Origin: Chloroflexota bacterium
Lineage (GTDB): Bacteria > Chloroflexota > Limnocylindria > Limnocylindrales > CSP1-4
NCBI GenBank assembly: GCA_003158295.1
Contig: PMIP01000059.1
Coordinates: 31,617-88,716 of the forward strand
Direction of reading: 5' to 3'
Length of the DNA stretch: 57,100 nucleotides
Below the pieces are notes generated by a model, which ran no database searches, had not been told where the DNA came from, and worked only from the letters and a program-made list of their open reading frames with translations. This document shows positions 1 to 57,100 of the stretch, piece after piece. The position numbers were made by a program, and so were the translations under genes. The first letter of the stretch is position 1. Every line of letters starts with the position of its first letter.

Positions 1-1
1 C

Positions 2-2581
2 TCGCCCGACTACACCGAATACGCGGTCATCGAGGTCAACCCGCGCGTCAGCCGCAGTTCGGCGCTGGCGTCCAAGGCGACGGGCTATCCGATCGCCCGC
101 GTGGCGGCGCAGATCGCAGCCGGGCGACGGCTGGCGGAGATCCCCAACGTCGTGACCGGGACCACGGTCGCGGCCTTCGAGCCTGCGCTGGACTACGTGG
201 TGGTCAAGCTGCCGCGCTTCCCGTTCGACAAGTTCCCCAAGGCCGACCGAACTCTCGGCAGCCAGATGAAAGCGACCGGCGAGGTGATGGCGATCGACCG
301 GACCTTCGGCTCGGCGCTGAACAAGGCGCTGCGGGCGCTCGAACAGGCGGGCGCGGGATTCCTGGCCGAAAACGCCGGCTGGACGGCGACGCTCGAGTAC
401 CTGATGGAGCCTGCCGCGGCGGAGCCGACCTTCGTCACGATGGATGGCACCGGACTCCTGTGCGAAGCGCGGGCCTACGCCGAACGAGCCGCCTATCCGA
501 TCGTTCTGAAGCGGTTCCTGGCCCCTTCCGACTCGCGGCTGTGGCGGATCCTCGCCCTGCTTCGGCGCGGAATGCCGGCCGAGACGATCCGGGGCGTGAC
601 CGGCATATCGCCGTGGTTCCTGTGGGAGTTCGAGCGGGTGATCGCGCTGGAGCGCGAAGTCCGGAAGATGGGGGCGCGGCTCGCGGATCCACGGGACGGG
701 GAAGCGGGCATTCTCCTGGCGACGGCAAAACGCGACGGCTTTGGGGATCGCGAGCTGGCGCAGATGGCCGGCGTCACGGCCGAGGCGGTACGCCTGGCGC
801 GGATGGAGCTGGGCATCGTCCCTGGCTACGCCATGGTGGACACGTGCGCGGCCGAGTTCGCCGCGGAGACGCCGTACTTCTACGCCACGTACGCCGCATC
901 GGGTTCCGAGCCGGAGCTGCCGCCCGTGGCGCGGCCGGCGGCGCTGGTCATCGGCTCCGGGCCGGTCCGGATAGGGCAGGGGATCGAGTTCGACTACTGC
1001 GCGGTCCAGGCCGCGGCCGAGCTTCGCGTCCAGGGCTGGCAGGCGGTCATGATCAATTCCAACCCGGAGACGGTCTCGACCGACTTCGACGCGTCGTCGC
1101 GCCTGTACTTCGAGCCGCTGGACCCGGAGAGCGTTCGTTCGGTCGTGGAGGCCGAAACGCCTGAGAGCGCGCCGGGCGAGCCCGCGACGCCGCTCCTCCC
1201 GGCCTTCGTCCAGTTCGGCGGCCAGACGCCTCTCAACCTGGCCGGGCCGCTCGCCGCGGCTGGGATCCCGCTCCTTGGCGCCAATCTCGAGACGATCGAC
1301 CAGGCTGAGGACCGTCTGCGCTTCGCCAACCTGGTCGAGTCGGTCGGCATCCCGCAACCGGAAGGCGGCATGGCCCGCTCGATCGAGGAAGCGCTGGCGC
1401 TGGCCGACCAGATCGGCTACCCGGTCATCGTTCGGCCGTCGTTCGTCATCGGCGGGCTGGCAATCGACTTCAGTTACTCGGCGTCCGACCTGGTGGACCA
1501 GCTGGCGCGCGCGACGGTCGTGGACCCAGACCGGCCGGTCCGGATCGACCGCTACCTCGAAGGGATCGAGGTGGACGTGGACGCCATCGCCGACGGCGAG
1601 ACGGTCCTGATCCCGGGACTGCTCGAGCACGTGGAGCGGGCGGGGGTCCATTCGGGCGACTCGGTGGGGATGTTCCCGCCGCAGACGGTCTCGGTCTCCG
1701 ACCAGGGGCTGATCGTCGACGCCATGGATCGGATCGTTCGGGCGCTTGACGTGCATGGGCTGGTCAACGCGCAGTTCATCGTCCGCGACGACGGCGTGTA
1801 CCTGATCGAGGTCAACCCGCGGGCCAGCCGGACGGTGCCGTTCATGAGCAAGGTGACCGGCGTCCCGATGGTCAAGCTCGCGGTCCGGATCGCCCTGGGC
1901 GAGACGCTCCGCGATATGGGCTGGGGGAACGGGCTCCTGGAGCCGCCGCCACTCGTCGCGGTCAAGGCGCCGGCCTTCTCCACGGCCAAGCTGCGTGGCG
2001 TGGACCCGTCGGTGGGCCCGGGGATGCAGTCCACCGGCGAGGTGATCGGTATCCACACGGACCCGCGCGTGGCGCTGGCCAAGGCAATGCAGGGCGCGGC
2101 CCTCATCCCGCCGCGGCCGGGAGCGGACGGTGCGCTGGCGTTGATCTCCGTCGCGGAACGGGATCACGGGGAGCTGCCGCGCGTGGCCCGGGCCCTGGCT
2201 CGGGCCGGCTACAGGTTCGCGGCCACTTCCGGGACGGCCGCGGAGCTGCGCGGGTTGGGCTACGAGGCGCAGGTCGTGGCCAAGGTGGGGGAGACGCCGG
2301 AGCCGGGTGGGGCGTCGATCCTGGATCTCATCGCCTCGGGCAAGGTCCGGCTCGTGGTCAACACGCCGTCGCCCAAGTCGGGGCCGGTTCGAGACGCCAT
2401 CGAGATCCGCCTGGCCGCCACCGCGGAAGGGATCCTGTGCCTGACCGCGATCGAGACCGCGGTTGCCGCCGCCGAGGCGCTGGACCCTGATCTGCTCGAA
2501 CGGCTGGCGGAGGTGCGCTCGCTCGGCGAATGGGTCCCCGATCCGGGCCGGCCGCGGGGCGTTGCCGGGGGCGTGGCCTGA
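2..2581 (+). CDS. carB: Carbamoyl-phosphate synthase large subunit, 5'-truncated at window edge
   Basis: Frame is open from base 2 (SPDYTEYAVIEVNPRVSRSSALASKATGYPIA). Oligomerisation region, second ATP-grasp half (VIGSGPVRIGQGIEFDYC, IEVNPRASRTVPF) and MGS-like C-terminus are present. Stop TGA at 2579-2581. Confidence 0.95.
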   Translation, partial: SPDYTEYAVIEVNPRVSRSSALASKATGYPIARVAAQIAAGRRLAEIPNVVTGTTVAAFEPALDYVVVKLPRFPFDKFPKADRTLGSQMKATGEVMAIDRTFGSALNKALRALEQAGAGFLAENAGWTATLEYLMEPAAAEPTFVTMDGTGLLCEARAYAERAAYPIVLKRFLAPSDSRLWRILALLRRGMPAETIRGVTGISPWFLWEFERVIALEREVRKMGARLADPRDGEAGILLATAKRDGFGDRELAQMAGVTAEAVRLARMELGIVPGYAMVDTCAAEFAAETPYFYATYAASGSEPELPPVARPAALVIGSGPVRIGQGIEFDYCAVQAAAELRVQGWQAVMINSNPETVSTDFDASSRLYFEPLDPESVRSVVEAETPESAPGEPATPLLPAFVQFGGQTPLNLAGPLAAAGIPLLGANLETIDQAEDRLRFANLVESVGIPQPEGGMARSIEEALALADQIGYPVIVRPSFVIGGLAIDFSYSASDLVDQLARATVVDPDRPVRIDRYLEGIEVDVDAIADGETVLIPGLLEHVERAGVHSGDSVGMFPPQTVSVSDQGLIVDAMDRIVRALDVHGLVNAQFIVRDDGVYLIEVNPRASRTVPFMSKVTGVPMVKLAVRIALGETLRDMGWGNGLLEPPPLVAVKAPAFSTAKLRGVDPSVGPGMQSTGEVIGIHTDPRVALAKAMQGAALIPPRPGADGALALISVAERDHGELPRVARALARAGYRFAATSGTAAELRGLGYEAQVVAKVGETPEPGGASILDLIASGKVRLVVNTPSPKSGPVRDAIEIRLAATAEGILCLTAIETAVAAAEALDPDLLERLAEVRSLGEWVPDPGRPRGVAGGVA

Positions 2582-2592
2582 GCGCGTCGCCG

Positions 2593-2668
2593 CGTCGCGA
2601 GCGCATCGCGGCGTCGCGAGCGCATCGCCGCGTCGCGAGCGCATCGCCGCGTCGCGAGCGCATCGTGT
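2593..2668. repeat. Four tandem copies of a 19-bp unit (CGTCGCGAGCGCATCGCCG) just after the carB stop
   Basis: Read directly: copies at 2593-2611, 2612-2630, 2631-2649 and 2650-2668. Copies 2 and 3 are identical; copy 1 has 1 mismatch and copy 4 has 2. The unit is not a multiple of 3, so it is non-coding. Confidence 0.9.
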
Positions 2669-2698
2669 CGGCCTTCAGTAACCTGATGGCACATTCTC

Positions 2699-4012
2699 GT
2701 GCCAGGTGCCTCGGTGTTTAGCCTCCCCAGTCTCCAGTTCAAGCTCTTCGGGTTCCCGGTCGCAATCGGGCTCGACTTCCTGCTGATCGCTTTCCTGTTT
2801 GGCTCTTTCCTGCCCGGCGAGTACCTGGTCATCTGGGTGGCGATCCTCGCCGGATCGATCCTGATTCACGAGTTGGGTCACGCCTTCGCATTGCGCCGGT
2901 ACGGCATCACGCCCCAGATCCGGCTGTGGGGCATGGGAGGGCTGACCACCTGGGGATTCGAGCTTCCTCCACGGAAGACGATCGTGGTCAGCGCCGCCGG
3001 GCCGTTGCTCGGTGTCGCGATTGGGCTGGCCGCCATGCAGGTGGAGCCCCGGATGCAGGCCGGCTCGACGGCCGAGTGGACGGTCCATATGGTCGTTTTG
3101 ATCAACCTGTACTGGGGACTGCTGAACCTGCTGCCCATCGCCGCCCTGGACGGCGGCAACATCACCACGAGTGCGTTCATGGTGGTGCTGGGGCCGAGGG
3201 GACGGGTGCCGGGGCTCATCTTCGTGGCCCTGTCGAGCCTCGTGATCGCCGCCATCGCCTTTGCGATCGGCTTCGCCTACCTGGCGGTGATCGTTGCGAT
3301 ATTCGCGCTCCTCAACCCAGTGCCCTACGTGGAGCTGCGCCGCATCCTGTCCAGCCGAGCCCACGCCTCGCCTGGACACGCGCCGGCGTCGTCTCGGACG
3401 CGGTCGGGGGACGGGCACTCGGGCGGCCGATCCGTGGCCGCCTCCCCGGCCGGGGCGCGCCGGGTCTTCGGCGAGGCCTACGTGGAGACGCTGGGGGATC
3501 GGGCCCGTGGCGTGGACCTGGACGATCTGGAGACCCGTCCGGCGCCGCTCACCTCGGACGTGGCCACGATGGTGGCGCGCGGCGACGACGCGGGCCTCGC
3601 GGCTCGCCTGACGGCCGAGGAGGACCCGCTCACGGTCCTCGCCATCGTCGCCAGGGTCGTGGACGGCAGGCGGATCGGCGGGGTGCTGAAGATGCTGAAG
3701 CTCGGAGATGGGCGTGGCGCGGATGGGCTGCTCAAGCTGCAGGTCGGGCTCTTCGCGCTCGGTCGGTTCGAGGATTCGATCGGTGCGGCCGGTGCGCTCG
3801 GCGCCGACGGCAGTTCCGCCAGCGCGTTGCTCGTGGCCCGCTGCGGCGCTCGGATGGGGGACCGCAAGCTCGTTCGCCAGGGGCTGGAGCGCGCGGTGGC
3901 ACTCGGCCATGTTTCTCTCTCGGACGCGGCGCTGGGTGACATCGCTCGAATGGGACCGGACGAGCGAGTGGCCCAGCTGCTCACGAGACTGCGGGCGAGC
4001 CAGACCGCCTGA
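2699..4012 (+). CDS. M50-family site-2 metalloprotease with an Ala/Arg-rich C-terminal soluble domain of about 200 aa
   Basis: HELGHAF (HExxH) lies in a TM helix and NLLPIAALDGGN is the second M50 signature. Multiple TM segments. GTG start as in the ORF track; an alternative GTG is at 2714. Confidence 0.85.
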   Translation: MPGASVFSLPSLQFKLFGFPVAIGLDFLLIAFLFGSFLPGEYLVIWVAILAGSILIHELGHAFALRRYGITPQIRLWGMGGLTTWGFELPPRKTIVVSAAGPLLGVAIGLAAMQVEPRMQAGSTAEWTVHMVVLINLYWGLLNLLPIAALDGGNITTSAFMVVLGPRGRVPGLIFVALSSLVIAAIAFAIGFAYLAVIVAIFALLNPVPYVELRRILSSRAHASPGHAPASSRTRSGDGHSGGRSVAASPAGARRVFGEAYVETLGDRARGVDLDDLETRPAPLTSDVATMVARGDDAGLAARLTAEEDPLTVLAIVARVVDGRRIGGVLKMLKLGDGRGADGLLKLQVGLFALGRFEDSIGAAGALGADGSSASALLVARCGARMGDRKLVRQGLERAVALGHVSLSDAALGDIARMGPDERVAQLLTRLRASQTA

Positions 4013-4156
4013 CCGAGTGGCATAGAGTCGAGAACCCGGTGTTCCGAATGGGCGGCCGCTGCTCGCACCACCCAGTTGCGTAGGCCGAGCCGGCTCAACG
4101 CCGCGTGCGATAGTTGTCGCGCGGCACGTTCCCGACATGTCAGCTAGGACGACCCC

Positions 4157-4738
4157 ATGGGCACCCGAATCTCGCATCTACCATTCGTTGCCGGCCTGCT
4201 CGCCTGCGCCGTGGTCATTGCCGGTTGTGGCGCGACCGCCGCGACGCCGACTTTCTCGGATCCAATCCCTGTCGTCGCGGCGCCCACCGTACCCTCGTGG
4301 TTCAACGTCCAGATGACGGACGTGACGACCGGCAAGCCGTTCAAGATCAGTGACTTCTCCGGCAAGGTCGTCCTGGTCGACACCATGGCGACGTGGTGCC
4401 CCACCTGCCAGGGCGAGATGAGCCAGGTCGGGCGGCTGCCCGGTCTCGTCGGCGCCGGCGCCAGCGACCTCGTGACGATCAGCCTCGACGTGGACCCCAA
4501 CGAGGACGCCACGATCCTCAAGAAGTTCGCCGCCGCCAACGGCTTCACCTGGCGGATCGCGGTTGCCCCAATCGAGGTCGGCCGGTTTCTCGAGATGAAC
4601 TACGACCAGCAGTACCTCAACCCGCCGCTTCAGCCGATGCTCTTCATCGACCGCACGGGCGGCGTCTACGGGCTCCCGTTCGGCATCAAGTCGGCCGAGA
4701 GCATCCAGAAGACCCTGGCTCAATACCTGGCCCAATAG
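4157..4738 (+). CDS. Secreted or lipoprotein thiol-disulfide oxidoreductase (TlpA/ResA-like thioredoxin fold)
   Basis: Signal peptide ending LLACAVVIAGCG. WCPTC active-site motif. TlpA-like context (FSGKVVLVDTMATWCPTCQGEM). Confidence 0.85.
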   Translation: MGTRISHLPFVAGLLACAVVIAGCGATAATPTFSDPIPVVAAPTVPSWFNVQMTDVTTGKPFKISDFSGKVVLVDTMATWCPTCQGEMSQVGRLPGLVGAGASDLVTISLDVDPNEDATILKKFAAANGFTWRIAVAPIEVGRFLEMNYDQQYLNPPLQPMLFIDRTGGVYGLPFGIKSAESIQKTLAQYLAQ

Positions 4739-4742
4739 CCAG

Positions 4743-5411
4743 ATGGATGTCGCGCTGACATCTTTCTCCTTCGGTCTGCTGGCCACGACCAGCCCTTGCC
4801 TGCTGCCGTTGTATCCCGGGTTCCTGGCGTACCTGAGCGGGCAGGCCGGATCGGAGCGAGGTCGGCAGCGCTACTTCCTGGGCATCTTCGTGCTCGCCGG
4901 CGTGATGACGATGATGGTCGTCCTGGGGGGCCTGATCGCCCTGCTGGCGGTATCGATCGGCCGGGCGCTGGCGATCCTGATACCCCTGGCCGTTGCCGCG
5001 ATCTTGATCCTGGGCGTGCTGCTTCTCCTGGATCGCAACCCCTTCTACCGGCTGCCCCAGATCAAGGTCCCGCTCCTGCGCCGCCCACTCCTAAACGCTT
5101 ACGTGTACGGGCTGCTGTACGGGCCGATCGCCATGCCGTGCTCCGGTGCGCTCGTCGTCGCCATCTTCGTCTACTCGTTCACGCTCGGCGAAGCGGTAAG
5201 CAAACTCTGGATCTTCCTCTGGTTCGGGCTCGGTTTCGGCGTGCCCCTACTGGCACTCTCCCTTCTCTCCGGGGCCCTGCAGCGCCAGCTGACCCGCTGG
5301 TTCGCGCTCCACAGCCGGGCCATCAACGTCGTCGGCGGCCTGCTGCTGATCGGGACCGCGATCTACGACCTGGCCGCGAACTGGGACGTGCTCGTGCTCT
5401 ACTACACCTGA
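4743..5411 (+). CDS. ccdA: Cytochrome c biogenesis / thiol reductant transfer membrane protein CcdA (DsbD family)
   Basis: LATTSPCLLPLYPGFLAYLSG and GPIAMPCSGALV are the two conserved Cys-containing motifs. Six predicted TM segments. Starts 4 nt after the thioredoxin stop. Confidence 0.85.
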   Translation: MDVALTSFSFGLLATTSPCLLPLYPGFLAYLSGQAGSERGRQRYFLGIFVLAGVMTMMVVLGGLIALLAVSIGRALAILIPLAVAAILILGVLLLLDRNPFYRLPQIKVPLLRRPLLNAYVYGLLYGPIAMPCSGALVVAIFVYSFTLGEAVSKLWIFLWFGLGFGVPLLALSLLSGALQRQLTRWFALHSRAINVVGGLLLIGTAIYDLAANWDVLVLYYT

Positions 5412-5506
5412 TCGAGACGACTTCGCGGCGGAGTACCGGAGGGTCGCTCCTGAGTGGCTGGAGACTCGGGCGGGACGGAACCGCCCGCTGCTTCGTCAGT
5501 CTGTTC

Positions 5507-6073
5507 ATGATGGAAGCGACCGTCGACAGGGGAATTGATGATGTGCTCGAGCAGGTAGGGGAGGCGCGCACGGACGAGCTCGACGAGACCTTCGCCACGC
5601 TCTACCGGGAGCGCTACCGCGATGTGTATCGCTACGCATTGCTGATGCTGAGGCGGGTCGAGGACGCAGAAGACGTCTCCGCCGAAGCGTTCCATCGAGC
5701 CTTCGCGGCCTGGCAAGCCGGCCATGGACCGGAGGGACGGGCCCTGCCGTGGCTGCTGCTCATCACCAGGCGGCTGGTCATCGACCGAACCCGGCGCCGG
5801 CGACTCCTGTCGTGGCTTCCGCTCGCGTCGTTGAGCCCCGCCCACGAGCCTTCCAGAGAGGCCGAGACCGGCCGGACGGAGTTCTGGCTCTGGTTCGAGC
5901 GGTTCGCTCGTGAGCTCTCGCAACGTCAGCGTGAAGTCTTGATCCTGCGCTACCAGCGTGACCTGGACGACGACCAGATCGGCGAGATCTTGGGGATCTC
6001 CGCCTCGGCCGTTCGATCGCTCGTCGCGCGAGCCTGCGCAGCCCTGCGCCGCAACCCGGAGATCTGGCAATGA
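5507..6073 (+). CDS. ECF-type RNA polymerase sigma-70 family factor
   Basis: Region 2 (YRYALLMLRRVEDAEDVSAEAFHRAFAAW, LLLITRRLVIDRTRRRR) and region 4 HTH (LSQRQREVLILRYQRDLDDDQIGEILGISASAVRSLVARA). First in-frame ATG pair is at 5507/5510. The longer track ORF from 4796 overlaps ccdA and is rejected. Confidence 0.85.
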   Translation: MMEATVDRGIDDVLEQVGEARTDELDETFATLYRERYRDVYRYALLMLRRVEDAEDVSAEAFHRAFAAWQAGHGPEGRALPWLLLITRRLVIDRTRRRRLLSWLPLASLSPAHEPSREAETGRTEFWLWFERFARELSQRQREVLILRYQRDLDDDQIGEILGISASAVRSLVARACAALRRNPEIWQ

Positions 6074-7275
6074 GTGAGAATCAGCATTCCGATGACGAGA
6101 TCCTGAATGGCGTGCGCCGCCGATTGGCCGGTGCCGAGCCGCTCATCCCGCAGCCGCCGGCGTTGGGGCCGGCCTTCACCGAGGCTGCCCAGGCGCGCCC
6201 GAGGGTGGTTGTGCGCAGCCGGCTTGGATTGGGCGGCTTCGCGCCGCTGGCTCTGATCGCGGCGCTTGTGGTGGTCGTCGTTGGAGTTGGCATAGGAAGC
6301 CAGACTCTCCAGGGAAATGGAACCGGCGCATTCGCCGGGACTCCAGGGCCCTCCGGATCGCCGGCGTCCCCCAACTACCCTGGGTTCGGCCTTTCCTATC
6401 AGCTGGTGCATCCGGCCGGCACCCAGGTGACCCCCGCCGAATTGGATGCGACCAAGGCGGTCCTGATCAAGCGCGCTGAGTCTTTGGGGCCGACGTCCTA
6501 TTCGGTCAATGAGGCGCCACCGGATGGGATCACGGTCTGGTTGGAAGGCGTCCCCGACACGGCGGAGGTGCGCACACTGATCGGCCAGACCGGACACCTC
6601 GAGTTCGTGCCGCTGCCGCCCGAGACATATGGAACCTCTGGCTCTCCAGGTCAGAAGATGCTGCCGACCACAGGCGAAACGATCGACCCGTCGCTGCCGG
6701 CGCAGTTCACAGGGGCGGACTTGGACCCGAGCCTGGTGTACATGCGCGAGGACACCGCGACGGGCGGATTGGCACTCGAGTTCGGGTTCAAGGAGCCGGC
6801 GGCCTCCGCGCTCGAGACCTGGTCCACGCAGCACGTAAACGACTTCTTCGCGATCGTTCTCGACGGGAAGGTCGTGTCCGTGCCCTACATCAAGTCGACG
6901 ATCATCGGCGGCAAGGGCGAGATCGCGGGCGACTTCACGACGCAAAGCCTCGCGGAGCTGGCCACGGTTCTGCAATCCGGCTGGCTGCCTTACCCGCTTC
7001 TCGGGGGCGAGACCGGGCCCATCGGCGGGCCGGTGGAGTCGGGCGTGCCGCTCCCTTCGGGCTTGGCGATCCCTTCGGACGTGCCGATGCACTCGGGCGC
7101 GCCGATGGAGTCGGGCGGGGCGATCCACTCGGCCGCGCCGATGGAGTCGGGCGTTGCGCTCCCTTCGGGCGTGCCGACTGGAACGTGCGGGCCGAGTGAG
7201 ATGTGCGTGCCGACTGGATCGGGTGGACCGAGCGCCATCGAGTCACCGCCGGCCGCCTCCAGCCCCCAGCTCTAG
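6070..7275 (+). CDS. Single-pass membrane protein with a SecD P1-head-like extracytoplasmic domain and a PxxSG-repeat tail; positional anti-sigma factor candidate
   Basis: ATGA overlap with the sigma stop (6070-6073). One TM (FAPLALIAALVVVVVGVGIG). VLIKRAESLGPTSYSVNEAPPDGITVWLEGVPDTAEVRTLIGQTGHLEFVPL and LDGKVVSVPYIKSTIIGGKGEIAGDFTTQSLAELATVLQSGWLPYPL resemble the E. coli SecD periplasmic P1 segments as I recall them ([30 protein letters not shown]...LEFRLV). No 12-TM SecDF core. Confidence 0.7.
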   Translation: MSENQHSDDEILNGVRRRLAGAEPLIPQPPALGPAFTEAAQARPRVVVRSRLGLGGFAPLALIAALVVVVVGVGIGSQTLQGNGTGAFAGTPGPSGSPASPNYPGFGLSYQLVHPAGTQVTPAELDATKAVLIKRAESLGPTSYSVNEAPPDGITVWLEGVPDTAEVRTLIGQTGHLEFVPLPPETYGTSGSPGQKMLPTTGETIDPSLPAQFTGADLDPSLVYMREDTATGGLALEFGFKEPAASALETWSTQHVNDFFAIVLDGKVVSVPYIKSTIIGGKGEIAGDFTTQSLAELATVLQSGWLPYPLLGGETGPIGGPVESGVPLPSGLAIPSDVPMHSGAPMESGGAIHSAAPMESGVALPSGVPTGTCGPSEMCVPTGSGGPSAIESPPAASSPQL

Positions 7276-8651
7276 GCCCTCTCGACGAGGGAGGGGCTTT
7301 CCGAAGCCACCGTGGTAGCCGCCAGCGTCCCCTCCGCGTCCGCGACCGCGGCGGCCACTCGGTCGGTCCCGCGGAACCAGGTCCAGAGCAGGGCCGTGGC
7401 GGTCGTGTACAGCACGATGATGGTGACGAAGTCCACTGCGTAGCCGGCGGTGAATCCGAGCGACGCCTGGAGAGCGCCGTAGTACGGCGACGCGATCGCC
7501 CACCCGAGCGACCACAGCATCGTCATTCCGGCTGCCAGCGTGGCTCGCTCCGCCGGGGAGACGCGCTCCATCGCGAACGCGTCGAAGATCGGGCTGCCCG
7601 CGTTCATCAGCGAGTTGCGCACGGCCAGGGCGATGATCACGGTCCACAGCATCGGGGAGAAGCCGAGGACGACGAGGAACGGGATGCTGGCCCCCTGCAC
7701 CAGCACGATCGATCCGATGCGGCCGAATCGGCTGGCGAGAGCCGGCTGAGCCAGGATCGCGGCCGCGGTGCCGAGGCTGGTCACGGCGAAGATCACGTTC
7801 ACTTCTGTGAGACCCAGGCCGAACTTGTTCTCGATGAAGACGTTCAGGAAGGGGATCAGCTGGCCGGCACCCAGGGACGTCAGGAATCCCGGCAGAAGCA
7901 GCCGGAAGAAGAGGCGCTTATCCAGGATGACGATGCCGAATCGGCTCGCCCCGGCGGCCGGCGCTCGACCGGCCGCCGGCCTGTCGCTGGTGAGCAGCCA
8001 CACGGTCCCCAGGGAAAGGACACCCAGGATCGCCACTCCGGACAGGAGGATCTGATAGGGCGCCGCGGCTGAACCGAGGTTCAGGCGAGAGGCGATTTCG
8101 GGGGCCAGTGCTCCACCCGCGAGGGCGGCCACCAGGCCCGTAAGAAACCCAATGGCGGACCAGATGGCGAAGTACTCGTTGCGCTGGTCCGGCCGGGTGT
8201 GCTCGGCGATGAACGGGATCTGGACCACGCTGACTGCCATGGACCCGGCGCCGAGCGCGGCTACACCCACGAACAGCAGCGGCAACTGGCCTGGCAGAAA
8301 CGCGAGTAGCGCGACCGCCACCAGGACCATGCCCGCGGCCATCACGCTGCGTCTTCCGAACCTGTCGGAGAGCGCGCTGGCCGGGAGGGCCGTCAGGACG
8401 CCTGCCAGCGAGTAGGCAGCCAGCAGCCAGCCGATCGTCCACTTCAATCCGATCGACTCCAGGTAGAGGTTGAAGTCGATGAAGTAGAGGCTGATCGCCG
8501 CCCCAAAGACGACCGTGGTCAGCAGGAAGATCCGGGCGTCACGGCTGAAGCCGGTGAAGCTGCGGATGTACCTCGCGATTGCGCCAGCCACCGTTCCGGC
8601 AGACCTCTCGCTCAGCGGGCCGGATCGAGAACGTTGCGCTCTTCCTCGCAC
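7272..8651 (-). CDS. MFS transporter
   Basis: About 12 TM segments. MFS loop motif LSDRFGRRSVM between TM2 and TM3. An alternative GTG start at 8591 would remove the overlap with the upstream mini-ORF. Confidence 0.85.
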   Translation of the reverse strand: MRGRAQRSRSGPLSERSAGTVAGAIARYIRSFTGFSRDARIFLLTTVVFGAAISLYFIDFNLYLESIGLKWTIGWLLAAYSLAGVLTALPASALSDRFGRRSVMAAGMVLVAVALLAFLPGQLPLLFVGVAALGAGSMAVSVVQIPFIAEHTRPDQRNEYFAIWSAIGFLTGLVAALAGGALAPEIASRLNLGSAAAPYQILLSGVAILGVLSLGTVWLLTSDRPAAGRAPAAGASRFGIVILDKRLFFRLLLPGFLTSLGAGQLIPFLNVFIENKFGLGLTEVNVIFAVTSLGTAAAILAQPALASRFGRIGSIVLVQGASIPFLVVLGFSPMLWTVIIALAVRNSLMNAGSPIFDAFAMERVSPAERATLAAGMTMLWSLGWAIASPYYGALQASLGFTAGYAVDFVTIIVLYTTATALLWTWFRGTDRVAAAVADAEGTLAATTVASESPSLVERA

Positions 8652-8827
8652 AGGCTACGCCCGACGACGATCAGGAACGCTCCTATCCGGAGGTGGAGTC
8701 CACGGATCCGGTACGTCCTTGAGCCCGCTCCCTTACGGCTCATGCGGTAGGCGGCGGCCTCGGCGCGGAGCTCCGCATGCCGCTGGGCTATGTACGTTGA
8801 TCGCTGCTCCGGCGTGTCAGGCCACAT
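8612..8827 (-). CDS. Mini-protein (71 aa), Arg/Ala-rich helix followed by an RxxGxxLRIGxxL hydrophobic tail
   Basis: ATG is preceded by GGAGG at 9-nt spacing (ctGGAGGactctaccaATG). Lies between the ArsR-type regulator and the MFS gene. Resembles a second mini-ORF at 22104-22298. Confidence 0.5.
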   Translation of the reverse strand: MWPDTPEQRSTYIAQRHAELRAEAAAYRMSRKGAGSRTYRIRGLHLRIGAFLIVVGRSLCEEERNVLDPAR

Positions 8828-8842
8828 TGGTAGAGTCCTCCA

Positions 8843-8884
8843 GTGTTAGTAGTCCGAATGACATGTGTTAGTTGTGCATCTAAC
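8843..8884. promoter_or_regulatory. Cluster of GTGTTAG / CTAAC half-sites upstream of the mini-ORF/MFS unit (candidate ArsR-type operator)
   Basis: GTGTTAG at 8843-8849 and 8865-8871, inverted CTAAC at 8880-8884. The same pentamer recurs upstream of the regulator gene at 10023-10053. Confidence 0.4.
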
Positions 8885-8922
8885 TCGGGAAGTTCGGGAG
8901 TTGGTCATGGCGATCCTCGGGG

Positions 8923-10011
8923 TCAGTGCGCCAGGTAGGCGCGAAGCTCCACGCCGGCTTCGTCGGCGCGGTCGTGGCGGAGGCTGTAGTAGGTCATGTT
9001 GCCCTCGTTGGTCATCGTGACCAGGCCGGCGCTGCGGAGCACGGCCAGGTGATGCAGGATCGTGGGCTTGCGCAGATCCAGCTCGTTCGCGATCTCCGTC
9101 AGGTAGCGGTCACCTTCGGCCAGGAGCTTCAGGATGCGCAGGCGGCTCTCGTCGCCCAGGGCGCGGTAGAGGCGAATGGTCGAATTGGGTGGAGTCAGTC
9201 GGTCCGCCGATCCGAGCGACGAGTCCGCGATTGGGTAGCAGATCAGCTGCACGTCGCCGACCTTGGTCAGCGAGTTGTACGGGCGGCCGAAGTAGCTGGG
9301 GGTCAGGACTATGCGGCGGATGCGCTGCTCGGGTATGACTCGGACCCCATTTGTCGCCCGCTCGATGAACCCGAGGGGGTCGCCGACGATGTCGTCGCCA
9401 CGGCGGCCGGCCACGTCGCGCTCCAACATTCGACCGATGCGGGTCTCGATCGTCTCGTAGCGCGGCAGCCAGAACTCGACGATGCGCCGGACCGCCAGGG
9501 TCATGTCGGCGATTGGTCCAGCGAGGACGGCATGGCCTTTGGTCGATTCGAGCCGGGCCTGGAGCTCGACCAAGGCCTCCTGATCGCCATCTACTGCCCG
9601 GCGAGTGAGCGCGCCTAGATCCGCGTCTTCGAGCAGTTCGCCCGCCATGATCTCGGTCAGATCTCGGTCGGAAAGCGCGTCGATGGCTTCCACGACGTCG
9701 CGGGCGGTGCGAATCTCCGGCCTGCCGACGAGCATGCGGCTGATCTCGAGGACGAAGCCACCGCAGGCACCGACGCATTCGTCTCCGGTGGTCTCGGCCT
9801 TGAGGGCCGCGCGCGACTCTTCCAGCCAGCGCTGGTCCTCTGCCAGGAGCTCGTTGGCCTCGCCGCAGTCATCACAGGCGCTGGCCAGGAAGTCGTAGCC
9901 GGTTCGGACATCAAGCTCAACGACCGGAAGCTGGGCAGCCGCGATCCCCGGCCGGACGAGGCCGCTCTGTCTCTGGGGATTGGCTCGGCTGGGATTCCGG
10001 GTCGCTGCCAT
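8923..10011 (-). CDS. ArsR/SmtB-family winged-helix regulator with an N-terminal domain of about 270 aa and unknown function
   Basis: C-terminal IRLYRALGDESRLRILKLLAEGDRYLTEIANELDLRKPTILHHLAVLRSAGLV is a classic ArsR HTH. I do not recognise a motif in the N-terminal part. Confidence 0.8.
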   Translation of the reverse strand: MAATRNPSRANPQRQSGLVRPGIAAAQLPVVELDVRTGYDFLASACDDCGEANELLAEDQRWLEESRAALKAETTGDECVGACGGFVLEISRMLVGRPEIRTARDVVEAIDALSDRDLTEIMAGELLEDADLGALTRRAVDGDQEALVELQARLESTKGHAVLAGPIADMTLAVRRIVEFWLPRYETIETRIGRMLERDVAGRRGDDIVGDPLGFIERATNGVRVIPEQRIRRIVLTPSYFGRPYNSLTKVGDVQLICYPIADSSLGSADRLTPPNSTIRLYRALGDESRLRILKLLAEGDRYLTEIANELDLRKPTILHHLAVLRSAGLVTMTNEGNMTYYSLRHDRADEAGVELRAYLAH

Positions 10012-10022
10012 CGCTACTGCGC

Positions 10023-10053
10023 CTCTAACTCATGTTAGATGGAAGGCTAACAC
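10023..10053. promoter_or_regulatory. TCTAAC-N4-GTTAGA inverted repeat plus a third CTAAC; candidate autoregulatory operator of the ArsR-type gene
   Basis: tctaactcatgttaga at 10023-10038 and ggctaacacg at 10044-10053, starting 12 nt upstream of the regulator ATG (10011, minus strand). Confidence 0.4.
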
Positions 10054-10257
10054 GAGCCTCGTGCCCGGTCAAATAGTTGCGCGCCAAACGGGAGCCCGGG
10101 AGGGAAGCGATAATCCGATCGCCGGACGCGACGAGCAGCCATTCCAGAACCGGTAGCCGGACCGGGGGGAGCGGTGAGCCGCGGCCGGTACAATGCCCCC
10201 ACCCCGCGCGGTCGCAAATAGACGCGGGCCCGCCACCGCCTTGAGGAATCGGATCGC

Positions 10258-11583
10258 ATGACCATCCCGAGCGTCAGGTTCACAGACGAACGCCTCTCCA
10301 ACGGCCTTCGCCTGATCATCTCGGAAGACCACCTGGCGCCGATCGTGGCGGTCAACATCTGGTACAACGTCGGCTCCAAGCACGAGGTCGCGGGCAAGAC
10401 CGGCTTCGCGCATCTGTTCGAGCACGTCATGTTCCAGGGCTCCGGCCACGTGGCCAAGACCGAGCACATGGCCCTCGTGCAGGCCGCGGGCGGGACCCTC
10501 AACGGCACCACTTTCTTCGACCGCACCAACTACTTCGAGACGATGCCCAGCCACCAGCTCGAGCTGGCGCTCTGGCTCGAGGCGGACCGGATGGCGACGC
10601 TCCTGGACGCACTCAACCAGGAAAACCTGGACAACCAGCGCGACGTCGTCAAGAACGAGAAGCGGTCCTCGTACGACAACCGGCCCTATGGCGACTGGTT
10701 CCACAAGCTGCAGGCACACCTCTTCCCGGCGGACCATCCGTATCACCACCCCACGATCGGGTCGATGGAGGATCTGGACGCGGCGTCGCTGGAGGACGTG
10801 GCCACGTTCTTCCGGACTTACTACGCCCCCAACAACGCGGTCCTCTCCGTCGTGGGGGACGTGGATCCGGCGCAGGCCCGGGCCTGGGTGGAGCGCTACT
10901 TCGGCGCCATTCCGGCGAACCCCGCCATCCCACCGCTGGCCGACATGAGCGTTCCGCCGGTATTGGGCGCCGAGTCTCGCGAGGTGGTGCAGGACCGGGT
11001 TCCGCTGCCGCGCCACTTCTTCGGCTACCGGGCGCCCTGCCTGGGAGACCCCCGCTTCGACGCCCTTGAGGTTGCCGCTCAGATCCTTGCCGGTGGGAAG
11101 GGGAGCCGGCTCTACCGGCGCCTGGTGCGAGAAGAGAAGATCGCCCAGGATGTCTCATTCTTCCCTCTGGGACTCGTTGGTGGCGCCTCTATCGCGGCCG
11201 GTCAGGCCACCGTCCGCCCGGGCGTTGACCCGGCGGTGGTGGAGCGCGCATTCGAGGAGGAACTGGAGCGGCTGGGACGTGAGCCGGTCACCGACGATGA
11301 GCTGGCTCGGGCCCGTGCCCTGATCGAGACTTACGAGCTGGAGGCTCTGCAGCGGGTCGACGAACGCGCCGATCGGCTGTCCATGTACGCCACGCTGCTC
11401 GACGATCCGGAGATGATCAACCGCCAGCTCGGCCGGTACCTGGCCGTGGGCAAGGCCGAGATCCAGGCGGCCGCCGCGGAGGTGCTCCGCCCCGAGAACC
11501 GGGTCGTTCTGACCTACATGCCCGCTGCGGGCGCCGGGGACGGCGCCATCGGCGGCGCCCCTGACGAGGAGACGGCGGCATGA
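10258..11583 (+). CDS. M16 (pitrilysin) family zinc peptidase, catalytic subunit
   Basis: Inverted zinc motif HxxEH in GFAHLFEHVMFQG. Downstream NGTTFFDRTNYF and the conserved Glu region. SD gaggaa lies 9 nt upstream. Confidence 0.9.
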   Translation: MTIPSVRFTDERLSNGLRLIISEDHLAPIVAVNIWYNVGSKHEVAGKTGFAHLFEHVMFQGSGHVAKTEHMALVQAAGGTLNGTTFFDRTNYFETMPSHQLELALWLEADRMATLLDALNQENLDNQRDVVKNEKRSSYDNRPYGDWFHKLQAHLFPADHPYHHPTIGSMEDLDAASLEDVATFFRTYYAPNNAVLSVVGDVDPAQARAWVERYFGAIPANPAIPPLADMSVPPVLGAESREVVQDRVPLPRHFFGYRAPCLGDPRFDALEVAAQILAGGKGSRLYRRLVREEKIAQDVSFFPLGLVGGASIAAGQATVRPGVDPAVVERAFEEELERLGREPVTDDELARARALIETYELEALQRVDERADRLSMYATLLDDPEMINRQLGRYLAVGKAEIQAAAAEVLRPENRVVLTYMPAAGAGDGAIGGAPDEETAA

Positions 11584-13007
11584 CGCTCGAGCAGATCCTG
11601 GCCGAGCGACCGTCTCCGGGCCAACCCCGAACTTACCGCTTCCCGGCCTTCGAGCGGGCGGTGCTGCCGTCGGGCCTGCAGGTGCTCACGGTCCACGTTC
11701 CGGGCCGGCCGCTCGTTTCGGCGAATCTGGTCTTCCTCCGGGGCGCCGGCGACGAGGCCGGGGAGATCGGGGGAGCCACTGTTCTCGCGGCCCGGGCGAT
11801 GACCGAGGGAACGGAGCGCTACCCGGGCGTGGAGCTGATCGAGGCCGGGGAGCGCCTGGGCGCGACTCTCCACGTCGAGGCGTCATGGGACGCCTTCGTG
11901 GCCGCGGTGGAGGTTGCGGCGCCACGCCTGGAGGCCGCCCTCGAGCTGCTGGCGGAACTGGTGGAGCGGCCCACGTTCCCGGAGCAGGACGTGGCTCGCC
12001 TGCGGGACGAGCGTCTCAACGACCTAATGCAGGCGAAAGCCGACCCGCGCCGGCGCGCGGAGCGGGCCTTCGGGGCGACGATCTACACGTCGGACTCGCC
12101 CTACTCGCGGCCGGCCGGCGGCGACGAAGAGTCGGTCGCCGGGCTCACTCCCGAAGTCTTGCGAAGAGTCCACTCATCGATCCTCGCGCCGGATCGGGCG
12201 GCGCTGATCGTGGGCGGGGATCTCACCGGCGTCGCCATCCCGAGTCTCGCCGAGCGAGTCCTCGGATCGCTCGGGAGTGGCGCGGCGTCGCTTGCCCCGG
12301 CGGCACCGCCCAACGCCACCTCGGCCGTGTCACGACCGATCGTCCGGTTCTACCATCGGCCGGGCTCGGTACAGACCGAGCTGCGGATCGGCCACGTCGG
12401 CCTTCCGCGGCGGATCCCGGACTTCCATGGCGTCGCGGTGATGTCGGCGATCCTGGGCGGCCTCTTCAACTCGCGGCTGCAGATGAACCTGCGGGAGGAG
12501 AAGGGCTACACCTACGGCGTGGGGGCGGGCTTTGACATGAGGCGGGGCGCGGGCCCCTTCGCCGTCCGAACCGCCGTTCAGACGGCAGTGACCGTGCCGG
12601 CGATCCTCGAGACGCTCTCCGAGCTGCGTCGGATCCGCGAGACCGAGGTAACGAAGGCAGAACTGGCGGCCGCGCGCGACTACCTGGTTGGAGTCTTCCC
12701 GCTCCGCTTCGAGACGCCCGGCGCCGTAGTCGGAGCCCTGGGCGGGCTCTACGTGCACCAGTTGCCCGATGACGAGCTGTCCCGGTACCGCGACGCGATC
12801 GAGGCTGTCACGATCGCCGACGTGCAGGCCGCTGCCCGTGAGCACATCGATCTCGACCGAATGGCGATCGTTGCGGTCGGCGACGCGGATGTCGTCGGCG
12901 GAGAGCTCGAGTCGGCCGGCCTCGGTGAGATCGAACTGATCGCCGAGGAGCCCCCCGCGGCCGGTTCGGACGACGCCGCGGACGAGTCTGACGAGGAGGG
13001 CGAATGA
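11580..13007 (+). CDS. M16 family peptidase, non-catalytic partner (no HxxEH)
   Basis: ATGA overlap with the upstream M16 gene. M16 C-terminal-type fold motifs (LNSRLQMNLREEKGYTYGV). Lacks the zinc motif. Confidence 0.85.
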   Translation: MTLEQILAERPSPGQPRTYRFPAFERAVLPSGLQVLTVHVPGRPLVSANLVFLRGAGDEAGEIGGATVLAARAMTEGTERYPGVELIEAGERLGATLHVEASWDAFVAAVEVAAPRLEAALELLAELVERPTFPEQDVARLRDERLNDLMQAKADPRRRAERAFGATIYTSDSPYSRPAGGDEESVAGLTPEVLRRVHSSILAPDRAALIVGGDLTGVAIPSLAERVLGSLGSGAASLAPAAPPNATSAVSRPIVRFYHRPGSVQTELRIGHVGLPRRIPDFHGVAVMSAILGGLFNSRLQMNLREEKGYTYGVGAGFDMRRGAGPFAVRTAVQTAVTVPAILETLSELRRIRETEVTKAELAAARDYLVGVFPLRFETPGAVVGALGGLYVHQLPDDELSRYRDAIEAVTIADVQAAAREHIDLDRMAIVAVGDADVVGGELESAGLGEIELIAEEPPAAGSDDAADESDEEGE

Positions 13008-13681
13008 TCGTCGTGGTGGGCCTTCCGGTATACGCGGACGGCCCGGACGGCGAGGAGTGCGCGGGAGGTCTCGCGGTTGAGGTCGCGGCCGCCGCGGAGC
13101 GTCGAGGCGGAACGGTAGAGCTGGTGGGCAAGGTCGGCAACGACGGGGCGGGCGACGCGGTGGTCGTGGCCCTGGGCCGGCTCGGCATCGGCCACGCCGC
13201 GCTGCTCCGAGACATGGCCCGCCCCACACCGGTGCTGACGGCGACGCCGCGCGACGAATCGGCCGATACGACCGCGGAGGAGGCCGTGGCGGAACCCGCG
13301 GAGGAGCCGGGAAGCATCCTCCTGCCCGAGGATCCAGCCGCCCGGCCTGCGCTGGAGGCCGCGGACGTTGAGCTGGCCTTGCGCTTTCTGCCCCAGGCGA
13401 GCGTCATCGTCCTGGCCGATCCCTCGGCGGAATCGACGGTGGAAGCCGGAATCCAGGGCGCGGCCTTCTCCGCGGCCAGGCTGATAGTGCTCGTGCCCGC
13501 CGGCGGCTCGTCTCCGTCCGTGCCACCGGAGGCAACCGTCCTGGAGGCGCCACTGGACGACGATGGCTCGTTCGGCCGGTTGGTCGGAACCTTCGCCGGC
13601 GCGCTCGACGCCGGACTGGATGCGGCCTCGGCATTCTCGGAGGCCGTCACGACGTCGGGCTGGGAGCCCGTGACCGACTGA
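13004..13681 (+). CDS. Degenerate PfkB/ribokinase-like protein (225 aa)
   Basis: ATGA overlap with M16B. N-terminus (GGLAVEVAAAAERRGGTVELVGKVGNDGAGDAVVVALGRLGI) mimics the PfkB N-terminal signature. The C-terminal DDDGSFGRLVGTFAGALDAG sits where the DTxGAGD anion-hole motif would be, but that motif is lost. Confidence 0.5.
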   Translation: MIVVVGLPVYADGPDGEECAGGLAVEVAAAAERRGGTVELVGKVGNDGAGDAVVVALGRLGIGHAALLRDMARPTPVLTATPRDESADTTAEEAVAEPAEEPGSILLPEDPAARPALEAADVELALRFLPQASVIVLADPSAESTVEAGIQGAAFSAARLIVLVPAGGSSPSVPPEATVLEAPLDDDGSFGRLVGTFAGALDAGLDAASAFSEAVTTSGWEPVTD

Positions 13682-13744
13682 GGCGGGTCGGCCTGCCTCC
13701 CAAGCGTTCGATCGGCCACCTCCGGCGGCGCCGCTTCCTGTAGA

Positions 13745-15067
13745 GTGCGGGCCATGGACAGCACCACGAGCGGGCTCGGCTCAGAGGGGCCCGCCAACCT
13801 GCCGCCGGGCTTTGACGCGTCCGCGACGACGCCGGTGGATCGCGCCACGGCCGTCGCGGCGCTCAGCCAGGCCGACGGCCTGATGGAGCAGAGTGAGCCG
13901 GAGCAGGCGCTCGCCCTGTACGCCAGAGCGGCGGGGACGGCCGATCGCGACGTCTCGGCCGCCGGCCACTACGGGATGGGCAACGCCCTGTACCGGATGG
14001 ACCGCGAGGGCGAGGCGCGCCAGGCCTGGGAGCGTGCCACCGGTCTCGGCGAGACTCCCGTGGCGTATCGGGCCTGGCGTCAGGTGGCCGCGGCCCTGGT
14101 CCGCGAGGGAAACCTGCGCGGCGCCCTGGACGCGTACCGGCAATGCGAAAAGCGCGCGCCGCGCGAGGACCGCGCCGAGATCGCGTCTCGGTTGGGCTGG
14201 CTGAGCAAGGAAGTCGGCAACACCGGCGCCGCGACCAAGTACTTCGCCCGCAGCCGCGGTGACGCGGCGCCGCCGTTCATGACGTACCTGATCATCGCCG
14301 TCACGGTGGTGGCGTCGATATCGGCCCTGTCGGATACCAGCGGCAGCCTCGGGGGTCAGCTCGAGCTGGACAAGCTGGGCATCGCGCACGGCGAGCTCTA
14401 CCGACTCTTCAGCGTCACCCTGGTCCACGGCAGCTACATCCACCTGGCCTTCAACATGTACGCGATGTGGTACGCGGGGCAGCTCGTCGAGCGCATGTAC
14501 GGGTCGTGGTTGCTGCTGGCGTTCTACGTGATTTGCGCGGCGGGAGGGTCGATCCTCAGCTACGCGTTTGGATCCATCGTGCCCAGTGTCGGGGCTTCGG
14601 GGGCGATCTTCGGGCTCTTCGGCGTCGTCCTCGTGGCGACTCGGTTCCACCGCGCGATCCTGGATCAGCAATCGCGGATGATCGCGTCGCAGGTCGGCCT
14701 ACTGATCGTGTTGAACCTGATCCTCGGCTTCTCCGGTGTCCTGAACGTCGACAACTACGCTCACGTCGGAGGCCTTCTGGCGGGACTCTGGTTGGCCCTG
14801 GTCATCGCCCCGGCACAGGTGCCGACCCTCGCGTCGCTATGGCAGACCCCCCGCGGCGGCAGTGGCGGAGCTCGGATACTCGCCATCCGCGTTCTGGGCG
14901 TGGGCGCCCTGATCGCGGTTCTGGGGGTGGGCGTCGCGATAGGCACGAGCCGGTGGCAGGGTGACCCGGTCTATCGGCACTTCTACGGTGCCGCCGGCAC
15001 GGCCGTCGATCGATCAGAGGCGGTCACCGCGCCTGAGCTGCCGAGCGTTTCTCTGACAATCCGGTAG
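13745..15067 (+). CDS. Rhomboid-family intramembrane serine protease with an N-terminal TPR-like domain
   Basis: LVHGSYIHLAFNMYAMW, the catalytic GASGAIFGLFG and HVGGLLAG motifs. N-terminal cytoplasmic TPR-like repeats of about 170 aa. An alternative ATG is at 13754. Confidence 0.85.
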   Translation: MRAMDSTTSGLGSEGPANLPPGFDASATTPVDRATAVAALSQADGLMEQSEPEQALALYARAAGTADRDVSAAGHYGMGNALYRMDREGEARQAWERATGLGETPVAYRAWRQVAAALVREGNLRGALDAYRQCEKRAPREDRAEIASRLGWLSKEVGNTGAATKYFARSRGDAAPPFMTYLIIAVTVVASISALSDTSGSLGGQLELDKLGIAHGELYRLFSVTLVHGSYIHLAFNMYAMWYAGQLVERMYGSWLLLAFYVICAAGGSILSYAFGSIVPSVGASGAIFGLFGVVLVATRFHRAILDQQSRMIASQVGLLIVLNLILGFSGVLNVDNYAHVGGLLAGLWLALVIAPAQVPTLASLWQTPRGGSGGARILAIRVLGVGALIAVLGVGVAIGTSRWQGDPVYRHFYGAAGTAVDRSEAVTAPELPSVSLTIR

Positions 15068-15073
15068 GGGGCC

Positions 15074-16204
15074 TCAGGCCAGGTCGTCGCGCCAGCCGAA
15101 GCGATCGAGGACCCGGTACATGTTCCGCCGGTTTAGGCGCGACCGATCGGGCGGCCAGGGCGTTTCTTCGCGGGATAGCGGCACCTCGAGCCGAATCGCG
15201 CGACGCGGCGCCGGCAGCTCGGACGACTCGGCCGGCTCCGGTGAGGTATCGAGGGTCGGTGAAGTGGCCGGGGTCGGCTCGGTGCGCTCCTCGGCGGTCA
15301 TTTCCGTTTCGTCGGCCTCCGGTTCGTCTTCGGCTTCGGCCCCGCCCTCCGTCGTTACCCCGACTTCGGCGCCGACGCGGAGGCGAAGCGTCCACCACAC
15401 GTCCAGCCATGCGGGACTGACGAAGTGCTCGTCGAGCGGCCCCAGCTCGCGGTAGTCGGACCGGCGGAAGGCCAACCAGCCGGCCTCCAGCGCCGCCACG
15501 TCCTGGAACGCAAACGAGCCGTCCGGCCGTTCGAGCGTGTTGGGCCGGAGCGGGCCCGATTCGGGCGCCACCAGTCCGAAGCCGCCGACCGCGCCGATAG
15601 CCGGATCGGCCAGTGCGGAGACGAGCGGCGAAAAGGCGTCGCCGGTGGGCCAGGCCGAACCGTCGGCAAGGACGACGATCTCACCCTGTGCGCGGCGCAG
15701 CCCGATGTTGAGCGCGGCGGCAAAGCCCAGCCGCGTCGAAGTGCGGAGCACCTCCGGGACGCTGCCTCCGATCGGTGCTCGATCCGGCGCCCCCGGCTCG
15801 AGCGCTGCCGCCTGGGAGTCGCTCGGGTCGTTGGCGATCAGCACGACCTGGGTTCCGCGCGGGGCGTGAACGCGGAGGGCGGCGAGGAGTCGCGAGACGC
15901 GGTCCGGCGCCTCCGAGGCCACGACTGCCACTGTCCAGGCGGCGGTGGCCGGCTCATCGAGAACGGATGGAACCGCCGCCGCGGAACCGTAGCGCAGCTC
16001 GCCTGCCACTTCGAGAGAGGCGGGCATGGCGGGGCTGACGCTGCTCCGCCTGCCGTGGTCGGTTACGCGCCAGCCCAACGCCTCGATCCGCGCCCTCAGC
16101 GTGTCGGCTGTGGCCCAGTCGCCGCGGGCTCGCGCTTCCATCCGCTCGCGGACCAGATGGGTAATCTCGGCCGGTGGTCCGGCGGGAGAGGTCGGCTCGC
16201 TCAC
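15074..16204 (-). CDS. GT2-like glycosyltransferase with an N-terminal CysRS-C-terminal-like helical module and an acidic insert
   Basis: GTG start. AVVASEAPDRVSRLLAAL...VVLIANDPSD...FAAALNIGLRRAQGEIVVLADGS is GT-A-like. The N-terminal ERMEARARGDWATADTLRARIEALGWRVTD resembles the E. coli CysS C-terminus ([29 protein letters not shown]). Confidence 0.6.
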   Translation of the reverse strand: MSEPTSPAGPPAEITHLVRERMEARARGDWATADTLRARIEALGWRVTDHGRRSSVSPAMPASLEVAGELRYGSAAAVPSVLDEPATAAWTVAVVASEAPDRVSRLLAALRVHAPRGTQVVLIANDPSDSQAAALEPGAPDRAPIGGSVPEVLRTSTRLGFAAALNIGLRRAQGEIVVLADGSAWPTGDAFSPLVSALADPAIGAVGGFGLVAPESGPLRPNTLERPDGSFAFQDVAALEAGWLAFRRSDYRELGPLDEHFVSPAWLDVWWTLRLRVGAEVGVTTEGGAEAEDEPEADETEMTAEERTEPTPATSPTLDTSPEPAESSELPAPRRAIRLEVPLSREETPWPPDRSRLNRRNMYRVLDRFGWRDDLA

Positions 16205-16211
16205 GCAGGGA

Positions 16212-16217
16212 AGGATA
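16212..16217 (-). promoter_or_regulatory. -10-like TATCCT 7 nt upstream of the GT GTG start (leaderless candidate)
   Basis: Minus strand reads ccggTATCCTtccctgcGTG. No SD is present. Confidence 0.35.
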
Positions 16218-16384
16218 CCGGGCGGACGACTTCGATCGTCGGGGTGGTCTGGCGAGGCGGCGATCCGCGCGCATGGACGCGATTCGTCGGGGTGGCGCTG
16301 GAGATCGGCGACCAGCCGGGCGCAGCCGGGCGCTGCCGCGGGCGCCCCGGCGCTACTCGCTGCCGCGGGCGCCGCGCGCGGGCG

Positions 16385-17842
16385 CTACTGCCTGGTCCCG
16401 GCGGCCCCTTTGCCCCCCTCGTCGGGGACCGTGGGCACGATGGGCATGAGCACCGACACTCGGGCGCCGTGCGGTGCGACGTTCTCGGCCCAGGCATCGC
16501 CGCCATGAGCCCTGGCCAGCTCGCGGACGATGGCCAGTCCAAGGCCGGAACCGCTGCCGCTGCGCGATGGATCGGCCCTGTAGAAGCGCTCGAAGACTTT
16601 CTCCGTCGTTCCGGGCGGGAAGCCGGGGCCGTCGTCGGTGACGCTAATCGAGATCCCCATCGGTCGACCGGGTACCTGAAGTTGCGCCGCCCGAAGCCAC
16701 ACGTGGCCGCCCTTCGGCAAGACGGAAAGGGCGTTCACGACCAGGTTCCCAAGGATTCTCTCGGCCGCGAGCCGGTCGCCGGTGAAGGCAAGCTCGGGTT
16801 CGCCGGGGGCGCCGCCGGAGACCTCTAACGAAACGCCTTGGGCCGCGGCCTGGGCCTCGAAGCGCGCGGTCGCGTCAACGAGCAGGTCCGTGGCGTCGAG
16901 CTTCTCGGGCCGCAACGCCGCAGCTCCTTCGCGCAGTCGCTCAACCACTCCCAGCTCGCCCACGAGCCGCTCCAGCCGCTGCGACTCTTCCGCGATCGTC
17001 CGGGCAGCGGCAGTCGCCCGGTCGCCGGACGCGGTTCCGTCCGCGATGGCCTCGGCGAAGCCGGCGATGCTGGTCAGCGGCGTCCGCAGATCGTGGCGCA
17101 GGTTGGCCAGCATCTGCGTCTCTTCGTGCCGCGTGGTCCCCAGCTCGCGGGCCATCACGTTGAATCGCTCGGTCAGAGCCTTGACCTCCGTCGGGCCTTC
17201 GACAGGCAGGGGCTCAAGCTCACCAGACCGAGTCGGCAGATCGGCGGCGGCCTGGGCCAGGCGTCGCATCGGGCCGGTCATCGAGCGCGACAGGAGCCAG
17301 GCGATCGGAATGCCCACGAGAAGCAAGACGATCACCACGATGATGAGCGCTCGAGACAGGTCGTTGAGTGCCCGCTGGGACGAACGGTCCGGCACCGCGA
17401 CGTACAGCGTGAATCCGCGGGTCCCGCTCGTGTTCGGCTCGATGGAGATGTACCTCTGGCCGTCCGTCGCCTTGAACGTGTCGATCTTGGGCGGGGCGGA
17501 GCCCGTCGGGGCGGCGGGAACGTCCATCGAGGATGGATTGCCGACGACGTACCTGGTCGCGCCTTTGGGGCCCAGGATGATGATGTAGCCGCCGTCGTCG
17601 ACGATCGGGCCCGAGTAGTCGCTCAGGGCTTGCTGGATCTGGCCCTGGCCGACCGCGGCCGGCTGGTGGAGGAAGACTGCGGCTTCGATGAGCACGACCT
17701 GATTGCCCAGGGACGACTCTGTCTCGGTCTGGTGAGCGTCGCGCAGCACCAGGAAGAGGCTCGCGCTGACGGCGACCAGCAACGCCAGGCCCAACCCCAC
17801 GAACGCCAAAACGATCCGGCTTGTGATGCCTCGCGGGATCAT
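16385..17842 (-). CDS. Sensor histidine kinase (2 TM, HAMP, HisKA, HATPase_c)
   Basis: H-box LANLRHDLRTPLTSIAGF, N-box LGNLVVNAL, G-boxes DDGPGF and GSGLGLAIV. Confidence 0.9.
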   Translation of the reverse strand: MIPRGITSRIVLAFVGLGLALLVAVSASLFLVLRDAHQTETESSLGNQVVLIEAAVFLHQPAAVGQGQIQQALSDYSGPIVDDGGYIIILGPKGATRYVVGNPSSMDVPAAPTGSAPPKIDTFKATDGQRYISIEPNTSGTRGFTLYVAVPDRSSQRALNDLSRALIIVVIVLLLVGIPIAWLLSRSMTGPMRRLAQAAADLPTRSGELEPLPVEGPTEVKALTERFNVMARELGTTRHEETQMLANLRHDLRTPLTSIAGFAEAIADGTASGDRATAAARTIAEESQRLERLVGELGVVERLREGAAALRPEKLDATDLLVDATARFEAQAAAQGVSLEVSGGAPGEPELAFTGDRLAAERILGNLVVNALSVLPKGGHVWLRAAQLQVPGRPMGISISVTDDGPGFPPGTTEKVFERFYRADPSRSGSGSGLGLAIVRELARAHGGDAWAENVAPHGARVSVLMPIVPTVPDEGGKGAAGTRQ

Positions 17843-17854
17843 CGGCTTGTGCCT

Positions 17855-18637
17855 CTAGTCCAGGGTGGGGGAGCGGTCGGGGGTCGCGGTTTCGCCGGCG
17901 GTGGCTGCGGTCGTGCCGGCGGTGGCTGCGGTCTCGCCGCGGACCACTCCGATGGCCGTGCCTCGGGGCGGCGGCACGAGCCGGTAGCCGATGCCTCGGA
18001 CCGTCTCGACCTGTGGGCCGTCGTCCCCCAGCTTCTTGCGTACCTCGGCCACGTGGACGTCGACGGTCCGAGTCTCGCCCGGGAAGTCGGTGCCCCACAC
18101 GCCCTCGAGCAGGGCGTCGCGGGTCAGTACCACGCCGGGGTCGCGCGCCAGGGCGGCCAGCAGGTCGAACTCCCGCGCCCGGAGATCGAGGCGCCGGTCG
18201 CCCACGTAGGCCTCGCGCCGTCGAGGGTCGACGCGCAGGTGGCCGACCTGGATTGGGCGGGTGCCCTTGGCCGTGACTTCGGTCCGGCGGAGGATCGCTT
18301 TGACCCGCGCAACCAGGGCTCGCGGATTGAACGGCTTGGTCACGTAGTCGTCCGCCCCGAGCTCCAGGCCGACGATCGCGTCGACGTCCTCGGAGCGCGC
18401 GGTCAGCATCAGGATCGGCACGTCTCCGCGGCGGCGAAGCTCCCGGCAGACCTCGAAGCCGTCCATCTTGGGGAGCATCAGATCCAGCACCACCAGATCC
18501 GGGTCGCTGCGCTCGTACTGGACCAGGGCCTGCTCGCCGTCGCCGGCGGACACGACGGAGTAGCCCTCCTTCTCGAGGTACAGCCGAACCAGTTCGACGA
18601 TGTTGCGCTCGTCGTCCACGACGAGGACCGTCTTCAT
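17855..18637 (-). CDS. OmpR/PhoB-family response regulator with a low-complexity Thr/Ala tail
   Basis: MKTVLVVDDE...DLVVLDLMLPKMDG...DDYVTKPF receiver domain and a winged-helix (VDVHVAEVRKKLG...VRGIGYRL). Start chosen at the ATG at 18637; the longer track ORF is N-terminally extended. Confidence 0.9.
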   Translation of the reverse strand: MKTVLVVDDERNIVELVRLYLEKEGYSVVSAGDGEQALVQYERSDPDLVVLDLMLPKMDGFEVCRELRRRGDVPILMLTARSEDVDAIVGLELGADDYVTKPFNPRALVARVKAILRRTEVTAKGTRPIQVGHLRVDPRRREAYVGDRRLDLRAREFDLLAALARDPGVVLTRDALLEGVWGTDFPGETRTVDVHVAEVRKKLGDDGPQVETVRGIGYRLVPPPRGTAIGVVRGETAATAGTTAATAGETATPDRSPTLD

Positions 18638-18644
18638 GAAGCGC

Positions 18645-18650
18645 AGGATA
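18645..18650 (-). promoter_or_regulatory. -10-like TATCCT 7 nt upstream of the response-regulator ATG (leaderless candidate)
   Basis: Minus strand reads gacgTATCCTgcgcttcATG. No SD. Confidence 0.4.
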
Positions 18651-18681
18651 CGTCCGCGACCCTCGCGCCTACCGGGATTGT

Positions 18682-18697
18682 GTAAGCGGAAGGTAAG
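18682..18697. promoter_or_regulatory. GTAAG-N6-GTAAG direct repeat (11-bp phasing) upstream of the response-regulator gene
   Basis: gtaag at 18682-18686 and 18693-18697. OmpR-family regulators typically bind direct repeats one helical turn apart. Confidence 0.3.
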
Positions 18698-18854
18698 CCG
18701 CGGCCCCGAGACGAGTCCGGTCGGCGCCCCGCGGCGAGGTTGCGCCGGGCACGGCCGCCGCTTCGGCCTGGCGCTCCCTCTCGAGATCGACCCGCTAGCA
18801 TGTGTCCACCGCGCCGCCGCGATGGCGTCGGAAATCCCGGCTTCTGGAGGAACC

Positions 18855-19316
18855 ATGCATCTCTCCGGCGAGACTGAGATCGCCGCGACCCGACAGCGTG
18901 TGTGGGAGACCGTCAGCAACCCGAACCGGGCGGCCGAGTCCAACACGTCGGGCCAGGCCCAGATCGAGAAGATCGACGACCGTCATTACACGGTCACTGT
19001 CTCCGCCCCGTCGGCCATGATGCCCATGAACGTGGTGCTGGCCCTGGAGCTGACGGAGGTCGACGCGCCTTCGCGCATCGCCGCAACCATCGCCGGCGCC
19101 GTTATGGGCGGCCCGATCAACGGCACAGGCTCGATCGAACTGACCGAGTTGGGCCCCAAGCTGACCGGGACGAAATGGGTCGCCGATGCCACGCTCGGCG
19201 GAATGCTGGGAGCCTTCGAATCGATGATCCAGGGTCCGCTGCAGCAGGCCGCAGACCAAGGCTTCGCCTCGCTGAAGGAGCGGCTGGAGGCCGAGGAAGC
19301 GGCCGCGGGAGCGTAG
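18855..19316 (+). CDS. SRPBCC-superfamily protein, CoxG-like
   Basis: GGAGG lies 4 nt upstream of the ATG at 18855. MHLSGETEIAATRQRVWETVSNP... matches the CoxG / CO-dehydrogenase subunit G-like pattern. Confidence 0.7.
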   Translation: MHLSGETEIAATRQRVWETVSNPNRAAESNTSGQAQIEKIDDRHYTVTVSAPSAMMPMNVVLALELTEVDAPSRIAATIAGAVMGGPINGTGSIELTELGPKLTGTKWVADATLGGMLGAFESMIQGPLQQAADQGFASLKERLEAEEAAAGA

Positions 19317-19322
19317 GCAACC

Positions 19323-19372
19323 CGCCGGCCGGACTGACACGCGCCTGGATAAACGCCACGCTCCGGCCGGCG
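19323..19372. terminator. 11-bp perfect inverted repeat between convergent genes
   Basis: cgccggccgga (19323-19333) and tccggccggcg (19362-19372) with a 28-nt loop. No T tract. Confidence 0.3.
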
Positions 19373-19373
19373 A

Positions 19374-19994
19374 TCAGCGCCGGGTGTAGGTCGCCGTCAG
19401 CTTCGTCTGGCCGAGGATCAGGTTGTTTGCCGCCGTCCGAACCTCGGCCGCGGAGGGGTTGCCGGTCAAGTTGAGCCGGCCCGACAGAGCCCACAGAGTG
19501 AAGCGGTAGTGATGCGTGCCGCTGGGCGGACACGGGCCGGTGTAGCCCTTCTGGCCCATCTCGTTGCGCCCCTGCGATGGTGCGTCGGCGGGCCGCACGC
19601 CTTCCGGCAACGAGCCGGAGGATCCGCCCCTGATGTCGAAGACCACCCAGTGGACGAACCCGCGTGCGTCCGGATCGTCGACGACGAGCGCGAACGACAC
19701 GGTGCCCTGCGGAGCGCCCTCCCACGCGAGCGCAGGGGAGAGGTTCTCGCCATCGCACGAATGTTTGACGGGAATGGCGCCCCCTTCAGCGAAACTCGGG
19801 CTCGAGAGTACGAAACCGGCCATATTGGTCTCCCGCAACAGGTCTGACGTCGACGAGGATGAGGCCGCGGGCGTCGGTGAGTTGGAGCACGCGGCGCACG
19901 TCAGCGCCGCGACCATGGCGATTGTGAGCCCGCTATGGAGCCTCCAGCCGCCGCCCATGGCGATGAGGATCGGCATTGGAGGCGAGTCGGTCAA
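19374..19994 (-). CDS. Secreted YbhB/YbcL (PEBP, Raf-kinase-inhibitor-like) family protein
   Basis: SCDGENLSPALAWEGAP, FALVVDDPDA, FVHWVVFDI and GYTGPCPPSGTHHYRFTLWAL motifs. The start is uncertain (TTG at 19994 or internal ATGs). Confidence 0.85.
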   Translation of the reverse strand: MTDSPPMPILIAMGGGWRLHSGLTIAMVAALTCAACSNSPTPAASSSSTSDLLRETNMAGFVLSSPSFAEGGAIPVKHSCDGENLSPALAWEGAPQGTVSFALVVDDPDARGFVHWVVFDIRGGSSGSLPEGVRPADAPSQGRNEMGQKGYTGPCPPSGTHHYRFTLWALSGRLNLTGNPSAAEVRTAANNLILGQTKLTATYTRR

Positions 19995-20066
19995 GACCGG
20001 CGCACCAGGCCCTGTGGCGGCCGGTGCCGCCGGAGGTCCTTGTGAGCGGCTCCGGCCGCCACAGGA

Positions 20067-21245
20067 TCAGGAGTCCTGGCCTCGGTACTCCTTGCGGGAG
20101 ATGCTATCGGCCGCGGCTCTGCGAATCGCATTGCCGAAGTGGCGCTCCCTTGCGTGCCTGGCGGCGATGGAGGGCTGCTCAGCGACTTCGTGCGACAGCC
20201 GCCGATAGCTCCTGAGCCGGCGCTCATCCACTCGACCGGCCGAGACGGCCGCGCGGATGGCGCATCCGGGCTCGAGTCGGTGGGAGCAGTCGGCGAAACG
20301 GCATCGAGCGGCCAGCTCGACCAGGTCCGCGAAGGTTTCGTCGACCCCGACTTCTGTGCCCCACAGGCCCAGCTCGCGCATTCCCGGGGTGTCGAGCATC
20401 AGCGCCCCGCCGGGCAGCCGGAACAGTTCGCGATGACTCGTCGTATGGCGGCCCCGCGAGTCGTCGTCGCGGATCTCGCGCGTGACCATTAGCTGCTCTC
20501 CGGCGAGCCGATTGAGCAGCGTGGACTTGCCGACTCCGGACGAGCCTACCAGGGCGAGTGTCCGTCCGGCCTCGAACCAGCGAGCGATCGTCCGCATTCC
20601 CTGGCCGCTCCGAGTGCTCAGGGCCACGACCGGGACGCGCAACTCGTCGCTGAGACCCGCAGCGCGAGCGTCGCCATCGTCGCTGAGGTCGGCCTTGGTG
20701 AGGAGCACAACCGGCTCCGCGCCCGACTCACGGCCCGTGGAAACGTACCGCTCCAGGCGGCGCGGGTTGAGGTCGCCGTTGAGCGAAGTCGCCACGAAGA
20801 TCACGTCCACGTTGGCCGCCAGGACCTGGACCCCGAGGCGGGGCCCAGCCGCACGCCGGAGGAAGGTCGAGCGGCGCGGAAGGATGGCGTCGATGCGGGT
20901 CTGGCCGTCGTGGAGAGAGGCGACGCAGCCGACCCAATCGCCGACGGCAGGGAGATCGCCGGGCTCCGCTTCGTGGCGGAACCTGCCCGTGAGCGACGCC
21001 GAGGCCTCGCCCCTCCCGGTCGCGATTATCCACTGGCCCCGATGCTGGGCGATTACCCGCGCCGGCGTCAGTCCGGCGGCCGCGACCGGCGAGAACGTGG
21101 CGGCCCAGGCTTCGTCCCAGCCCCATGCAACCAGGTCTGCCGGAGGCGACCCATCCGGTCCAGTGGTTGCCTGGGCCTCGGTTCCTTGATCCTGGGAAGA
21201 TGGAAGCGCCGGAGATCCCTCTCCGGCGCCAACGTTGGATGTCAT
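20067..21245 (-). CDS. rsgA: Ribosome small-subunit-dependent GTPase A
   Basis: Circularly permuted GTPase: VLLTKADL, LVGSSGVGKSTLLNRL, DTPGMRELGLW, and the zinc knuckle CRFADCSHRLEPGCAI. The ATG at 21245 lies 2 nt after the permease stop. Confidence 0.9.
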   Translation of the reverse strand: MTSNVGAGEGSPALPSSQDQGTEAQATTGPDGSPPADLVAWGWDEAWAATFSPVAAAGLTPARVIAQHRGQWIIATGRGEASASLTGRFRHEAEPGDLPAVGDWVGCVASLHDGQTRIDAILPRRSTFLRRAAGPRLGVQVLAANVDVIFVATSLNGDLNPRRLERYVSTGRESGAEPVVLLTKADLSDDGDARAAGLSDELRVPVVALSTRSGQGMRTIARWFEAGRTLALVGSSGVGKSTLLNRLAGEQLMVTREIRDDDSRGRHTTSHRELFRLPGGALMLDTPGMRELGLWGTEVGVDETFADLVELAARCRFADCSHRLEPGCAIRAAVSAGRVDERRLRSYRRLSHEVAEQPSIAARHARERHFGNAIRRAAADSISRKEYRGQDS

Positions 21246-21247
21246 GG

Positions 21248-22048
21248 CTAGCCAACCCTCTTGAGCTTGCCGGTCCGCTTGGCGTAGCGCTCGGCTTGGC
21301 CGAAGCCCCAGAGCCCAACCGGGATGAAGACGAAGGCCATGACCAGCAGTGGCCACAAGTCGGGCAGCAGCTGGCTCGCCGAAGCGCCGTCGATGAGGGC
21401 CTTGCGGACCGCGTCGAGGACGTAGGTTGCCGGCGAGACGCGCGACACGAGCTGCATCCAGCCGGGCAGGATGGTAGTCGGGTAGTAGACGCCGCTGACC
21501 AGCAGCAGGCACGACTGCAGGACAAAGACCATCTGCGAACCGCGCTCAACCGACATCATCGGCAGAATCGCGGCCAGCATGCCGACGCCGATGAAGCTGG
21601 CCGAGCCCACGCCCATGAAGAGCGCCGCCGCCGCAAAGTTGGCCCTCCCCAGGTCGAGCGAGAAGAAGAGGGCCAGAATGGCCAGCAGGATCGCGGTGTG
21701 GATCAGCCCGTAGATGACCGCGTAGAGCGCCGAGCCGAGCAGCTGAACCGAGCGCCTGACAGGCGCCATCATCGTGTACTCCAGCGTGCCCTCCCAGCGC
21801 TCCCAGGTGATCGTGTCGCCGATCGACTGGAAGACGACCGACAGATAGTTCCAGAAGACGGCGCCGATGACGAGCGACATGAGGAGCGTGCGGCTGCCGA
21901 CGGACTGGCCGATGAGCGAAACCGACAAGGCGCCCGCGACGGCGTAGACCAGGAAGGCGACCTCCCAGCCGAAGTAACGCTTGGTCAGGTTGAAGTTGCG
22001 CTCGACGAATGCGTATCCGGCGCGCGCATCGCGAGTTAGTGCGATCAC
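21248..22048 (-). CDS. ABC-2 type exporter permease
   Basis: Six TM segments and an ABC-2 family pattern (FVERNFNLTKRYFGWEV...). GTG start with AGGAG 8 nt upstream (aggagactcaaccGTG). Confidence 0.8.
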   Translation of the reverse strand: MIALTRDARAGYAFVERNFNLTKRYFGWEVAFLVYAVAGALSVSLIGQSVGSRTLLMSLVIGAVFWNYLSVVFQSIGDTITWERWEGTLEYTMMAPVRRSVQLLGSALYAVIYGLIHTAILLAILALFFSLDLGRANFAAAALFMGVGSASFIGVGMLAAILPMMSVERGSQMVFVLQSCLLLVSGVYYPTTILPGWMQLVSRVSPATYVLDAVRKALIDGASASQLLPDLWPLLVMAFVFIPVGLWGFGQAERYAKRTGKLKRVG

Positions 22049-22103
22049 GGTTGAGTCTCCTGTGGGGCGCCGCCCGGCGCCGACGCGGATCCTGGATCCG
22101 GGT

Positions 22104-22298
22104 CTAGCGCCGGGCGGCCAGACGGAGCGGGGCATCGGAAGCGAGCGCCGACCCGATCCGGATCAGCCCGCGTCCGAGGCGCTTGCGAACGGAGGGCCGC
22201 GGCGGCGCTTGTGGCGCTTCACAGTGGAAGCGCAGGCGCCGCTCGAGCTCTCGTTGCTGCTCGTCGTGAATGACCTTGGCGATGTGATACGAGAACAA
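22104..22298 (-). CDS. Mini-protein (64 aa) resembling the 8612-8827 product
   Basis: Putative TTG start after aagggatacc. The tail RKRLGRGLIRIGSALAS parallels RIRGLHLRIGAFLIV of the other mini-ORF. Sits between the ABC ATPase and the permease. Confidence 0.35.
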   Translation of the reverse strand: MFSYHIAKVIHDEQQRELERRLRFHCEAPQAPPRPSVRKRLGRGLIRIGSALASDAPLRLAARR

Positions 22299-22348
22299 CT
22301 TGGTATCCCTTTCTTGGTCTGGTCCGATCCGGGTCCCTGGCGACCCGC

Positions 22349-23227
22349 CTAGTCCGCCGGATCGGCTTCGCCCTCCTCGACGTCGTCGTCGAGGGAGCGG
22401 CCGGTGTACTTCATGAATGCGCTCTCGAGAGTCGGTGGCAGGCCGTACTCGAGGGCAACCAGTCTCTTGAGGCCTTCGGGCGTTTCCTCGACCGCCAGTC
22501 GCCCGCCGGCGAGGATCCCGATCCGCCCGCACAGCCGATCGGCTTCCGCGAGGTCGTGCGTTGTCAGCAAGATCGTCGCGTCGTGATCGGCCTGGAGCTC
22601 TTCGATGAATGACTGGACGTCGAGCTTCGAGCGCGGGTCCAGGCCGGTAGTCGGTTCGTCGAGCAGCAGCAGCGTCGGGCTCGTCAGGATCGCCCTGGCG
22701 ATAGCGACCTTCTGCTGCATGCCGCGGCTCATCTGCTCCACCGGCCTGGCCATCCGCTTCTCGCCGATTCCGAGCCGGGCCATGATCCCGGCTGCCTTGA
22801 GGCGTGCCTCGCGGCCGTCCAGGCCGTAGAGGCGGGCCGCGAACGACAGGTTCTCGGCCGGCGAGAGCTTCTTGAAGAAGGCGGCGTCCACGCTGACCCG
22901 ATTGATGAGGCGCTTGACCGCCATCTCCTCTCGGACCAGGTCGTGGCCGAAGACTTCGACACGACCTTCGTCGAGCGTCAGCAGGCCGCTGACGAGGCGA
23001 ATGAAGGTGGACTTCCCACTGCCGTTCGCCCCGAGGAGACCGTAGATGTCGCCTCGCCCGATGAGGACCGAGACATCGTCCACGGCCACAACCGGCGGCT
23101 TGCGCCGGTCGACGCGAAAACGCTTGGTGGCGTGGTCGACCAGGAGGGCGGCCGGACCGGGGATCGGTCGAATGGCCGGCCGGCTCGGAGCCGGCGATTG
23201 AATTGGTACGGAGACCGCGATGCTCAT
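22349..23227 (-). CDS. ABC transporter ATP-binding protein (DrrA-like, partner of the ABC-2 permease)
   Basis: Walker A GANGSGKST, signature MSRGMQQKVAIA, Walker B LLLLDEPTTGLD. GGGAGG lies 4 nt upstream of the ATG at 23227. Confidence 0.9.
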   Translation of the reverse strand: MSIAVSVPIQSPAPSRPAIRPIPGPAALLVDHATKRFRVDRRKPPVVAVDDVSVLIGRGDIYGLLGANGSGKSTFIRLVSGLLTLDEGRVEVFGHDLVREEMAVKRLINRVSVDAAFFKKLSPAENLSFAARLYGLDGREARLKAAGIMARLGIGEKRMARPVEQMSRGMQQKVAIARAILTSPTLLLLDEPTTGLDPRSKLDVQSFIEELQADHDATILLTTHDLAEADRLCGRIGILAGGRLAVEETPEGLKRLVALEYGLPPTLESAFMKYTGRSLDDDVEEGEADPAD

Positions 23228-23248
23228 GTCACCTCCCTCGTGTGGAAG

Positions 23249-23300
23249 GCTCGCGGCGTGGAGGAACCGCGAGCTGGGTCGGGGTGGGGAGGGCTCGCGG
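23249..23300 (-). promoter_or_regulatory. Three-segment alternative-pairing element with CCUCC loops just upstream of the ABC ATPase SD
   Basis: On the minus strand: CCGCGAGC (23293-23300), GCUCGCGG (23267-23274), CCGCGAGC (23249-23256). The middle segment can pair with either flank. Both intervening loops contain CCUCC, complementary to the GGGAGG SD (23232-23237). Confidence 0.4.
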
Positions 23301-23339
23301 CTTTGCCCCAGGGGCGCGTTGCGCCTGCCGAGGGGCATT

Positions 23340-23371
23340 AAAAAAGCCGGGGGCCCGATCTGGCCCACGGC
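23340..23371 (-). terminator. Intrinsic terminator inside the ABC operon leader
   Basis: Minus strand reads GCCGUGGGCC-AGAUCG-GGCCCCCGGC followed by UUUUUUAA. A 10-position stem with one U-C mismatch, then six U residues. Confidence 0.65.
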
Positions 23372-23531
23372 TCAGAGGTTCGTCCTGGCGGCATTGCCGC
23401 CCGGGCTAGCTCTCGGTGGGCGCAGATCTCCCGCACACGGCGGGACCGCCGTCCGCTCGGACGGCTCCGGCCGGTGCCTTAGCGAGATTGCGCACGACGC
23501 ACCTCATGAACAGCTGCCTACCTGGCAGACC
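23340..23531 (-). ncRNA. Candidate structured RNA of about 190 nt (riboswitch, attenuator or sRNA) between promoter and terminator
   Basis: Bounded by TTGACA-N18-TAAACT and the terminator. Contains several perfect local hairpins (GCCGUCC-GAGC-GGACGGC, UCCCGC-CGUGU-GCGGGA, GGCGGC-AAU-GCCGCC). I could not match it to a known class by eye. Confidence 0.4.
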
Positions 23532-23537
23532 TGCGGG

Positions 23538-23567
23538 AGTTTAGGGGAGTTCGCGGAATCCTGTCAA
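23538..23567 (-). promoter_or_regulatory. Sigma-70-like promoter TTGACA-N18-TAAACT
   Basis: Minus strand: ttgaca (23562-23567), 18-nt spacer, taaact (23538-23543). Lies 26 nt downstream of the lacI-family stop. Confidence 0.55.
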
Positions 23568-23592
23568 TCGCTTCGCCGGCAAAGCCGGGACA

Positions 23593-24732
23593 TCAGGGAG
23601 CGGTCTCCGACAGTTGAGCTGTTCTACCGCCTCCGGTCGCCGGGAGCACGAGCTCGTCGGTCCTCGGCACCGGGAAATGCACCGGCGGGCCTGAGCGGCT
23701 GCTCTCGCGGATGATGAGCTCCGGCCGCAGCAACGTCATCTCGGGGAGCGGTTCATGGGAGCGTCTGGTCTGGCGCGACCTCGTGATCTGCTGGTCTATC
23801 GCCTTGACGGCAAGGACTCCCGCATCGGCCAGCGGTTGATAGACGGTCGTCAAAGGAGGCCAGAAATGCGACGCCTCGGCGATGTTGTCCACGCCGACCA
23901 CGGACAGCTCTTCGGGAACTCTCCGGCCGATCCGGTGGGCAGCATGCAGGACGCCGAGTGCCATCTGGTCGTTGCTGGCGAAGATGGCGTCTATGTCGGG
24001 GCAGGCTTCCAGTAATCGATACAGCCCCTGCTCTCCGCTGGAGACCGTCCAGTCGCCTTCGACGATCAGGCTCTCCTCGACCTGCCGTCCAGTCGCCTCG
24101 ATCGTCTGTCGCCAGCCGCCGAGGCGCTGCTGGGCCTCCCACCAGGTCAGTGGGCCGGTGACGATGCCCAGGTGCCGAACACCGCCGGCGATCAGATGCT
24201 CGGTCGCCAGGCAGCCGATGGCGGTGTTGTCGATGGCGATGGAAGGCAGGTGGGTCTTGCCGAACATCCCTCCCACCAGCATCACCGGGAAGGACAATTC
24301 GGCGCCCTTCGCTTGCGACCAGGCCCGGTTGTTGCTGACCTCCGGAACCGCCCAGATGACCCCGTCGACCTGGCGCGAGTGCAGGCTGTGGAGGACCCTC
24401 GCTACATCGTCAGTCTCAGGCTCGAGAATCAGGTTGAGCGAGATCCCGTAACCCATCTCGGCGGCCTGGCGCTCTATGGCAGTCACCACTCGCGACGGGC
24501 CGAAGTATTCGAGCCCGTACGCCACCACTCCCAGAACGTGGCTTCGGCCCTGCGTCAGGCCGCGGGCGAACATGTTGGGCGTGTAGCCGGTCTCCAGGAT
24601 GATCTCCTGGACGCGAGCGAAGGTCTCGGGCGCCACGTCCGGCCGGTTATTGATGACCCGGGACACGGTCTGAGTCGACACGCCGGCCGCCGCCGCCACG
24701 TCGTGGATGGTCGGCCGTCGCCCTTTGGCCAT
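23593..24732 (-). CDS. LacI-family transcriptional repressor (probable arabinose-locus regulator)
   Basis: N-terminal HTH PTIHDVAAAAGVSTQTVSRVINN and a periplasmic-binding-protein-like core. The ATG at 24732 has GGAGG at 9 nt; the in-frame ATG at 24741 abuts the SD. Confidence 0.9.
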   Translation of the reverse strand: MAKGRRPTIHDVAAAAGVSTQTVSRVINNRPDVAPETFARVQEIILETGYTPNMFARGLTQGRSHVLGVVAYGLEYFGPSRVVTAIERQAAEMGYGISLNLILEPETDDVARVLHSLHSRQVDGVIWAVPEVSNNRAWSQAKGAELSFPVMLVGGMFGKTHLPSIAIDNTAIGCLATEHLIAGGVRHLGIVTGPLTWWEAQQRLGGWRQTIEATGRQVEESLIVEGDWTVSSGEQGLYRLLEACPDIDAIFASNDQMALGVLHAAHRIGRRVPEELSVVGVDNIAEASHFWPPLTTVYQPLADAGVLAVKAIDQQITRSRQTRRSHEPLPEMTLLRPELIIRESSRSGPPVHFPVPRTDELVLPATGGGRTAQLSETAP

Positions 24733-24826
24733 CTGCGGCATCCTCCTCTAGCGGCGAGAGCAGGTCACTGAGGGCAGCAGCGTCAGACTTCGAGTATTGA
24801 CTGCCGTCTGACACGCATGCTAGCCT

Positions 24827-24864
24827 TGTTATCGCTCCCGTTACCGTTACCGGGAACGATAACA
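24827..24864. promoter_or_regulatory. Inverted repeat TGTTATCGCTCCCG-N10-CGGGAACGATAACA (candidate LacI operator)
   Basis: Arms of 14 bp with one mismatch, in the divergent lacI/ytfQ region. Lies immediately downstream of a possible TTGACT-N18-TAGCCT promoter (24796-24825). Confidence 0.45.
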
Positions 24865-25404
24865 TTGGGGAGAGAAGCCCGCAACACCAGATGCAGGGCA
24901 AGGAGAGCCCCATCGGGTAGAGAACTCGACCGAGCCGAGGTCGACGCGCGTTATGGAGCAGCCCGTTGAAGGGTCATCGGACTGGGGACGCGTAGACGGA
25001 GACCGAAGCTCGGCGTTACCGGTGCCGAGGCATTCGACGGCTTCTCGAATGGCGTCGGGGCAAGGGTCCGTCGTATATCTAGTCGCCCTGCGGAGCATCG
25101 CAATGGCATTGCCCAGCGCTGGTCCACATAGGTCGCGAACGTCGGCTCCATATCGGAGCGAATGAATTGGACTAGGACTCGCTGCACGGACACGTCCGCC
25201 TGTGTCCGTGCGGCGAGATCCTGAGGCCGCTGGCCGGCTTGGAGGAGGTGCCGATGGCGTCAGAGCCCATCTGACACGAATGGAGGCGATGAACCTGGCA
25301 CGAGTCGGAGACTCGAAGTCCAGCGAGGCAGTGGAGGAACTGCCCAATCGCACGAGGGCAGGACGAATCTCACTACTGCTCGTAGCAGACACGGAGATCA
25401 AACA

Positions 25405-26415
25405 ATGATGATGTCTCGAATGCTCCGGATCGCCGCGGCTATCGCAGTCTCTGGGGCCCTTGCCGCTTGCTCGGGGTCTGCCGCATCTCCGAGCCCGAAG
25501 GTGTACACGTACAAGGACATGACGGTCGGGTTCATCCAGACCGGGTCCGAGTCCGGCTGGCGAGCCGCGAACACCTCTTCCTTCAAGGAGACGGCAACCG
25601 CGGACGGCATCAACCTCAAGTTCTACGACTCCCAGAACAAGATCGAAAACCAGATCACCGCGTTCAACCAGTACATCCAGGACCCGGCTGTCAACGTGAT
25701 CATCCTGGCCGCCGTCGGCACCACCGGCTATGACGACGTCCTCAAGGCCGCCAAGGCCGCCAACAAGGTCGTGGTCATCGAAGACCGCCGCATCGAGGCC
25801 GATGCGAGCTTGTACTACACGTACATCGGCTCGGACTTCGACAAGGAAGGCAACAACGGCGCTGCCGCCATGTGCACTGCCCTCAAGGGCATGAGCGGCG
25901 CCAACGTCGTCGAGATCGGCGGCGATCAGGCCGCTTCGGCCGCCATCGACCGCGCCAAGGGCTTCCGCGAAGGCATCGCCAACTGCACTGACGAGAGCAT
26001 CAAGATCCTCGACACCCAGTCCGCCCCCGCATGGGACCCGGTTCAGGGCAAGGCCATCATGGAGTCCGACCTGAAGAAGTACTCGGGCCAGATCCAGGGC
26101 GTTTACGCGCACAACGACGAGCTGGCTATCGCGGCCATCCAGGCCATCGACGCAGCCGGTCTCAAGGCCGGCACCGACGTCAAGGTCATCGGCTTCGATG
26201 CCACCGCCGACGGCTTCAAGTACCTCATCTCGGGTGAGATGTTTGCTGACATCGAGTGCAACCCGCTCCTCGCCCCCCAGGTCTACAAGGCCGCTCTTGA
26301 CGCCCTCAACGGCGTCACCGGTCAGGCTGCCTGGGTCCCCTCGCAGGAGGGCCAGTTCTTCGCCTCCCAGGGCGCCGATGCCCTCAAGGCCATCCTCGCC
26401 ACTCGCAAGTACTAG
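25405..26415 (+). CDS. ytfQ: Sugar ABC transporter substrate-binding lipoprotein, YtfQ-like (furanose-binding family)
   Basis: Lipobox ALAACS. VGFIQTGSESGWRAAN and VYAHNDELAIAAIQAIDAAGLKAG closely parallel E. coli YtfQ (VGFSQVGSESGWRAAE, VYAHNDDMVIGAIQAIKEAGLKPG). Confidence 0.85.
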   Translation: MMMSRMLRIAAAIAVSGALAACSGSAASPSPKVYTYKDMTVGFIQTGSESGWRAANTSSFKETATADGINLKFYDSQNKIENQITAFNQYIQDPAVNVIILAAVGTTGYDDVLKAAKAANKVVVIEDRRIEADASLYYTYIGSDFDKEGNNGAAAMCTALKGMSGANVVEIGGDQAASAAIDRAKGFREGIANCTDESIKILDTQSAPAWDPVQGKAIMESDLKKYSGQIQGVYAHNDELAIAAIQAIDAAGLKAGTDVKVIGFDATADGFKYLISGEMFADIECNPLLAPQVYKAALDALNGVTGQAAWVPSQEGQFFASQGADALKAILATRKY

Positions 26416-26469
26416 CAACTCGCCAGGCACGTTGACTCGTCGGAGTCGACGTATCGAGTGACTCGAGCA

Positions 26470-26506
26470 GGGGAGAAGCAGCCCTCGCTGCTTCTCCCCT
26501 TGTTTG
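26470..26506 (+). terminator. Strong hairpin with T-rich tail after the binding-protein gene (intra-operon attenuator/terminator)
   Basis: ggggagaagcagc-cctc-gctgcttctcccc is a 13-bp perfect stem, followed by ttgtttg. Confidence 0.6.
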
Positions 26507-26679
26507 AACGGCCCGTGTCAGGCACGATTGGTTCTGGCCGCATGGCCGTGGACGCAGGGCCCATCCGTCCCAAACTCTGAGCCTCCGCGTGCGAGCCCGC
26601 CCGATACCGCACGGAGTGAATTCGGTCCCGGCCACGCGCATCGTTGTTCTGCTGAGCCGCACGATCAGAAGGTGACTCA

Positions 26680-28203
26680 ATGCCAGAATCCGACCGGAAC
26701 ATCGTCGTAATGAAGGGCATAGACAAGTCCTTCCCCGGCGTGCATGCCCTCCAGAACGTGGACTTCTCCCTGGCGAAGGGCGAGATCCACGCCCTCGTCG
26801 GCGAGAACGGAGCCGGGAAGTCGACCCTGATCAAGATCCTCACGGGCGTCGACCGCGCGGACAGGGGCACGATCGAGCTAGACGGGCGCGTCGTGGTGGT
26901 CCGGTCACCGCTTCAGGCGCAGGAACTCGGCATCAGCACGGTGTACCAGGAAGTCAACCTGTGCCCGAACCTCACTGTGGCCGAGAACATCCTCATCGGC
27001 CGGCAGCCCAGCCGCTTCGGCGTCAGCGTCGACTGGAAGAAGCTCAACACCCAGGCGCGCGAGTACCTCAAGCAGCTCGAGGTCCAGATCGACGTCACCA
27101 GGCCCCTCGGCTCCTACTCGGTCGCGATCCAGCAGATGGCGGCCATCGCCAGGGCGCTCGTAGTCTCCAACGCGAAGGTGCTGATCCTCGACGAGCCGAC
27201 ATCAAGCCTCACCGCCCATGAGACGGCGCAGCTCTTCAAAGTGATGAGGAAGCTGAAGAGCGAAGGCATCGCGGTGGTCTTCATCACGCACTTCCTGGAC
27301 CAGGTCTACGAAGTGTCCGACCGAGTCACCGTCCTGAGAAACGGAGCCCTCGTTGGGACTTATCCAACGGCGTCGCTTGCGAGGCTGGAGTTGATCCGCC
27401 TGATGCTGGGCCGCAGCATCACGGCCCTCGACGACATGTCGGCCCACAAGATCGAGAGCAGCCAGCACATCAAGACCGATGCTCTCCTGAAAGCCGACGA
27501 GCTGGGGCTCTCCAACTCGATCGACCCTTTCACCCTGACGCTGCACGCGGGCGAAGTTGTAGGGCTCGCCGGGCTTCTCGGTTCGGGTCGAACGGAAGTC
27601 GCGAACCTCCTCTTTGGAGTCGACAAGCCGGATGCGGGCTCGCTCACCATGGACGGCAAGCCGGTAACGGACTTCACGCCGGCGGGCTCAATCCATCGCG
27701 GCATCGCCCTCTGCCCTGAGGATCGCAAGGTCGAAGGCATCGTCGCGGACCTAAGCGTTCGCGAGAACATCATCCTGGCCATGCAGGCGGGCCTCGGCTG
27801 GTTCCGGAGAATCGGCACGAAGGAGCAGTACGAGATAGCGGACAAGTACATCAAGCTCCTGAACATCAGCACGCCAACGGCGGATCAGCAGATCAAGAAC
27901 CTCAGTGGCGGCAACCAGCAGAAGGTCATCCTGGCCCGCTGGCTGGCCGCTAACCCGCGGCTTCTGATACTCGACGAGCCCACGCGCGGCATCGACGTCG
28001 GCACCAAGGCGGACATCCAGAAACTAGTCTTGTCGCTGGCCGAGGAAGGCAAGTCGTGCATCTTCATCTCATCCGAGTTGGATGAAGTGCTGCGAACCAG
28101 CCATCGCATCGTCGTCATGCGAGACCGGTCGAAAGTGACCGAGTTCTCCGGCCAAGTCGATGAGCAGGACATCATGCAAGCGATCGCGGGAAGTGCGTCA
28201 TGA
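26680..28203 (+). CDS. ytfR: Sugar ABC transporter ATP-binding protein with duplicated ATPase domains (YtfR-like)
   Basis: Two ABC cassettes: GENGAGKST with LILDEPTS, then LSGGNQQKVILARWL with LILDEPTRGID. 507 aa. Confidence 0.85.
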   Translation: MPESDRNIVVMKGIDKSFPGVHALQNVDFSLAKGEIHALVGENGAGKSTLIKILTGVDRADRGTIELDGRVVVVRSPLQAQELGISTVYQEVNLCPNLTVAENILIGRQPSRFGVSVDWKKLNTQAREYLKQLEVQIDVTRPLGSYSVAIQQMAAIARALVVSNAKVLILDEPTSSLTAHETAQLFKVMRKLKSEGIAVVFITHFLDQVYEVSDRVTVLRNGALVGTYPTASLARLELIRLMLGRSITALDDMSAHKIESSQHIKTDALLKADELGLSNSIDPFTLTLHAGEVVGLAGLLGSGRTEVANLLFGVDKPDAGSLTMDGKPVTDFTPAGSIHRGIALCPEDRKVEGIVADLSVRENIILAMQAGLGWFRRIGTKEQYEIADKYIKLLNISTPTADQQIKNLSGGNQQKVILARWLAANPRLLILDEPTRGIDVGTKADIQKLVLSLAEEGKSCIFISSELDEVLRTSHRIVVMRDRSKVTEFSGQVDEQDIMQAIAGSAS

Positions 28204-29288
28204 ACGGCTCGTTCTCCAGGACCTGGGGCAGGCTCACGGAGAGCATGCTCTTCTTGCCCACGGCCGCCTTGTTGCTGATCCTGATCGCCGACTTCTTCCT
28301 GATCCCCGGCTTCTTCTCGATTCAGCTGAAAGGCGGCCATCTCTACGGCAACTTGATCGACATCCTGGTCCACGGATCGCCCACGATGATCCTGGCAATG
28401 GGAATGACGCTCGTGATCGCCACAGGCGGAGTCGATCTCTCCGTCGGCGCCATCATGGCCATTACATCGTCCGTGGCGTGCGTCATGATTAATCCGACCA
28501 TCGTTGGGATGAACCTCACCGACCCGCAGAAGTTCATCAACGATCCCCAGTACACCTGGGCTCCATTGTGGGCGGTGATCGTCGTGCCGATGGTCATAGC
28601 CACGCTTTGTGGGTTATGGAATGGTGTGCTCGTCGCCTACGGGCGGATCCAGCCGATGGTCGCAACGCTCGTTCTGATGATCGCCGGTCGAGGGATCGCC
28701 CAGCTGATAACGAACGCCATCCAGATCATCATCTTCAACGACACGTACGCCTTTATCGGGAACGGCTACATCCTCCTGCCGTTCTCGTTGTATGTGGCAG
28801 TCGCGGTGTTCATAGGAGCCTGGCTCTTGACACGTCGGACGTCGATAGGCGTCTTCATCGAGTCGGTCGGGATCAACTACCGATCGAGCTTCTATAGCGG
28901 CATTAACGAGAAGAAGATCAAGCTCTTCGCGTATGGTTTCTGTGGCTTCTGCGCGGGCATTGCTGGGCTCATCGTGACGTCCAACATTCGTACGTCGGAT
29001 GCGAATCAGATCGGCATGTACACAGAATTGGATGCGATCCTGGCCGTCGTAATCGGCGGGACTCTTCTCGGAACCGGGGGTCGCTTCTCGTTGATGGGGA
29101 GCGCGATCGGGGCCCTGGTTCTGCAGACGACGATCACGTCGATGCTGTCGTTCGGCGTTCCGGCGAGTGCGGTCATCGCAGTCAAGGCTTTGGTCGTGAT
29201 TGCCGTGGTCCTCCTCTATGCCGAGCAGGTCAAGGGCTTCGTTCGTAGGCTGGGCAGCTCGTCCTTGCGGAGGGAGACAGCCCAATGA
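28200..29288 (+). CDS. ytfT: Sugar ABC transporter permease (YtfT-like, BPD_transp_2 family)
   Basis: ATGA overlap with the ATPase gene. GGVDLSVGAIMA motif. About 10 TM segments. Confidence 0.85.
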   Translation: MNGSFSRTWGRLTESMLFLPTAALLLILIADFFLIPGFFSIQLKGGHLYGNLIDILVHGSPTMILAMGMTLVIATGGVDLSVGAIMAITSSVACVMINPTIVGMNLTDPQKFINDPQYTWAPLWAVIVVPMVIATLCGLWNGVLVAYGRIQPMVATLVLMIAGRGIAQLITNAIQIIIFNDTYAFIGNGYILLPFSLYVAVAVFIGAWLLTRRTSIGVFIESVGINYRSSFYSGINEKKIKLFAYGFCGFCAGIAGLIVTSNIRTSDANQIGMYTELDAILAVVIGGTLLGTGGRFSLMGSAIGALVLQTTITSMLSFGVPASAVIAVKALVVIAVVLLYAEQVKGFVRRLGSSSLRRETAQ

Positions 29289-30880
29289 AGACGCGTTTGG
29301 CCGCAGCCTTGGCGCGAAACCGGAAGTTTCTGCCGCTGGGCTCCACAGTCGGGCTCTTCTTGGTTGTCTACTTGCTCGGCTTCCTGGCTTACCCGGCGAT
29401 GCGCGACGGGCAGGCATTCTTCAACCTGATGGATGCGGCCCCGTTCTTGATCGTCACGGTCGTGGGTGAGTCCTTCGTGATCATCTCCGGCGGCATCGAC
29501 CTCTCGGTCAGTGGCATCCTCGCCCTGACTACCGTGGTCGCGGCGTCGCTGCTCCAAATGGGCTGGAGCGCGTGGATGATCTTCCCAGTCGTCCTGCTGA
29601 TGGGGATGCTCTTCGGGTTGGTGATGGGTTTGTTCATCACCTACCTGAAGGTTCAGCCCTTCATCGCAACACTGGCGGGCATGTGGCTGGCTCGTGGCCT
29701 GTCCTACGTCATCAGCGACGCCGAAGTTCGCATTCATGACGCAACGTACACCACGCTGGGCCAGACGAAGATCCTGATCCCAGGGCTGGCCGATCCTGCC
29801 ACCAAGCATGGCGACTACATCACCTACCTGGTAGCCGTGGCCCTGATCGTGCTCGCAATCGGGCTCTTCCTCGCCCACTTCACGCGGTTCGGCCGAACGG
29901 TCTACGCGATGGGCGGCGGCAACGGTGCCAACGAGCAGTCCGCCCGGCTCATGGGTCTGCCAGTGAACCGGACCAAGGTCCTCGTCTACGTCCTCAGCGG
30001 CTTCTGCTCGGCCCTGGCCGGGATCCTGTACAGCATCTACGTCATGTCGGGACGCGGCAACGCCGGGACAGGATTCGAACTGACGGCTATCGCGGCCGTC
30101 GTCATCGGCGGAATCGCGCTCACAGGCGGCGAGGGCTATCTGATAGGCGCCCTCGTAGGTGTCCTGATCACCTCGCTGATCCAGAGCATCATCCAGTACA
30201 ACGGAGAGCTCAGCAGCTATTGGGTCTACATCTTCATCGGGGCTCTGATGCTCATCTTCATCGGCGTTCAGGGAATCGTGGCCGCCTGGAATGCCGAGGC
30301 GCTCGCGCGCGCCCGCGTAGGCGGCCACGTCGTCCGCAAGCCCCCTGTCGTCTGGTACAAGCGAAGGCTCTTCCGTGGCGGAATGGTTGCGGTCGCCGTG
30401 GTCGTAGTGTTGGCCGTGAGCGTCAACGTCGTGGTTCCGTTCGTGTTCCCCAAGCAGGCAGTCGTGACCTGCACCCTCAAGCCCATGAGGCCGGACCAGG
30501 ACAAGACCTTGGCTCAGGCAGGCGCTGTGATCGTCTACGAGCGGAACGGCGGCACGTCCTGTGTCGATGAACTCTATGCCATTTACGGGGACGGCCATAT
30601 CACGATCGATCTGGGCGACAGCAGCGTCAAGCAGAAGCAGATCACAACAACACAGGTGAACTCGCTTGTGTCGGAGATCAACGATCTCGGCTTCTTCACG
30701 CCAGACTTCTACACTACTCATCACACGCCGTGCGGCGCTTGCTACCAGTACTCGACGACGATCACATACCAGGGTCAAACAAAGACTGTCGATGCCGTTG
30801 ACGGAGGAACGGACGCGCCATCCGCATACTGGCCAATGACAGGGCTCCTGGCACCCATCTTGTACGGCGGTGGCAAGTAA
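29285..30880 (+). CDS. yjfF: Sugar ABC transporter permease (YjfF-like) fused to an extra TM helix and a Cys-containing external domain of about 140 aa
   Basis: ATGA overlap with ytfT. Permease core to about aa 342 (GGIDLSVSGILA motif). A 189-aa tail from 30311 has the TM helix MVAVAVVVVLAVSVNVVVPFVF, then a domain with C-x27-C and CGAC. No in-frame stop separates core from tail. Confidence 0.8.
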   Translation: MKTRLAAALARNRKFLPLGSTVGLFLVVYLLGFLAYPAMRDGQAFFNLMDAAPFLIVTVVGESFVIISGGIDLSVSGILALTTVVAASLLQMGWSAWMIFPVVLLMGMLFGLVMGLFITYLKVQPFIATLAGMWLARGLSYVISDAEVRIHDATYTTLGQTKILIPGLADPATKHGDYITYLVAVALIVLAIGLFLAHFTRFGRTVYAMGGGNGANEQSARLMGLPVNRTKVLVYVLSGFCSALAGILYSIYVMSGRGNAGTGFELTAIAAVVIGGIALTGGEGYLIGALVGVLITSLIQSIIQYNGELSSYWVYIFIGALMLIFIGVQGIVAAWNAEALARARVGGHVVRKPPVVWYKRRLFRGGMVAVAVVVVLAVSVNVVVPFVFPKQAVVTCTLKPMRPDQDKTLAQAGAVIVYERNGGTSCVDELYAIYGDGHITIDLGDSSVKQKQITTTQVNSLVSEINDLGFFTPDFYTTHHTPCGACYQYSTTITYQGQTKTVDAVDGGTDAPSAYWPMTGLLAPILYGGGK

Positions 30881-31830
30881 TGAAAGGCAATTCCGGGATG
30901 AGTGCTCGAAAGACGCTGGCCGCAGTCATCGCGCTCGGTCTTGCCGTGACCGGCTGCGACTATATCGTGCCGCCGATCGACTTCAGCACGGCCACCCCGG
31001 TCCTGTCGAGTCAGGGCTGGTCGGGGTTCGTGACGAACGTTGCCGACGCGAACGGCGCCCTACACGTCGACCTTTCCATCAAGAACGACACGAACGATTG
31101 GAGCGCGATGGACGTAGGCTCCAGCGTCGCCAAGGTGACGGACGCGGCCGGCAAGACGAGTAGCTGCGCCACGGTTTTCGTCGGGACGTCCACCTTCGTC
31201 AACAATGGTGGCTGGTTCCTGGCGCCCGGCTTCCAGATGAAGGGGTATACCGGAGGAAGCGTCGCCAAACCAACGAAACAGATGCTCTACGTGGAGTGCG
31301 CTGGCGTCGCGAAGGCCGCTGGCGAGAAGCTGGCTGTGGACTACGCGTACATCACGGGCGCGTTCAACTACTACACGGCCTCACAGGTCTCTCACAAGAC
31401 GTTGGAGTTGGATCTCGACAAGGTCGTCTCCGATGCCAAGTACCCGGTGGGTGACAAGGTTGCGGGCCTCAAGATCGAGACCTCCAGCTCGGTCATACCT
31501 GCTATCAACGACTGCACCGTGCAGCTGACGGGCGTCAAGAGGACGGATACAGGATTCGAGTTCAGCTGGGAGAGCACGAATCCCGGCAAGGACCCAGCGT
31601 ACGTCCACATCGGCCAGCCTCCGGTCCTCGGCGCTGATGGGGTCTTGTACGGGGCGTATGTGAGCCCGCATCTGTCTAATGCCCCCATCACGCCGAACGG
31701 AGGCAAGGCCACCTGGACAACAACGGCCTCGGTCCCGACGGATGTGAGCGGCTTCTACATCCTTCTCCCAGTGGAGACGAAACAGCAGAAGTACTTCGTG
31801 GACCACGTCGTCGACATTACCGACAAGTGA
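30880..31830 (+). CDS. Lipoprotein of unknown function (two beta-rich halves, possibly Ig-like)
   Basis: Lipobox LAVTGC (signal MSARKTLAAVIALGLAVTGC). The ATG at 30880 overlaps the yjfF stop by 1 nt; an alternative ATG is at 30898. I recognise no catalytic motif. Confidence 0.7.
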   Translation: MKGNSGMSARKTLAAVIALGLAVTGCDYIVPPIDFSTATPVLSSQGWSGFVTNVADANGALHVDLSIKNDTNDWSAMDVGSSVAKVTDAAGKTSSCATVFVGTSTFVNNGGWFLAPGFQMKGYTGGSVAKPTKQMLYVECAGVAKAAGEKLAVDYAYITGAFNYYTASQVSHKTLELDLDKVVSDAKYPVGDKVAGLKIETSSSVIPAINDCTVQLTGVKRTDTGFEFSWESTNPGKDPAYVHIGQPPVLGADGVLYGAYVSPHLSNAPITPNGGKATWTTTASVPTDVSGFYILLPVETKQQKYFVDHVVDITDK

Positions 31831-31921
31831 CCTTGCGTCCCGGTCGATTGGGCAAAGTGCGTTCGCTCGTATCACGTGTGGCGCGACCTGAACGCGCCGT
31901 GCCTCGGGAGGTAGCTGGGGA

Positions 31922-33436
31922 GTGGCTGAATTGAAGGCGCTGGGCGAGTTCGAAGTCTGGTTTCTGACCGGGAGCCAGGACCTCTACGGTGACGAGACTC
32001 TTCGTCAGGTGGCCGCGCACTCGGAGCGCATCGCGGCGGGCCTGAACGAATCCGCGGCGATCCCTGTCAATGTCGTATACAAACCGGTGGTGAAGTCCCC
32101 GGAGAGCATCGCCGCCGCATGCCTGGAAGCAACGGCGTCTCCCACGTGCGTGGGCGTAATCGCCTGGATGCACACGTTCTCCCCGGCTCGGATGTGGATC
32201 GCGGGCCTGCAGGCTCTGCAGAAGCCGCTTCTGCACCTCCACACCCAGTTCAATCGCGATCTCCCGTGGGGCGAGATCGACATGGACTTCATGAACTTGA
32301 ACCAGGCCGCTCACGGCGATCGCGAGTTCGGGCACATCGAGACCAGGCTGGGGCTCGCCCGCAAGACGGTCGCCGGCCACTGGCAGGACCCCGCGGTTGC
32401 CGATCGGATCGGGTGGTGGGCGCGGGCGGCTTGCGCCTGGCACGAGGCCCATCACCTCAAGGTAGCCAGGTTCGGCGACAACATGCGCAATGTGGCCGTG
32501 ACAGAAGGCGACAAGGTGGAGGCCCAGATCCGCCTCGGCGTCGCCGTAAACGGGTATGGCGTCAGCGATCTCGGCGACGCCGCCCGCGCGGTGTCGGAAG
32601 CCGCGGTCGACGATCTGATCGAAGCCTATGAGTCGAGCTACGATCTCGCGGCGAGCCTGCGTGCGAATGGCGCCGACAGGGAAGCGCTGCGCGAGGCCGC
32701 TCGAATCGAAGCCGCCCTTCGAGCCTTCCTGACCGAGGGTGGCTTTGGCGCCTTCACGGACACCTTCGAGAACCTCGATGGGCTTCGCCAGCTACCCGGA
32801 ATTGCATGTCAGCGGCTTATGGCCGACGGTTTCGGATTCGGCGCGGAGGGCGACTGGAAGACCGCCGTCATGGTCCACCTCCTCAAGGTCATGGCCAGGG
32901 GACTCCCGGGCGGGACCTCGTTCATGGAGGACTACACCTATCACCTCGGCCCGGAGGGAGAGAAGGTCCTGGGCGCGCACATGCTCGAGGTCTGCCCGAC
33001 GATCTCCGACGGGAGAGTGTCGTGTGAGATCCATCCCCTGTCCATCGGCGGACGCAGCGACCCGGTGCGTCTCGTCTTCACCGCCGGTTCCGGACCGGCC
33101 GTCGTCATTGCCCTCATGGACATGGGAAACCGGTTCCGGCTCCTGGCCAACGAGATCGACGTGGTTCCGCCGGACAAGCCGATGCCGCGTTTGCCGGTCG
33201 GTCGAGCCGTCTGGAAGCCGCGCCCGAATCTGGCAACCGCAACCGAAGCGTGGCTGATGGCGGGAGGTTCCCACCACACCGTTCTGAGCCGCGCCATCGG
33301 ACCGGAGCCACTGGCAGACTTCGCCGAGATGGGCGGCCTGGAGTTCCTCCTCATCGACGCCGAGACGACCATTCCGGGCTTCAAGAAGGAACTCCGCTGG
33401 AACCAGGTCTACTACCATCTCGCTGACGGGTTGTAG
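31922..33436 (+). CDS. araA: L-arabinose isomerase
   Basis: [14 protein letters not shown]-terminus, [22 protein letters not shown] and FMEDYTYH motifs. About 500 aa. An alternative TTG start is at 31931. Confidence 0.9.
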
Positions 33437-33469
33437 GCGGCTCCCGGCCGGCAAGACGGAGGAACATCG

Positions 33470-34213
33470 ATGCCAGTGCTGATGCTGCCCGAGCTTCGGG
33501 AGCAGGTCTGGCGGGCCAACCAGGCGCTGGTGCGATCCGGCCTGGTGACCCTCTCCTTCGGCAACGCCAGCGGCGTCGACCGCGCGGCGGGCGTGCTGCT
33601 CATCAAGCCCAGCGGTGTGCCATACGATCAGCTCCGTCCCGAACAGCTCGTGGCGGTGTCGCTGGTGGACGGGCTGGTTGTGGAGGGGGAGCTGCGGCCT
33701 TCGTCCGACACTCCGACTCACCTGCTCCTGTACCAGCGCTACCCGGAGATCGGCGGAGTCGTACACACCCACTCCACGGCGGCCACCGCCTGGGCGCAGT
33801 CCGGCAGGTCGATTCCGCCGCTCGGGACGACGCACGCCGATCACTTCCACGGCGCCGTCCCGGTCACGCGGCAGCTGATCGAGAGCGAGGTCTCGGGCGA
33901 GTACGAGCGAGAGACCGGTGCGGTGATCATCGAAACCCTCGAGCGCCTCGGGCTCAGCGCAGCCGAGATGCCTGCGGCCCTGGTTGCTTCCCACGGACCG
34001 TTCACCTGGGGCCGCGACGCCCAGGACGCTGCCGACAATGCCACGGCGCTGGAGGTCGTGGCCGCGATGGCCAGCCAGACGTTCGCCCTCAACCCGGAGG
34101 TGCAGCCGATCGCCGGCTACCTGGCCGAGCGCCACTTCCGGCGAAAGCACGGGCCCGGCGCCTATTACGGGCAGGCGCCGAGACCGGGGTCGGGCGCGGG
34201 GGGCCGGAGCTGA
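33470..34213 (+). CDS. araD: L-ribulose-5-phosphate 4-epimerase
   Basis: Class II aldolase/adducin fold: GNASGVDR, IKPSGV, PSSDTPTHLLLY, VVHTHS, HADHF. GGAGGA SD. Confidence 0.9.
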   Translation: MPVLMLPELREQVWRANQALVRSGLVTLSFGNASGVDRAAGVLLIKPSGVPYDQLRPEQLVAVSLVDGLVVEGELRPSSDTPTHLLLYQRYPEIGGVVHTHSTAATAWAQSGRSIPPLGTTHADHFHGAVPVTRQLIESEVSGEYERETGAVIIETLERLGLSAAEMPAALVASHGPFTWGRDAQDAADNATALEVVAAMASQTFALNPEVQPIAGYLAERHFRRKHGPGAYYGQAPRPGSGAGGRS

Positions 34214-34214
34214 G

Positions 34215-35258
34215 ATGACGACGCCGGCGGCCGTGGCCGCGGCGCGGATTCACGGTCGTCACGACGTCCGCGTCGGCCGCGAGCCGGTGGCCACTCCCGG
34301 GCCCGGCGAAGTCCTGCTGCGGGTGACCGGTGTGGGCCTCTGCGGCTCGGATCTGCACTGGTTCGAGGAGGCCAGCATCGGCGACGCGTTGCTTTCGCGG
34401 CCCCTCATCCTGGGTCACGAGTTCGGGGCCACGATTGCCGATGGACCTCGGGCCGGCCAGCGCGTGGCGGTCGACCCGGCGAACAACTGCGGCCGCTGCG
34501 AGCCGTGCGTCGAAGGCCGGGCGAACCTGTGCCTGGCCATGCGTTTCGCCGGGCACGGCACCACGGATGGGGCGTTGCGCACACTGATGACCTGGCCGGA
34601 GCGCCTGCTGTCGGAGCTGCCCGACGCGATAGGCGACGACGAGGCTCCGCTGCTGGAGCCGCTGGGAGTCGCGCTTCACGCCCTGGATCTCGGTCCGGTG
34701 CCACCCGGCGGGCGGGCCGGAGTCTACGGCGCCGGACCCATCGGCCTGCTGCTGGTCCAGCTCCTCCGCGCGCAGGGCGTCTCTACGATCGTGGCGACGG
34801 ACAGGCTCTCCCACCGTGTGGCCGCCGCGAAGTCGATGGGCGCCACGGACGCGTTTCTCGTGGACGCCGAGGCAGGATCGTCGTTCTCGCCGCAACGCCT
34901 GATGGCACGCCAGGTACCAGTCGACGTCGCTTTCGAAGTCTCGGGCTCTGACGCGGCCCTGTCGGACGCCATATGGGCCGTTCGCCCCGGTGGCCGGGTT
35001 GTGCTCGTGGGCATCCCGGCCGGCGATCGGACCAGCTTCGAGGCAGCCGTAGCGCGACGCAAGGAGCTGCCGCTCCTGGAGTGCCGGCGCATGACGGCCT
35101 CCGATCTACCGCGCGCCATCGCGCTGGTGGCGGCCGGGTCCATCGATCTGGCCTCGCTGATCACCGACCGTTTCCCCCTCGTTCGGGCGCCGGAGGCGTT
35201 CGCTGCGCTGGCGGACCGGCGCGGGTTGAAGGTGATCGTCCAACCCGACGCGGAGTGA
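34215..35258 (+). CDS. Zinc-dependent medium-chain dehydrogenase (sorbitol / polyol dehydrogenase-like)
   Basis: [20 protein letters not shown], the structural-zinc [15 protein letters not shown] and the Rossmann motif [10 protein letters not shown]. The ATG lies 1 nt after the araD stop. Confidence 0.85.
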
Positions 35259-35392
35259 CAGATAGGACAGGGAGAAGGAGTGACGGCCGGGCCTGCTACA
35301 CCGTCGGTGGGGACTTCGGAACGGCCAGAAGTCAGGATCGCCACGGGAGCGCCAGCGACAGGCACGGCCGGCACGTGCCGAGGAGGATTCCG

Positions 35393-36997
35393 ATGAACCA
35401 GCAACAGGGCAGGGCGGCGGAGCTGATCCGGTCGGGTGGCGCCTTCTTCGGGATCGAGTTCGGCTCGACGCGCATCAAGGCGTCCCTCATCGGTCCCGAT
35501 ACGACACCGCTGGCGTCGGGCTCGCATGCGTGGGAGAACCAGCTCAAGGAAGGCGTCTGGACCTACGACACGGAGGACGTCTGGAAGGGCCTGGCCGACT
35601 GCTACGCCTCGCTTGTCCAGGACGTGCGAGCCCACTACTCGCTGGAGCTGACCGCGGTCGCGGCCATGGGCTTCAGCGGGATGATGCACGGGTACGTGGC
35701 GCTGGATGCCGAGGGGAAGCTGCTGGTGCCATTTCGTACGTGGCGGAACAACATCACTGGCCAGGCCTGCGCCGAGCTGACCCCGCTCCTCGACTTCGCG
35801 GTCCCACAGCGCTGGAGCATCGCCCACCTGTACCAGTCGATCCTGGAAGGGCAGCCGCACGTGCCGAGGATCGCCCACTTGACCACGCTGGCCGGGTACG
35901 TCCATTGGAAGCTCACCGGCGAGCACACGATGGGCGTGGGTGAGGCCTCGGGCATATTCCCCATCGACCCACTCAGCGGTGACTGGGACGCCGCGCGAAT
36001 GGCCAGATTCGACGCTCTCATCGCGCCGCGCAAGCTGGGCTGGAGGCTCCGGGAGATCCTCCCTGCCGTCCTGCCCGCGGGCCGCCCGGCCGGGAAGCTC
36101 ACCGCCGAGGGCGCGAAGCTGCTCGACCCTTCGGGCAGGCTTCCGGCCGGCATCCCGCTGTGTCCTCCCGAGGGCGACGCGGACACGGGCATGGTCGCCA
36201 CCAACGCGGTCCGCCCGCGCTCTGGGAACGTTTCCGCGGGCACCTCGGTCTTCGCGATGATCGTGCTGGAGAAGAGCCTCGCTCGCGTCCACGAGCAGAT
36301 CGACATCGTGCTCACGCCCGACGGCAAGCCCGTGGCCATGGCCCACTCCAACAACGGTTCCTCCGACCTCGACGACTGGATCGCGCTCTTCGGCCAGGTA
36401 GCCAGGGCGCTCGGCAACGAGGCCACGCTCGACGACCTGTACGGCAAGCTCCTGCCGCTGGCTATCGAGGGCGATCCGGATGCGGGCGGCCTCCTGTCGA
36501 TCAACTACCTGTCGGGCGAACACATGACCGGCTTCACCGAGGGCCGGCCTCTGTTCGCCCGGAACGAGAACAGCAGGTTCACCCTGGAGAACTTCATGCG
36601 GGCGATGTACTTCGCCTCACTCTGCTCCATCCGAACCGGCATGGACATTCTCACCGTGGAGGAGGGGGTGGTCATCGAGGAGATCCGGGGCCACGGCGGC
36701 TTCTTCAAGGTCGGCGACACCGGCCAGCGCATGATGGCCGCCGCCCTCAACGTTCCCGTCAGCATCCCCGCCACCGCCGGCGAGGGTGGGGCCTGGGGCA
36801 TGGCCGTGCTGGCCGCGTACATGCTCCGCGCCGACGCCAAGCAGTCGCTGCCCGACTACCTGGACGAGCGCATCGCCAGGAGCATCGGCAAGCCGGTCAA
36901 GCCCGACCCCCGCGACGTCAGGGGCTTCGCCGAGTTCTTCGCGCGCCACAAGAAAGGGCTCGCCGTTGAGCGCGAGGCGGTGAAGGCGCTGAGCTGA
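35393..36997 (+). CDS. FGGY-family sugar kinase (probable ribulokinase of the locus)
   Basis: AGGAGG SD. N-terminal [11 protein letters not shown] actin-fold phosphate-1 motif. Size and position fit the kinase step. The longer track ORF from 34973 is rejected. Confidence 0.75.
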
Positions 36998-37307
36998 GGC
37001 TCGCGGCGACGCGAACAGGCGAAGAGTAACTGGGGAGTGGGCGGGGACGGTACCGTGTGGGACGGAACCGGCCTGCAACGGCCTGGCTCTCGCCCGCGCG
37101 GTCCGACCGACCCGGCGTGACTCGCAGGCGCCTTCGGCAGGCCTCCGGTCACGAGCCGAGGCGGCCGCTCGGCGCCGGCCGACGGTCCATGCGGCAGGGT
37201 AGCGAGCGGGCCGGGCGCTGTACCATTTACGAGCATCAGCCCGTAACATTCCCGGCTTCGGTGCGCCCCGAGTGCGCCTGGCCGGCCATCTTCAGGAGAA
37301 CGAACGC

Positions 37308-38705
37308 ATGCCAAAGGTTGCCGGCTCCGTCAAAGAGCTCCTCGCCGCCCTCGACGGCATCGCGCGGATCGAGGGAGAGCGACTCGTCGTCACCGACGAG
37401 GCAGGCCTCCGGACGCGCGGCATCTACGACCTGGCCTGGAGCGCCACCTTCAGCGAGGACGAGGCCACCGTCGAAGCCGCTCGCTGGATCATCTGGGAAG
37501 CCAGCCAGGCTGTCGGCGCTCGCTCGGCGAGCATCCAGGACCTTTACAAGGCCCGCTCGCGCGACGAGTACCAGGGGATGACCGTTCCGGCCATCAACCT
37601 GCGGGCCCAGACCTTCGACATGGCTCGAGTCATCCTCGAGACGGCCAAGAAGAACGACTCCGCCGCGGTCATCTTCGAGCTGGCTCGGTCGGAGCAGACC
37701 TACACGTTCCAGCGCGTTTTCGAGTACGCGACCAGCGTCCTGGCGGGCGCCATCGCAGCCGGCTGGAAGGGCCCCGTCTTCATCCAGGGCGACCACTACC
37801 AGTTCAACGCCAAGAAATACGCGGCCGATCCCGAGAAGATGACCGAGGAGATCCGCAAGGGCTGCCGCGACGCAATCGCCGCCGGCTACCGGAACATCGA
37901 CATCGACAGCTCAACGCTGGTCGACCTGTCGCATCCGACGCTGGAAACCCAGCAGCATGAGAACTACATGCGGGCGGCCGAACTGACCGCTCTCATCCGC
38001 TCGCTCGAGACCGACGGCGTGACCGTCAGCGTGGGCGGCGAGATCGGCGAGGTGGGCAAGAAGAACTCCACCACGGACGAGCTCAAGGCCTACCTGGACG
38101 GCTATCGTCGCCAGCTCGACTCACGGGCGAAGGGAGCGATCGGCCTCTCGAAGGTCTCCGTCCAGACCGGCACCAGCCACGGCGGCACTCCGTTGGCGGA
38201 CGGCGGCGTCGCCGAGGTCGCCCTCGATTTCAACGTTCTGACGGAACTGTCGAAGGTGGCCCGCGAGTACGGCCTCTCCGGCGCGGTACAGCACGGCGCC
38301 AGCACACTGCCGGACGACATGTTTCACAAGTTCCCGGCCACCGGCTGCGCCGAGATCCACCTGGCCACGGGCTTCCAGAACGCCCTGTACGAGCATCCGG
38401 CCTTCCCGGCCGAGCTCCACAAGGCGATCGAGGAGTGGGTCTTCGCCAACTGCCAGGACGAGCGCAAGCCGGATCAGACCGACTCGCAGTTCGTCTACAC
38501 CGGACGCAAGAAGGCGATCGGCCCGTTCAAGCGCCAGCTCTGGGACCTGCCCACGAAAGACGTGATCCTGGCGGCCCAGGCCGAGAAGGTGGACTTCCTC
38601 TTCAAGCAGCTCGGCACCCCCGGGAGCCGAGCGCTCGTCGAGAAGTACGTCAAGCCGGTCGAGTTCCACAAGTCGATGCCGGAGGCCCTCAAGGCCGCTC
38701 GGTAA
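37308..38705 (+). CDS. Class II (metal-dependent) ketose-bisphosphate aldolase, long form (465 aa)
   Basis: IFELARSE, FIQGDHYQ, NIDIDSS, VSVGGEIGEVG, VQTGTSHGG and AVQHGAST are class II FBA-family motifs. Confidence 0.8.
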   Translation: MPKVAGSVKELLAALDGIARIEGERLVVTDEAGLRTRGIYDLAWSATFSEDEATVEAARWIIWEASQAVGARSASIQDLYKARSRDEYQGMTVPAINLRAQTFDMARVILETAKKNDSAAVIFELARSEQTYTFQRVFEYATSVLAGAIAAGWKGPVFIQGDHYQFNAKKYAADPEKMTEEIRKGCRDAIAAGYRNIDIDSSTLVDLSHPTLETQQHENYMRAAELTALIRSLETDGVTVSVGGEIGEVGKKNSTTDELKAYLDGYRRQLDSRAKGAIGLSKVSVQTGTSHGGTPLADGGVAEVALDFNVLTELSKVAREYGLSGAVQHGASTLPDDMFHKFPATGCAEIHLATGFQNALYEHPAFPAELHKAIEEWVFANCQDERKPDQTDSQFVYTGRKKAIGPFKRQLWDLPTKDVILAAQAEKVDFLFKQLGTPGSRALVEKYVKPVEFHKSMPEALKAAR

Positions 38706-38728
38706 CGATCCGTTCTACCAGCCAGATT

Positions 38729-38760
38729 GAAGGGCGTCCGCAAGGGCGCCCTTCTGCTTC
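38729..38760 (+). terminator. Hairpin after the aldolase gene
   Basis: gaagggcg-tccgcaagg-cgcccttc (8-bp stem) followed by tgcttc. The T tract is weak. Confidence 0.4.
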
Positions 38761-38970
38761 GCGGGCAGATCCATCGCCGCCACGGCGCAAGGGCCAGCCC
38801 GACCAGCGGCCTGCCGGCCCCAGGCTCACTCTTCACGCGGTGACACGCACTTTCGAAAACAGCGTCCACAACCAAACCGAATGGACGACCGAAGACGGCG
38901 GGCGGTCGAATGCCGCCTTGGTACCTTAGCCGTCGACCGACCGCCAGACATGCAGCCAGGGGACAACCCG

Positions 38971-39807
38971 ATGGACCGCTGGAAGTTCTACGACATCACG
39001 CATCGCGATCACCTGATTTGTAACCCCACGAGCGTCGCCAAGCTGGACGAGCTCATCGGCTTGCTCGATCTCGGGCCCGAACCTCGCGCCCTCGACATAG
39101 CCTCGGGCAAGGGTGAGTTCATCGTTCGGGTCGCGGAGCGCTTCGGCGGGCCCTCGGGTGCGGGCTTCCGAGGCGTCGCGGCCGATATCTCGCCCTACTG
39201 CACGGCCGACCTTCGAGCCAGGGCGGCGAGCAGGGTTCCGTCGGCTGCGCTCGAGGTCCTCGAGATGGACGGCGCCGAATACCATCCGGCCGCGGGATCA
39301 TTCGACCTGGCGTCCTGCATGGGCGGCAGCTGGGTGTTCGGCGGACATCGTGAGACGCTTCACTTCCTGGCCCGGGCCGTGAAGCCGGGCGGTGCCGTCG
39401 TGGCCGGGCAGCCGTTCTGGAGGAAGGAGCCTGGGGCCGAGTTTCTCGCCTGGTCGGGCTTGAAGAGCGACCAGTTCGGCAGCCACCTCGAGAACGTCGA
39501 GGCCGGCGAGGCAGAGGAGCTCGTCCCGTTGCTGGCCCTTGTGAGCTCGGGCGATGAGTGGGACCGCTACGAGACTCTCCAATGGCGCGCGGCCGCCCGA
39601 TACGCCGACGCGCACCCCGACGATCCCGATGTAGCCGAGCTGATCTCCCGCGTCGAGCACAGCCGTCGCGAGTACCTCAACTGGGGTCGGGACACGCTCG
39701 GTTGGGCCCTCTACGTCTTCGGAGCACGTTCGAGGAAGTCCGGCGACAGGACGGCCACGGCGGCTGACCCAGATACCTCGGCAGGGGCCGATTTGGCACT
39801 CACCTGA
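38971..39807 (+). CDS. Class I SAM-dependent methyltransferase
   Basis: Motif I LDIASGKGEF and post-I/II spacing. The start is uncertain (ATG 38971 or 38950). Confidence 0.7.
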   Translation: MDRWKFYDITHRDHLICNPTSVAKLDELIGLLDLGPEPRALDIASGKGEFIVRVAERFGGPSGAGFRGVAADISPYCTADLRARAASRVPSAALEVLEMDGAEYHPAAGSFDLASCMGGSWVFGGHRETLHFLARAVKPGGAVVAGQPFWRKEPGAEFLAWSGLKSDQFGSHLENVEAGEAEELVPLLALVSSGDEWDRYETLQWRAAARYADAHPDDPDVAELISRVEHSRREYLNWGRDTLGWALYVFGARSRKSGDRTATAADPDTSAGADLALT

Positions 39808-39903
39808 TGCGGCAGCAACGCGGTGTCCAAGCTGTCTTGAGCGAACGAGCGGAACCGACCTAGGGCTCGCTCGAGTGGGAGTTCGATTCGGAGCGCGTTT
39901 GGA

Positions 39904-40464
39904 TCACGGTGCGGTGGGGCTGGGCAAGACCGATTCAAGCTGCTGCAGGTTCGCACTCGTGCACGCGAGGGCCACGATTCGGGAGCCCATGGCGCTCTCG
40001 CCGCTCCCTACCACCGACGGAGACACTTCCGGGTCCTGGACGCACACCACGGTGTAGGTGACTGAGGAGTCCCCCGCGTCGACGAAGATGAAGACCGGTT
40101 GATCTGCCTCGGTTGGCATGGACTCAGTCGCCGCGGACGCCCCAGGCGGCGGCGCGCTCTCGGTCGAAAACGTGGTTATCTCGACCCCCACGGGCTCAGT
40201 CATCGCGGACGTCTCGGGCAGCGGCGCGCTTTCGCTCGAAGGCGTGGTTATCTCGGCCACCAGGGATGTAGTTGCCGCGGACGCCCCGGGCTGCGCGCCC
40301 TCGCCCCAGGGTTTGGCGATCGCGGTCGCGACGAAGATGACGGCGACCACTAACAGGAGCGCCAGCAGGTGCGACTCACCTCGCCGGCGGACCGGCGTGA
40401 GGGTCGGGCCGCTTCCGAACTCCCCTGATGTGTCGGGGCGGGCTGCCACGTGCTCATCATTCAT
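39904..40464 (-). CDS. Membrane-anchored protein with 24-aa tandem repeats
   Basis: One TM (LLALLLVVAVIFVATAIA). Repeats EITTPSSESAPLPETSAMTEPVGV / EITTFSTESAPPPGASAATESMPT. Start chosen at the ATG at 40464, preceded by TATCCT-N8. Confidence 0.55.
   Translation of the reverse strand: MNDEHVAARPDTSGEFGSGPTLTPVRRRGESHLLALLLVVAVIFVATAIAKPWGEGAQPGASAATTSLVAEITTPSSESAPLPETSAMTEPVGVEITTFSTESAPPPGASAATESMPTEADQPVFIFVDAGDSSVTYTVVCVQDPEVSPSVVGSGESAMGSRIVALACTSANLQQLESVLPSPTAP
40123..40310. repeat. About 2.6 tandem copies of a 72-bp coding repeat
   Basis: Units start at 40123, 40195 and 40267 (ctcagtcgccgcggacg / ctcagtcatcgcggacg / tgtagttgccgcggacg). Confidence 0.8.
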
Positions 40465-40472
40465 CGAGGCCC

Positions 40473-40478
40473 AGGATA
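40473..40478 (-). promoter_or_regulatory. -10-like TATCCT 8 nt upstream of the ATG at 40464
   Basis: Minus strand reads cTATCCTgggcctcgATG. Confidence 0.35.
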
Positions 40479-40669
40479 GAGTGTGCGGGCTTCGCGTCAA
40501 GTCGCCAAGCGGCACGGCTCGGCCTCACAGCCGCGCCCTGCCGCGCGATAGTCGGCCGTGCCTTGACAGCCAATTCGCCGGGCCGGGTTGGCCTGGTTCG
40601 GCGGCGGAACGCCTCGGCGCCGGAAGAGCCGAATCACCCATGCGGTTGGTCAGGCGGCTTCCGTCCCGC

Positions 40670-40675
40670 TAGGAT
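40670..40675 (+). promoter_or_regulatory. -10-like TAGGAT 6 nt upstream of the ATG at 40682 (leaderless candidate)
   Basis: ccgcTAGGATccgctcATG. No SD. Confidence 0.4.
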
Positions 40676-40681
40676 CCGCTC

Positions 40682-41476
40682 ATGACCGAGAGCACTGCCG
40701 CGCCGACCGACCTTCTCCGCTGGCGCGACACGGCGCTGGCTCTCTGCGACGAGGCTGACAGGCTCTCGATGGCCGGCTTCCGGCGCGACATCGCGCTCGA
40801 GACCAAGCCGGACGGATCCTTCGTCACCGAGGTCGATCGATCGATCGAGCACTTGCTGCGCGATCGCATTCGGGCGGCATATCCGGGCTGCGGCCTGATC
40901 GGCGAGGAGGAGGGGAGCGACGACGCAGGCGCGTCGGTCTGCTGGTACCTCGATCCGATCGACGGTACTCACAACTACATGCGGGGAATCCCGATCTTCG
41001 CCACGCTGCTGGCGGTTGCCGTGGACGGCGAGGTGCAGCTCGGCGTCGTGAGCGCACCGGCCCTGCGAGAGCGGTGGGTCGCGTGGCGGGGCGGCGGCGC
41101 GTGGCGTGGTAGCGATCGCATCGCCGTGAGCCGGATCGCGACCATCGCCGACGGCACGCTCCTCTACGGCAGCCGAACGGCGGACATGAGGTCCGGTTTG
41201 ATGCCCGGCCTGGACGCGACCCTCGCCGAAGCGTGGCGAGAGCGTGGCTTCGGGGACTACTGGGGCTATATGCTCGTCGCCGAAGGGGCGGCCGAGGCCA
41301 TGATCGAGACCGGCGCCCATCCGTGGGATTGGGCCGCGCCGCTGGTGATCGTGGAGGAAGCCGGGGGCCGCCTCACGACCGCCTCCGGGGAGCGGCGCAT
41401 CGACGGGGCGTCGGCGGTCGCGACGAACGGTCTGGTCCACGGCGAATTGCTGGGCCGCTTGCAGGAGATGAGGTAG
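40682..41476 (+). CDS. Inositol monophosphatase family protein (possibly HisN-type histidinol-phosphatase)
   Basis: FVTEVDRSIE, LIGEEEG, WYLDPIDGTHNY and HPWDWAAPLVIVEEAGG motifs. Confidence 0.85.
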   Translation: MTESTAAPTDLLRWRDTALALCDEADRLSMAGFRRDIALETKPDGSFVTEVDRSIEHLLRDRIRAAYPGCGLIGEEEGSDDAGASVCWYLDPIDGTHNYMRGIPIFATLLAVAVDGEVQLGVVSAPALRERWVAWRGGGAWRGSDRIAVSRIATIADGTLLYGSRTADMRSGLMPGLDATLAEAWRERGFGDYWGYMLVAEGAAEAMIETGAHPWDWAAPLVIVEEAGGRLTTASGERRIDGASAVATNGLVHGELLGRLQEMR

Positions 41477-41483
41477 CCGGGTC

Positions 41484-41942
41484 ATGACCATGGATCTCTA
41501 CCTCGAGGTCGACATCGACAGCGATCTCGAAACCGTCTTCTCCTGGATCGCCACGCCCGAGAAGGCGAAGGTCTGGATGACCGGCGTGGTGGAAACCGAG
41601 ATCATCGACCGGAAGCCGGGCATGGTCGGAACAACCTTCCGAGAGAGGCTCGAAGAAGGCGGGAGCGGCATCGAGATCCACGGGATCGTGACAGCGTTCG
41701 AGCCAGACCATCGGATCTCCTTCCACCTGGAGAGCAGGATCAACGCGCTGGACGTGGACTATCAAGTCGACGAGGTAGGCGATCTGGTTCGCCTCAGCGT
41801 CGTCTCGGCCATTCAATGGAGATTCCCCGCGAACCTGACGAGCCTCCTCTTCGGTCGGTCGATGAGGGCGAGGATCACGGAAGAGTCGGAGCAGGAGTTC
41901 GCCAGGCTGAAGGAACTCTGCGAAACGGGAAGGACGGAGTGA
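41484..41942 (+). CDS. SRPBCC (START/polyketide-cyclase-like) family protein
   Basis: Size and an N-terminal pattern (VDIDSDLETVFSWIATPEKAKVWM) typical of AHSA1/SRPBCC proteins. Confidence 0.6.
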   Translation: MTMDLYLEVDIDSDLETVFSWIATPEKAKVWMTGVVETEIIDRKPGMVGTTFRERLEEGGSGIEIHGIVTAFEPDHRISFHLESRINALDVDYQVDEVGDLVRLSVVSAIQWRFPANLTSLLFGRSMRARITEESEQEFARLKELCETGRTE

Positions 41943-42075
41943 GGGTCGAGTGCTCCGGCTTGTGGGCAACGGGCCGACCCGGCTAGACTCGGGGTCGTTC
42001 GCGGCGAGAAGACCGCTATTCGTGGCAGAGGTCGGGTGGACCGACCGGCGGCCCACCAGTACGGAGGTTGAAGAG

Positions 42076-42156
42076 ATGGGCGACAAGACTCCCAAGCGAC
42101 CGCCCAAGGTGAAGAAGCCGAAGCCCAAGGCGCAGCCGCCGGCCAAGGGCTCGTAG
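42076..42156 (+). CDS. Candidate micro-protein (26 aa), Lys/Pro-rich: MGDKTPKRPPKVKKPKPKAQPPAKGS
   Basis: GGAGG lies 8 nt upstream of the ATG. An 8-bp hairpin (ccgcccga...tcgggcgg) follows about 30 nt downstream. Confidence 0.3.
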   Translation: MGDKTPKRPPKVKKPKPKAQPPAKGS

Positions 42157-42239
42157 GAGCGCCGGCAGGCAACAAGAAGGCCGCCCGAGGCCAGCGGGTT
42201 CGGGCGGTCCAGCCCATCCATTCGAGTTCGGAGGAAGCG

Positions 42240-43493
42240 ATGCCCGCGCCGGTTCGACCCGGCGTCTTCGTCGGCGCGCGGCTGCTCGACGGCCTATCGC
42301 CCGACGCGATAGCCGACGGAATCCTTGTCACGGACGATCAGGGACGGATCGCCGCGGCCGGTCCTGCCGCAAGGACGGCCGCTCCCGGTGACGTGGACCG
42401 GATCGACCTTACGGGTTTGACAGTTCTGCCCGGGATCGTCGACTGCCACGTCCACCTGGCGATGCGCCTCGAGCCCGTGCACGACCAGGCCCAGCGCTCC
42501 GCGACCGACCTCGTCGTGCGAGCGCTCCAGACCGGCCGCGAATTCCTGGAAGCGGGCGTGACCACGGTCCGCGACGCTGGATACACTCCGGCCGGCATCA
42601 AGCGTGCCTTCGCCTCGGGCGCCTTCCCTGGGCCGCGTACCCAGGTCAGCTGCCAGCCGCTCTCCCAGACGGGCGGACACGGCGACGACTGGACGCCCTC
42701 CGGAATGGTCGTGATGACGGAGATGAGCGACCTCCCGAGTGGGATTGCCGACGGCGTGGACGCCGTACGCCGAGCCGCCCGGCTGCAGATCCGGGCCGGC
42801 GCCGATTGGATCAAGGTCATGGCGACGGGCGGCGTTCTATCTGCGGCGGACACGCCGGACGCCAGCCAGTTCACGATCGATGAGATCCGCGCCATCGTGG
42901 AGGAGGCGCGCGCTGCCGGCATAAAGGGCACGCTCGCCCATGCCGAGGGCACCGCCGGCATCAAGAACGCGCTGCGTGCCGGCATCAGCAGCATCGAGCA
43001 CGGCGACCTGATCGACGACGAGGGGATCGATCTGATGCTCGAGCGGGACGTGCCCCTGGTGCCGACCTTCAGCATCAACTTCACGCTCATGGATGCCGGT
43101 CGCGTGGCCCGGGGCGAGGTTCCTCCCTGGGCCGTCGAGAAGATGAAATACCTCTTCGAGCACCAGCAGGGCAGCTTCCGTCATGCCGTCGAGCGTGGCG
43201 TGCGGGTCGTGATGGGTACGGATAGCTTCAACGGGATGTATCCGCCGGCCGAGCTTGCCTACATGGCCGAGTTCGGGTTGGGGCCCCACCGGGCGATTCA
43301 GGCGGCCACGATCGAAGGGGCCAGGCTGCTGGGGCTGGCAGACCAGATAGGGAGTCTCGAGGTGGGCAAGCAGGCCGACCTGATCGCGGTCTCGGGCGAC
43401 CCACTCGCGGAGCCCGAGCTGTGGCGCGATCCGGCGCGGATCGTCTTCGTCGTGCAGGGCGGCCGAGTCGTGGCGGATCGCCGCGGGGCCTGA
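42240..43493 (+). CDS. Amidohydrolase-superfamily metal-dependent hydrolase
   Basis: VDCHVHL metal-binding motif, IKVMATGGV, AHAEG, HGD, MGTDS and a C-terminal GSLEVGKQADLI. GGAGGA SD. Confidence 0.85.
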   Translation: MPAPVRPGVFVGARLLDGLSPDAIADGILVTDDQGRIAAAGPAARTAAPGDVDRIDLTGLTVLPGIVDCHVHLAMRLEPVHDQAQRSATDLVVRALQTGREFLEAGVTTVRDAGYTPAGIKRAFASGAFPGPRTQVSCQPLSQTGGHGDDWTPSGMVVMTEMSDLPSGIADGVDAVRRAARLQIRAGADWIKVMATGGVLSAADTPDASQFTIDEIRAIVEEARAAGIKGTLAHAEGTAGIKNALRAGISSIEHGDLIDDEGIDLMLERDVPLVPTFSINFTLMDAGRVARGEVPPWAVEKMKYLFEHQQGSFRHAVERGVRVVMGTDSFNGMYPPAELAYMAEFGLGPHRAIQAATIEGARLLGLADQIGSLEVGKQADLIAVSGDPLAEPELWRDPARIVFVVQGGRVVADRRGA

Positions 43494-43496
43494 ACC

Positions 43497-44000
43497 GTGG
43501 TCTTCTACTATGCGGCGACCATCCTGGACGCCTGGCTGGCGGCGATCCGCGCCCTTACCAGTCCCAGACGAGCACTGCGATCTCTCAGAGGCGCCTGGCG
43601 AGCACTTCCCGGCGACCTGATGGGGCGGATGATCATGCGTGGATGCGGCATACCGGCGCCGAGCCGGATCGTCGATGCCGGCACCGTGTCGGCGGTACTG
43701 GTCGAGCATCCCAACGTGGGGCGCTACTTCGGGCTGCAGCTCATCCCGGTCCAGGCTCAGACGCTCGGCCGGTACGTCTTCTCACGCGGTCCGATTCCCG
43801 ATCACACGCTCGAGCATGAGATCGAGCACATCCGCCAGTGGGAGCGGCTGGGGCCGTTGTACCTGCCGCTCTACTTCGGCTCGTCCGCCGTGGCGCTCTG
43901 CCGCGGCCGGCGGCCCTACTGGGACAACCGCTTCGAGGTGGCCGCTCGACTTCGTGCCGACCGGGGGCCGGCCGCGCGAATCGACGGCGGGCCATCCTGA
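43497..44000 (+). CDS. Small HExxH protein (zincin-like, DUF4157-like pattern)
   Basis: GTG start 3 nt after the amidohydrolase stop. GRYVFSRGPIPDHTLEHEIEHIRQW resembles the short zincin motif preceding HExxHxxQ. Confidence 0.45.
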   Translation: MVFYYAATILDAWLAAIRALTSPRRALRSLRGAWRALPGDLMGRMIMRGCGIPAPSRIVDAGTVSAVLVEHPNVGRYFGLQLIPVQAQTLGRYVFSRGPIPDHTLEHEIEHIRQWERLGPLYLPLYFGSSAVALCRGRRPYWDNRFEVAARLRADRGPAARIDGGPS

Positions 44001-44057
44001 CAGCAACCGGCAGGAATGCTTCGTACCCTCATACCGTCCAGTAGCGAGGAGTCCACC

Positions 44058-44441
44058 ATGGCCACGCGCATCCAGGTCACGTTCGATTGCGCGGCTCCCG
44101 GGCGACTGGCGGAGTTCTGGTCCAAGGCTCTGCACTACGGCCCGCCGGATCCCTCCAGCGACGCCGATTGGGCGGCGATTGAAGACCCGGACCGAGCCGG
44201 ACCGCGCTTCTACTTCCAGCGTGTGCCCGAGGGCAAGGTAGCCAAGAACAGGATGCACCTCGACCTGACCGTCGAAGGCCGGCAGGGCGCATCTCTCGAG
44301 GATCGGAAGGTTCTCGTGGCCGCCGAGGTGGAGCGCCTCAAGGCGCTCGGCGCCGACGATCGTCGGGGTGCGATCGAGCAGGACGGCGAGTTCTGGGTCC
44401 GCATGAACGATCCCGAGGGGAACGAGTTCTGCGTCCAGTGA
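44058..44441 (+). CDS. VOC (glyoxalase/bleomycin-resistance fold) family protein
   Basis: FDCAAPGRLAEFWSKALHY, NRMHLDL and MNDPEGNEFCV motifs. GAGGAG SD. Confidence 0.8.
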   Translation: MATRIQVTFDCAAPGRLAEFWSKALHYGPPDPSSDADWAAIEDPDRAGPRFYFQRVPEGKVAKNRMHLDLTVEGRQGASLEDRKVLVAAEVERLKALGADDRRGAIEQDGEFWVRMNDPEGNEFCVQ

Positions 44442-44547
44442 GCTGGGGACCGTCGGGGACGAAACCTGACCAAAGCAGTAGGATATAGGTCGGGGTCGCG
44501 CCGGCCGTTAGGCGCGCCGATGCCGCGCTGCGAGGAACTCACCCAAC

Positions 44548-45618
44548 ATGCCAACTCTGACCCAAGACGCCGTCCTGAAAGCTCTGGCCACTGTTCAGGA
44601 GCCCGAGCTCGGGGGCAACCTGGTCGCTCGAAACATGATCAAGGACCTGGTAGTCGACGGATCCAGGGTGGCGTTCACGATCGAGCTGACGACTCCGGCA
44701 TGCCCGCTCAAGGATGAGATCCAGGCCAGGGTGGAGGCCGCTCTGAAGCCTATCGGGGCTCAGGCGATCGAGGTCGGCTGGGGCGCGACGGTCCGACGGT
44801 CCACTCCGACGACGCCGCAGATGCTGCCGGGCGTGAAGAACATCGTCGCGGTGGCGTCCGGCAAGGGTGGGGTCGGCAAGACGACGGTGAGCGTGAACCT
44901 GGCCGTGGCTCTGGCTCAGGCCGGCGCCTCGGTCGGGCTGCTCGACGCCGACATCACCGGGCCCAACATTCCGATGATGATCGGGGCCGAGGGTCAACCG
45001 GTGGCCAGCGCAAACGGGAAGATCACCCCGATCGAGGCCTACGGCGTCAAGGTGATCTCGATCCAGTTCTTCCTGCCCGAGGGCCAGCCGGTGGTGTGGA
45101 GGGGGCCGCTGGTGGGCGGCGCCATACAGCAGTTCCTGCGGGACGTGGAATGGGGTGATCTCGACTACCTGGTCGTGGACCTGCCGCCCGGAACCTCGGA
45201 TGCGCAGCTGACGCTGGCGCAGTCCGTCCCGCTCACGGGCGCCGTGCTGGTGACAACGCCGCAGCAGGTGGCTCTCGCCGACGTGGCCAAGGCCCTGGCT
45301 ATGTTCAAGCGTGTCAGCGTTCCGATCCTGGGCCTCGTCGAGAACATGTCCGGCTTCGTGTGCGCTCACTGCGGGGAGGTCACCGACATCTTCGGCCGCG
45401 GTGGCGGCGAGCGCTACGCCGCCGAGAACGGCATCGACTTCCTGGGCGGAATCCCGCTGGACGTGACCGTTCGCCAGGGAGCGGACGTCGGCGTGCCGGC
45501 CGTTGCTCAGGGCCAGGCGGGGCCTGCCGCCAAGGCGCTCGAGCACATCGCCCGCGCCATCGCCGGGAAGGTCAGCGTCCAAGCCGCGCGCGAGCAGCCC
45601 GTGCTTACCGTCTCCTGA
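44548..45618 (+). CDS. mrp: Mrp/NBP35 (ApbC) family Fe-S cluster carrier ATPase
   Basis: N-terminal DUF59-like domain, Walker A VASGKGGVGKTT, DLPPGTSD, and CxxC (CAHCG). Confidence 0.9.
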   Translation: MPTLTQDAVLKALATVQEPELGGNLVARNMIKDLVVDGSRVAFTIELTTPACPLKDEIQARVEAALKPIGAQAIEVGWGATVRRSTPTTPQMLPGVKNIVAVASGKGGVGKTTVSVNLAVALAQAGASVGLLDADITGPNIPMMIGAEGQPVASANGKITPIEAYGVKVISIQFFLPEGQPVVWRGPLVGGAIQQFLRDVEWGDLDYLVVDLPPGTSDAQLTLAQSVPLTGAVLVTTPQQVALADVAKALAMFKRVSVPILGLVENMSGFVCAHCGEVTDIFGRGGGERYAAENGIDFLGGIPLDVTVRQGADVGVPAVAQGQAGPAAKALEHIARAIAGKVSVQAAREQPVLTVS

Positions 45619-45756
45619 CGGGCGACGGGCCCGCGCGGCGCCCCAAGGCCGGCGGGCAATTGCCGCATTCTGGACCGGCGATCAAATGGGTTGCGACTCC
45701 CGGGCTCTGAAGGGTCTCGTGGCCGGGTAGTATTGGCGTGTCTCCACGAGGTTCCG

Positions 45757-47820
45757 ATGCCCTGTCCAGATTGCGGTACGCCGTCCGCGCCGGGTGCGCA
45801 TTTCTGCCACCTGTGCGGCAGGAGGCTGGAGGCGTTCACCGATGGGCTGACGGCCGGTGACCGGCGCGTCGTGAGCGCCCTGTTCGCCGACCTGGTCGGA
45901 TACACCCGCCTCGTCGCCGAGCTGGACCTGGAGGAGGTCAGGGCGCGTGTGGACAAGGCCCTCAGCCTCCTCAGCCAGGCTGTCGTCCGCTTCGGCGGCT
46001 CGGTCGAGAAGTTCGCGGGGGATGCCGTTCTGGCGGTGTTTGGGGCACCTCTGAGCCACGACGACGATGCCCTTCGGTCTTGCTTGTGCGCCCTGGAAAT
46101 GCAAGCCGCACTGGCACGAAGCCAGGTCGGGCACGACCGGCCGCTCCAGCTTCGGGTCGGCATCGCCACCGGCGAGGTTGTGGCCGCTCCTCGGGAGATG
46201 GCGGGGACGCGCTCCCTGGCTCTGACGGGGGATCCCATGACGACCGCCGCGCGGCTGCAGCAAATGGCCGAACCGAACGAGATCCTGATGGACGACGCGA
46301 CGGCCTCGGCCGCCGGACCGCACATCGGCGTGGAGCATCTCGGCGAACGCTTGCTGAGAGGGCAGAGTCGAGTGGTCACAGTCCTGCGCCTCGGGAGCGA
46401 GCGCCGCATCGTCAGCCATCCGTTCCGGCGCGTGGCCCCGCTGATTGGTCGCGACGACGAGAAGGCGCGCCTCACCGGCCTGCTGCGCCGGACTGCCCAG
46501 ACGCGCCGCGGTGGAGCGGTGCTCCTGCGCGGCGAGCCGGGGATCGGCAAATCGCGGCTGCTGTGCGAGATGGAAGACGAGGCTCGAGCTGCCGGATTCG
46601 CCTGGATGTGGCTCGACAACACGCCCCACGGCATGGACACCCCCTACCGTGCCGTCCGCAACATGGTCGACTGGCTGGCGGAGGAGCAGGGGATGGCTGC
46701 CGGCGTGGTCGCTCGCCAGCTGCTATTCGGCGCGAACGCCGCACCCGGCAGTGACCCGGAGTCCGCGCGCCTGATGCTCGGGGCCGTCGCCGTCCTGGCG
46801 CGTGATTCGGACGTCCGATTGCTTGCCGAGGAGGGTTGGGAGCCGGCGACGGCTGATCTGGCCGATCCTGCCGAACTGAAGGCCGGGTTCAAGCTGGCGA
46901 CCGAGATGTGGGTCAGCACGATGGTCGCCGAGCAGCCGCGCTGCATCGTGTTCGACGATTTCCATTGGATGGACCCTTCGAGCCGGGAGCTTATGGACCA
47001 CGTGGTCTGCGCGGCAGCCGACCTGCCTCTGGTGGTCCTGGCGGGTTCGAGGCCGCCGGTCACGCCCGCCTGGATCGACTTGCCCCACGTCGAATCGATC
47101 GATCTTGCGGGTCTCGACGAGGGCGCAACCGAGGAGCTGGGCGGGGCCGTGGCCGGTGCCGCCCTGGAATCGGAGTCCGCCCGCTGGCTGTACCAGAGGA
47201 CGGCCGGCAACGCGCTCTTCGTGGGCGAGATCATGCGGACGCTGCAGGAGACGGGTTGGCTCGAGCAGGTTGGCAAGCGGTTCCGGATCGATCGCGGCGC
47301 GGCTCGCCGGGGCGTGCCGCTGAGCCTGAGGGCGCTGCTCGGCGCCCGAATAGACGCCCTGCCGCCGGCACCTCGAGGCGTGCTGGAAGTCGCCGCCGTC
47401 GTTGGCATGACATTCTCGGAGCCGCTTCTCTCAGCTCTGTGCGGCGGCGCCCAGGAGGACAATCTCCGCCAGCTGTCCGAGGCCGGGATCATCGCTCCGG
47501 CCGACGAAGCCGGCGCCGGGCCGGATGGATGGCGCTTCCGCCACCAGCTCTTCCTTGACGCGGCCTACGGCCGCTTGCTGGCCGGCCGGCGACGGCAGCT
47601 CCACGCGAACCTGGCAGACGAGCTCGAGACCATGGAACCCAGGGTGGACGCCGCGGAGCTGGCTCGCCACCGGGTCGCCGCCGGAGACCCCGAACGTGCG
47701 CTGCCGCTGCTGGAACAGGCCGCGCGGGAGGCCGCCGCTGTCGGAGCGGTGGCGGAGGCCGAGGCGTTCATGCGCACGGCCGCCGAACTGAGGGGAGAGA
47801 CGGGTCCTATCGTCCCCTAG
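45757..47820 (+). CDS. Zinc-ribbon / class III adenylate-guanylate cyclase / AAA(STAND)-ATPase / helical-repeat protein
   Basis: CPDCGTPSAPGAHFCHLCG zinc ribbon. Cyclase motifs VVSALFADLVGYT and KFAGDAVLAVFGAP. P-loop LLRGEPGIGKSRLL. Walker B CIVFDDFHWMD. Confidence 0.85.
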   Translation: MPCPDCGTPSAPGAHFCHLCGRRLEAFTDGLTAGDRRVVSALFADLVGYTRLVAELDLEEVRARVDKALSLLSQAVVRFGGSVEKFAGDAVLAVFGAPLSHDDDALRSCLCALEMQAALARSQVGHDRPLQLRVGIATGEVVAAPREMAGTRSLALTGDPMTTAARLQQMAEPNEILMDDATASAAGPHIGVEHLGERLLRGQSRVVTVLRLGSERRIVSHPFRRVAPLIGRDDEKARLTGLLRRTAQTRRGGAVLLRGEPGIGKSRLLCEMEDEARAAGFAWMWLDNTPHGMDTPYRAVRNMVDWLAEEQGMAAGVVARQLLFGANAAPGSDPESARLMLGAVAVLARDSDVRLLAEEGWEPATADLADPAELKAGFKLATEMWVSTMVAEQPRCIVFDDFHWMDPSSRELMDHVVCAAADLPLVVLAGSRPPVTPAWIDLPHVESIDLAGLDEGATEELGGAVAGAALESESARWLYQRTAGNALFVGEIMRTLQETGWLEQVGKRFRIDRGAARRGVPLSLRALLGARIDALPPAPRGVLEVAAVVGMTFSEPLLSALCGGAQEDNLRQLSEAGIIAPADEAGAGPDGWRFRHQLFLDAAYGRLLAGRRRQLHANLADELETMEPRVDAAELARHRVAAGDPERALPLLEQAAREAAAVGAVAEAEAFMRTAAELRGETGPIVP

Positions 47821-47836
47821 CCGCGCCGGCCGGCCA

Positions 47837-49051
47837 TCACGAGAGCAGCCGGCGAGGCCGGCCGGCCCGTCGCCGGTGAGGCTTCCGAGATCCGATCAAG
47901 ACGAAGGCCATGGCGCTTGCGGTCACGGGCGGCGCGACAGCGATTGCTCCTCCGGCCGGTGCCACAGCCGCCGCTCCCGGAGGTAGTGGCACGGTACCCC
48001 AGACGTCGGCCGACCAGGCCGCGTCCGCGAGCCTGTGCTGGCCGGTCAACGAGGGATGGAGGTAGTCGACCGTGCTCAGGTCGGCGATCGTGAAGTCGCG
48101 CATCGAGAGGAGCGACTCGTTGGTGGTGCAGTACAGCTTGCCGCTCGTCGCGCCGGCGGCCGAGATGTCTTCGCAAGCCTGGGCCAGGCTATCGTCGTAC
48201 TGGCGCAGATACGTTTCGGCCTCGGCCAGCGTCGAAGGGCTGTTGTCTCCCAGGAAGGGCGCGCATGCGGTCGAGTTTCGAGGGAGTGCCAGGAACGCCT
48301 TGGCCTTGGCGTCGGCCTGAGTGATGTCTCGCAAGTGGCCGAAGTCGGGGACCGACAGCATCAGGATTCGGCTGCCGGCCGGCAGCCCGTCCCGCAGGAT
48401 CGAGATCGCCGAGCGAAGATCTGACTCGAATGAGGCCGGATCGGTCTTGGGGTCGTCGCACAGGTCGTTCGTGCCCAGCTCGAAGGTGACGTACGCGGTC
48501 TGACCCGGCGAGAGCTTGCGTGCGGCCGCTACGACCGCCGTGGCCTGCCGTGGGGCGTCGTTCATCTTCCTGCCGGACGTGGCGGCATCCACGAGCTTGG
48601 GAGAGCCTCCCAGCGCCGCAAATCGTTCGGCGAGACTGAAAACGCCGTCGTTCTTCGCGGTACCGATCACCCACGAGAACTGTGTGTGGTCGCGCAGGTA
48701 CGCGGGCGTGACGCTGTAGGCCTGGCTGTACGAGTCGCCGATGGCCCCCAGTAGTGCCGGGAGCGGGGGCGTCGTCGGAGCCGGCGTCGGGGTGGAAGCC
48801 GGAGTGGGAGATGCAGTGGGCGTTGGCGTGTCCGACGGTGCAGGCGTGGCCAATGGTCCGCCGGGACTGGATGCGGCGGCCGTGATGGATGGAGGCGCAT
48901 CGGGCGAGGCATCGGCGGTGACGCCGGGGTGTGCGCCGACGAGGCCGGTCTCGAGACCGACCACGACGGTAAGCACGGCGGCCAGCGCGAGAAGCGCCAG
49001 CGCGGAGGCACGTTGCGGTCTGTCCGCGAGCCACGACTTCAGTCCACCCAT
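47837..49051 (-). CDS. Secreted SGNH/GDSL-family hydrolase
   Basis: Signal anchor, Pro/Thr-rich linker, block I GAIGDSYSQ, block III ELGTNDL, block V DYLHPS. Confidence 0.8.
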   Translation of the reverse strand: MGGLKSWLADRPQRASALALLALAAVLTVVVGLETGLVGAHPGVTADASPDAPPSITAAASSPGGPLATPAPSDTPTPTASPTPASTPTPAPTTPPLPALLGAIGDSYSQAYSVTPAYLRDHTQFSWVIGTAKNDGVFSLAERFAALGGSPKLVDAATSGRKMNDAPRQATAVVAAARKLSPGQTAYVTFELGTNDLCDDPKTDPASFESDLRSAISILRDGLPAGSRILMLSVPDFGHLRDITQADAKAKAFLALPRNSTACAPFLGDNSPSTLAEAETYLRQYDDSLAQACEDISAAGATSGKLYCTTNESLLSMRDFTIADLSTVDYLHPSLTGQHRLADAAWSADVWGTVPLPPGAAAVAPAGGAIAVAPPVTASAMAFVLIGSRKPHRRRAGRPRRLLS

Positions 49052-49057
49052 GCGCCA

Positions 49058-49063
49058 ATCCTA
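49058..49063 (-). promoter_or_regulatory. -10-like TAGGAT 6 nt upstream of the SGNH ATG (leaderless candidate)
   Basis: Minus strand reads ccgTAGGATtggcgcATG. Confidence 0.35.
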
Positions 49064-49092
49064 CGGCCCAGGTGGATCGGCGGCACGCCTCG

Positions 49093-49186
49093 GACCGGCC
49101 CGCCGGAACGGAGGCGGCGGACGACCGCGACCCTGGGCGGCCCGCCCGGAGGACCGCGACCCGACCGGCCCGCCGGAGCGGAGGCG
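49093..49186. repeat. Two 24-bp direct repeats 70 bp apart in the divergent SGNH/crp promoter region
   Basis: gaccggcccgccggaAcggaggcg (49093-49116) and gaccggcccgccggaGcggaggcg (49163-49186). A shorter gaccgcgaccc motif also occurs twice. Confidence 0.8.
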
Positions 49187-49236
49187 TCCGATCACGATCC
49201 TGGCCGAACCCGCCTTCGCTCGGAGGTGCCGCCGCC

Positions 49237-49242
49237 TAAGAT
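49237..49242 (+). promoter_or_regulatory. -10-like TAAGAT 6 nt upstream of the crp-family ATG (leaderless candidate)
   Basis: gccTAAGATgtcggcATG. Confidence 0.4.
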
Positions 49243-49248
49243 GTCGGC

Positions 49249-49947
49249 ATGCTGGAAACCGATTTCGCCGTCGAAGCACTCGGGCGTTGCCGTCTCTTCG
49301 CCGGTCTCGATCCCGAAGCCCTGGAGGCAATAGCCCGAAGTCTCCGGATTCGCCACTTCCGCCGCGGCGAGGTCCTGTTCCACGAAGGCGATCCCGGCGA
49401 TGCGCTGTTCATCGTCGCCTCGGGCGCGGTCAAGGTGGTCGTTCCTTCGGAGGAGGGCGAAGAGGCGATCCTCGCGACCCTGAAGCGCGGGGATTTCCTG
49501 GGCGAGCTGGCATTGCTGGACGGAGCCCCTCGCTCCGCCAGTGCGATCGCTCTCGAGGCCACGGATGCGCTGACCCTGCCGCGCGATCAATTCCGCGCCC
49601 TGGCGGACGCAGAACCGGCGATTCGAGGGGCTCTCCTGGAGGCGATGGCACGAGAGCTGCGCCGCCTCACGAAGCATGTCGCCGAGCTGCACTTCCTCGA
49701 CCTGACCGGCAGGCTTGCCGCAAGGCTGGTGCGGCTCGCCGAGGATCACGGCGAGCGGTTGCCGGACGGCTCGGTCCGGCTTGACGCGCCGCTCACCCAG
49801 AGCGATCTGGCGGCCATGATCGGGGCGACTCGTCAGAGTGTGAACAAGCTCCTCGGCGAGTTCGAGGAAGAGGGCTTGCTGCGGCTCGAACGCGACAGCA
49901 TCGTCGTGGCGGACGTGCCGGCATTGGCCAGGGCGGCGCGCCGGTAG
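49249..49947 (+). CDS. Crp/Fnr-family transcriptional regulator
   Basis: cNMP-binding domain (FHEGDPGDALFIVASGAVKV, GDFLGELALLDGAPRSASA) and a C-terminal HTH (LTQSDLAAMIGATRQSVNKLL). Confidence 0.9.
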   Translation: MLETDFAVEALGRCRLFAGLDPEALEAIARSLRIRHFRRGEVLFHEGDPGDALFIVASGAVKVVVPSEEGEEAILATLKRGDFLGELALLDGAPRSASAIALEATDALTLPRDQFRALADAEPAIRGALLEAMARELRRLTKHVAELHFLDLTGRLAARLVRLAEDHGERLPDGSVRLDAPLTQSDLAAMIGATRQSVNKLLGEFEEEGLLRLERDSIVVADVPALARAARR

Positions 49948-50051
49948 ACCCCTGCGGGGGCTCGGTGCGGCCCGTAACGTGGCGTGGCGGGGCTGGGTGC
50001 GGCCGGTGCTCGGTGCGGCCGGGACCGCCGATCCCTACGGCCGTCGGATCG

Positions 50052-50534
50052 TCAACCCGCCGAGATGACCCCTTCGCGGCCCAGCTGGAGAAGCTGCGCT
50101 CGGCTCTCGTCGAGGTGATGAGTGGCGATCCCGAACAGCCGCTTCAGAAGCAACGCCGACTGAGCGGATCCGCCGCTCAGCAGGGCCAACAGCTCGGATG
50201 TGGGCATGGAGACCAGGACGGCCGGACCTATCGCTCGTGCGGTCGAGAGCGCCTTGGGTTCCTCTCGCAGGGCCGACCAGCCGAGCAGATCGCCCGCGTG
50301 AAGCGTCGACACCAGGATCCAGCGGTGTTCGTGTCGGACGCGCAGGGCCAGCTGGCCCTTCTCGAGCCAGTGGATCTCCGAAATGGGCGCCCCCATCTCC
50401 ACGAGAGTCTCACCGTCGGCCAGCACGCGCCGGACCGAGAGCCCGGCAAGGCCCTCGAGGTCGGCCGGGCTCAATCCTTCGAACAGCGGCAGCCTCGTAA
50501 GCTCGGCTGCGCTGACACTCTCCGCCGTGCTCAT
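50052..50534 (-). CDS. Stand-alone cyclic-nucleotide-binding domain protein (160 aa)
   Basis: LPLFEGLSPADLEGLA...GDLLGWSALREEPKALSTARA matches cNMP-binding fold motifs. No output domain. Confidence 0.75.
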   Translation of the reverse strand: MSTAESVSAAELTRLPLFEGLSPADLEGLAGLSVRRVLADGETLVEMGAPISEIHWLEKGQLALRVRHEHRWILVSTLHAGDLLGWSALREEPKALSTARAIGPAVLVSMPTSELLALLSGGSAQSALLLKRLFGIATHHLDESRAQLLQLGREGVISAG

Positions 50535-50636
50535 CTCTCGCTCCCACTCCCCAGATCGTCCGGAATCATCGAGTCGCTATTGTCCATCCGATGCTCACCT
50601 GCGCGCTGGACGTCCGAACGGGTCGGCGGGGCGCGT

Positions 50637-51821
50637 TCAGTGCTCCTTGGCGAGGCGGTGGAGGAGTGCCGCCGCCGCAAGCGCGGCGCGGCGTCTGCCT
50701 TCTTCGCCGCCCAGGAAGGCAGTCTGGCTAGCTTCCGAAATACCCCATGGACCGACAACGGCCAGATCCACGCGCGTATCCTCACCGGTTTCCACCGCCC
50801 GGACCGCGACCCCGATCGACGCACCCGCCTCCTCCCTGACCCGCTCCGCCAGAGGGGGGAGTGGCCGAGTTGGGTCGTCGGCGGCGAGGGTGCGAGCGCT
50901 CAGCAGCCACGCAGCCTCGCCCAGGAGGCGGGTCGTGGAGCCGCCCGTGCCTACTTCGACGAGCGCGGCGGTCCAGCCGCGTTCGGCGAACTGGCGACCA
51001 AGGACCGCCTGCCACGTTTCATCGTCGCGGCCCCAGACGTGGTCCCCGACGGCGGCGAGGACGGCCGCCTCCGCCTCCTCGACAAGCTCCGCGGGTCCTC
51101 GCCCCGCCTGTGCCACCGCCGAGATCCGGACGTCGACCGCGTCCGCGCGCGCATACGTGGCCACGGTCGGATTCTCGGCCCGGAGCAGCCCTTCTCCCAG
51201 CCGCGCGGCCACGATCGACTCGCCGATCCCGGCCAGGCGATAGGTCCGGGTGATCCTCTCCTGGCCCAGTCCACGCTCGTGGAGGCGGGGGAGCACCCAA
51301 TCTCGCCACATCGGGCTGATCTCGGGAGGCGGACCCGGCAGCGCAACCACCACGCGGCCGTCGGGCCGATCCACCCACCACCCCGGAGCGGTGCCGCGTT
51401 CGTTGGGGATCGCCGTCGCCGACGGAATCAGCCACGCCTGCTTGAGATTCGTCTTGGCGAACGGGAGGCGTCGTCGCTCGAAGAGGTGGCGCAGCCAGCC
51501 CGCCAGCTCGGGATCCACGGCCGGGCACTCCTCGAGAACCTCGGCGATCGCCTCACGGGTAAGGTCGTCCGGCGTGGGGCCCAGGCCGCCGGTCGTCACG
51601 ACCAGATCGGCGGCGGCCAGGGCCTCGCCGATGGCGGCCGCGACCGTGGCCAATCGGTCGGGAAGTGCCGAGATCCACAACACTTCGACGCCGGCGTCGG
51701 ATAGGGACCTGGCCAGGTCGCCGCTGTTCGTGTCCCGGGTCTCGCCGGTGGTCAGTTCACTTCCCACCGCCAGGAGCACGGTGGTGCGAAGCGGTCGGGG
51801 AGTGCTCGTTGTGCCGGTCAC
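50637..51821 (-). CDS. cinA: CinA-family protein (MoCF-biosynthesis domain plus nicotinamide-nucleotide amidase domain)
   Basis: AVGSELTTGETRDTNS, VVTTGGLGPTPDDLT, a KH-like middle region and a C-terminal PncC-like domain. GTG start. Confidence 0.85.
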   Translation of the reverse strand: MTGTTSTPRPLRTTVLLAVGSELTTGETRDTNSGDLARSLSDAGVEVLWISALPDRLATVAAAIGEALAAADLVVTTGGLGPTPDDLTREAIAEVLEECPAVDPELAGWLRHLFERRRLPFAKTNLKQAWLIPSATAIPNERGTAPGWWVDRPDGRVVVALPGPPPEISPMWRDWVLPRLHERGLGQERITRTYRLAGIGESIVAARLGEGLLRAENPTVATYARADAVDVRISAVAQAGRGPAELVEEAEAAVLAAVGDHVWGRDDETWQAVLGRQFAERGWTAALVEVGTGGSTTRLLGEAAWLLSARTLAADDPTRPLPPLAERVREEAGASIGVAVRAVETGEDTRVDLAVVGPWGISEASQTAFLGGEEGRRRAALAAAALLHRLAKEH

Positions 51822-51827
51822 CGCCGG

Positions 51828-51833
51828 AGTGTA
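51828..51833 (-). promoter_or_regulatory. -10-like TACACT 6 nt upstream of the cinA GTG (leaderless candidate)
   Basis: Minus strand reads ccgTACACTccggcgGTG. Confidence 0.35.
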
Positions 51834-51966
51834 CGGTCAGGCGGCTATAGCCGCCGCCGCCGGCGGTTACCTCCGCCGGGACCGGGCTGCCGGTCCGTGC
51901 CAACCGCCGCCTTGCCGGCCGCTGCTATGATCCGCCTGCTGTCACTCCCAAGCTGAAGGAATCCCC

Positions 51967-52797
51967 TTGGCCGACCGGCCCTCGCCGTCCGAATCTCCAG
52001 ATCCCTCGCCCGCTCAGGACCCCCAGTCCGAGATACCCGGTCTGGGCGAGCAGTTCGGCCGAACGCGAAACGCGTTGGTCGGGCTCATATCGGCCCACGT
52101 CAACCTGGCCAAGGCCGAGTTCGGCGAGATCGCCGGCCAGCTCAAGCGAGCGGCCGCGTTCGCCGGAATCGCACTCTTGCTGCTGTTCCTGGCTGGCATG
52201 CTTGTCGTGGTCGGGACTGCGCTCTTCTTCGGCGAGGTCTTCTTCCACTCGGTAGGTTGGGGAGTCCTGCTCGGCAGCGAGCTCTTCATCGGTGGGGCGG
52301 CCCTCCTGGTGTTGGCCATCATCGATCTCGGCTGGGCCAGAGCCTTCTCGAGCTTCGTCGTGGCACTCGGTATCGGTCTGGCGGTGACGGGGGTATTCGC
52401 CGTCGACTGGGCCGCGGTCAGCCGCAACAACTCAGGCCTGCCCGGCGGGTTCGTGCTCGCGGTCCTGACCGGCGTCGTGGTGTTCGGGCTGCTGGGCGCG
52501 GTTCTCGGCGCCAGCTTTGGGAGAGGCGCGGCCGCGGCCGGTCTGGTGGCGGGCGTGGTGTTTGGGGCGCTGCTCGGCGCGCTCGCGTCGGCACATCTCG
52601 GCCTGCGGGTCTCGGTGGCGCTCGGATTGGCCGCACTGCTGCTGTTCTGGCCGATTTGCGCGGCGGTCCTCGTCTTCCGGCACGGCTTCGACTTCGACAA
52701 GCTCAAGGATCGGTTCATGCCCGATCAGACAATCGCCACTACCAAGGAGACGATCGAGTGGGTTCGCGAACAGATGCCGCTCGGGCGGAAGTCGTAG
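51967..52797 (+). CDS. Membrane protein of the actinobacterial holin-X (phage holin 3_6)-like family, extended
   Basis: LVGLISAHVNLAKAEFGEIAGQLKRAAAFAGIALLLLF is the typical family N-terminus. At least five TM segments. TTG start with GAAGGA SD. Confidence 0.6.
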   Translation: MADRPSPSESPDPSPAQDPQSEIPGLGEQFGRTRNALVGLISAHVNLAKAEFGEIAGQLKRAAAFAGIALLLLFLAGMLVVVGTALFFGEVFFHSVGWGVLLGSELFIGGAALLVLAIIDLGWARAFSSFVVALGIGLAVTGVFAVDWAAVSRNNSGLPGGFVLAVLTGVVVFGLLGAVLGASFGRGAAAAGLVAGVVFGALLGALASAHLGLRVSVALGLAALLLFWPICAAVLVFRHGFDFDKLKDRFMPDQTIATTKETIEWVREQMPLGRKS

Positions 52798-53393
52798 CCC
52801 AACGCCAGGTTCTGCTGGACGAGGTCGTCAGGCTCGAAGCTGCGGCCCGGGCGGCGATCGACATCCCGGCGAAGATACGGCGTGCGCCGGCCAGGACGGC
52901 CGTGCTTGTGGCAGGGACCGCGTTCATGGCGCTCGGCGGGCCCAAGAGGGCGTACCGAGCGATTCGGCATGCCGTGCTCGGCCCGAAGGCGGACCTCCCC
53001 AAGTCGATGCTTCCCGAACAGATCGACAAGGCCCTGCGCTCGCTCGGCGACGACGGCGACCGGGTGCGCGGGCTGGTCGAGCGCGAGTTCGTCGGCTACC
53101 TGGAAAAGAACAAGCCCGTCCGCGAAGCCCGCGACCTGCGAGGCACTGTCTCCGAGCTGGGCGGGAACATCCTGCGGCCGGTGACCGCCCAGGCGGGCAA
53201 GCGGCTCGCAAAGGAACTCTTCTCGCCCGAAGGAGGCGGCTTCGCCGAGGCCATGACTCGGATGCAGGCACGCCGCGACGCCCATCAAGCAGCTCAGGAT
53301 GCCGCCCCGGCACCGGCCGGCGGCGAGACCGGCTCGGGCTTCGTACCGGAGCCACGCCGCGGCCGCGGTCGCAACGTGCTACGCCCGCGCTGA
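52758..53393 (+). CDS. DUF3618-like coiled-coil protein with one TM
   Basis: GTG start with AAGGAGA 7 nt upstream. Overlaps the preceding gene by 40 nt. The longer track ORF from 52257 is rejected. Confidence 0.5.
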   Translation: MGSRTDAARAEVVAQRQVLLDEVVRLEAAARAAIDIPAKIRRAPARTAVLVAGTAFMALGGPKRAYRAIRHAVLGPKADLPKSMLPEQIDKALRSLGDDGDRVRGLVEREFVGYLEKNKPVREARDLRGTVSELGGNILRPVTAQAGKRLAKELFSPEGGGFAEAMTRMQARRDAHQAAQDAAPAPAGGETGSGFVPEPRRGRGRNVLRPR

Positions 53394-53460
53394 TCTCCGC
53401 GCGGCTCGGGTCGCGCCGTTGCCCCAACCCGTACTAGACCCCGCTAGACTCTGTGGCCAC

Positions 53461-53548
53461 GGGCGAGTGGCGGAATGGCAGACGCGCCAGCCTTAGGAGC
53501 TGGTGCCGCGTATGCGGCGTGTCGGTTCGACCCCGACCTCGCCCACCA
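53461..53548 (+). tRNA. tRNA-Leu (anticodon UAG), CCA encoded
   Basis: Acceptor stem GGGCGAG/CTCGCCC. Anticodon stem-loop CCAGC-CTTAGGA-GCTGG. Long variable arm GCCGC-GTAT-GCGGC. T arm GTCGG-TTCGACC-CCGAC. Discriminator A followed by CCA. Confidence 0.9.
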
Positions 53549-53589
53549 CCTCTTGCCGACGGGCGGTCGAGCGATGGTCCATCCGCAGT

Positions 53590-53614
53590 GGGCCGTGCTC
53601 CCTCGGCACGGCCC
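53590..53614. terminator. 9-bp perfect hairpin between tRNA-Leu and the convergent hydrolase gene
   Basis: gggccgtgc-tccctcg-gcacggccc. No T tract on either strand. Confidence 0.35.
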
Positions 53615-53634
53615 CGGGGGTTCCGTCGGGTCGA

Positions 53635-55425
53635 CTACCGCCACAACCAGGCGAGCGTGATGGCGGCCATCTCCACGCCGATGACGGTCAGGAGCCCGAA
53701 TTCGATCGCGGGAACGATCCGGCTGGGCCGCTCCGGCGTCTTCTGGTGGGCGGCCTGACGCTCGCGGCGATCCCAGCTGCCCCAGAACCCGGTGCCCACC
53801 CTGGCCAGCACCAGGAACGCGAGTCCGACGACGGCCACGCCGAGGCCCCACTGGCCGATGGTCCGCAGGAAGGGCGGCCAGCTCGCGAGTCCCGAGATCC
53901 AGTCGAGCGGGCCGGCGATGGTTTCGTGGCCCGGCACGGTGCGCCACCATTCCGCGAAGGCGCCGCCCAGGCGGCCGGGCCCGTGCAGCCCCGGAATCCC
54001 AAGCGCGGCGGTCAGGGTCGCGATGCCGAGAGGGATGGCGGCCAGCAGAGCGGTCTCCCACCTCCACGCCGCCAGCACGCCGACGCGCACGCGCCGCCAG
54101 GCCGCGCGCACCATCGCCAGGCTCGAGTCCCGGAAGAACCGCGAGTCACTTGCGTGGCCCGTGGGCGTGTCGATCTCCTGGAGCAACGGGATCAGGAACT
54201 CTTCGTCGTTGTCCCAGTACGCGCCGTGGTCTTCGAGGATGCTCATCAGGTTGACGATCTCGTGGCTGTGGCGCCGGACGAGCTTGGCGCTGGCCGGTGG
54301 ATGGATCGGGCCGGCGGGTGCCGGATCGTATGTCGACCAGAAGTCGGCCCAGCGCAACTTGGGGCGCATGGCGCGGAGATCGCCCCGCAGTCGGGAGGCC
54401 GCGGGCAGGCCCTTGTAGGCGTTGTCGATGCGCCAGGCCAGACCCAGGCCCTCGCCCAGGGTGATGAGCTTGTCCACCGGTTCGGCGTGGTAGGCGGGGT
54501 CGCACAGCGTCTCAAAGCTGACGATCGCCCCGCCGGAGTGAGCCACCACGACGATCGGGCCGCAGCCCTGGGCTCGGAGGCCGCTGATCGCATTGGCCAG
54601 ACGACTGCGGACGTTGGCCGACTGGATGTTGTCGTCGGCGACGTTGGGCAGTCCTCCGAACCAGCGGGTGAGGAACGTGTCGACCGACTTGAGGGTCGAC
54701 GAGTCCTGGAGCGCTTTGATTGGAATGCGCCTGAACGGGTCATACACGAGCAGGGCTAGCCAGATCAGGCAGTAGATCGGGACGAAGGCGAGGACGGTCA
54801 GCTTCATCTGGAGCCAGTCCAACCAGTAGATCCAGTCTCGCCGGCGAACCGGCATGGCCTTGAGCACCAGCGGCCCGTTGTCGTAGGTCCTCTCTCGCCT
54901 CGCGTATCCCCGAGCCACCCCGACCCGCCTCGTCCAGTTGCGTTCGCGCTGCTTGTAGCCCCTGCAGATGCCGCGCATGATCGGCAGCATCGCGCTCCGG
55001 ACGTAGTGGGTCATGGCCGGGAGAGTCGGCGGTCGAGTCGACTGCGCCCACCACGCCTCGGTGATCACCCAGCTCCCGGCCGGATGCCCGGCGTAGTCGC
55101 TTATCTCGAGGTCGAGATACGGCAGCTGGGCGCCCGTCTGGTCGTACGTGCAGCTGACGACGGGATCGCCGGGCACTTCGTGATCGCGGCGCCAGTCGAT
55201 CAGCAGATCGACGATCGGTCGCGACCAGTCGAGAAACGTCCCGCACGCCGCCTGATCGCCGATGCCGTGCACGAAGACCACGCCGGTTCGATTCGGATCG
55301 GCCGGCCGGGGAGGTGCGGTCGGCTGGACCGCGGGGGCCTGCGACGCGGAACCGGGCGCTCCCGGACCACCCGGCGGCTCATCCCGCTGGGCGGTCTTCG
55401 ATCGGCTGTTTCGGGCGGCCGGCAC
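53635..55425 (-). CDS. Membrane-embedded alpha/beta-hydrolase-like protein (596 aa) with TM segments inserted between catalytic motifs
   Basis: VVFVHGIGD (oxyanion-region HG), VVVAHSGGAI (nucleophile elbow), STYDP and EDHGAYW (candidate Asp and His). One TM segment pair follows the first motif and three or four lie at the C-terminus. GTG start. Confidence 0.6.
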   Translation of the reverse strand: MPAARNSRSKTAQRDEPPGGPGAPGSASQAPAVQPTAPPRPADPNRTGVVFVHGIGDQAACGTFLDWSRPIVDLLIDWRRDHEVPGDPVVSCTYDQTGAQLPYLDLEISDYAGHPAGSWVITEAWWAQSTRPPTLPAMTHYVRSAMLPIMRGICRGYKQRERNWTRRVGVARGYARRERTYDNGPLVLKAMPVRRRDWIYWLDWLQMKLTVLAFVPIYCLIWLALLVYDPFRRIPIKALQDSSTLKSVDTFLTRWFGGLPNVADDNIQSANVRSRLANAISGLRAQGCGPIVVVAHSGGAIVSFETLCDPAYHAEPVDKLITLGEGLGLAWRIDNAYKGLPAASRLRGDLRAMRPKLRWADFWSTYDPAPAGPIHPPASAKLVRRHSHEIVNLMSILEDHGAYWDNDEEFLIPLLQEIDTPTGHASDSRFFRDSSLAMVRAAWRRVRVGVLAAWRWETALLAAIPLGIATLTAALGIPGLHGPGRLGGAFAEWWRTVPGHETIAGPLDWISGLASWPPFLRTIGQWGLGVAVVGLAFLVLARVGTGFWGSWDRRERQAAHQKTPERPSRIVPAIEFGLLTVIGVEMAAITLAWLWR

Positions 55426-55551
55426 GATGCCGCAAACGTAGCCCAGCCGGGCTTCGGCTGTCTATCGGCTGGACGACAGCAAGTGGGGACCGCGCTCGGC
55501 GGCATGTTGGGACCCGCACGCCGTCCTCCGGCTGCCAGACGCCCCGGCACC

Positions 55552-55557
55552 TATAAT
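55552..55557 (+). promoter_or_regulatory. Consensus TATAAT 9 nt upstream of the tig ATG
   Basis: cacctataatcggccgacgATG. No SD, which implies a leaderless or very short leader mRNA. Confidence 0.45.
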
Positions 55558-55566
55558 CGGCCGACG

Positions 55567-57000
55567 ATGCAGACCACCAACACGCCTCTTCCCAACTCCC
55601 GGCTCGCACTCGAGTTCGAACTACCGCCGGAACGCCTCAGTCGCGCCATAGACCAGGCCGTGACCCGCCTCTCTCGTCAGACCCGCGTTCCCGGCTTCCG
55701 GCCGGGCAAGGCGCCCCGAGTGATGCTCGACAGGTTCCTGGGCAGCACAGCCATCATGGACGAGGCCGTCGACCAACTCGTCGAGGATGCCTTCCGAGAG
55801 GCCGTCGTCGAGCAGGACCTATCCCCGCTGACAACGCCAGAGATCGAGATCTCCCAGCGCGAAGAGGGCAAGCCGCTCATCTTCAAGGCCACGGTGCAGG
55901 TTCGGCCGGACGTGCAGCTCGGCGACTACGAGCATTTCGCTTTCAAGCCGGAAGTCCAGCCCGTCGATGAGACGATGGTCGAGAAAGTGATCGAGGAGCT
56001 GCGCGACAGCCAGAGCAGCCTGGAGCACGTGGACGGGCGAGGCGCCGAGGCCGGCGACTACGCCGTCGTCTCTTTCGTCGGCACCCGCGACGGAGTCCCT
56101 TTCCCGGGCGGGTCGTCGGAGCGAATGCCGCTGATCATCGGCGAGTCTCGGCTGATCCCAGGCTTCGAGGAGAAGCTCCTCGGGCAGGCAAAGGGCGAGA
56201 AGCGCGAGTTCGACATCGTCTTCCCGGAAAACTACCAGGAAGAGTCGCTCCGGGGCCAGACCGCCCACTTCTCCGTGGAACTCCTGGAGCTTCGCGCCAA
56301 GGTCCTGCCAGAGGCCAACGACGAATTCGCGCGGTCGGTGGGAAAGTTCGCCGACATGGCCGCCCTCACGGCCGAGCTGCGCAAGCAGCTCGAGGCGAAC
56401 GCTCTCGATCGGGCCCGCCACGAATTCGCCGACAAGATCATCGAGTACGCGACCGGCAACGCGACGCTGGAAGTCCCCGACATCCTGGTCGAGCAGGAAG
56501 TCGACGTCATGCAGGATGAGATGAGATCCGCGCTCGCACGCCAGGGGATCAGCGAGGAGGCGTATCTCAAGGTCACCAACAAGACCGCGGAGGAGGTCCG
56601 GCAGGAATCACGCCCGGCGGCCGAGAAGCGCGTCAAGACGCTGCTGGTCGTCTCCGAGATCGCCAAGGCCAAGGGGGTCGAGGCGCCCGAAGCCCTGGTC
56701 CAGGCCGAGATCGATCAAGCTCGTTCTCGCTACGCCAGCGACCAGAACCTGATCCGCTACTTCGAGTCTGAACGCGGCCGCAGCTACATCCGGAGCACGA
56801 TCCGGCGATCTCGGACGGTGGAGCAGCTGATCGACGAGTGGCTCGCGGACCACCCCGATTCGCCGCGGATAGCCCACATCGAGGAAGTCAAGGAAGGCTC
56901 GTCGGTAGGGACCCCATCGGCCGAGGCGGCAGCTTCGGTCGGGGCCGCCGATCCGGAGGGCGTCACGCCGCAGGAAGCACCTGCTCAGGCCGGCGCGTAG
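55567..57000 (+). CDS. tig: Trigger factor
   Basis: [17 protein letters not shown] ribosome-binding signature, a central FKBP-type PPIase ([20 protein letters not shown]...[11 protein letters not shown]) and a C-terminal arm domain. Confidence 0.95.
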
Positions 57001-57026
57001 AGCAGGCCAGTAGAGAGGAAACAACG

Positions 57027-57100
57027 ATGCTCGTGCCGATGGTGATCGAGTCCTCGAGCCGAGGCGAGCGTGCCTACGACATCTACTCGCGGCTGCTCCG
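57027..57100 (+). CDS. clpP: ATP-dependent Clp protease proteolytic subunit, 3'-truncated by window edge
   Basis: [24 protein letters not shown] matches the conserved ClpP N-terminus. Follows tig, as in many genomes. Confidence 0.85.

Follow-up and report, generated by a model that had tools for sequence, protein, structure and literature searches.

A single-pass membrane protein encoded directly 3′ of an ECF sigma factor is the canonical anti-sigma arrangement. In the SigW/RsiW, SigE/RseA, SigV/RsiV and mycobacterial SigD/RsdA pairs, a sigma factor with regions 2 and 4 only is followed by a translationally coupled gene, whose product has a short cytoplasmic N-terminus, one transmembrane (TM) segment and an extracytoplasmic sensor, and pairs of the SigW/RsiW kind carry a GGxAC…CGTC-type promoter directly 5′, consistent with autoregulation. 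According to the RseP/RasP paradigm, an M50 site-2 protease cuts the TM segment of the anti-sigma factor, thereby freeing the ECF sigma factor; the substrate of another M50 protease, SpoIVFB, is a sigma-factor precursor. The TlpA/ResA–CcdA reducing pathway combines a CxxC thioredoxin-fold lipoprotein with a six-TM CcdA bearing two essential cysteines. Finally, the P1 domain of the translocase subunit SecD contacts unfolded secretory proteins on their emergence.

Relatives of all these components lie together in an uncultured Chloroflexota genome (Limnocylindria), including a sigma factor and membrane partner that share each of the listed features of the known pairs. A preliminary description had interpreted the locus as a self-contained five-gene module, in which RseP/RasP-type proteolysis releases the sigma factor. 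Our analysis upholds the sigma/anti-sigma-type pair, the synteny and the thiol theme of that interpretation, but not the single operon or the RseP/RasP-type protease.

Gene content of the locus

We analyzed a window of 57,100 nucleotides (57 kb), the whole stretch of DNA under study. The ORF check and Pfam bore out the previously described five same-strand genes at 2699–7275, with their coordinates, domains, gaps (M50–Trx, 144 nt; Trx–CcdA, 4 nt; CcdA–sigma, 95 nt) and the 4-nt ATGA common to the end of the sigma gene and the start of the partner gene. The features are as follows.

2679–2686, + strand: TAACCTGA, −10-like element 5′ of the M50 gene (conservation; putative promoter)
2699–4012, + strand: M50 site-2-type intramembrane metalloprotease, 437 aa (Pfam M50, motifs, PDB search, AF2, Foldseek)
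2867–2881 and 3125–3157, + strand: HELGH and NLLPIAALDGG of the M50 core (residues ~10–205)
3446–4009, + strand: M50 C-terminal helical-repeat (TPR-like) domain, preceded by a basic disordered linker
4074–4086, + strand: AGTTGCGTAGGCC, conserved element 5′ of the thioredoxin gene (conservation; putative promoter)
4157–4738, + strand: TlpA/ResA-like thioredoxin-fold lipoprotein (Trx), 193 aa (Pfam Redoxin and AhpC-TSA, cysteine positions)
4743–5411, + strand: CcdA-type membrane thiol-electron transporter, 222 aa (Pfam DsbD_TM, residues 5–208)
5471–5501, + strand: CGGGACGGAACC...CTGCTTCGTCAGTC, predicted ECF-type promoter (conservation, weight matrix)
5507–6073, + strand: ECF (group 4) sigma factor, 188 aa, ATG at 5507 (Pfam Sigma70_r2 and r4, NCBIfam TIGR02937)
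6070–7275, + strand: single-pass membrane partner (putative anti-sigma factor), 401 aa (Pfam SecD_1st and SecDF_P1_head, AF2, Foldseek)
6091–6132, + strand: conserved cytoplasmic helix of the partner, residues 8–21
6238–6294, + strand: TM segment of the partner, about residues 57–75, after a 56-residue N-terminus
6385–7017, + strand: SecD-type P1 domain of the partner, residues 106–316
7018–7272, + strand: disordered Pro/Ser/Gly hexapeptide-repeat tail of the partner

The HMM check proposed in the preliminary description placed 5/5 proteins above the Pfam gathering score: Peptidase_M50 scored 39.4 bits (cut-off 27.2), Redoxin 37.9 (26.6), DsbD_TM 40 (27.1), Sigma70_r2 39.6 (24), Sigma70_r4 45.7 (24.1) and SecDF_P1_head 60.3 (27).

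The sigma factor is coupled to a partner with a SecD-type ectodomain

The sigma factor matched NCBIfam TIGR02937 (sigma70-ECF) at 73.5 bits (cut-off 42.9); the best specific NCBIfam model, SigE-fam_strep, fell under its own cut-off, and the closest solved structures were SigW, SigE and SigL. Its predicted promoter consists of a −35 GGGAC, a 17-nt spacer and a −10 CGTC, with the ATG ~9 nt on, so that the mRNA would have little or no leader. Across related loci the consensus is CGGGAC-N17-CGTCA; 13 distinct loci keep it equally far from the sigma ATG, whatever the gene order. A weight matrix built from those 13 loci scored 47.8 bits at this site, and the second-best site in the window reached 1.9 bits, which is chance level. 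The sigma-type promoter occurs in the 57-kb window only before the sigma gene; the matrix found none before the M50 gene or before Trx–CcdA.

The 4-nt overlap between the sigma and partner genes was present in every locus. Orthologous partners retain a roughly 40-aa N-terminus with the motif SDDEIL.GVRRRL.G.EPL.P.PPAW, comprising a single amphipathic helix (~14 residues) and then a Pro-rich stretch, and the TM segment contains glycines that are invariant or nearly so. The ectodomain, in contrast, differs, being P1, P1 with a DsbA-like domain, P1 with DsbA and LysM, or LysM only (2×LysM). A fixed N-terminal helix and TM segment with a changing outer domain is a pattern typical of anti-sigma factors. 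Because the N-terminal module is kept even with a LysM ectodomain, the cytoplasmic segment appears to be the selected, sigma-linked part. Among 1.84 billion representatives, this module had 11 matches, all within the partner family and confined to Limnocylindria. Differing in this from partners of the SigW/RsiW kind, the cytoplasmic part (~56 aa, one helix) matched neither a class I anti-sigma domain nor any other anti-sigma domain in Pfam or NCBIfam, and it carries no zinc-binding motif.

The P1 domain was modeled with confidence by AF2, and the prediction superposed on the isolated Thermus SecDF P1 (3aqo) with a TM-score of 0.74–0.77; Foldseek also matched SecDF P1 5xap. In sequence, it is closest to Limnocylindria SecD (40–46% identity). 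As in SecD, the full P1 base and head are present, with a strong fold match. Unlike SecD, the partner has one TM segment instead of the 12-TM SecDF membrane domain (no PF02355) and is coupled to a sigma factor rather than being a translocase subunit. A predicted sensor made of SecD P1, whether or not DsbA-like and LysM domains accompany it, likewise sets the partner apart from anti-sigma factors of the SigW/RsiW kind, and we found no described example of an anti-sigma factor with a SecD P1 sensor.

The M50 protease is of the SpoIVFB/MjS2P type

HELGH and NLLPIAALDGG were invariant or nearly so among 65 M50 homologs. A PDB sequence search retrieved MjS2P (3b4r, E = 2.7e-14) and SpoIVFB (8vjl, E = 2.4e-5), with RseP marginal (E = 0.22), and Foldseek aligned the AF2 model (pLDDT 85) to 3b4r with a TM-score of 0.71. 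No PDZ domain is present. On the basis of this absence and of its closest solved relatives, the protease is of the SpoIVFB/MjS2P type (group III) and not RseP/RasP-like, contrary to the paradigm previously invoked. It shares with this group the compact six-helix core with HExxH and NxxPxxxLDG, the lack of PDZ and an additional domain past the last TM segment; the group also supplied its best sequence and fold matches. Lying beyond the last TM segment and the basic linker, the C-terminal domain occupies the same place as the cytoplasmic CBS domain of SpoIVFB, but it is a TPR-like helical repeat, with weak TPR-like Foldseek matches only and no match in a Pfam search. Further differences from SpoIVFB are the presumed substrate, a TM anti-sigma factor rather than a pro-sigma, and inhibitors of the SpoIVFA/BofA type, which are not evident here. 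The proposed logic, cleavage of an anti-sigma TM segment to free an ECF sigma factor, would by analogy resemble that of RseP/RasP, although those proteases have PDZ domains, no site-1 protease was identified here, and the M50 gene, unlike rseP/rasP, usually adjoins the sigma–partner pair.

A TA[AC]CCT element precedes the M50 gene in 21/22 distinct related loci, whether carB or the partner gene lies upstream; in the 22nd (L097), the contig begins at the M50 gene, leaving no upstream sequence to compare. TAACCT occurs once in the 57-kb window, both strands counted. Among 72 more distant M50 relatives from other phyla, none had an adjacent ECF sigma gene.

A thioredoxin–CcdA pair may link the neighborhood to thiol chemistry

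Trx has a lipobox (VIAGC, Cys24) and WCPTC at residues 80–84; NCBIfam TlpA and ResA matched weakly, under cut-off. More than 100 orthologs (52–96% identity) occur in Limnocylindria. CcdA retains both "PC" cysteines (C19 and C133) and lies directly 3′ of Trx in every related locus bearing Trx. A GTTGCG/GTTGCA core recurs in the 144–200-nt spacer 5′ of Trx in the window and in L091, L092, L093 and L094, and also in L176 despite its different upstream gene. In organization the pair resembles the TlpA/ResA–CcdA pathway, but its placement beside a site-2 protease and an ECF pair, which recurs in related genomes, differs, and a search confined to motifs, covering every likely gene in the 57-kb window, detected neither a WWD-motif (CcsA/ResC) protein nor CxxCH, in agreement with the earlier remark that ResB/ResC genes are not nearby. 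The thiol-redox theme is reinforced by the many orthologous partners that bear a DsbA-like CxxC domain: the redox association recurs as DsbA-like fusion or as Trx–CcdA adjacency, including in the locus without M50.

The carB–MFS slot holds separable modules

We compared 33 related Limnocylindria loci. Between carB and an MFS gene, three modules were variably present, namely M50, Trx–CcdA and sigma–partner, the last being the best-defined unit of the slot. Conservation thus extends beyond this genome: in most loci the M50 gene adjoins the sigma–partner genes, in two gene orders with M50 on either side, and the five-gene set recurs in the same order in L091 and as sigma–partner–M50–Trx–CcdA in L094, probably also in L093, whose sigma end is lost at a contig end. 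The sigma–partner pair was seen only in this slot (9/9 contexts from P1 or Trx homologs, and every sigma-bearing locus in M50-seeded scans), adjoining M50 everywhere except in L176. The modules are nonetheless separable: M50 occurs without sigma–partner in four loci (L013, L016, L018 and L095), L176 has sigma–partner and Trx–CcdA without M50, and Trx–CcdA, directly after M50 wherever both occur, is found in 7/33 loci and is missing from most relatives. Three separate conserved upstream elements, with a sigma-type promoter before sigma only, speak against a self-contained operon of the five genes. Trx–CcdA loci are scattered in the M50 tree, implying repeated loss or gain, and because one syntenic slot is common to all related loci, adjacency may reflect inheritance and not selection. 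The neighborhood is suggestive, not proof, of a dedicated five-gene machine. A TPR-rhomboid intramembrane protease and two M16 peptidases, 3–8 kb downstream, are equally conserved.

Discussion

With moderate confidence, we favor a core consisting of an autoregulated ECF sigma factor and a coupled single-pass partner, likely an anti-sigma factor sensing through P1, with M50 as candidate protease and Trx–CcdA as a thiol tie. The N-terminal helix of the partner would hold sigma at the membrane, and its complete P1 domain, presumably recruited from the lineage's own SecD, would sense load or damage among exported, unfolded or mis-oxidized proteins. Removal of the partner would free sigma, which would then transcribe the sigma–partner bicistron from the GGGAC-N17-CGTC site, giving an mRNA with almost no leader. 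M50, with its presumably cytoplasmic TPR-like domain, would be the best candidate for cutting the glycine-rich TM segment, and such cleavage is plausible. Trx–CcdA or, in sister lineages, the DsbA-like domain that the partner itself carries may tie the module to extracytoplasmic thiol chemistry, with M50 and Trx–CcdA each probably using its own promoter-like element. We propose that the partner of a stress sigma factor monitors the cell exterior through a domain derived from the secretion protein SecD.

This reading is supported by the 4-nt overlap in all loci and by the promoter conserved in 13 loci wherever the pair sits. That the partner most likely acts as an anti-sigma factor is suggested by its conserved N-terminus under swapped ectodomains, the family-restricted N-terminal module and the match to SecDF P1. 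Invariant catalytic motifs, adjacency to sigma–partner, the SpoIVFB-like C-terminal placement and the glycines of the partner TM segment argue for the role of M50, and the recurring redox association for the thiol link. The same reading is weakened by the ~14-residue helix that matches no anti-sigma domain, the M50 gene's own upstream element in place of a sigma-type promoter, the loci with M50 or sigma–partner alone of the two, the 72 M50 relatives lacking an adjacent ECF sigma gene, the missing site-1 protease and the absence of Trx–CcdA from the slot in most relatives.

One dedicated cassette, sensing envelope secretion or oxidative folding through RseP/RasP-kind proteolysis with Trx–CcdA as an integral part, would account for the gene sets of L091, L094 and probably L093, for Trx–CcdA following M50 wherever both occur and for the DsbA-like domains of orthologous partners. 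We consider it improbable given the three upstream elements, the PDZ-less protease, the loci with M50 alone or without M50, and the rarity and scattering of Trx–CcdA. At the other extreme, M50 and Trx–CcdA may be unrelated neighbors in a tolerant slot that gains and loses envelope genes, the partner being removed by another protease or sigma being controlled otherwise. The slot shows all pairwise combinations of modules as well as several one-module forms, the upstream elements are mutually independent, the M50–sigma linkage was not found outside the class, among the 72 distant relatives, and the downstream rhomboid and M16 genes are conserved to the same degree; yet sigma–partner was seen only in this slot, stays beside M50 on either side except in L176, and meets redox functions in two independent forms, so that we regard passive synteny as somewhat unlikely.

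The partner might instead be a membrane-anchored extracytoplasmic chaperone or oxidoreductase and the first target gene of a sigma factor whose activity depends on transcription or on some other regulator. Its very short cytoplasmic part without a known anti-sigma domain and the plausible catalytic or chaperone roles of P1 and DsbA-like domains fit this idea, which is very unlikely in view of the canonical gene arrangement, the strict coupling in all loci and the survival of the N-terminal module when LysM repeats replace the ectodomain. As for Trx–CcdA, a housekeeping role unrelated to signaling (cytochrome c maturation, copper-centre assembly or methionine-sulfoxide repair) is unlikely. TlpA and ResA are the closest curated models, some database sources name the homologs SCO1/SenC, the pair has its own upstream element, and many Limnocylindria have Trx. 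Against this, the window lacks the CcsA/ResC WWD motif and any CxxCH protein, and 5/5 Trx homologs examined lie in the same slot, adjoining M50 and/or sigma–partner; moreover, the motif here is CxxC, whereas that of Sco-type proteins is CxxxC.

Domain content of the five genes

Re-derivation of the open reading frames (ORFs) recovered five plus-strand genes in exact agreement with the preliminary description, separated by gaps of 144, 4 and 95 nt and ending in an ATGA overlap between the genes for the sigma factor and its membrane partner, in a region of about 65–72% G+C. A Pfam search of all five proteins, which that description had proposed, placed every domain call above its gathering score.

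Five genes under study (coordinates, strand, product)
2699–4012, +, M50 protease (M50): ORF; Pfam M50 above cut-off
4157–4738, +, thioredoxin-like protein (Trx): ORF; Pfam Redoxin
4743–5411, +, CcdA: ORF; PF02683 (DsbD_TM)
5507–6073, +, ECF sigma factor: ORF; Pfam Sigma70_r2 and Sigma70_r4
6070–7275, +, membrane partner (401 aa): ORF; P1 domain, one transmembrane (TM) segment

Homologues of the partner, M50 and Trx derived nearly all from metagenome-assembled genomes, labelled by their depositors as Candidatus Limnocylindrales or Chloroflexi/Chloroflexota.

Three separable modules occupy one genomic slot

We compared 33 loci of the clade, the window included and several of them near-identical copies, all annotated together in a single run. 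They were collected from the contexts of partner and Trx homologues and from M50-profile scans of GTDB and of metagenomes; these two scans each contributed at least eight clade loci among the matches listed, in which distant M50 domains predominated. All 33 loci occupy one and the same slot, bounded by carB and by an MFS transporter gene on the minus strand, and three modules (M50, Trx–CcdA and sigma–partner) occur there in many combinations.

Gene orders in the carB–MFS slot (L numbers denote related Limnocylindria loci)
M50 – Trx – CcdA – sigma – partner: window, L091
M50 – sigma – partner: L001/L011, L004, L006, L007, L008, L012, L097, L174
M50 – second M50 with TPR – sigma – partner: L099, L175
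sigma – partner – M50: L014, L015, L096, L098, L100
sigma – partner – M50 – Trx – CcdA: L094; probably L093
M50 – Trx – CcdA, then contig end: L092
M50 only, or M50 with a paralogue: L013, L018, L095, L016
Trx – sigma – partner – Trx – CcdA, without M50: L176

The proposed five-gene synteny thus recurs beyond this genome, in L091 and with changed order in L094, while its modules are separable across the 33 loci. The idea of a self-contained cassette fails as originally put, because the three modules each have their own conserved upstream element and can be separated within the slot.

We also considered whether Trx–CcdA is a 1.45-kb insertion confined to the window and rejected this, as the pair recurs beside M50 in L091–L094 and is also present in L176. 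Loci with Trx–CcdA are dispersed, in the neighbour-joining M50 tree, among those lacking the pair, and Trx divergence roughly parallels M50 divergence; both patterns favour repeated loss or exchange over a single recent insertion. The segment missing from close relatives that lack Trx–CcdA is bordered on each side by GAGTGGC, a direct repeat of 7 nt (4015–4021 and 5452–5458). A third copy is at 3966, and L091 has GAGTGTC on the right side; the repeat may reflect chance or recombination microhomology.

Two variants of the slot are worth recording. An additional M50 paralogue (Peptidase_M50B-like), clearly bearing TPR repeats, is encoded at 1960–3606 in L175, 4348–6057 in L099 and 2414–4057 in L016, in some relatives between the first M50 gene and the sigma gene. 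The slot of L176 (4609–9276), which has no M50, encodes in order a second WCPTC lipoprotein, sigma, partner and Trx–CcdA; its partner apparently bears two tandem P1 domains and LysM, and is split into two separate calls, possibly by a frameshift.

The sigma gene and its predicted promoter

The 188-aa sigma factor contains regions 2 and 4 only (Sigma70_r2 and Sigma70_r4 above cut-off) and scores 73.5 bits against TIGR02937 (cut-off 42.9). Limited to these two regions and within the small size range of the group (about 170–200 aa), it is an ECF (group 4) sigma-70 factor; among the NCBIfam models it falls in no named ECF subgroup, the best specific one, SigE-fam_strep (TIGR02983), giving 92.9 bits against a cut-off of 141.55.

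Directly 5′ of the sigma ATG lies a 31-nt element, CGGGAC(G)GAAC – N10 – CTGCTTCGTCAAT, that ends ~9 nt before the start codon and is kept in 13 distinct loci, whatever the order of the genes and whichever gene lies upstream. The arrangement GGGAC-N17-CGTC is typical of ECF promoters and makes the element a candidate autoregulatory promoter, of the kind marked by −35 'AC' and −10 'CGT' motifs, and its position before the ATG implies that the predicted transcript would be leaderless or nearly so. A weight matrix derived from the conserved sites scored 47.8 bits at 5471–5501, and the runner-up in the window scored 1.9 bits, at chance level. The matrix, which is over-fitted to orthologous promoters and could let weak sites escape, revealed no further sigma-type promoter in the window; as a soft negative, this predicts that sigma drives its own bicistron alone there, so that no regulon can be proposed. 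Scans of 2400–7600 for sigma-70 consensus promoters and terminators returned nothing beyond shuffled expectation. The window and close relatives share an inverted repeat, GGGCGG...CCGCCC (5466–5489 in the window), which we dropped as a ccdA terminator: deeper relatives do not conserve it, and the −35 region falls within it in part.

The partner as a putative transmembrane anti-sigma factor

In every locus, sigma and partner share a 4-nt gene overlap. The partner spans the membrane once, through a conserved, glycine-rich TM segment (residues 57–75) that follows a 56-residue N-terminus whose conserved motif, SDDEIL.GVRRRL.G.EPL.P.PPAW, is modelled as one helix at residues 8–21. The P1 domain, a SecD-type outer domain, spans residues 106–316 with pLDDT above 90 and superposes on the isolated P1 of Thermus SecDF. 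The ectodomain differs between loci.

Partner ectodomains
P1 only: window
P1 and DsbA-like Thioredoxin_4, CxxC intact: L006, L012 and 18 proteins
P1, DsbA and LysM: L015, L094
Two LysM repeats only: L014

Anti-sigma factors typically join a conserved cytoplasmic module to interchangeable sensor domains, and the same layout here argues against the partner being a mere target gene. Its coupled downstream gene, single TM segment and variable ectodomain on a conserved cytoplasmic module are those expected of a transmembrane anti-sigma factor. Class I anti-sigma domains comprise three to four helices in about 70–90 aa, often with HxxxCxxC. Searches of the partner N-terminus for such a domain (ASD/ZAS) gave no Pfam or NCBIfam match even at E ≤ 1, and residues 1–56 contain no Cys or His motif and only the one modelled helix. 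By these features the short module lies outside class I, yet the protein fits the transmembrane anti-sigma class in functional terms. A phmmer search with residues 1–56 against 1.84 billion representative proteins returned the same family only, with no link to known anti-sigma domains. Nor is the partner a SecD translocase: it combines P1 with one TM segment and lacks PF02355, which the true SecD homologues retrieved carry. The overlap found everywhere, the conserved N-terminus and the variable ectodomain bear out the earlier assignment of the two genes as a sigma/anti-sigma pair, a reading that we consider probable.

At 7018–7182 (residues about 317–371), the disordered tail of the partner is encoded by an 18-nt (hexapeptide) repeat in about 8.6 copies, also visible as 36- and 54-nt periods; in sister lineages its position is taken by the DsbA-like domain. 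The tail also has a Cys pair, C373 and C379 (CGPSEMC), found in 0 of 19 close homologues. The partner tail, like the partner N-terminus and the M50 C-terminus, had no Pfam match at E ≤ 1.

A PDZ-less site-2 protease

M50 carries HELGH at residues 57–61 and NLLPIAALDGG at residues 143–153; across 65 homologues, H57, E58, H61 and LDGG are invariant and the remaining motif positions nearly so. With HExxH and NxxPxxxLDG in TM helices, it is a site-2 protease (S2P) of peptidase family M50. MjS2P (3b4r, E = 2.7e-14, TM-score 0.71) and SpoIVFB (8vjl) are the nearest matches to its core in sequence and predicted fold. The RseP/RasP paradigm invoked in the preliminary description therefore does not apply as stated: M50 has no PDZ match and lies outside group I, whose members carry periplasmic PDZ domains between their TM helices, scoring 20.7 bits against TIGR00054 RseP (cut-off 147.55) and matching the RseP structure 7w6x marginally (E = 0.22).

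After the last TM helix, a basic disordered linker leads into a well-conserved all-helical domain of ~190 residues that resembles TPR structures only weakly and matches neither a Pfam family nor CBS. SpoIVFB-type (group III) S2Ps consist of a compact six-TM core and a C-terminal cytoplasmic CBS domain; M50 differs in ending in a TPR-like helical repeat. From its position, that of the SpoIVFB CBS domain, and the charge of the linker, we infer that this domain is cytoplasmic, where it could contact the sigma/anti-sigma complex.

The sequence TA[AC]CCT precedes M50 in 21 of 22 distinct loci, whatever gene lies upstream, and the contig of the remaining one (L097) begins at M50. This conservation suggests that M50 has a promoter of its own, probably of the housekeeping type; apart from the window copy, at 2679, TAACCT does not occur in the 57 kb. 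Most of the carB–M50 spacer is filled by a 19-nt tandem repeat, GAGCGCATCGCCGCGTCGC, at 2580–2665 (4.5 copies, 95% matches), which sits just 5′ of the TAACCTGA element; the close relatives L001, L008 and L091 have the related sequence in a single copy.

The Trx–CcdA pair

Trx has a lipobox cysteine (Cys24) and WCPTC. With a thioredoxin fold, a CxxC and a predicted membrane anchor on the outside, it is a TlpA/ResA-like oxidoreductase, at most a putative orthologue, as it scores below the cut-offs of the TlpA and ResA equivalog models. CcdA matches the CcdA/DsbD family, with PF02683 across residues 5–208 and two conserved cysteines (Cys19 and Cys133) in 'PC' motifs. The two genes are always contiguous, with a gap of 4–5 nt. 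The spacer 5′ of Trx measures 144–200 nt (five M50-linked loci measured) and keeps a GTTGCG/GTTGCA element despite differing upstream genes; the weight-matrix scan found no sigma-type promoter at Trx–CcdA. All five Trx homologues whose context was traced lie in the carB–MFS slot. In line with the preliminary description, no ResB/ResC partner is detectable nearby: neither the WWD motif of CcsA/ResC nor any CxxCH protein turned up in a motif search of the 57-kb window, and none were called in syntenic relatives either, which by these motifs and calls sets the pair apart from System II cytochrome c maturation.

A possible stress pathway and its alternatives

A major route of bacterial signalling runs through ECF sigma/anti-sigma pairs, in which the anti-sigma ectodomain sets the signal sensed, and SecD P1 is a substrate-contacting domain. 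Under the proposed mechanism, the partner would hold sigma inactive and P1 would report exported proteins that are unfolded or mis-oxidised; the adjacent M50 would make the intramembrane cut, and removal of the partner would free sigma to amplify its own operon. In its full form, as a Limnocylindria pathway for secretion or oxidative-folding stress that has not been described before, the SecD-derived P1, fused to a DsbA-like oxidase in sister lineages, would monitor unfolded proteins leaving the translocon; a dedicated SpoIVFB-type M50, its cytoplasmic TPR-like domain recognising the sigma/anti-sigma complex, would cut the P1-sensing anti-sigma factor without a site-1 step; and TlpA–CcdA would supply a reductive arm. 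We regard this joint pathway as unlikely.

The proposed mechanism competes above all with passive synteny in a tolerant slot, a reading that gains from the separability of the modules and from the lack of linkage outside Limnocylindria: not one of 72 more distant M50-domain relatives (Acidimicrobiia, Myxococcota, Planctomycetota and other groups) lies beside an ECF sigma gene, and two have such a gene 4–5 kb away. Within the clade, the sigma–partner unit repeatedly accompanies an S2P-type protease as well as thiol-redox functions; recurring by adjacency or domain fusion, the thiol-redox link is stronger than the preliminary description could know. That M50 is the cognate protease of the partner is possible, if somewhat doubtful, and we place less confidence still in Trx–CcdA belonging to the signalling circuit rather than being a co-located redox function. 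The partner could alternatively be cut by proteases encoded downstream, which are equally conserved neighbours.

Downstream protease genes
10258–11583 and 11580–13007, +, M16 peptidase pair
13745–15067, +, rhomboid intramembrane protease, TPR repeats at its N-terminus

These genes lie 3–8 kb downstream of the five and keep the same order in relatives.

Relative to classical ECF/transmembrane anti-sigma pairs, the circuit logic proposed here is the same, and the circuit would differ in three respects: a sensor made of SecD P1, to which DsbA and LysM may be joined; a minimal, lineage-specific cytoplasmic module; and a PDZ-less SpoIVFB/MjS2P-type protease with a TPR-like domain that is usually adjacent. 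A P1 ectodomain, often DsbA-fused, would suggest that the export of proteins or the formation of disulfides is monitored directly. To our knowledge, the substrates of PDZ-less MjS2P/SpoIVFB-type S2Ps outside sporulation are largely unknown, and the neighbourhood offers a candidate natural one. Were the joint pathway real, ECF signalling would gain a sensor principle of a new type, and PDZ-less site-2 proteases a new class of substrate. The promoter–sigma–partner unit, compact, well defined and predicted to be nearly leaderless, could be transferred to a cultivable host, an advantage given that the Limnocylindria are known chiefly from metagenome-assembled genomes. Consistent with the preliminary description, which knew of no system of this composition, a full-text search of incomplete coverage found no P1-type anti-sigma factor, S2P–ECF synteny of this kind or S2P–ECF–P1 system, an absence of evidence; M50, SecD, thioredoxin and Chloroflexi all go unmentioned in the ECF re-classification paper.

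Other features flanking the slot

The window starts within carB, and the region 5′ of that gene lies outside it; in relatives, several PIN/PhdYeFM toxin–antitoxin pairs and a TIR-domain gene occur 5′ of carB (L001 761–4186, L008 89–1674, L006 299–1609). On the other side of the slot, a small minus-strand ORF at 8612–8827 (71 aa, no Pfam match) lies between the MFS and ArsR-family genes; counterparts of 68–74 aa hold the same position in L001, L004, L007, L091 and L175, and L008 lacks one. The minus-strand gene at 8923–10011 encodes a 362-aa protein with an ArsR-type HTH at the C-terminus only (residues 285–335) and a long uncharacterised N-terminal region; it adjoins the MFS gene in most relatives.

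Follow-up and report, generated by a model that had tools for sequence, protein, structure and literature searches.

The gene at positions 6070-7275 of the forward strand of a 57.1-kb stretch of DNA from a Chloroflexota bacterium of peat soil (the whole stretch analysed, hereafter the window) encodes a 401-residue protein that we read, with a probability of about 0.65, as a non-canonical anti-sigma factor, cognate to the ECF sigma factor encoded just upstream and with a SecD-type P1 domain as its sensor; in this role it would bind the sigma factor, receive a signal and be proteolysed. In SecDF it is P1 that makes contact with unfolded preproteins as they emerge. Here it sits on a one-helix protein wired to a stress sigma factor; part of the secretion machine has thus probably become a signal receptor. 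The open reading frame itself is present as a preliminary description of this DNA had given it.

The P1 domain and its single membrane helix

A hydropathy scan finds one transmembrane segment (19-residue windows starting at aa 50-64), in agreement with the single helix of the preliminary description; the maximum elsewhere in the protein is 1.24, and the AF2 model places the helix of this region at aa 57-74. The sole transmembrane helix, GLGGFAPLALIAALVVVVVGVGIG (aa 53-76; 6226-6297, + strand), is rich in Gly, Pro and Ala. The predicted single-pass topology, with the N-terminus inside and the C-terminus outside, is probably the right one.

The extracytoplasmic region at aa 105-315 (6382-7014, + strand) had been described as a SecD P1 head. 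The P1 fold is confirmed but the restriction to the head is not: Pfam, NCBIfam, phmmer against the PDB, AF2 and Foldseek agree that the region is a whole P1 domain, base plus head. SecDF_P1_head (PF22599) matches aa 227-307 with an E-value of 2e-16 (60.3 bits, cutoff 27) and SecD_1st (PF21760) matches aa 126-180 at 1.5e-5 (24.7 bits, slightly below its cutoff of 27), and both families are found in most orthologues. The NCBIfam SecD and SecDF models align with aa 116-318 only and score far under their cutoffs; for TIGR01129 the score is 89 bits against a cutoff of 244, the alignment being confined to P1. Among PDB entries phmmer retrieves the isolated P1 domain of Thermus SecDF (3AQO, E 8.8e-11, aa 122-318), which is also the structure found by Foldseek with the AF2 model (E 1.6e-14, target-normalised TM-score 0.73), whose pLDDT is >90 across aa 105-315. 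The dN/dS of P1 is 0.22-0.48.

With the P1 domains of SecD and SecDF from Thermus thermophilus (3AQO, 3AQP) and Deinococcus (5XAM, 5XAN, 5XAP) that of the window protein shares the base-plus-head fold, a length of ~210 residues, 24-26% identity, and an outward-facing position right after an N-terminal transmembrane helix; its identity to Limnocylindria SecD is 45%. Unlike SecD and SecDF, however, the window protein lacks TM2-6, the SecF half and the SecD_SecF core (PF02355), it possesses a conserved cytoplasmic N-terminal motif, and its partner gene encodes an ECF sigma factor rather than being secF or yajC. Absence of the SecDF membrane core had been claimed at the outset and is borne out: PF02355 is unmatched, there is one transmembrane helix only, and an HMM of the SecD membrane core finds no match across the 57.1-kb window. 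A protein lacking this core cannot couple to the proton-motive force.

Beyond P1 lies a disordered tail rich in Pro, Ser and Gly (aa 316-401; 7015-7275, + strand), delimited by TRF, BLASTP and a pLDDT below 50. The PxxSG repeat array reported there, with its repeats at the DNA level, is real: TRF gives a period of 18 nt (8.6 copies, 69% matches) at 7024-7177 and periods of 36 and 54 as well, the hexapeptide (18-nt) repeats occupying 7018-7182. The dN/dS of the tail, 0.74-0.99, marks it as an apparently near-neutral remnant (about 0.8-1).

The coupled sigma gene and the cytoplasmic motif

The upstream gene (5507-6073, + strand) encodes an ECF sigma factor of 188 aa with the sigma2 and sigma4 regions only. 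Pfam matches are Sigma70_r2 (4.5e-10), Sigma70_r4 (4.7e-12) and r4_2 (4.1e-11), with r3 unmatched; TIGR02937 (sigma70-ECF) matches with 73.5 bits (cutoff 42.9), the best NCBIfam model is SigE-fam_strep (TIGR02983; 1.9e-26, under its cutoff), and relatives in the PDB are SigW, SigE and SigL. The dN/dS of the sigma gene is 0.13-0.18. The anti-sigma position assigned to the second gene is correct: the TGA of the sigma gene overlaps the ATG at 6070, and this ATGA overlap recurs at every orthologous locus examined. Metatranscriptome contigs, which are sparse and may include DNA carry-over, cross the sigma-P1 junction at 5938-6118 and 6044-6183. The pair is thus co-located and co-transcribed, as is expected of an ECF sigma factor and its anti-sigma factor.

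An ECF-type promoter-like motif, CGGGACG-N16-CGTCA, lies upstream of the sigma gene at 5471-5498 (+ strand) and occurs at the same distance in 14 of the 14 orthologous loci examined, whichever gene precedes it. In its strict form the motif has a single match in the window even when three mismatches are allowed (0.09 expected). The -10 element ends 9 nt ahead of the sigma ATG, from which the sigma/P1 transcript would be leaderless or near-leaderless; the arrangement suggests that it is also autoregulated. Relaxed to GGGAC-N16-18-CGTC, the motif has 4 matches in the window where 6.1 are expected, a count that is uninformative at 68% GC; among the secD loci fetched from genomes that also carry a gene of the window type (type A) it occurs in L042 only, and is absent from L023, L056 and L057. 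A search of the window for regulon members by promoter motif returned none beyond the sigma/P1 operon itself, and a scan of 4000-8800 for sigma-70 promoters and terminators gave nothing useful.

The segment proposed to bind the sigma factor is the cytoplasmic N-terminus (aa 1-52; 6070-6225, + strand). Its elements are a conserved amphipathic helix (DDEILNGVRRRLAG, aa 8-21), the motif EPLIPQPP and, next to the membrane, the basic stretch RVVVRSR; across the family the motif reads DDEILxGVRRRL..EPLIPxPP. Column conservation is 0.79-0.80 in this segment, against 0.67 in P1 and 0.33-0.45 in the linkers, and its dN/dS of 0.23-0.35 indicates purifying selection. The motif goes with the sigma factor: a sigma gene lies directly upstream in 23 of the 23 loci that have it (22 fetched loci plus the window). 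At locus L093, a syntenic slot without a sigma gene, a P1-DsbA protein has a zinc-ribbon N-terminus in place of the motif; at L092, another sigma-less slot, a bare TM-P1 protein has none; and it is missing too from the second P1 gene of L091, which is not sigma-adjacent. These sigma-less P1(-DsbA) variants show that the ectodomain also serves a purpose by itself, which counts against the anti-sigma reading.

A Pfam search with the first 84 aa (the cytoplasmic part plus the transmembrane helix) found no anti-sigma family at E<=10, and a profile of the N-terminal 52 aa found no relevant structure and no anti-sigma relative in the PDB. The four-helix, profile-detectable domain of ~80-100 aa that distinguishes class I anti-sigma factors is not present, the cytoplasmic part being 52 aa long with only one helix, aa 8-21, confidently predicted by AF2. 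The zinc motif HxxxCxxC had been noted as missing, and there is indeed no Cys in aa 1-52, which rules out a motif of the ZAS type.

Orthologues, neighbouring genes and alternative functions

The label "orphan", taken to mean a one-off, is mistaken: the protein is a member of a sizeable Limnocylindria family. Orthologues in the same syntenic slot (P0023-P0044, L006, L007, L009 and others) have after P1 a DsbA-like Thioredoxin_4 domain with a CxxC motif, a second Cys pair and a cis-Pro loop (match of 4.9e-25 in P0024); this DsbA-like thioredoxin domain (PF13462 / PF01323) is absent from the window protein. BLASTP against P0023 aligns window aa 1-333 with 1-334 and aa 324-401 with 508-566, and since the window tail is homologous to the tail that follows DsbA in P0023, it is from precisely this point that the domain has been lost. 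The ancestral form of the group was most likely N-motif / TM / P1 / DsbA-like oxidoreductase / PS-rich tail, from which, to judge by these alignments, the window lineage lost the DsbA domain and kept the rest. A domain of this kind, CxxC included, is shared by the orthologues with membrane-anchored, actinobacterial-type DsbA-like oxidoreductases (Thioredoxin_4 / DSBA) and is wholly missing from the window protein; our literature search found no DsbA-like domain fused to a SecD P1 domain or joined to an N-terminus linked to a sigma factor. Against the anti-sigma reading it also counts that all evidence on type A is from a single class of uncultured bacteria, whose conserved synteny partly reflects shared ancestry.

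Upstream of the sigma gene, a 437-aa product encoded at 2699-4012 (+ strand) belongs to the M50 family of intramembrane metalloproteases (Peptidase_M50, 5.6e-10) and has both the HExxH and the NxxPxxxLDG motifs, as HELGH and NLLPIAALDG; it is a candidate site-2 protease. In most orthologous loci an M50 gene precedes the sigma gene; in L016 it follows the P1-DsbA gene, the linkage thus surviving rearrangement. It is missing from the fetched loci L011, L017 and L019. Between the M50 and sigma genes of the window (4157-5411) sit a TlpA/ResA-like redoxin lipoprotein gene with WCPTC (4157-4738, + strand) and a CcdA/DsbD_TM gene (4743-5411, + strand), both assigned by Pfam and NCBIfam. This pair occurs in L009, L010, L093 and the window, and not in L001-L008; it supplies a thiol-redox context, and its membership in the system is uncertain.

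The pairing of a sigma factor with P1 recurs. Other ECF sigma factors, 27-30% identical to that of the window, likewise overlap, by ATGA, the gene of a single-pass P1 protein, in contexts unrelated to this one, and make up types B (L074, L079, L082, L087), C (L094) and D (L095). Sigma-linked P1 domains are nearer to a SecD (45%, 49%, 72% identity) than to other sigma-linked types (30-42%), and for types B and D the nearest SecD is encoded within that very locus or on its contig. Judged by BLAST identities and an NJ tree, secD was duplicated independently at least three times in Limnocylindria to give sigma-coupled single-pass P1 proteins. We did not count 86 "P1-only" representatives as orphan P1 proteins, because many start with a transmembrane helix at residue 1-10 and may be truncated SecD gene calls. 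At L057, a relative of the type B, C and D sigma factors is accompanied by a protein with an N-terminus of similar style and a different ectodomain, a modular pattern typical of anti-sigma factors.

A different role is possible though a good deal less probable: the protein may act as an effector beside the Sec translocon, an extracytoplasmic holdase or foldase anchored in the membrane, whose expression is merely driven by a sigma factor itself controlled elsewhere. P1 would hold emerging chains, the fused DsbA would oxidise or isomerise them, and the copy in the window, lacking DsbA, would serve as a chaperone only. The same-slot orthologues with their cysteine-bearing DsbA-like domain, the adjoining redoxin/CcdA pair, retention of the ectodomain where there is no sigma factor (L093, L092 and the tandem extra P1 gene of L091) and an N-terminus resembling no known anti-sigma domain all fit such an effector. 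It leaves unexplained, however, why no part of the protein is better conserved than the cytoplasmic motif and why this is found only with the sigma factor, why several unrelated ECF sigma factors are each translationally coupled to an independently derived single-pass P1 protein, and why DsbA was repeatedly lost while N-motif and P1 stayed. The two roles are compatible, moreover, and DsbA-bearing forms may have both.

It is unlikely that the protein is instead a positive or accessory partner of the sigma factor, or a translocon-docking decoy whose P1 binds SecYEG, SecF-P4 or YidC and so reports or modulates SecDF occupancy. The closeness of sigma-linked P1 domains to SecD P1 (up to 72% identity with a copy on the same contig) fits competition for the same partners, as does the homology to SecD TM1 that type B retains, but recent duplication accounts for the similarity equally well. 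As for a disrupted secD surviving as a fragment or pseudogene, or a likeness by chance, the shared P1 sequence is all that speaks for it, and it is refuted by the absence of the SecD core from the 57-kb window, intact secD genes elsewhere in the same genomes (PLMA01, L013 vs L023; CAWFBR01, L014 vs L057; DAHXON01, L019 vs L042), ~20 full-length orthologues, a P1 dN/dS of 0.2-0.5, a confident fold prediction and transcription of the gene in situ; the broken secD that the preliminary description had allowed for is not what we find.

Proposed mechanism and relation to known systems

On the anti-sigma reading the extracytoplasmic module derives from a Limnocylindria secD whose 5' part was duplicated, and its action can be put as a sequence of steps. 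At rest, the N-terminal amphipathic helix and the EPLIPxPP segment would keep the sigma factor at the membrane. P1, deprived of its proton-driven core, could only bind, and would report how much non-native exported polypeptide is present or what state the translocon exit is in; its engagement would open the protein to site-1 cleavage, after which the Gly/Pro-rich transmembrane helix would be cut by the neighbouring M50 site-2-type protease. The released sigma factor would then transcribe from the GGGAC-N17-CGTC promoter, at minimum that of its own leaderless sigma/P1 operon; a regulon beyond this autoregulation, like the ligand, sigma binding and the proteolytic cascade, is part of the proposal.

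Close parallels are found among ECF anti-sigma factors with a single membrane span that undergo regulated intramembrane proteolysis, for example RseA/RseP, RsiW/RasP, RsiV/RasP and the mycobacterial RskA, RslA and RsmA with Rip1. With these the window protein shares a gene just downstream of, and translationally coupled to, that of an autoregulated ECF sigma factor, a predicted N-in/C-out topology, an extracytoplasmic ligand-binding domain and a linked M50 gene; it differs in a cytoplasmic part of just 52 aa with one predicted helix, no match to an anti-sigma family and no zinc motif. Our literature search found no published precedent for a SecD P1 sensor domain on an anti-sigma factor.

In length the N-terminus is compatible with class II anti-sigma domains, which are very short sigma-binding segments such as we propose here. 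They include NepR and that of CnrY, a protein without a sensor domain of its own that partners the periplasmic sensor CnrX. Class II domains such as that of CnrY consist of two helices in <50 aa (PMC7406223) and are a precedent for so short an anti-sigma domain. Sequence similarity to class II domains is undetectable in the window N-terminus, in which one helix (aa 8-21) is confidently predicted. Its ~30 conserved residues and single confident helix amount to less than class II domains have.

Envelope and secretion stress are monitored by other means in E. coli, where sigmaE with DegS and RseB senses unfolded OMPs, and in B. subtilis, by CssRS. The proposed logic is the same, a non-native exported protein being detected outside the membrane and eliciting a response; the components are unrelated, and in the present case the export machine itself would have supplied the receptor, by reuse of one of its pieces. 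It was work on whole SecDF that gave rise to the view of the P1 head as gripping polypeptides on their emergence. A natural, soluble-facing P1 that stands alone and was selected repeatedly would be an independent argument that it is a self-sufficient binding module, and would offer a convenient minimal object on which to measure P1 binding. We suggest, tentatively, that P1 is an autonomous client-binding module recruited at least three times, through independent secD duplications, as the receptor of ECF anti-sigma factors in Limnocylindria, and that the type A ancestor was also a translocon-proximal oxidoreductase of the DsbA type.

A recognisable class I anti-sigma domain is found near about a third of ECF sigma factors (PMC7406223). 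What the present case would contribute to ECF signalling is a new sensor domain and an N-terminal motif of very small size. The support from comparison is unusually clean, motif and sigma factor having been gained and lost together and the sigma-P1 pairing having arisen independently several times. The case suggests that a stress response to secretion or oxidative folding exists in Limnocylindria, an abundant, uncultured class of peat and soil for which, to our knowledge, no such pathway has been described. If P1 is indeed such a repeatedly recruited client-binding module, these bacteria would have a dedicated stress pathway for secretion load or unfolded exoproteins made from a piece of the export motor, and in the ancestral type A form a sigma factor would be gated directly by how far an enzyme is occupied by its substrate.

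The P1 domain and its setting

The product of the ORF at 6070-7275 (+ strand; 401 aa), the P1 protein, comprises a cytoplasmic N-terminus of 52 residues, a single hydrophobic helix, a linker of low conservation, a P1 domain of SecD type (aa 105-315) and a Pro/Ser/Gly tail of 85 residues. The one TM helix of the preliminary description is borne out by a hydropathy scan, in which aa 53-76 form the only above-threshold stretch, and by the AF2 model (helix 57-74). Its recognition of a SecD P1 head was right as to the fold, detected by Pfam (SecDF_P1_head, 2e-16; SecD_1st, 1.5e-5) and Foldseek alike, and too narrow as to extent: of the two segments singled out, one falls in the base (SecD_1st) and the other at the head's end, and P1 is therefore present in full. 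NCBIfam SecD/SecDF models align only with aa 116-318, far below their full-length cutoffs, and phmmer against the PDB retrieves the isolated Thermus SecDF P1 domain (3AQO; 8.8e-11, aa 122-318). The AF2 model, from an alignment of 107 homologues, has pLDDT >90 over aa 105-315, and Foldseek comparison of it with SecDF structures, as had been proposed, matched 3AQO, 5XAP and 5YHF at E ~1e-14, with a TM of 0.73 against the 222-residue P1 crystal structure. The P1 domain is real and complete.

That the gene is a fragment of secD is ruled out: HMM search for the SecD membrane core, already reported missing from the protein, finds none in the 57 kb window, and carrier genomes have a normal secD elsewhere, as in PLMA01 (L013 versus L023), DAHXON01 (L019 versus L042) and CAWFBR01, where P1 gene (L014) and normal secD (L057) share one 969 kb contig.

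The N-terminal motif and the coupled sigma gene

The P1 gene follows an ECF sigma gene (5507-6073; sigma2 and sigma4 only) whose TGA stop overlaps the P1 ATG (ATGA). The same overlap occurs in 11 of the 11 other orthologous operons with a readable junction, in keeping with the anti-sigma position first assigned to the gene. Directly upstream of the sigma gene lies a promoter-like motif, CGGGACG-N16-CGTCA, found once in the window, whose -10 element ends 9 nt ahead of the sigma ATG; its position and sequence are kept in 14 loci, even where the upstream gene differs (M50, ccdA, carB). It looks like an autoregulated ECF promoter, and the mRNA, judged from this spacing only, would be leaderless or nearly so. 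Peat and wetland metatranscriptome contigs match both genes at 100% identity and two of them (5938-6118, 6044-6183) span the junction; it follows that both genes are expressed in situ and probably co-transcribed, though on the evidence of contigs that are sparse, assembled and open to DNA carry-over.

The N-terminus matches no Pfam family and no solved structure. It contains the best-conserved part of the protein, DDEILxGVRRRL..EPLIPxPP (the N-motif), with column conservation of 0.79-0.80 versus 0.67 for P1 and 0.33-0.45 for the linkers, and AF2 places an amphipathic helix at aa 8-21. A sigma gene lies directly upstream in 23/23 loci with the motif. The same slot in locus L093 (ccdA upstream, MFS and ArsR downstream) is without sigma, and the P1-DsbA protein there begins with a zinc-ribbon, Pro-rich N-terminus in place of the motif; in L092 the slot is occupied by a bare TM-P1 that has neither sigma nor M50 nor motif; and L091 has an additional P1 gene, lacking the motif, downstream of the sigma-coupled one. 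Motif and sigma go together. The sigma-less variants show that P1(-DsbA) has a function in its own right, which makes the main rival explanation the one in which the P1 protein is an effector only; we consider it unlikely.

For the P1 protein as a putative anti-sigma factor the comparative evidence is consistent. Very short anti-sigma domains are known, the class II protein CnrY having two helices in <50 aa (PMC7406223); the putative anti-sigma segment here would be even shorter. In most loci of type A (the window's orthologous group), though not in the fetched loci L011, L017 and L019, an M50 protease whose HExxH and LDG motifs are intact is encoded alongside; this adjacency, kept in L016 despite rearrangement, fits regulated intramembrane proteolysis.

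An element shared by L093 (~1240-1250, before the sigma-less P1 gene) and L091 (~3945-3955, before the second P1 gene), GCTAGACTC, resembles a housekeeping -10 (TAGACT), which suggests that these paralogues are expressed independently of the ECF sigma.

Orthologues, the DsbA domain and the tail

The operon belongs to a block, carB / M50 / [redoxin-ccdA] / sigma / P1 gene / MFS(-) / small ORF(-) / ArsR-like(-) / M16 / M16, that recurs on many contigs. In more divergent orthologues the P1-slot gene encodes 530-600 aa, with a DsbA-like Thioredoxin_4 domain (CxxC, second Cys pair, cis-Pro loop) after P1. BLASTP against one such fusion, P0023, pairs aa 1-333 of the window protein with 1-334 and aa 324-401 with 508-566: what is missing is exactly the DsbA domain (P0023 335-507), and the PxxSG tail is the one that formerly followed DsbA. 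DsbA-bearing and DsbA-less forms interleave in an NJ tree, which tentatively suggests an ancestral DsbA lost more than once.

Pairwise dN/dS of the window against four DsbA-less orthologues is 0.13-0.18 for sigma, 0.23-0.35 for the N-terminus, 0.22-0.48 for P1 and 0.74-0.99 for the tail, so that the C-terminal repeat array, noticed at the outset and resolved by TRF into 8.6 copies of period 18, is almost unconstrained. An 18-residue tail insertion specific to the window (7165-7218, aa 366-383; PTGTCGPSEMCVPTGSGG), missing from all aligned orthologues, carries the protein's only two cysteines.

Several further features may be recorded. Type A relatives with tandem P1 domains behind the N-motif are P0115 (776 aa), P0116 (623 aa) and P0169 (580 aa), P0115 and P0169 having DsbA in addition. 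Between the M50 and sigma genes, 4157-5411 (+) encodes a TlpA/ResA-like redoxin lipoprotein (WCPTC) and a CcdA/DsbD_TM protein, a thiol-reducing pathway adjoining a family whose ancestral form probably had DsbA; the window, L009, L010 and L093 have the pair, and L001-L008 do not. A second intramembrane protease is encoded ~6 kb downstream of the operon, at 13682-15067 (+): a rhomboid serine protease that has a TPR region at its N-terminus and recurs at the corresponding place in L006. The small ORF (8612-8827, -; 71 aa, no Pfam match), between the MFS and ArsR-like genes, has counterparts of 69-79 aa at the same position in L001, L004, L009, L091, L092 and L093. The 362-aa ArsR-like protein (8923-10011, -), syntenic in almost all loci, has its HTH only at the C-terminus (aa 287-332), behind an uncharacterised region of ~280 aa. 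Positions 24000-32000 (LacI regulator; sugar ABC transporter binding protein, ATPase and permeases) have a GC of 0.60-0.63 versus 0.66-0.72 elsewhere in the window, and may be horizontally acquired.

Distribution, origins and proposed action

The window DNA comes from an uncultured peat and permafrost member of Candidatus Limnocylindria/Limnocylindrales (Chloroflexota), the name that NCBI gives to its closest relatives, and 91-100% of the window's sampled words recur in each of 20 metagenome runs from such soils. An exhaustive HMMER search against 1.84 billion representatives returned 3136 matches at E<=1e-3, and 139 sequences from the best 150 were classed with our own HMMs: 34 carry the N-motif (18 N-motif/P1, 13 N-motif/P1/DsbA, and a double P1 in the other 3), 13 are true SecD, 86 are P1-only proteins of other kinds, among them some with zinc-ribbon N-termini and some long ones that have P1 at the C-terminus, and the last six, without the motif, are three P1-DsbA and three double-P1 proteins. 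Truncated SecD calls may account for some of the short P1-only proteins. All named sources of P1 relatives are Limnocylindria or Chloroflexota. In one single-pass subgroup (P0052, P0072, P0154, P0157, P0166, P0167, P0172) the sigma-linked motif is replaced by an N-terminal zinc-ribbon (CxxC..CxxC) and a long cytoplasmic region rich in Pro, Gly and Tyr.

P1 outside SecD beside ECF sigma genes was met with in three types besides A. In type B (L074, L079, L082, L087; ~4460-6000 or equivalent) a sigma gene whose product is only 27-30% identical to the window's is ATGA-coupled to one for a single-pass P1 protein of 320-325 aa, which adjoins uvrC ~2 kb upstream of the true secD; the P1 gene of L074, from a long-read MAG assembly, is frameshifted. 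Types C (L094, 2435-4515) and D (L095, 602-2142), likewise an ECF sigma gene ATGA-coupled to that of a single-pass P1 protein, lie in unrelated contexts, with TGAACC-N16-CGTC promoters. Every sigma-linked P1 is closer to a SecD (type A, 45% identity to P0045; type B, 49% to the SecD of its own locus, the alignment extending over TM1; type D P0256, 72% to the SecD of its own 2.6 Mb contig) than to the other types (30-42%), which we read as at least three separate secD duplications. In L057 (806-2843) a sigma related to those of types B, C and D is coupled to a single-pass protein of 494 aa, whose N-terminus is similar in style but whose ectodomain is different and propeller-like, with recurring W..TDG..W motifs and no Pfam match; at its C-terminus this protein has an 18-residue tandem repeat. 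A cytoplasmic part that stays constant while the sensors are exchanged is the modular arrangement of anti-sigma factors.

In the anti-sigma reading, the N-terminal helix and Pro motif would keep sigma at the membrane, and P1, lacking the proton-driven core, would passively bind either non-native exported polypeptide or a translocon component; its engagement would lead to cleavage at site 1 and then, by M50, of the Gly/Pro-rich TM helix, and the freed sigma would transcribe at least its own operon. ECF sigma/anti-sigma signalling is already known as a kind of system, and a full-text literature search returned no report of SecD P1 as part of an anti-sigma factor, as a DsbA fusion or anywhere else but in SecD/SecDF; what is new is P1 as a proposed sensor domain, together with the very short motif at the N-terminus and the descent from a P1-DsbA form. 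DsbA-bearing orthologues are probably, in addition, translocon-proximal thiol oxidoreductases, and a dual role for the P1 protein is plausible.

Follow-up and report, generated by a model that had tools for sequence, protein, structure and literature searches.

A probable leader-peptide transcription attenuator ahead of DrrAB-like ABC exporter genes in Limnocylindria (Chloroflexota)

The minus strand at positions 23340-23567 of the DNA analysed here probably encodes the 5′ leader of an ABC exporter operon with the architecture of a ribosome-mediated (leader-peptide) transcription attenuator. The DNA comes from a Chloroflexota bacterium of the class Limnocylindria, and all element coordinates refer to the window, by which we mean the whole stretch of 57,100 nt (PMIP01000059.1, assembly GCA_003158295.1, positions 31,617 to 88,716; 67.7% GC). 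The leader comprises, as read from the sequence or predicted in silico, a promoter-proximal open reading frame (ORF) with a ribosome binding site, an intrinsic terminator before the structural genes, an antiterminator into which the terminator's 5′ strand is recruited, and overlap of the ORF with the segment that switches (Table 1). All of these parts are conserved among relatives, the two mutually exclusive helices show compensatory changes, and the leader stop codon keeps a fixed position relative to a conserved RNA box; the ORF is probably translated, as its sequence features suggest, and the kinetics ascribed to the switch below are putative. Attenuation of this kind is known, and the RNA family itself is absent from Rfam 15: a search at gathering score gave no match for the element, and at permissive E-values the best hit, Xoo2 (RF02241), scored 28 bits where the gathering score is 45 and covered the hairpin-plus-terminator part only. 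A preliminary description of this DNA, made from the sequence alone, had likewise been unable to match the RNA to a riboswitch, SRP, 6S, RNase P or tmRNA signature.

Leader-peptide attenuation is textbook knowledge in Proteobacteria and Firmicutes; to our knowledge it is undocumented in Chloroflexota, and we know of no demonstration of transcription-translation coupling in that phylum. An attenuator present throughout a class would constitute indirect evidence for coupled transcription and translation in an uncultured lineage. It would leave the understanding of the attenuation mechanism unchanged, while box, antiterminator and terminator together make a definable RNA family for annotation pipelines, and the leader offers a lead on the stimulus, possibly antibiotics that target translation, to which the conserved DrrAB-like exporter, often accompanied by RsgA, reacts in bacteria of peat and soil.

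The comparison drew on 80 loci from Limnocylindria, an uncultured soil and peat lineage, that were collected by means of the ATPase alone, with flanking proteins identified by Pfam, NCBIfam and PDB sequence searches. By blastn the leader was found in 71 of the 80; a pattern search recovered the box (consensus CGGGAGAUCUGYGCCC) in 78 and a covariance model added a diverged copy in locus L023, which places the element upstream of the DrrA-like ATPase in 79 of 80 genomes. When metagenomes were scanned by the RNA motif only, the ATPase lay directly downstream in 95 of the 99 testable contigs. The ATPase accompanies all 80 loci, the permease 78 and RsgA 51, and a LacI-type gene lies upstream in only seven; the leader is linked to the ABC genes and not to the upstream gene. 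Of the “ABC-2/rsgA operon” in the preliminary description, the ABC link therefore proved near-universal and the rsgA link held in just those 51 loci. On one contig (L148) the leader stands immediately before rsgA and the ABC genes are absent.

Table 1. Features of the leader and of the genes behind it (window coordinates).
Feature	Position	Strand	Basis or remark
Sigma-70-type promoter, TTGACA-N18-TAAACT	23538..23567	-	consensus scan and comparison
-35 element, TTGACA	23562-23567	-	
-10 element, TAAACT	23538-23543	-	18-nt spacer to -35
Predicted transcription start	near 23531	-	inferred from promoter position
5′-terminal stem-loop, GGUCUGCC-AGGUA-GGCAGCU	23512..23531	-	predicted transcript 5′ end; RNAalifold
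Shine-Dalgarno of leader ORF, GAGGU	23501..23505	-	5 nt before GUG start at 23495
Leader ORF, 29 codons + UAG, peptide M(GUG)RNLAKAPAGAVRADGGPAVCGRSAPTES	23406..23495	-	comparison of loci
Hairpin domain inside ORF	23434..23476	-	core GCCGUCC-GAGC-GGACGGC at 23448-23465
Hairpin UCCCGC-CGUGU-GCGGGA	23429-23445	-	
Conserved box CGGGAGAUCUGCGCCC(AC)	23416..23433	-	pattern search; leader-ORF codons G-R-S-A-P-T
Antiterminator 5′ strand, GAUCUG-C-GCCCAC	23416-23428	-	part of conserved box
Middle hairpin, GGCGGC-AAU-GCCGCC	23387..23401	-	between leader stop codon and terminator
Antiterminator 3′ strand, GUGGGC-CAGAUC	23357..23368	-	upper terminator 5′ strand + loop; covariation
Intrinsic terminator: stem GCCGUGGGCC/GGCCCCCGGC, loop AGAUCG, U6	23340..23371	-	scan; stem 23346-23371, U6 23340-23345; 112 nt ahead of ATPase ATG 23227
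Rest of ABC ATPase 5′ UTR	23228..23339	-	fold z-score -3.5
UTR hairpin UGCCCC...GGGGCA	23304-23337	-	
Second UTR hairpin, AGCCGCGAGC...GCUCGCGGUU	23265-23302	-	
Third copy GCCGCGAGCC, then CCUUCC	23244-23257	-	ATPase 5′ UTR
ATPase Shine-Dalgarno, GGGAGGUG	23230-23237	-	
ABC genes proposed to be regulated, ATPase + permease	21248..23227	-	Pfam and NCBIfam matches
DrrA-like ABC ATPase	22349-23227	-	Pfam/NCBIfam
ABC-2 (DrrB-like) permease	21248-22135	-	Pfam/NCBIfam
RsgA, 3′ of ABC genes	about 20067-21149	-	

Pairing of the box with the 5′ strand and loop of the terminator forms an antiterminator that excludes the terminator hairpin. In alignment A1 this helix (columns 14-26 with 80-91) is paired in 90.4% of cells, against 28-47% in controls whose partner strand was slid by 1-3 columns, and its level of covariation was reached in none of 500 shuffles. 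Among 57 haplotypes, after correction of the register, compensation takes the form of CG in 44 versus GC in 9, UA in 40 versus GC in 8 and AU in 1, UA in 36 versus CG in 7 (with UG in 11), and AU in 32 versus UA in 6; double compensatory changes extend into the terminator loop. The competing terminator is paired in 92.4% of cells across 70 sequences, its U tract being degenerate in one clade (CUCUUUC, CUCAAGU), and the middle hairpin, which occupies the loop that the antiterminator helix closes, is paired in 94.9% of cells with changes on both sides in five of its six pairs. The comparison of orthologous upstream regions and the search for covariation that the preliminary description had proposed thus came out in favour of a conserved element. 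Its structural inventory stands as well: the near-consensus minus-strand promoter, the three hairpins (GCCGUCC, UCCCGC and GGCGGC stems) spread over about 190 nt, and the intrinsic terminator with its U6 at some 110 nt from the ATPase start were all found where it had put them, and it was right that U-tract terminators are rare here, the U6 being the sole T/A run of at least 5 in the 57.1 kb.

A short ORF equipped with a Shine-Dalgarno (SD) sequence is present in every complete copy of the leader and measures 26-33 codons. In 70 of 79 loci an SD-like sequence precedes the start codon by 3-13 nt, the others having it at a distance of at least 14 nt or being interrupted by a contig end. None of the 69 unique leader ORFs contains an in-frame stop, compared with 42 and 23 of the 69 in the other two frames, GC3 is 0.80, and the stop codon falls at +9 nt relative to the box in 58 loci, at +6 in three and at +4 in nine. 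The ORF of 33 codons (23406-23507) noted earlier does exist, but its ATG at 23507 was rejected as the start; relatives have ACG or AAG there, and the conserved GUG at 23495 was therefore taken instead, giving 29 codons. The peptide varies in sequence and is composed of Ala, Arg, Ser, Gly and Pro, as expected from GC-rich DNA; among the 69 unique peptides no one amino acid formed a run or was enriched at a given position, and we found no conserved stall motif separate from the RNA box. In nine loci the box falls in a different reading frame (..DAGDPCPS*) with its nucleotides retained, and a change of frame in one clade with the letters of the box kept implies that the constraint acts on the RNA and not on the peptide.

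Taken by itself, the match of the promoter to consensus is at chance level (one site in 12 kb against 1.3 expected from shuffles), and its support comes from the comparison: in 72 of 79 related loci the conserved box is preceded, at a distance of 103-151 nt, by a site of the form TTGACN-N16-19-TAnnnT, and in the remaining seven a contig end cuts the region or the spacing is odd. Of 65 leaders, 64 have a hairpin with 5 bp or more within 6 nt of the predicted 5′ end; in RNAalifold columns 4-8 with 15-19 it shows UA to CG compensation in 7 of 26 sequences, and it may stabilise the mRNA. Further along, the hairpin domain inside the ORF (columns 71-83 with 90-104) shows exchanges of CG and UA in three sequences, of UA and CG in six, and of GC and CG in four; it may serve as a pause hairpin for RNA polymerase or as a spacer hairpin.

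In the mechanism that we propose, transcription would start at the conserved promoter and the 29-codon ORF would be translated while RNA polymerase advances. The last nine or so codons would overlie the antiterminator 5′ strand within the box, so that a ribosome reaching the end of the ORF would cover or unwind that strand, the terminator would form, and transcription would stop at the U tract, leaving the operon off. Were the ribosome delayed, stalled or absent upstream, the box would be free as the 5′ strand of the terminator emerges, the antiterminator would form, and polymerase would continue through the genes for ATPase and permease, and in many genomes also through rsgA, turning the operon on. 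Folding the full leader to equilibrium cannot inform on a switch governed by kinetics; nascent RNA was therefore folded only up to the terminator loop, with a ribosome footprint of 29 nt. When left naked in such folds, 49 of the 65 leaders have the antiterminator as their dominant structure, at a median probability of 0.97, and in silico all 65 lose it once the P site of the footprint is set within the final nine or so codons. With the full terminator included, equilibrium folding favours the terminator in most sequences, irrespective of where the footprint lies, and the switch therefore depends on an assumed kinetic, co-transcriptional order of events. For 62 of the 65 leaders the folding also predicts an anti-antiterminator, in which the box pairs mostly with the SD and start region and which might make untranslated RNA terminate. 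In the nascent fold the antiterminator outcompetes this putative helix, which shows no covariation in the leader comparison and is missing from some close relatives.

Assembled metatranscriptome contigs, which may contain DNA and from which transcript ends cannot be mapped, cover the leader and cross the terminator; the sequence occurs in runs X23-X26, and in run X23 the depth is 22-34 over the leader and 14 downstream of it, which is weak evidence for the attenuator. Contig breaks at 23352-23434 resemble strain variation.

Of the readings offered earlier, that of a leader-peptide attenuator, for which the internal ORF had been singled out as a possible ribosome-stalling control of a drug-exporter-like operon, is supported by the conserved ORF, SD and stop position, by the covarying antiterminator and by the constant link to ABC genes. 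A riboswitch was also among those readings and found no support; it would bind a metabolite or ion through an aptamer in the leader that sets the choice between terminator and antiterminator, and the ORF would be incidental. With a promoter, then structured RNA, then a terminator, and with its exclusive helices, the element does resemble a riboswitch expression platform, and the leader folds more stably than its shuffles (z-score -2.8). However, no Rfam family matches at threshold or comes near outside the terminator-like part, the expected place of an aptamer, upstream of the box, is poorly conserved between clades except for the features of the ORF, and what is kept (SD, start codon, open frame, fixed stop) is what a ligand aptamer would not need, which makes a riboswitch very improbable. 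Amino-acid-responsive attenuation of the trp, his or leu type, in which starvation would stall the ribosome at a cluster of codons, shares the leader ORF, alternative helices and terminator, and we give it scarcely any chance, given peptides of GC-rich-typical composition that lack a run or conserved-position enrichment of one amino acid, and downstream genes for an exporter and a GTPase instead of biosynthesis.

Another rival is a protein or other trans factor that would bind the box and the middle hairpin and so stabilise or prevent the antiterminator, in the manner of BglG/LicT at RAT, of PyrR or of TRAP: box and terminator loop are conserved far beyond what pairing alone needs, the middle hairpin is always present, and such a factor could act in addition to ribosome control. 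It is nonetheless unlikely, for no RNA-binding regulator is consistently encoded nearby (the occasional LacI-type protein is a DNA binder) and an ORF whose stop is locked to the box would go unexplained. More doubtful still is an independent gene that merely neighbours the ABC operon, coding for a functional peptide of 29 residues or for a trans-acting sRNA of some 190 nt; the free sRNA, also among the earlier readings, is not needed to explain the element. A promoter of its own and a strong terminator speak for such a gene, attenuated leaders can also function in trans, and k-mer depth in one metatranscriptome is higher over the leader than in its flanks. Yet the element always lies in sense orientation immediately 5′ of the same operon, in the genomes and in the motif-found contigs alike, and a consensus scan detected no separate promoter for the ABC genes in the 112-nt gap. 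An antiterminator overlapping the terminator would serve no purpose in a stand-alone sRNA, and a functional peptide is difficult to reconcile with a C-terminus wholly altered in the frame-shifted clade and a variable remainder.

As to the signal read by the attenuator, our tentative suggestion, put forward with rather low confidence, is impaired or slowed translation, caused for example by ribosome-targeting antibiotics or general translation stress; it is favoured by the absence of regulatory-codon runs from the peptide and by the DrrAB-like nature of the exporter that the operon encodes. A broader and fairly improbable version holds that the leader is a class-wide sensor of ribosome performance and not of one drug, such that slow translation of the leader would raise the exporter and RsgA, a GTPase that acts in assembly of the 30S subunit. 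This is hinted at by the position of rsgA after the ABC genes in 51 of the 80 loci, by the contig in which it directly follows the leader, and by the second-best match of the ATPase, the NCBIfam RbbA model (ribosome-associated ATPase/putative transporter), which scores far under its cut-off; if true, translation capacity would feed back on the maturation of ribosomes. Possibly the ribosome dwells on the box by virtue of the G-R-S-A/V-P residues or of the Pro-rich alternative frame.

The closest known parallel in architecture is bmrB-bmrCD of Bacillus subtilis, an ABC exporter operon under a translated leader with terminator and antiterminator, in which read-through was shown by reporter assays to be antibiotic-induced and dependent on leader translation (PMC4191407). 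Both systems place a short ORF directly upstream of ABC exporter genes, overlap it with terminator and antiterminator (possibly anti-antiterminator) structures, and have the ribosome as sensor without amino-acid-specific regulatory codons, a role that is predicted for the present leader. They differ in that BmrB has 53 residues and the terminator lies within its coding region (PMC4191407), whereas the Limnocylindria ORFs have 26-33 codons, end 4-9 nt past the antiterminator strand and are separated from the terminator by another 40 nt or so; the exporter here is of the DrrAB type (ABC-2) and there a half-transporter pair of the BmrCD type; and antibiotic induction, established for bmrB (PMC4191407), is for the Limnocylindria leader a guess.

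With the trp, his, leu, thr and pheA attenuators the leader has in common a promoter-proximal ORF, exclusive helices, a terminator and a choice of fold predicted to be made by ribosome position; it differs in lacking tandem regulatory codons and any match to Rfam leaders (Trp_leader, His_leader), in preceding an operon that is not biosynthetic, and in that the terminating ribosome would cover the antiterminator strand itself. Control by leader translation of a gene that counters translation inhibitors, as described for ermC, cat-86, msrD/msrDL, vmlR and lmo0919 (PMC4191407; PMC10314930), would be similar to what is proposed here. Many of these leaders, however, expose an SD and so act at the level of translation, and they need specific combinations of nascent peptide and drug; the Limnocylindria leader would act through an intrinsic terminator, and its peptides yielded no drug-specific arrest motif. 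Xoo2 (RF02241) resembles the leader in that a small hairpin precedes a GC-rich terminator hairpin with its U tract, and is unrelated in organism and genomic context.

Between the terminator and the ATPase, an ATG at 23336-23338 was considered as the ATPase start and rejected: it is in frame here, many relatives lack it, and in only 7 of the 41 relatives that have it is it in frame. A hairpin of the form GAGCCGCGG...CCGCGGCUC with at least 8 bp recurs 20-60 nt past the terminator in 57 of the 79 loci.

The leader, a promoter-proximal RNA of about 190 nt on the minus strand 5' of a DrrA-like ABC ATPase gene, is proposed here, from its sequence and that of its relatives, to be a ribosome-mediated transcription attenuator. 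The promoter, hairpins and GC-rich stem with U6 noted in the preliminary description were all located on the minus strand (see table), and the terminator-to-ATPase gap, put there at about 110 nt, measures 112 nt, the ATPase start at 23227 having its own strong Shine-Dalgarno sequence. U-tract terminators, described as rare, are indeed so: the leader's U6 is the sole homopolymer run of at least 5 T or A on either strand of the 57.1-kb window (67.7% GC), so canonical U-tract terminators appear to be absent from the rest of it. Taken on its own, the promoter match is at chance level (1 site in 12 kb versus 1.3 expected); the predicted fold exceeds shuffled controls in stability (z = -2.8). The suggested search of Rfam (release 15) returned no match at the leader at gathering score, and permissive thresholds gave a resemblance of the terminator-like part only to the Xanthomonas sRNA Xoo2 (RF02241; 28 bits, where 45 are required); the leader belongs to no curated family. 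The window's sole Rfam match at gathering score is a tRNA gene at 53461-53545 on the plus strand.

Features of the leader and its neighbouring genes
Feature	Position	Strand	Remark
LacI-family regulator	23593-24741	minus	upstream of leader
Promoter -35 TTGACA	23562-23567	minus	paired with -10 across 18-nt spacer
Promoter -10 TAAACT	23538-23543	minus	
Stem-loop	23512-23531	minus	at predicted transcript 5' end
Leader Shine-Dalgarno GAGGU	23501-23505	minus	GUG 5 nt later
Leader ORF start GUG	23495	minus	29 codons
Leader ORF stop UAG	23406-23408	minus	
Hairpins in and beyond leader ORF	23448-23465, 23429-23445, 23387-23401	minus	
Terminator	stem 23346-23371, U6 23340-23345	minus	GC-rich stem, then U6
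Hairpin UGCCCC...GGGGCA	23304-23337	minus	directly after U tract
Second hairpin AGCCGCGAGC...GCUCGCGGUU	23265-23302	minus	
Third copy GCCGCGAGCC, then CCUUCC	23244-23257	minus	
ABC ATPase	22349-23227	minus	downstream of leader
ABC-2 permease	21248-22135	minus	
RsgA	about 20067-21149	minus	

By NCBIfam models the ATPase and permease are nearest the DrrA and DrrB subfamilies, with scores under the curated cut-offs, and the third gene downstream clears the RsgA equivalog model; a gene for a PEBP-family protein is also among the downstream neighbours. Among solved structures, those nearest the ATPase are nucleotide-binding domains of the ABCA type. The ATPase stop and the earliest ATG in the permease ORF are 213 nt apart (22136-22348, minus strand), and the longest RsgA ORF (20067-21512) runs into the permease gene at its 3' end; the predicted starts of both RsgA and permease are provisional.

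A genome scan with the ATPase as query gave 80 loci (67-90% ATPase identity), nearly all labelled as Limnocylindria or Chloroflexota metagenome-assembled genomes, the three others being Zixiibacteriota, Binatia and Anaerolineae. Conservation in relatives, on which the preliminary description had made its reading depend, was found: the 16-nt box CGGGAGAUCUGYGCCC, near the 3' end of the leader ORF, is followed by a terminator in 78/80 loci, and blastn with the leader alone matched immediately upstream of the ATPase in 71/80, the 3' 100 nt keeping 70-88% identity even where protein identity is merely about 70%. In 72 loci the box is preceded, at a distance of 103-151 nt, by a TTGACN-N16-19-TAnnnT promoter; the remainder have contig-end cuts or odd spacing. 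Searched with a covariance model of the alignment from box to terminator, the window gave a single hit (106 bits); of the two box-less loci, one proved to carry a diverged copy.

The leader goes with the ABC genes rather than with the upstream LacI gene, as synteny indicates (ATPase 80/80, permease 78/80, RsgA 51/80, LacI 7/80). In an independent scan of metagenome contigs with the RNA motif only, scored where at least 500 nt followed (n = 99), the ATPase came directly after the motif in 95, and the other four look rearranged. In one the ATPase is truncated; in two near-identical contigs (L117 and L161, about 31-250) the leader terminator runs straight into RsgA-type P-loop coding sequence (..GSSGVGKSTLLNRLAG..), reflecting either an assembly chimera or a deletion that removed the ABC genes together with rsgA's 5' half. 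In the fourth (L148, Ga0066652_100370296, motif 789-893, minus strand), leader and terminator precede a 95-codon ORF, with no ABC genes between, and then a protein whose N-terminal region is RsgA-like by eye, an arrangement hinting that rsgA is possibly a genuine target. Two loci of a clade without rsgA at that position (L024, 6004-8009; L049, about 5900-7921) have after the permease tandem paralogues that look, from sequence, like two-domain GNAT acetyltransferases, possibly MshD-like.

An open frame inside the leader had been noted earlier; the frame is conserved, and its start is not the ATG at 23507, which is ACG or AAG in close relatives that retain the GAGGUG...GUG arrangement. In 70/79 loci a frame of 26-33 codons opens at a start codon with a Shine-Dalgarno-like sequence 3-13 nt before it, the remaining nine having the same frame with the Shine-Dalgarno further off, or being cut. 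The stop lies at a nearly fixed distance after the box (+9 nt in 58 loci, +6 in 3, +4 in 9). Among 69 unique ORFs the other two frames bear stops in 42 and 23 sequences, and GC3 (0.80) exceeds GC1 and GC2, a pattern like that of neighbouring genes; we infer that the ORF is translated. The peptides are highly divergent: apart from G-R-S/G-A/V-P, which the box encodes, and a loosely kept A-P some 15 residues short of the C-terminus, they have nothing in common, and neither repeats nor position-specific enrichment of any amino acid were seen. Nine loci (L019, L021, L031, L035, L038, L039, L059, L063, L065) have the box in an adjacent reading frame, with ..DAGDPCPS* as the ending and the stop at +4 instead of the usual +9 (..GRSVPxxx*), the box nucleotides being retained. 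Since relatives such as L078 and L050 share this clade's N-terminal pattern in the usual frame, the shift probably arose through a 1-nt indel immediately ahead of the box. Because the box nucleotides are kept across frames, it is the RNA and its being translated, and not the peptide sequence, that appear to be conserved.

The box segment GAUCUG-C-GCCCAC (23416-23428) is complementary to GUGGGC-CAGAUC (23357-23368, both minus strand), that is, to the upper 5' strand and loop of the terminator stem, so that antiterminator and terminator are mutually exclusive. The proposed covariation check proved informative: on A1, the alignment used for pairing counts (71 sequences), 90.4% of antiterminator cells are paired versus 28-47% with the 3' partner slid by 1-3 columns, and none of 500 shuffles reached its covariation score. 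One clade has a 2-nt loop deletion that MAFFT places wrongly, so pairs were recounted by offsets from the invariant GCCC and GGGC anchors over 57 distinct haplotypes, giving CG 44 versus GC 9, UA 40 versus GC 8 plus AU 1, UA 36 versus CG 7 (plus UG 11) and AU 32 versus UA 6 in the other half-helix; these changes stem from few clades, some counts being few events inherited by many sequences. No single result is stronger than this one, as a plain terminator loop has no reason to covary with sequence 70 nt upstream. The terminator helix is 92.4% paired, its U tract degenerate in one clade, and the small hairpin between stop codon and terminator 94.9%, with both-side changes at 5/6 pairs.

The leader-peptide attenuator, one of three options raised earlier beside a riboswitch and an sRNA, is backed by the conserved ORF-box overlap and the two competing helices. 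Efficient translation to the ORF end would place a ribosome on the antiterminator strand and let the terminator form, while with a ribosome lagging, stalled upstream or missing the antiterminator would stay in place and polymerase would read into the exporter genes; the model assumes transcription-translation coupling in Chloroflexota, here an uncultured organism. With the ribosome modelled as a 29-nt footprint and folds at equilibrium, the full terminator is preferred in most leaders at any placement, as expected of a 9-10 bp GC stem. The decisive moment would come earlier, when polymerase has passed the terminator 5' strand and loop and the 3' strand is unmade. In naked transcripts ending at the loop the antiterminator is dominant in 49/65 leaders (median probability 0.97); it survives wherever in the first two thirds of the ORF a footprint's P site is set, declines when 9-10 codons are left to the stop and is lost over the last seven, including with a ribosome waiting at the stop, a loss that follows by construction from the ORF-box overlap, itself a conserved feature.

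The leader resembles that of Bacillus subtilis bmrB-bmrCD, which is translated, has a terminator and antiterminator and precedes an ABC exporter inducible by ribosome-targeting drugs (PMC4191407), but differs in ORF length, transporter type and a terminator placed after rather than inside the ORF. It would work like classical trp-type attenuators, but without the codon runs of amino-acid attenuators; the mechanism is of a known kind, of which the leader would be a further, new example. Given a peptide without regulatory codons and a DrrAB-like exporter operon, we favour as input signal, tentatively and with low confidence, general translation impairment, for example by ribosome-targeting antibiotics.

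Additional pairings were predicted. A helix of the box with the Shine-Dalgarno/start region (1:2) is predicted in 62/65 leaders when folding ends at the box; RNAalifold on 26 close relatives did not recover it, several lacking the complementarity. The same analysis supported the 5'-terminal hairpin (UA to CG exchange in 7 sequences) and, by several compensatory pairs, the hairpin inside the ORF, which could be a polymerase pause site. The leader Shine-Dalgarno GAGGU is also complementary to ACCUC (23375-23379, minus strand) just before the terminator, a pairing that RNAalifold makes in 26/26 relatives, with only G-U wobbles or rare mismatches in these columns and no compensatory change or covariation; it might hold the terminated RNA closed and prevent re-initiation.

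The sequence is present in peat metagenomes and metatranscriptomes, and assembled RNA contigs cover the leader. One (23041-23381) crosses the terminator into the ATPase; another (23410-23790) indicates that some RNA enters the leader from the LacI gene too. In X23, a metatranscriptome run, k-mer depth is 22-34 over 23340-23473 versus 14 downstream and about 9 upstream, contig depth being a poor measure and DNA carry-over possible; the profile fits a leader made in excess and partly terminated.

Structure (z = -3.5) and partial conservation extend to the 112 nt between terminator and ATPase (23228-23339, minus strand). They may form a second control layer, as a weak second terminator or by Shine-Dalgarno masking; the CCUUCC segment is a possible pairing partner of GGGAGG, the ATPase Shine-Dalgarno. 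A GAGCCGCGG...CCGCGGCUC hairpin, its 5' strand similar to that of the first terminator, lies 20-60 nt past the terminator in 57/79 loci.
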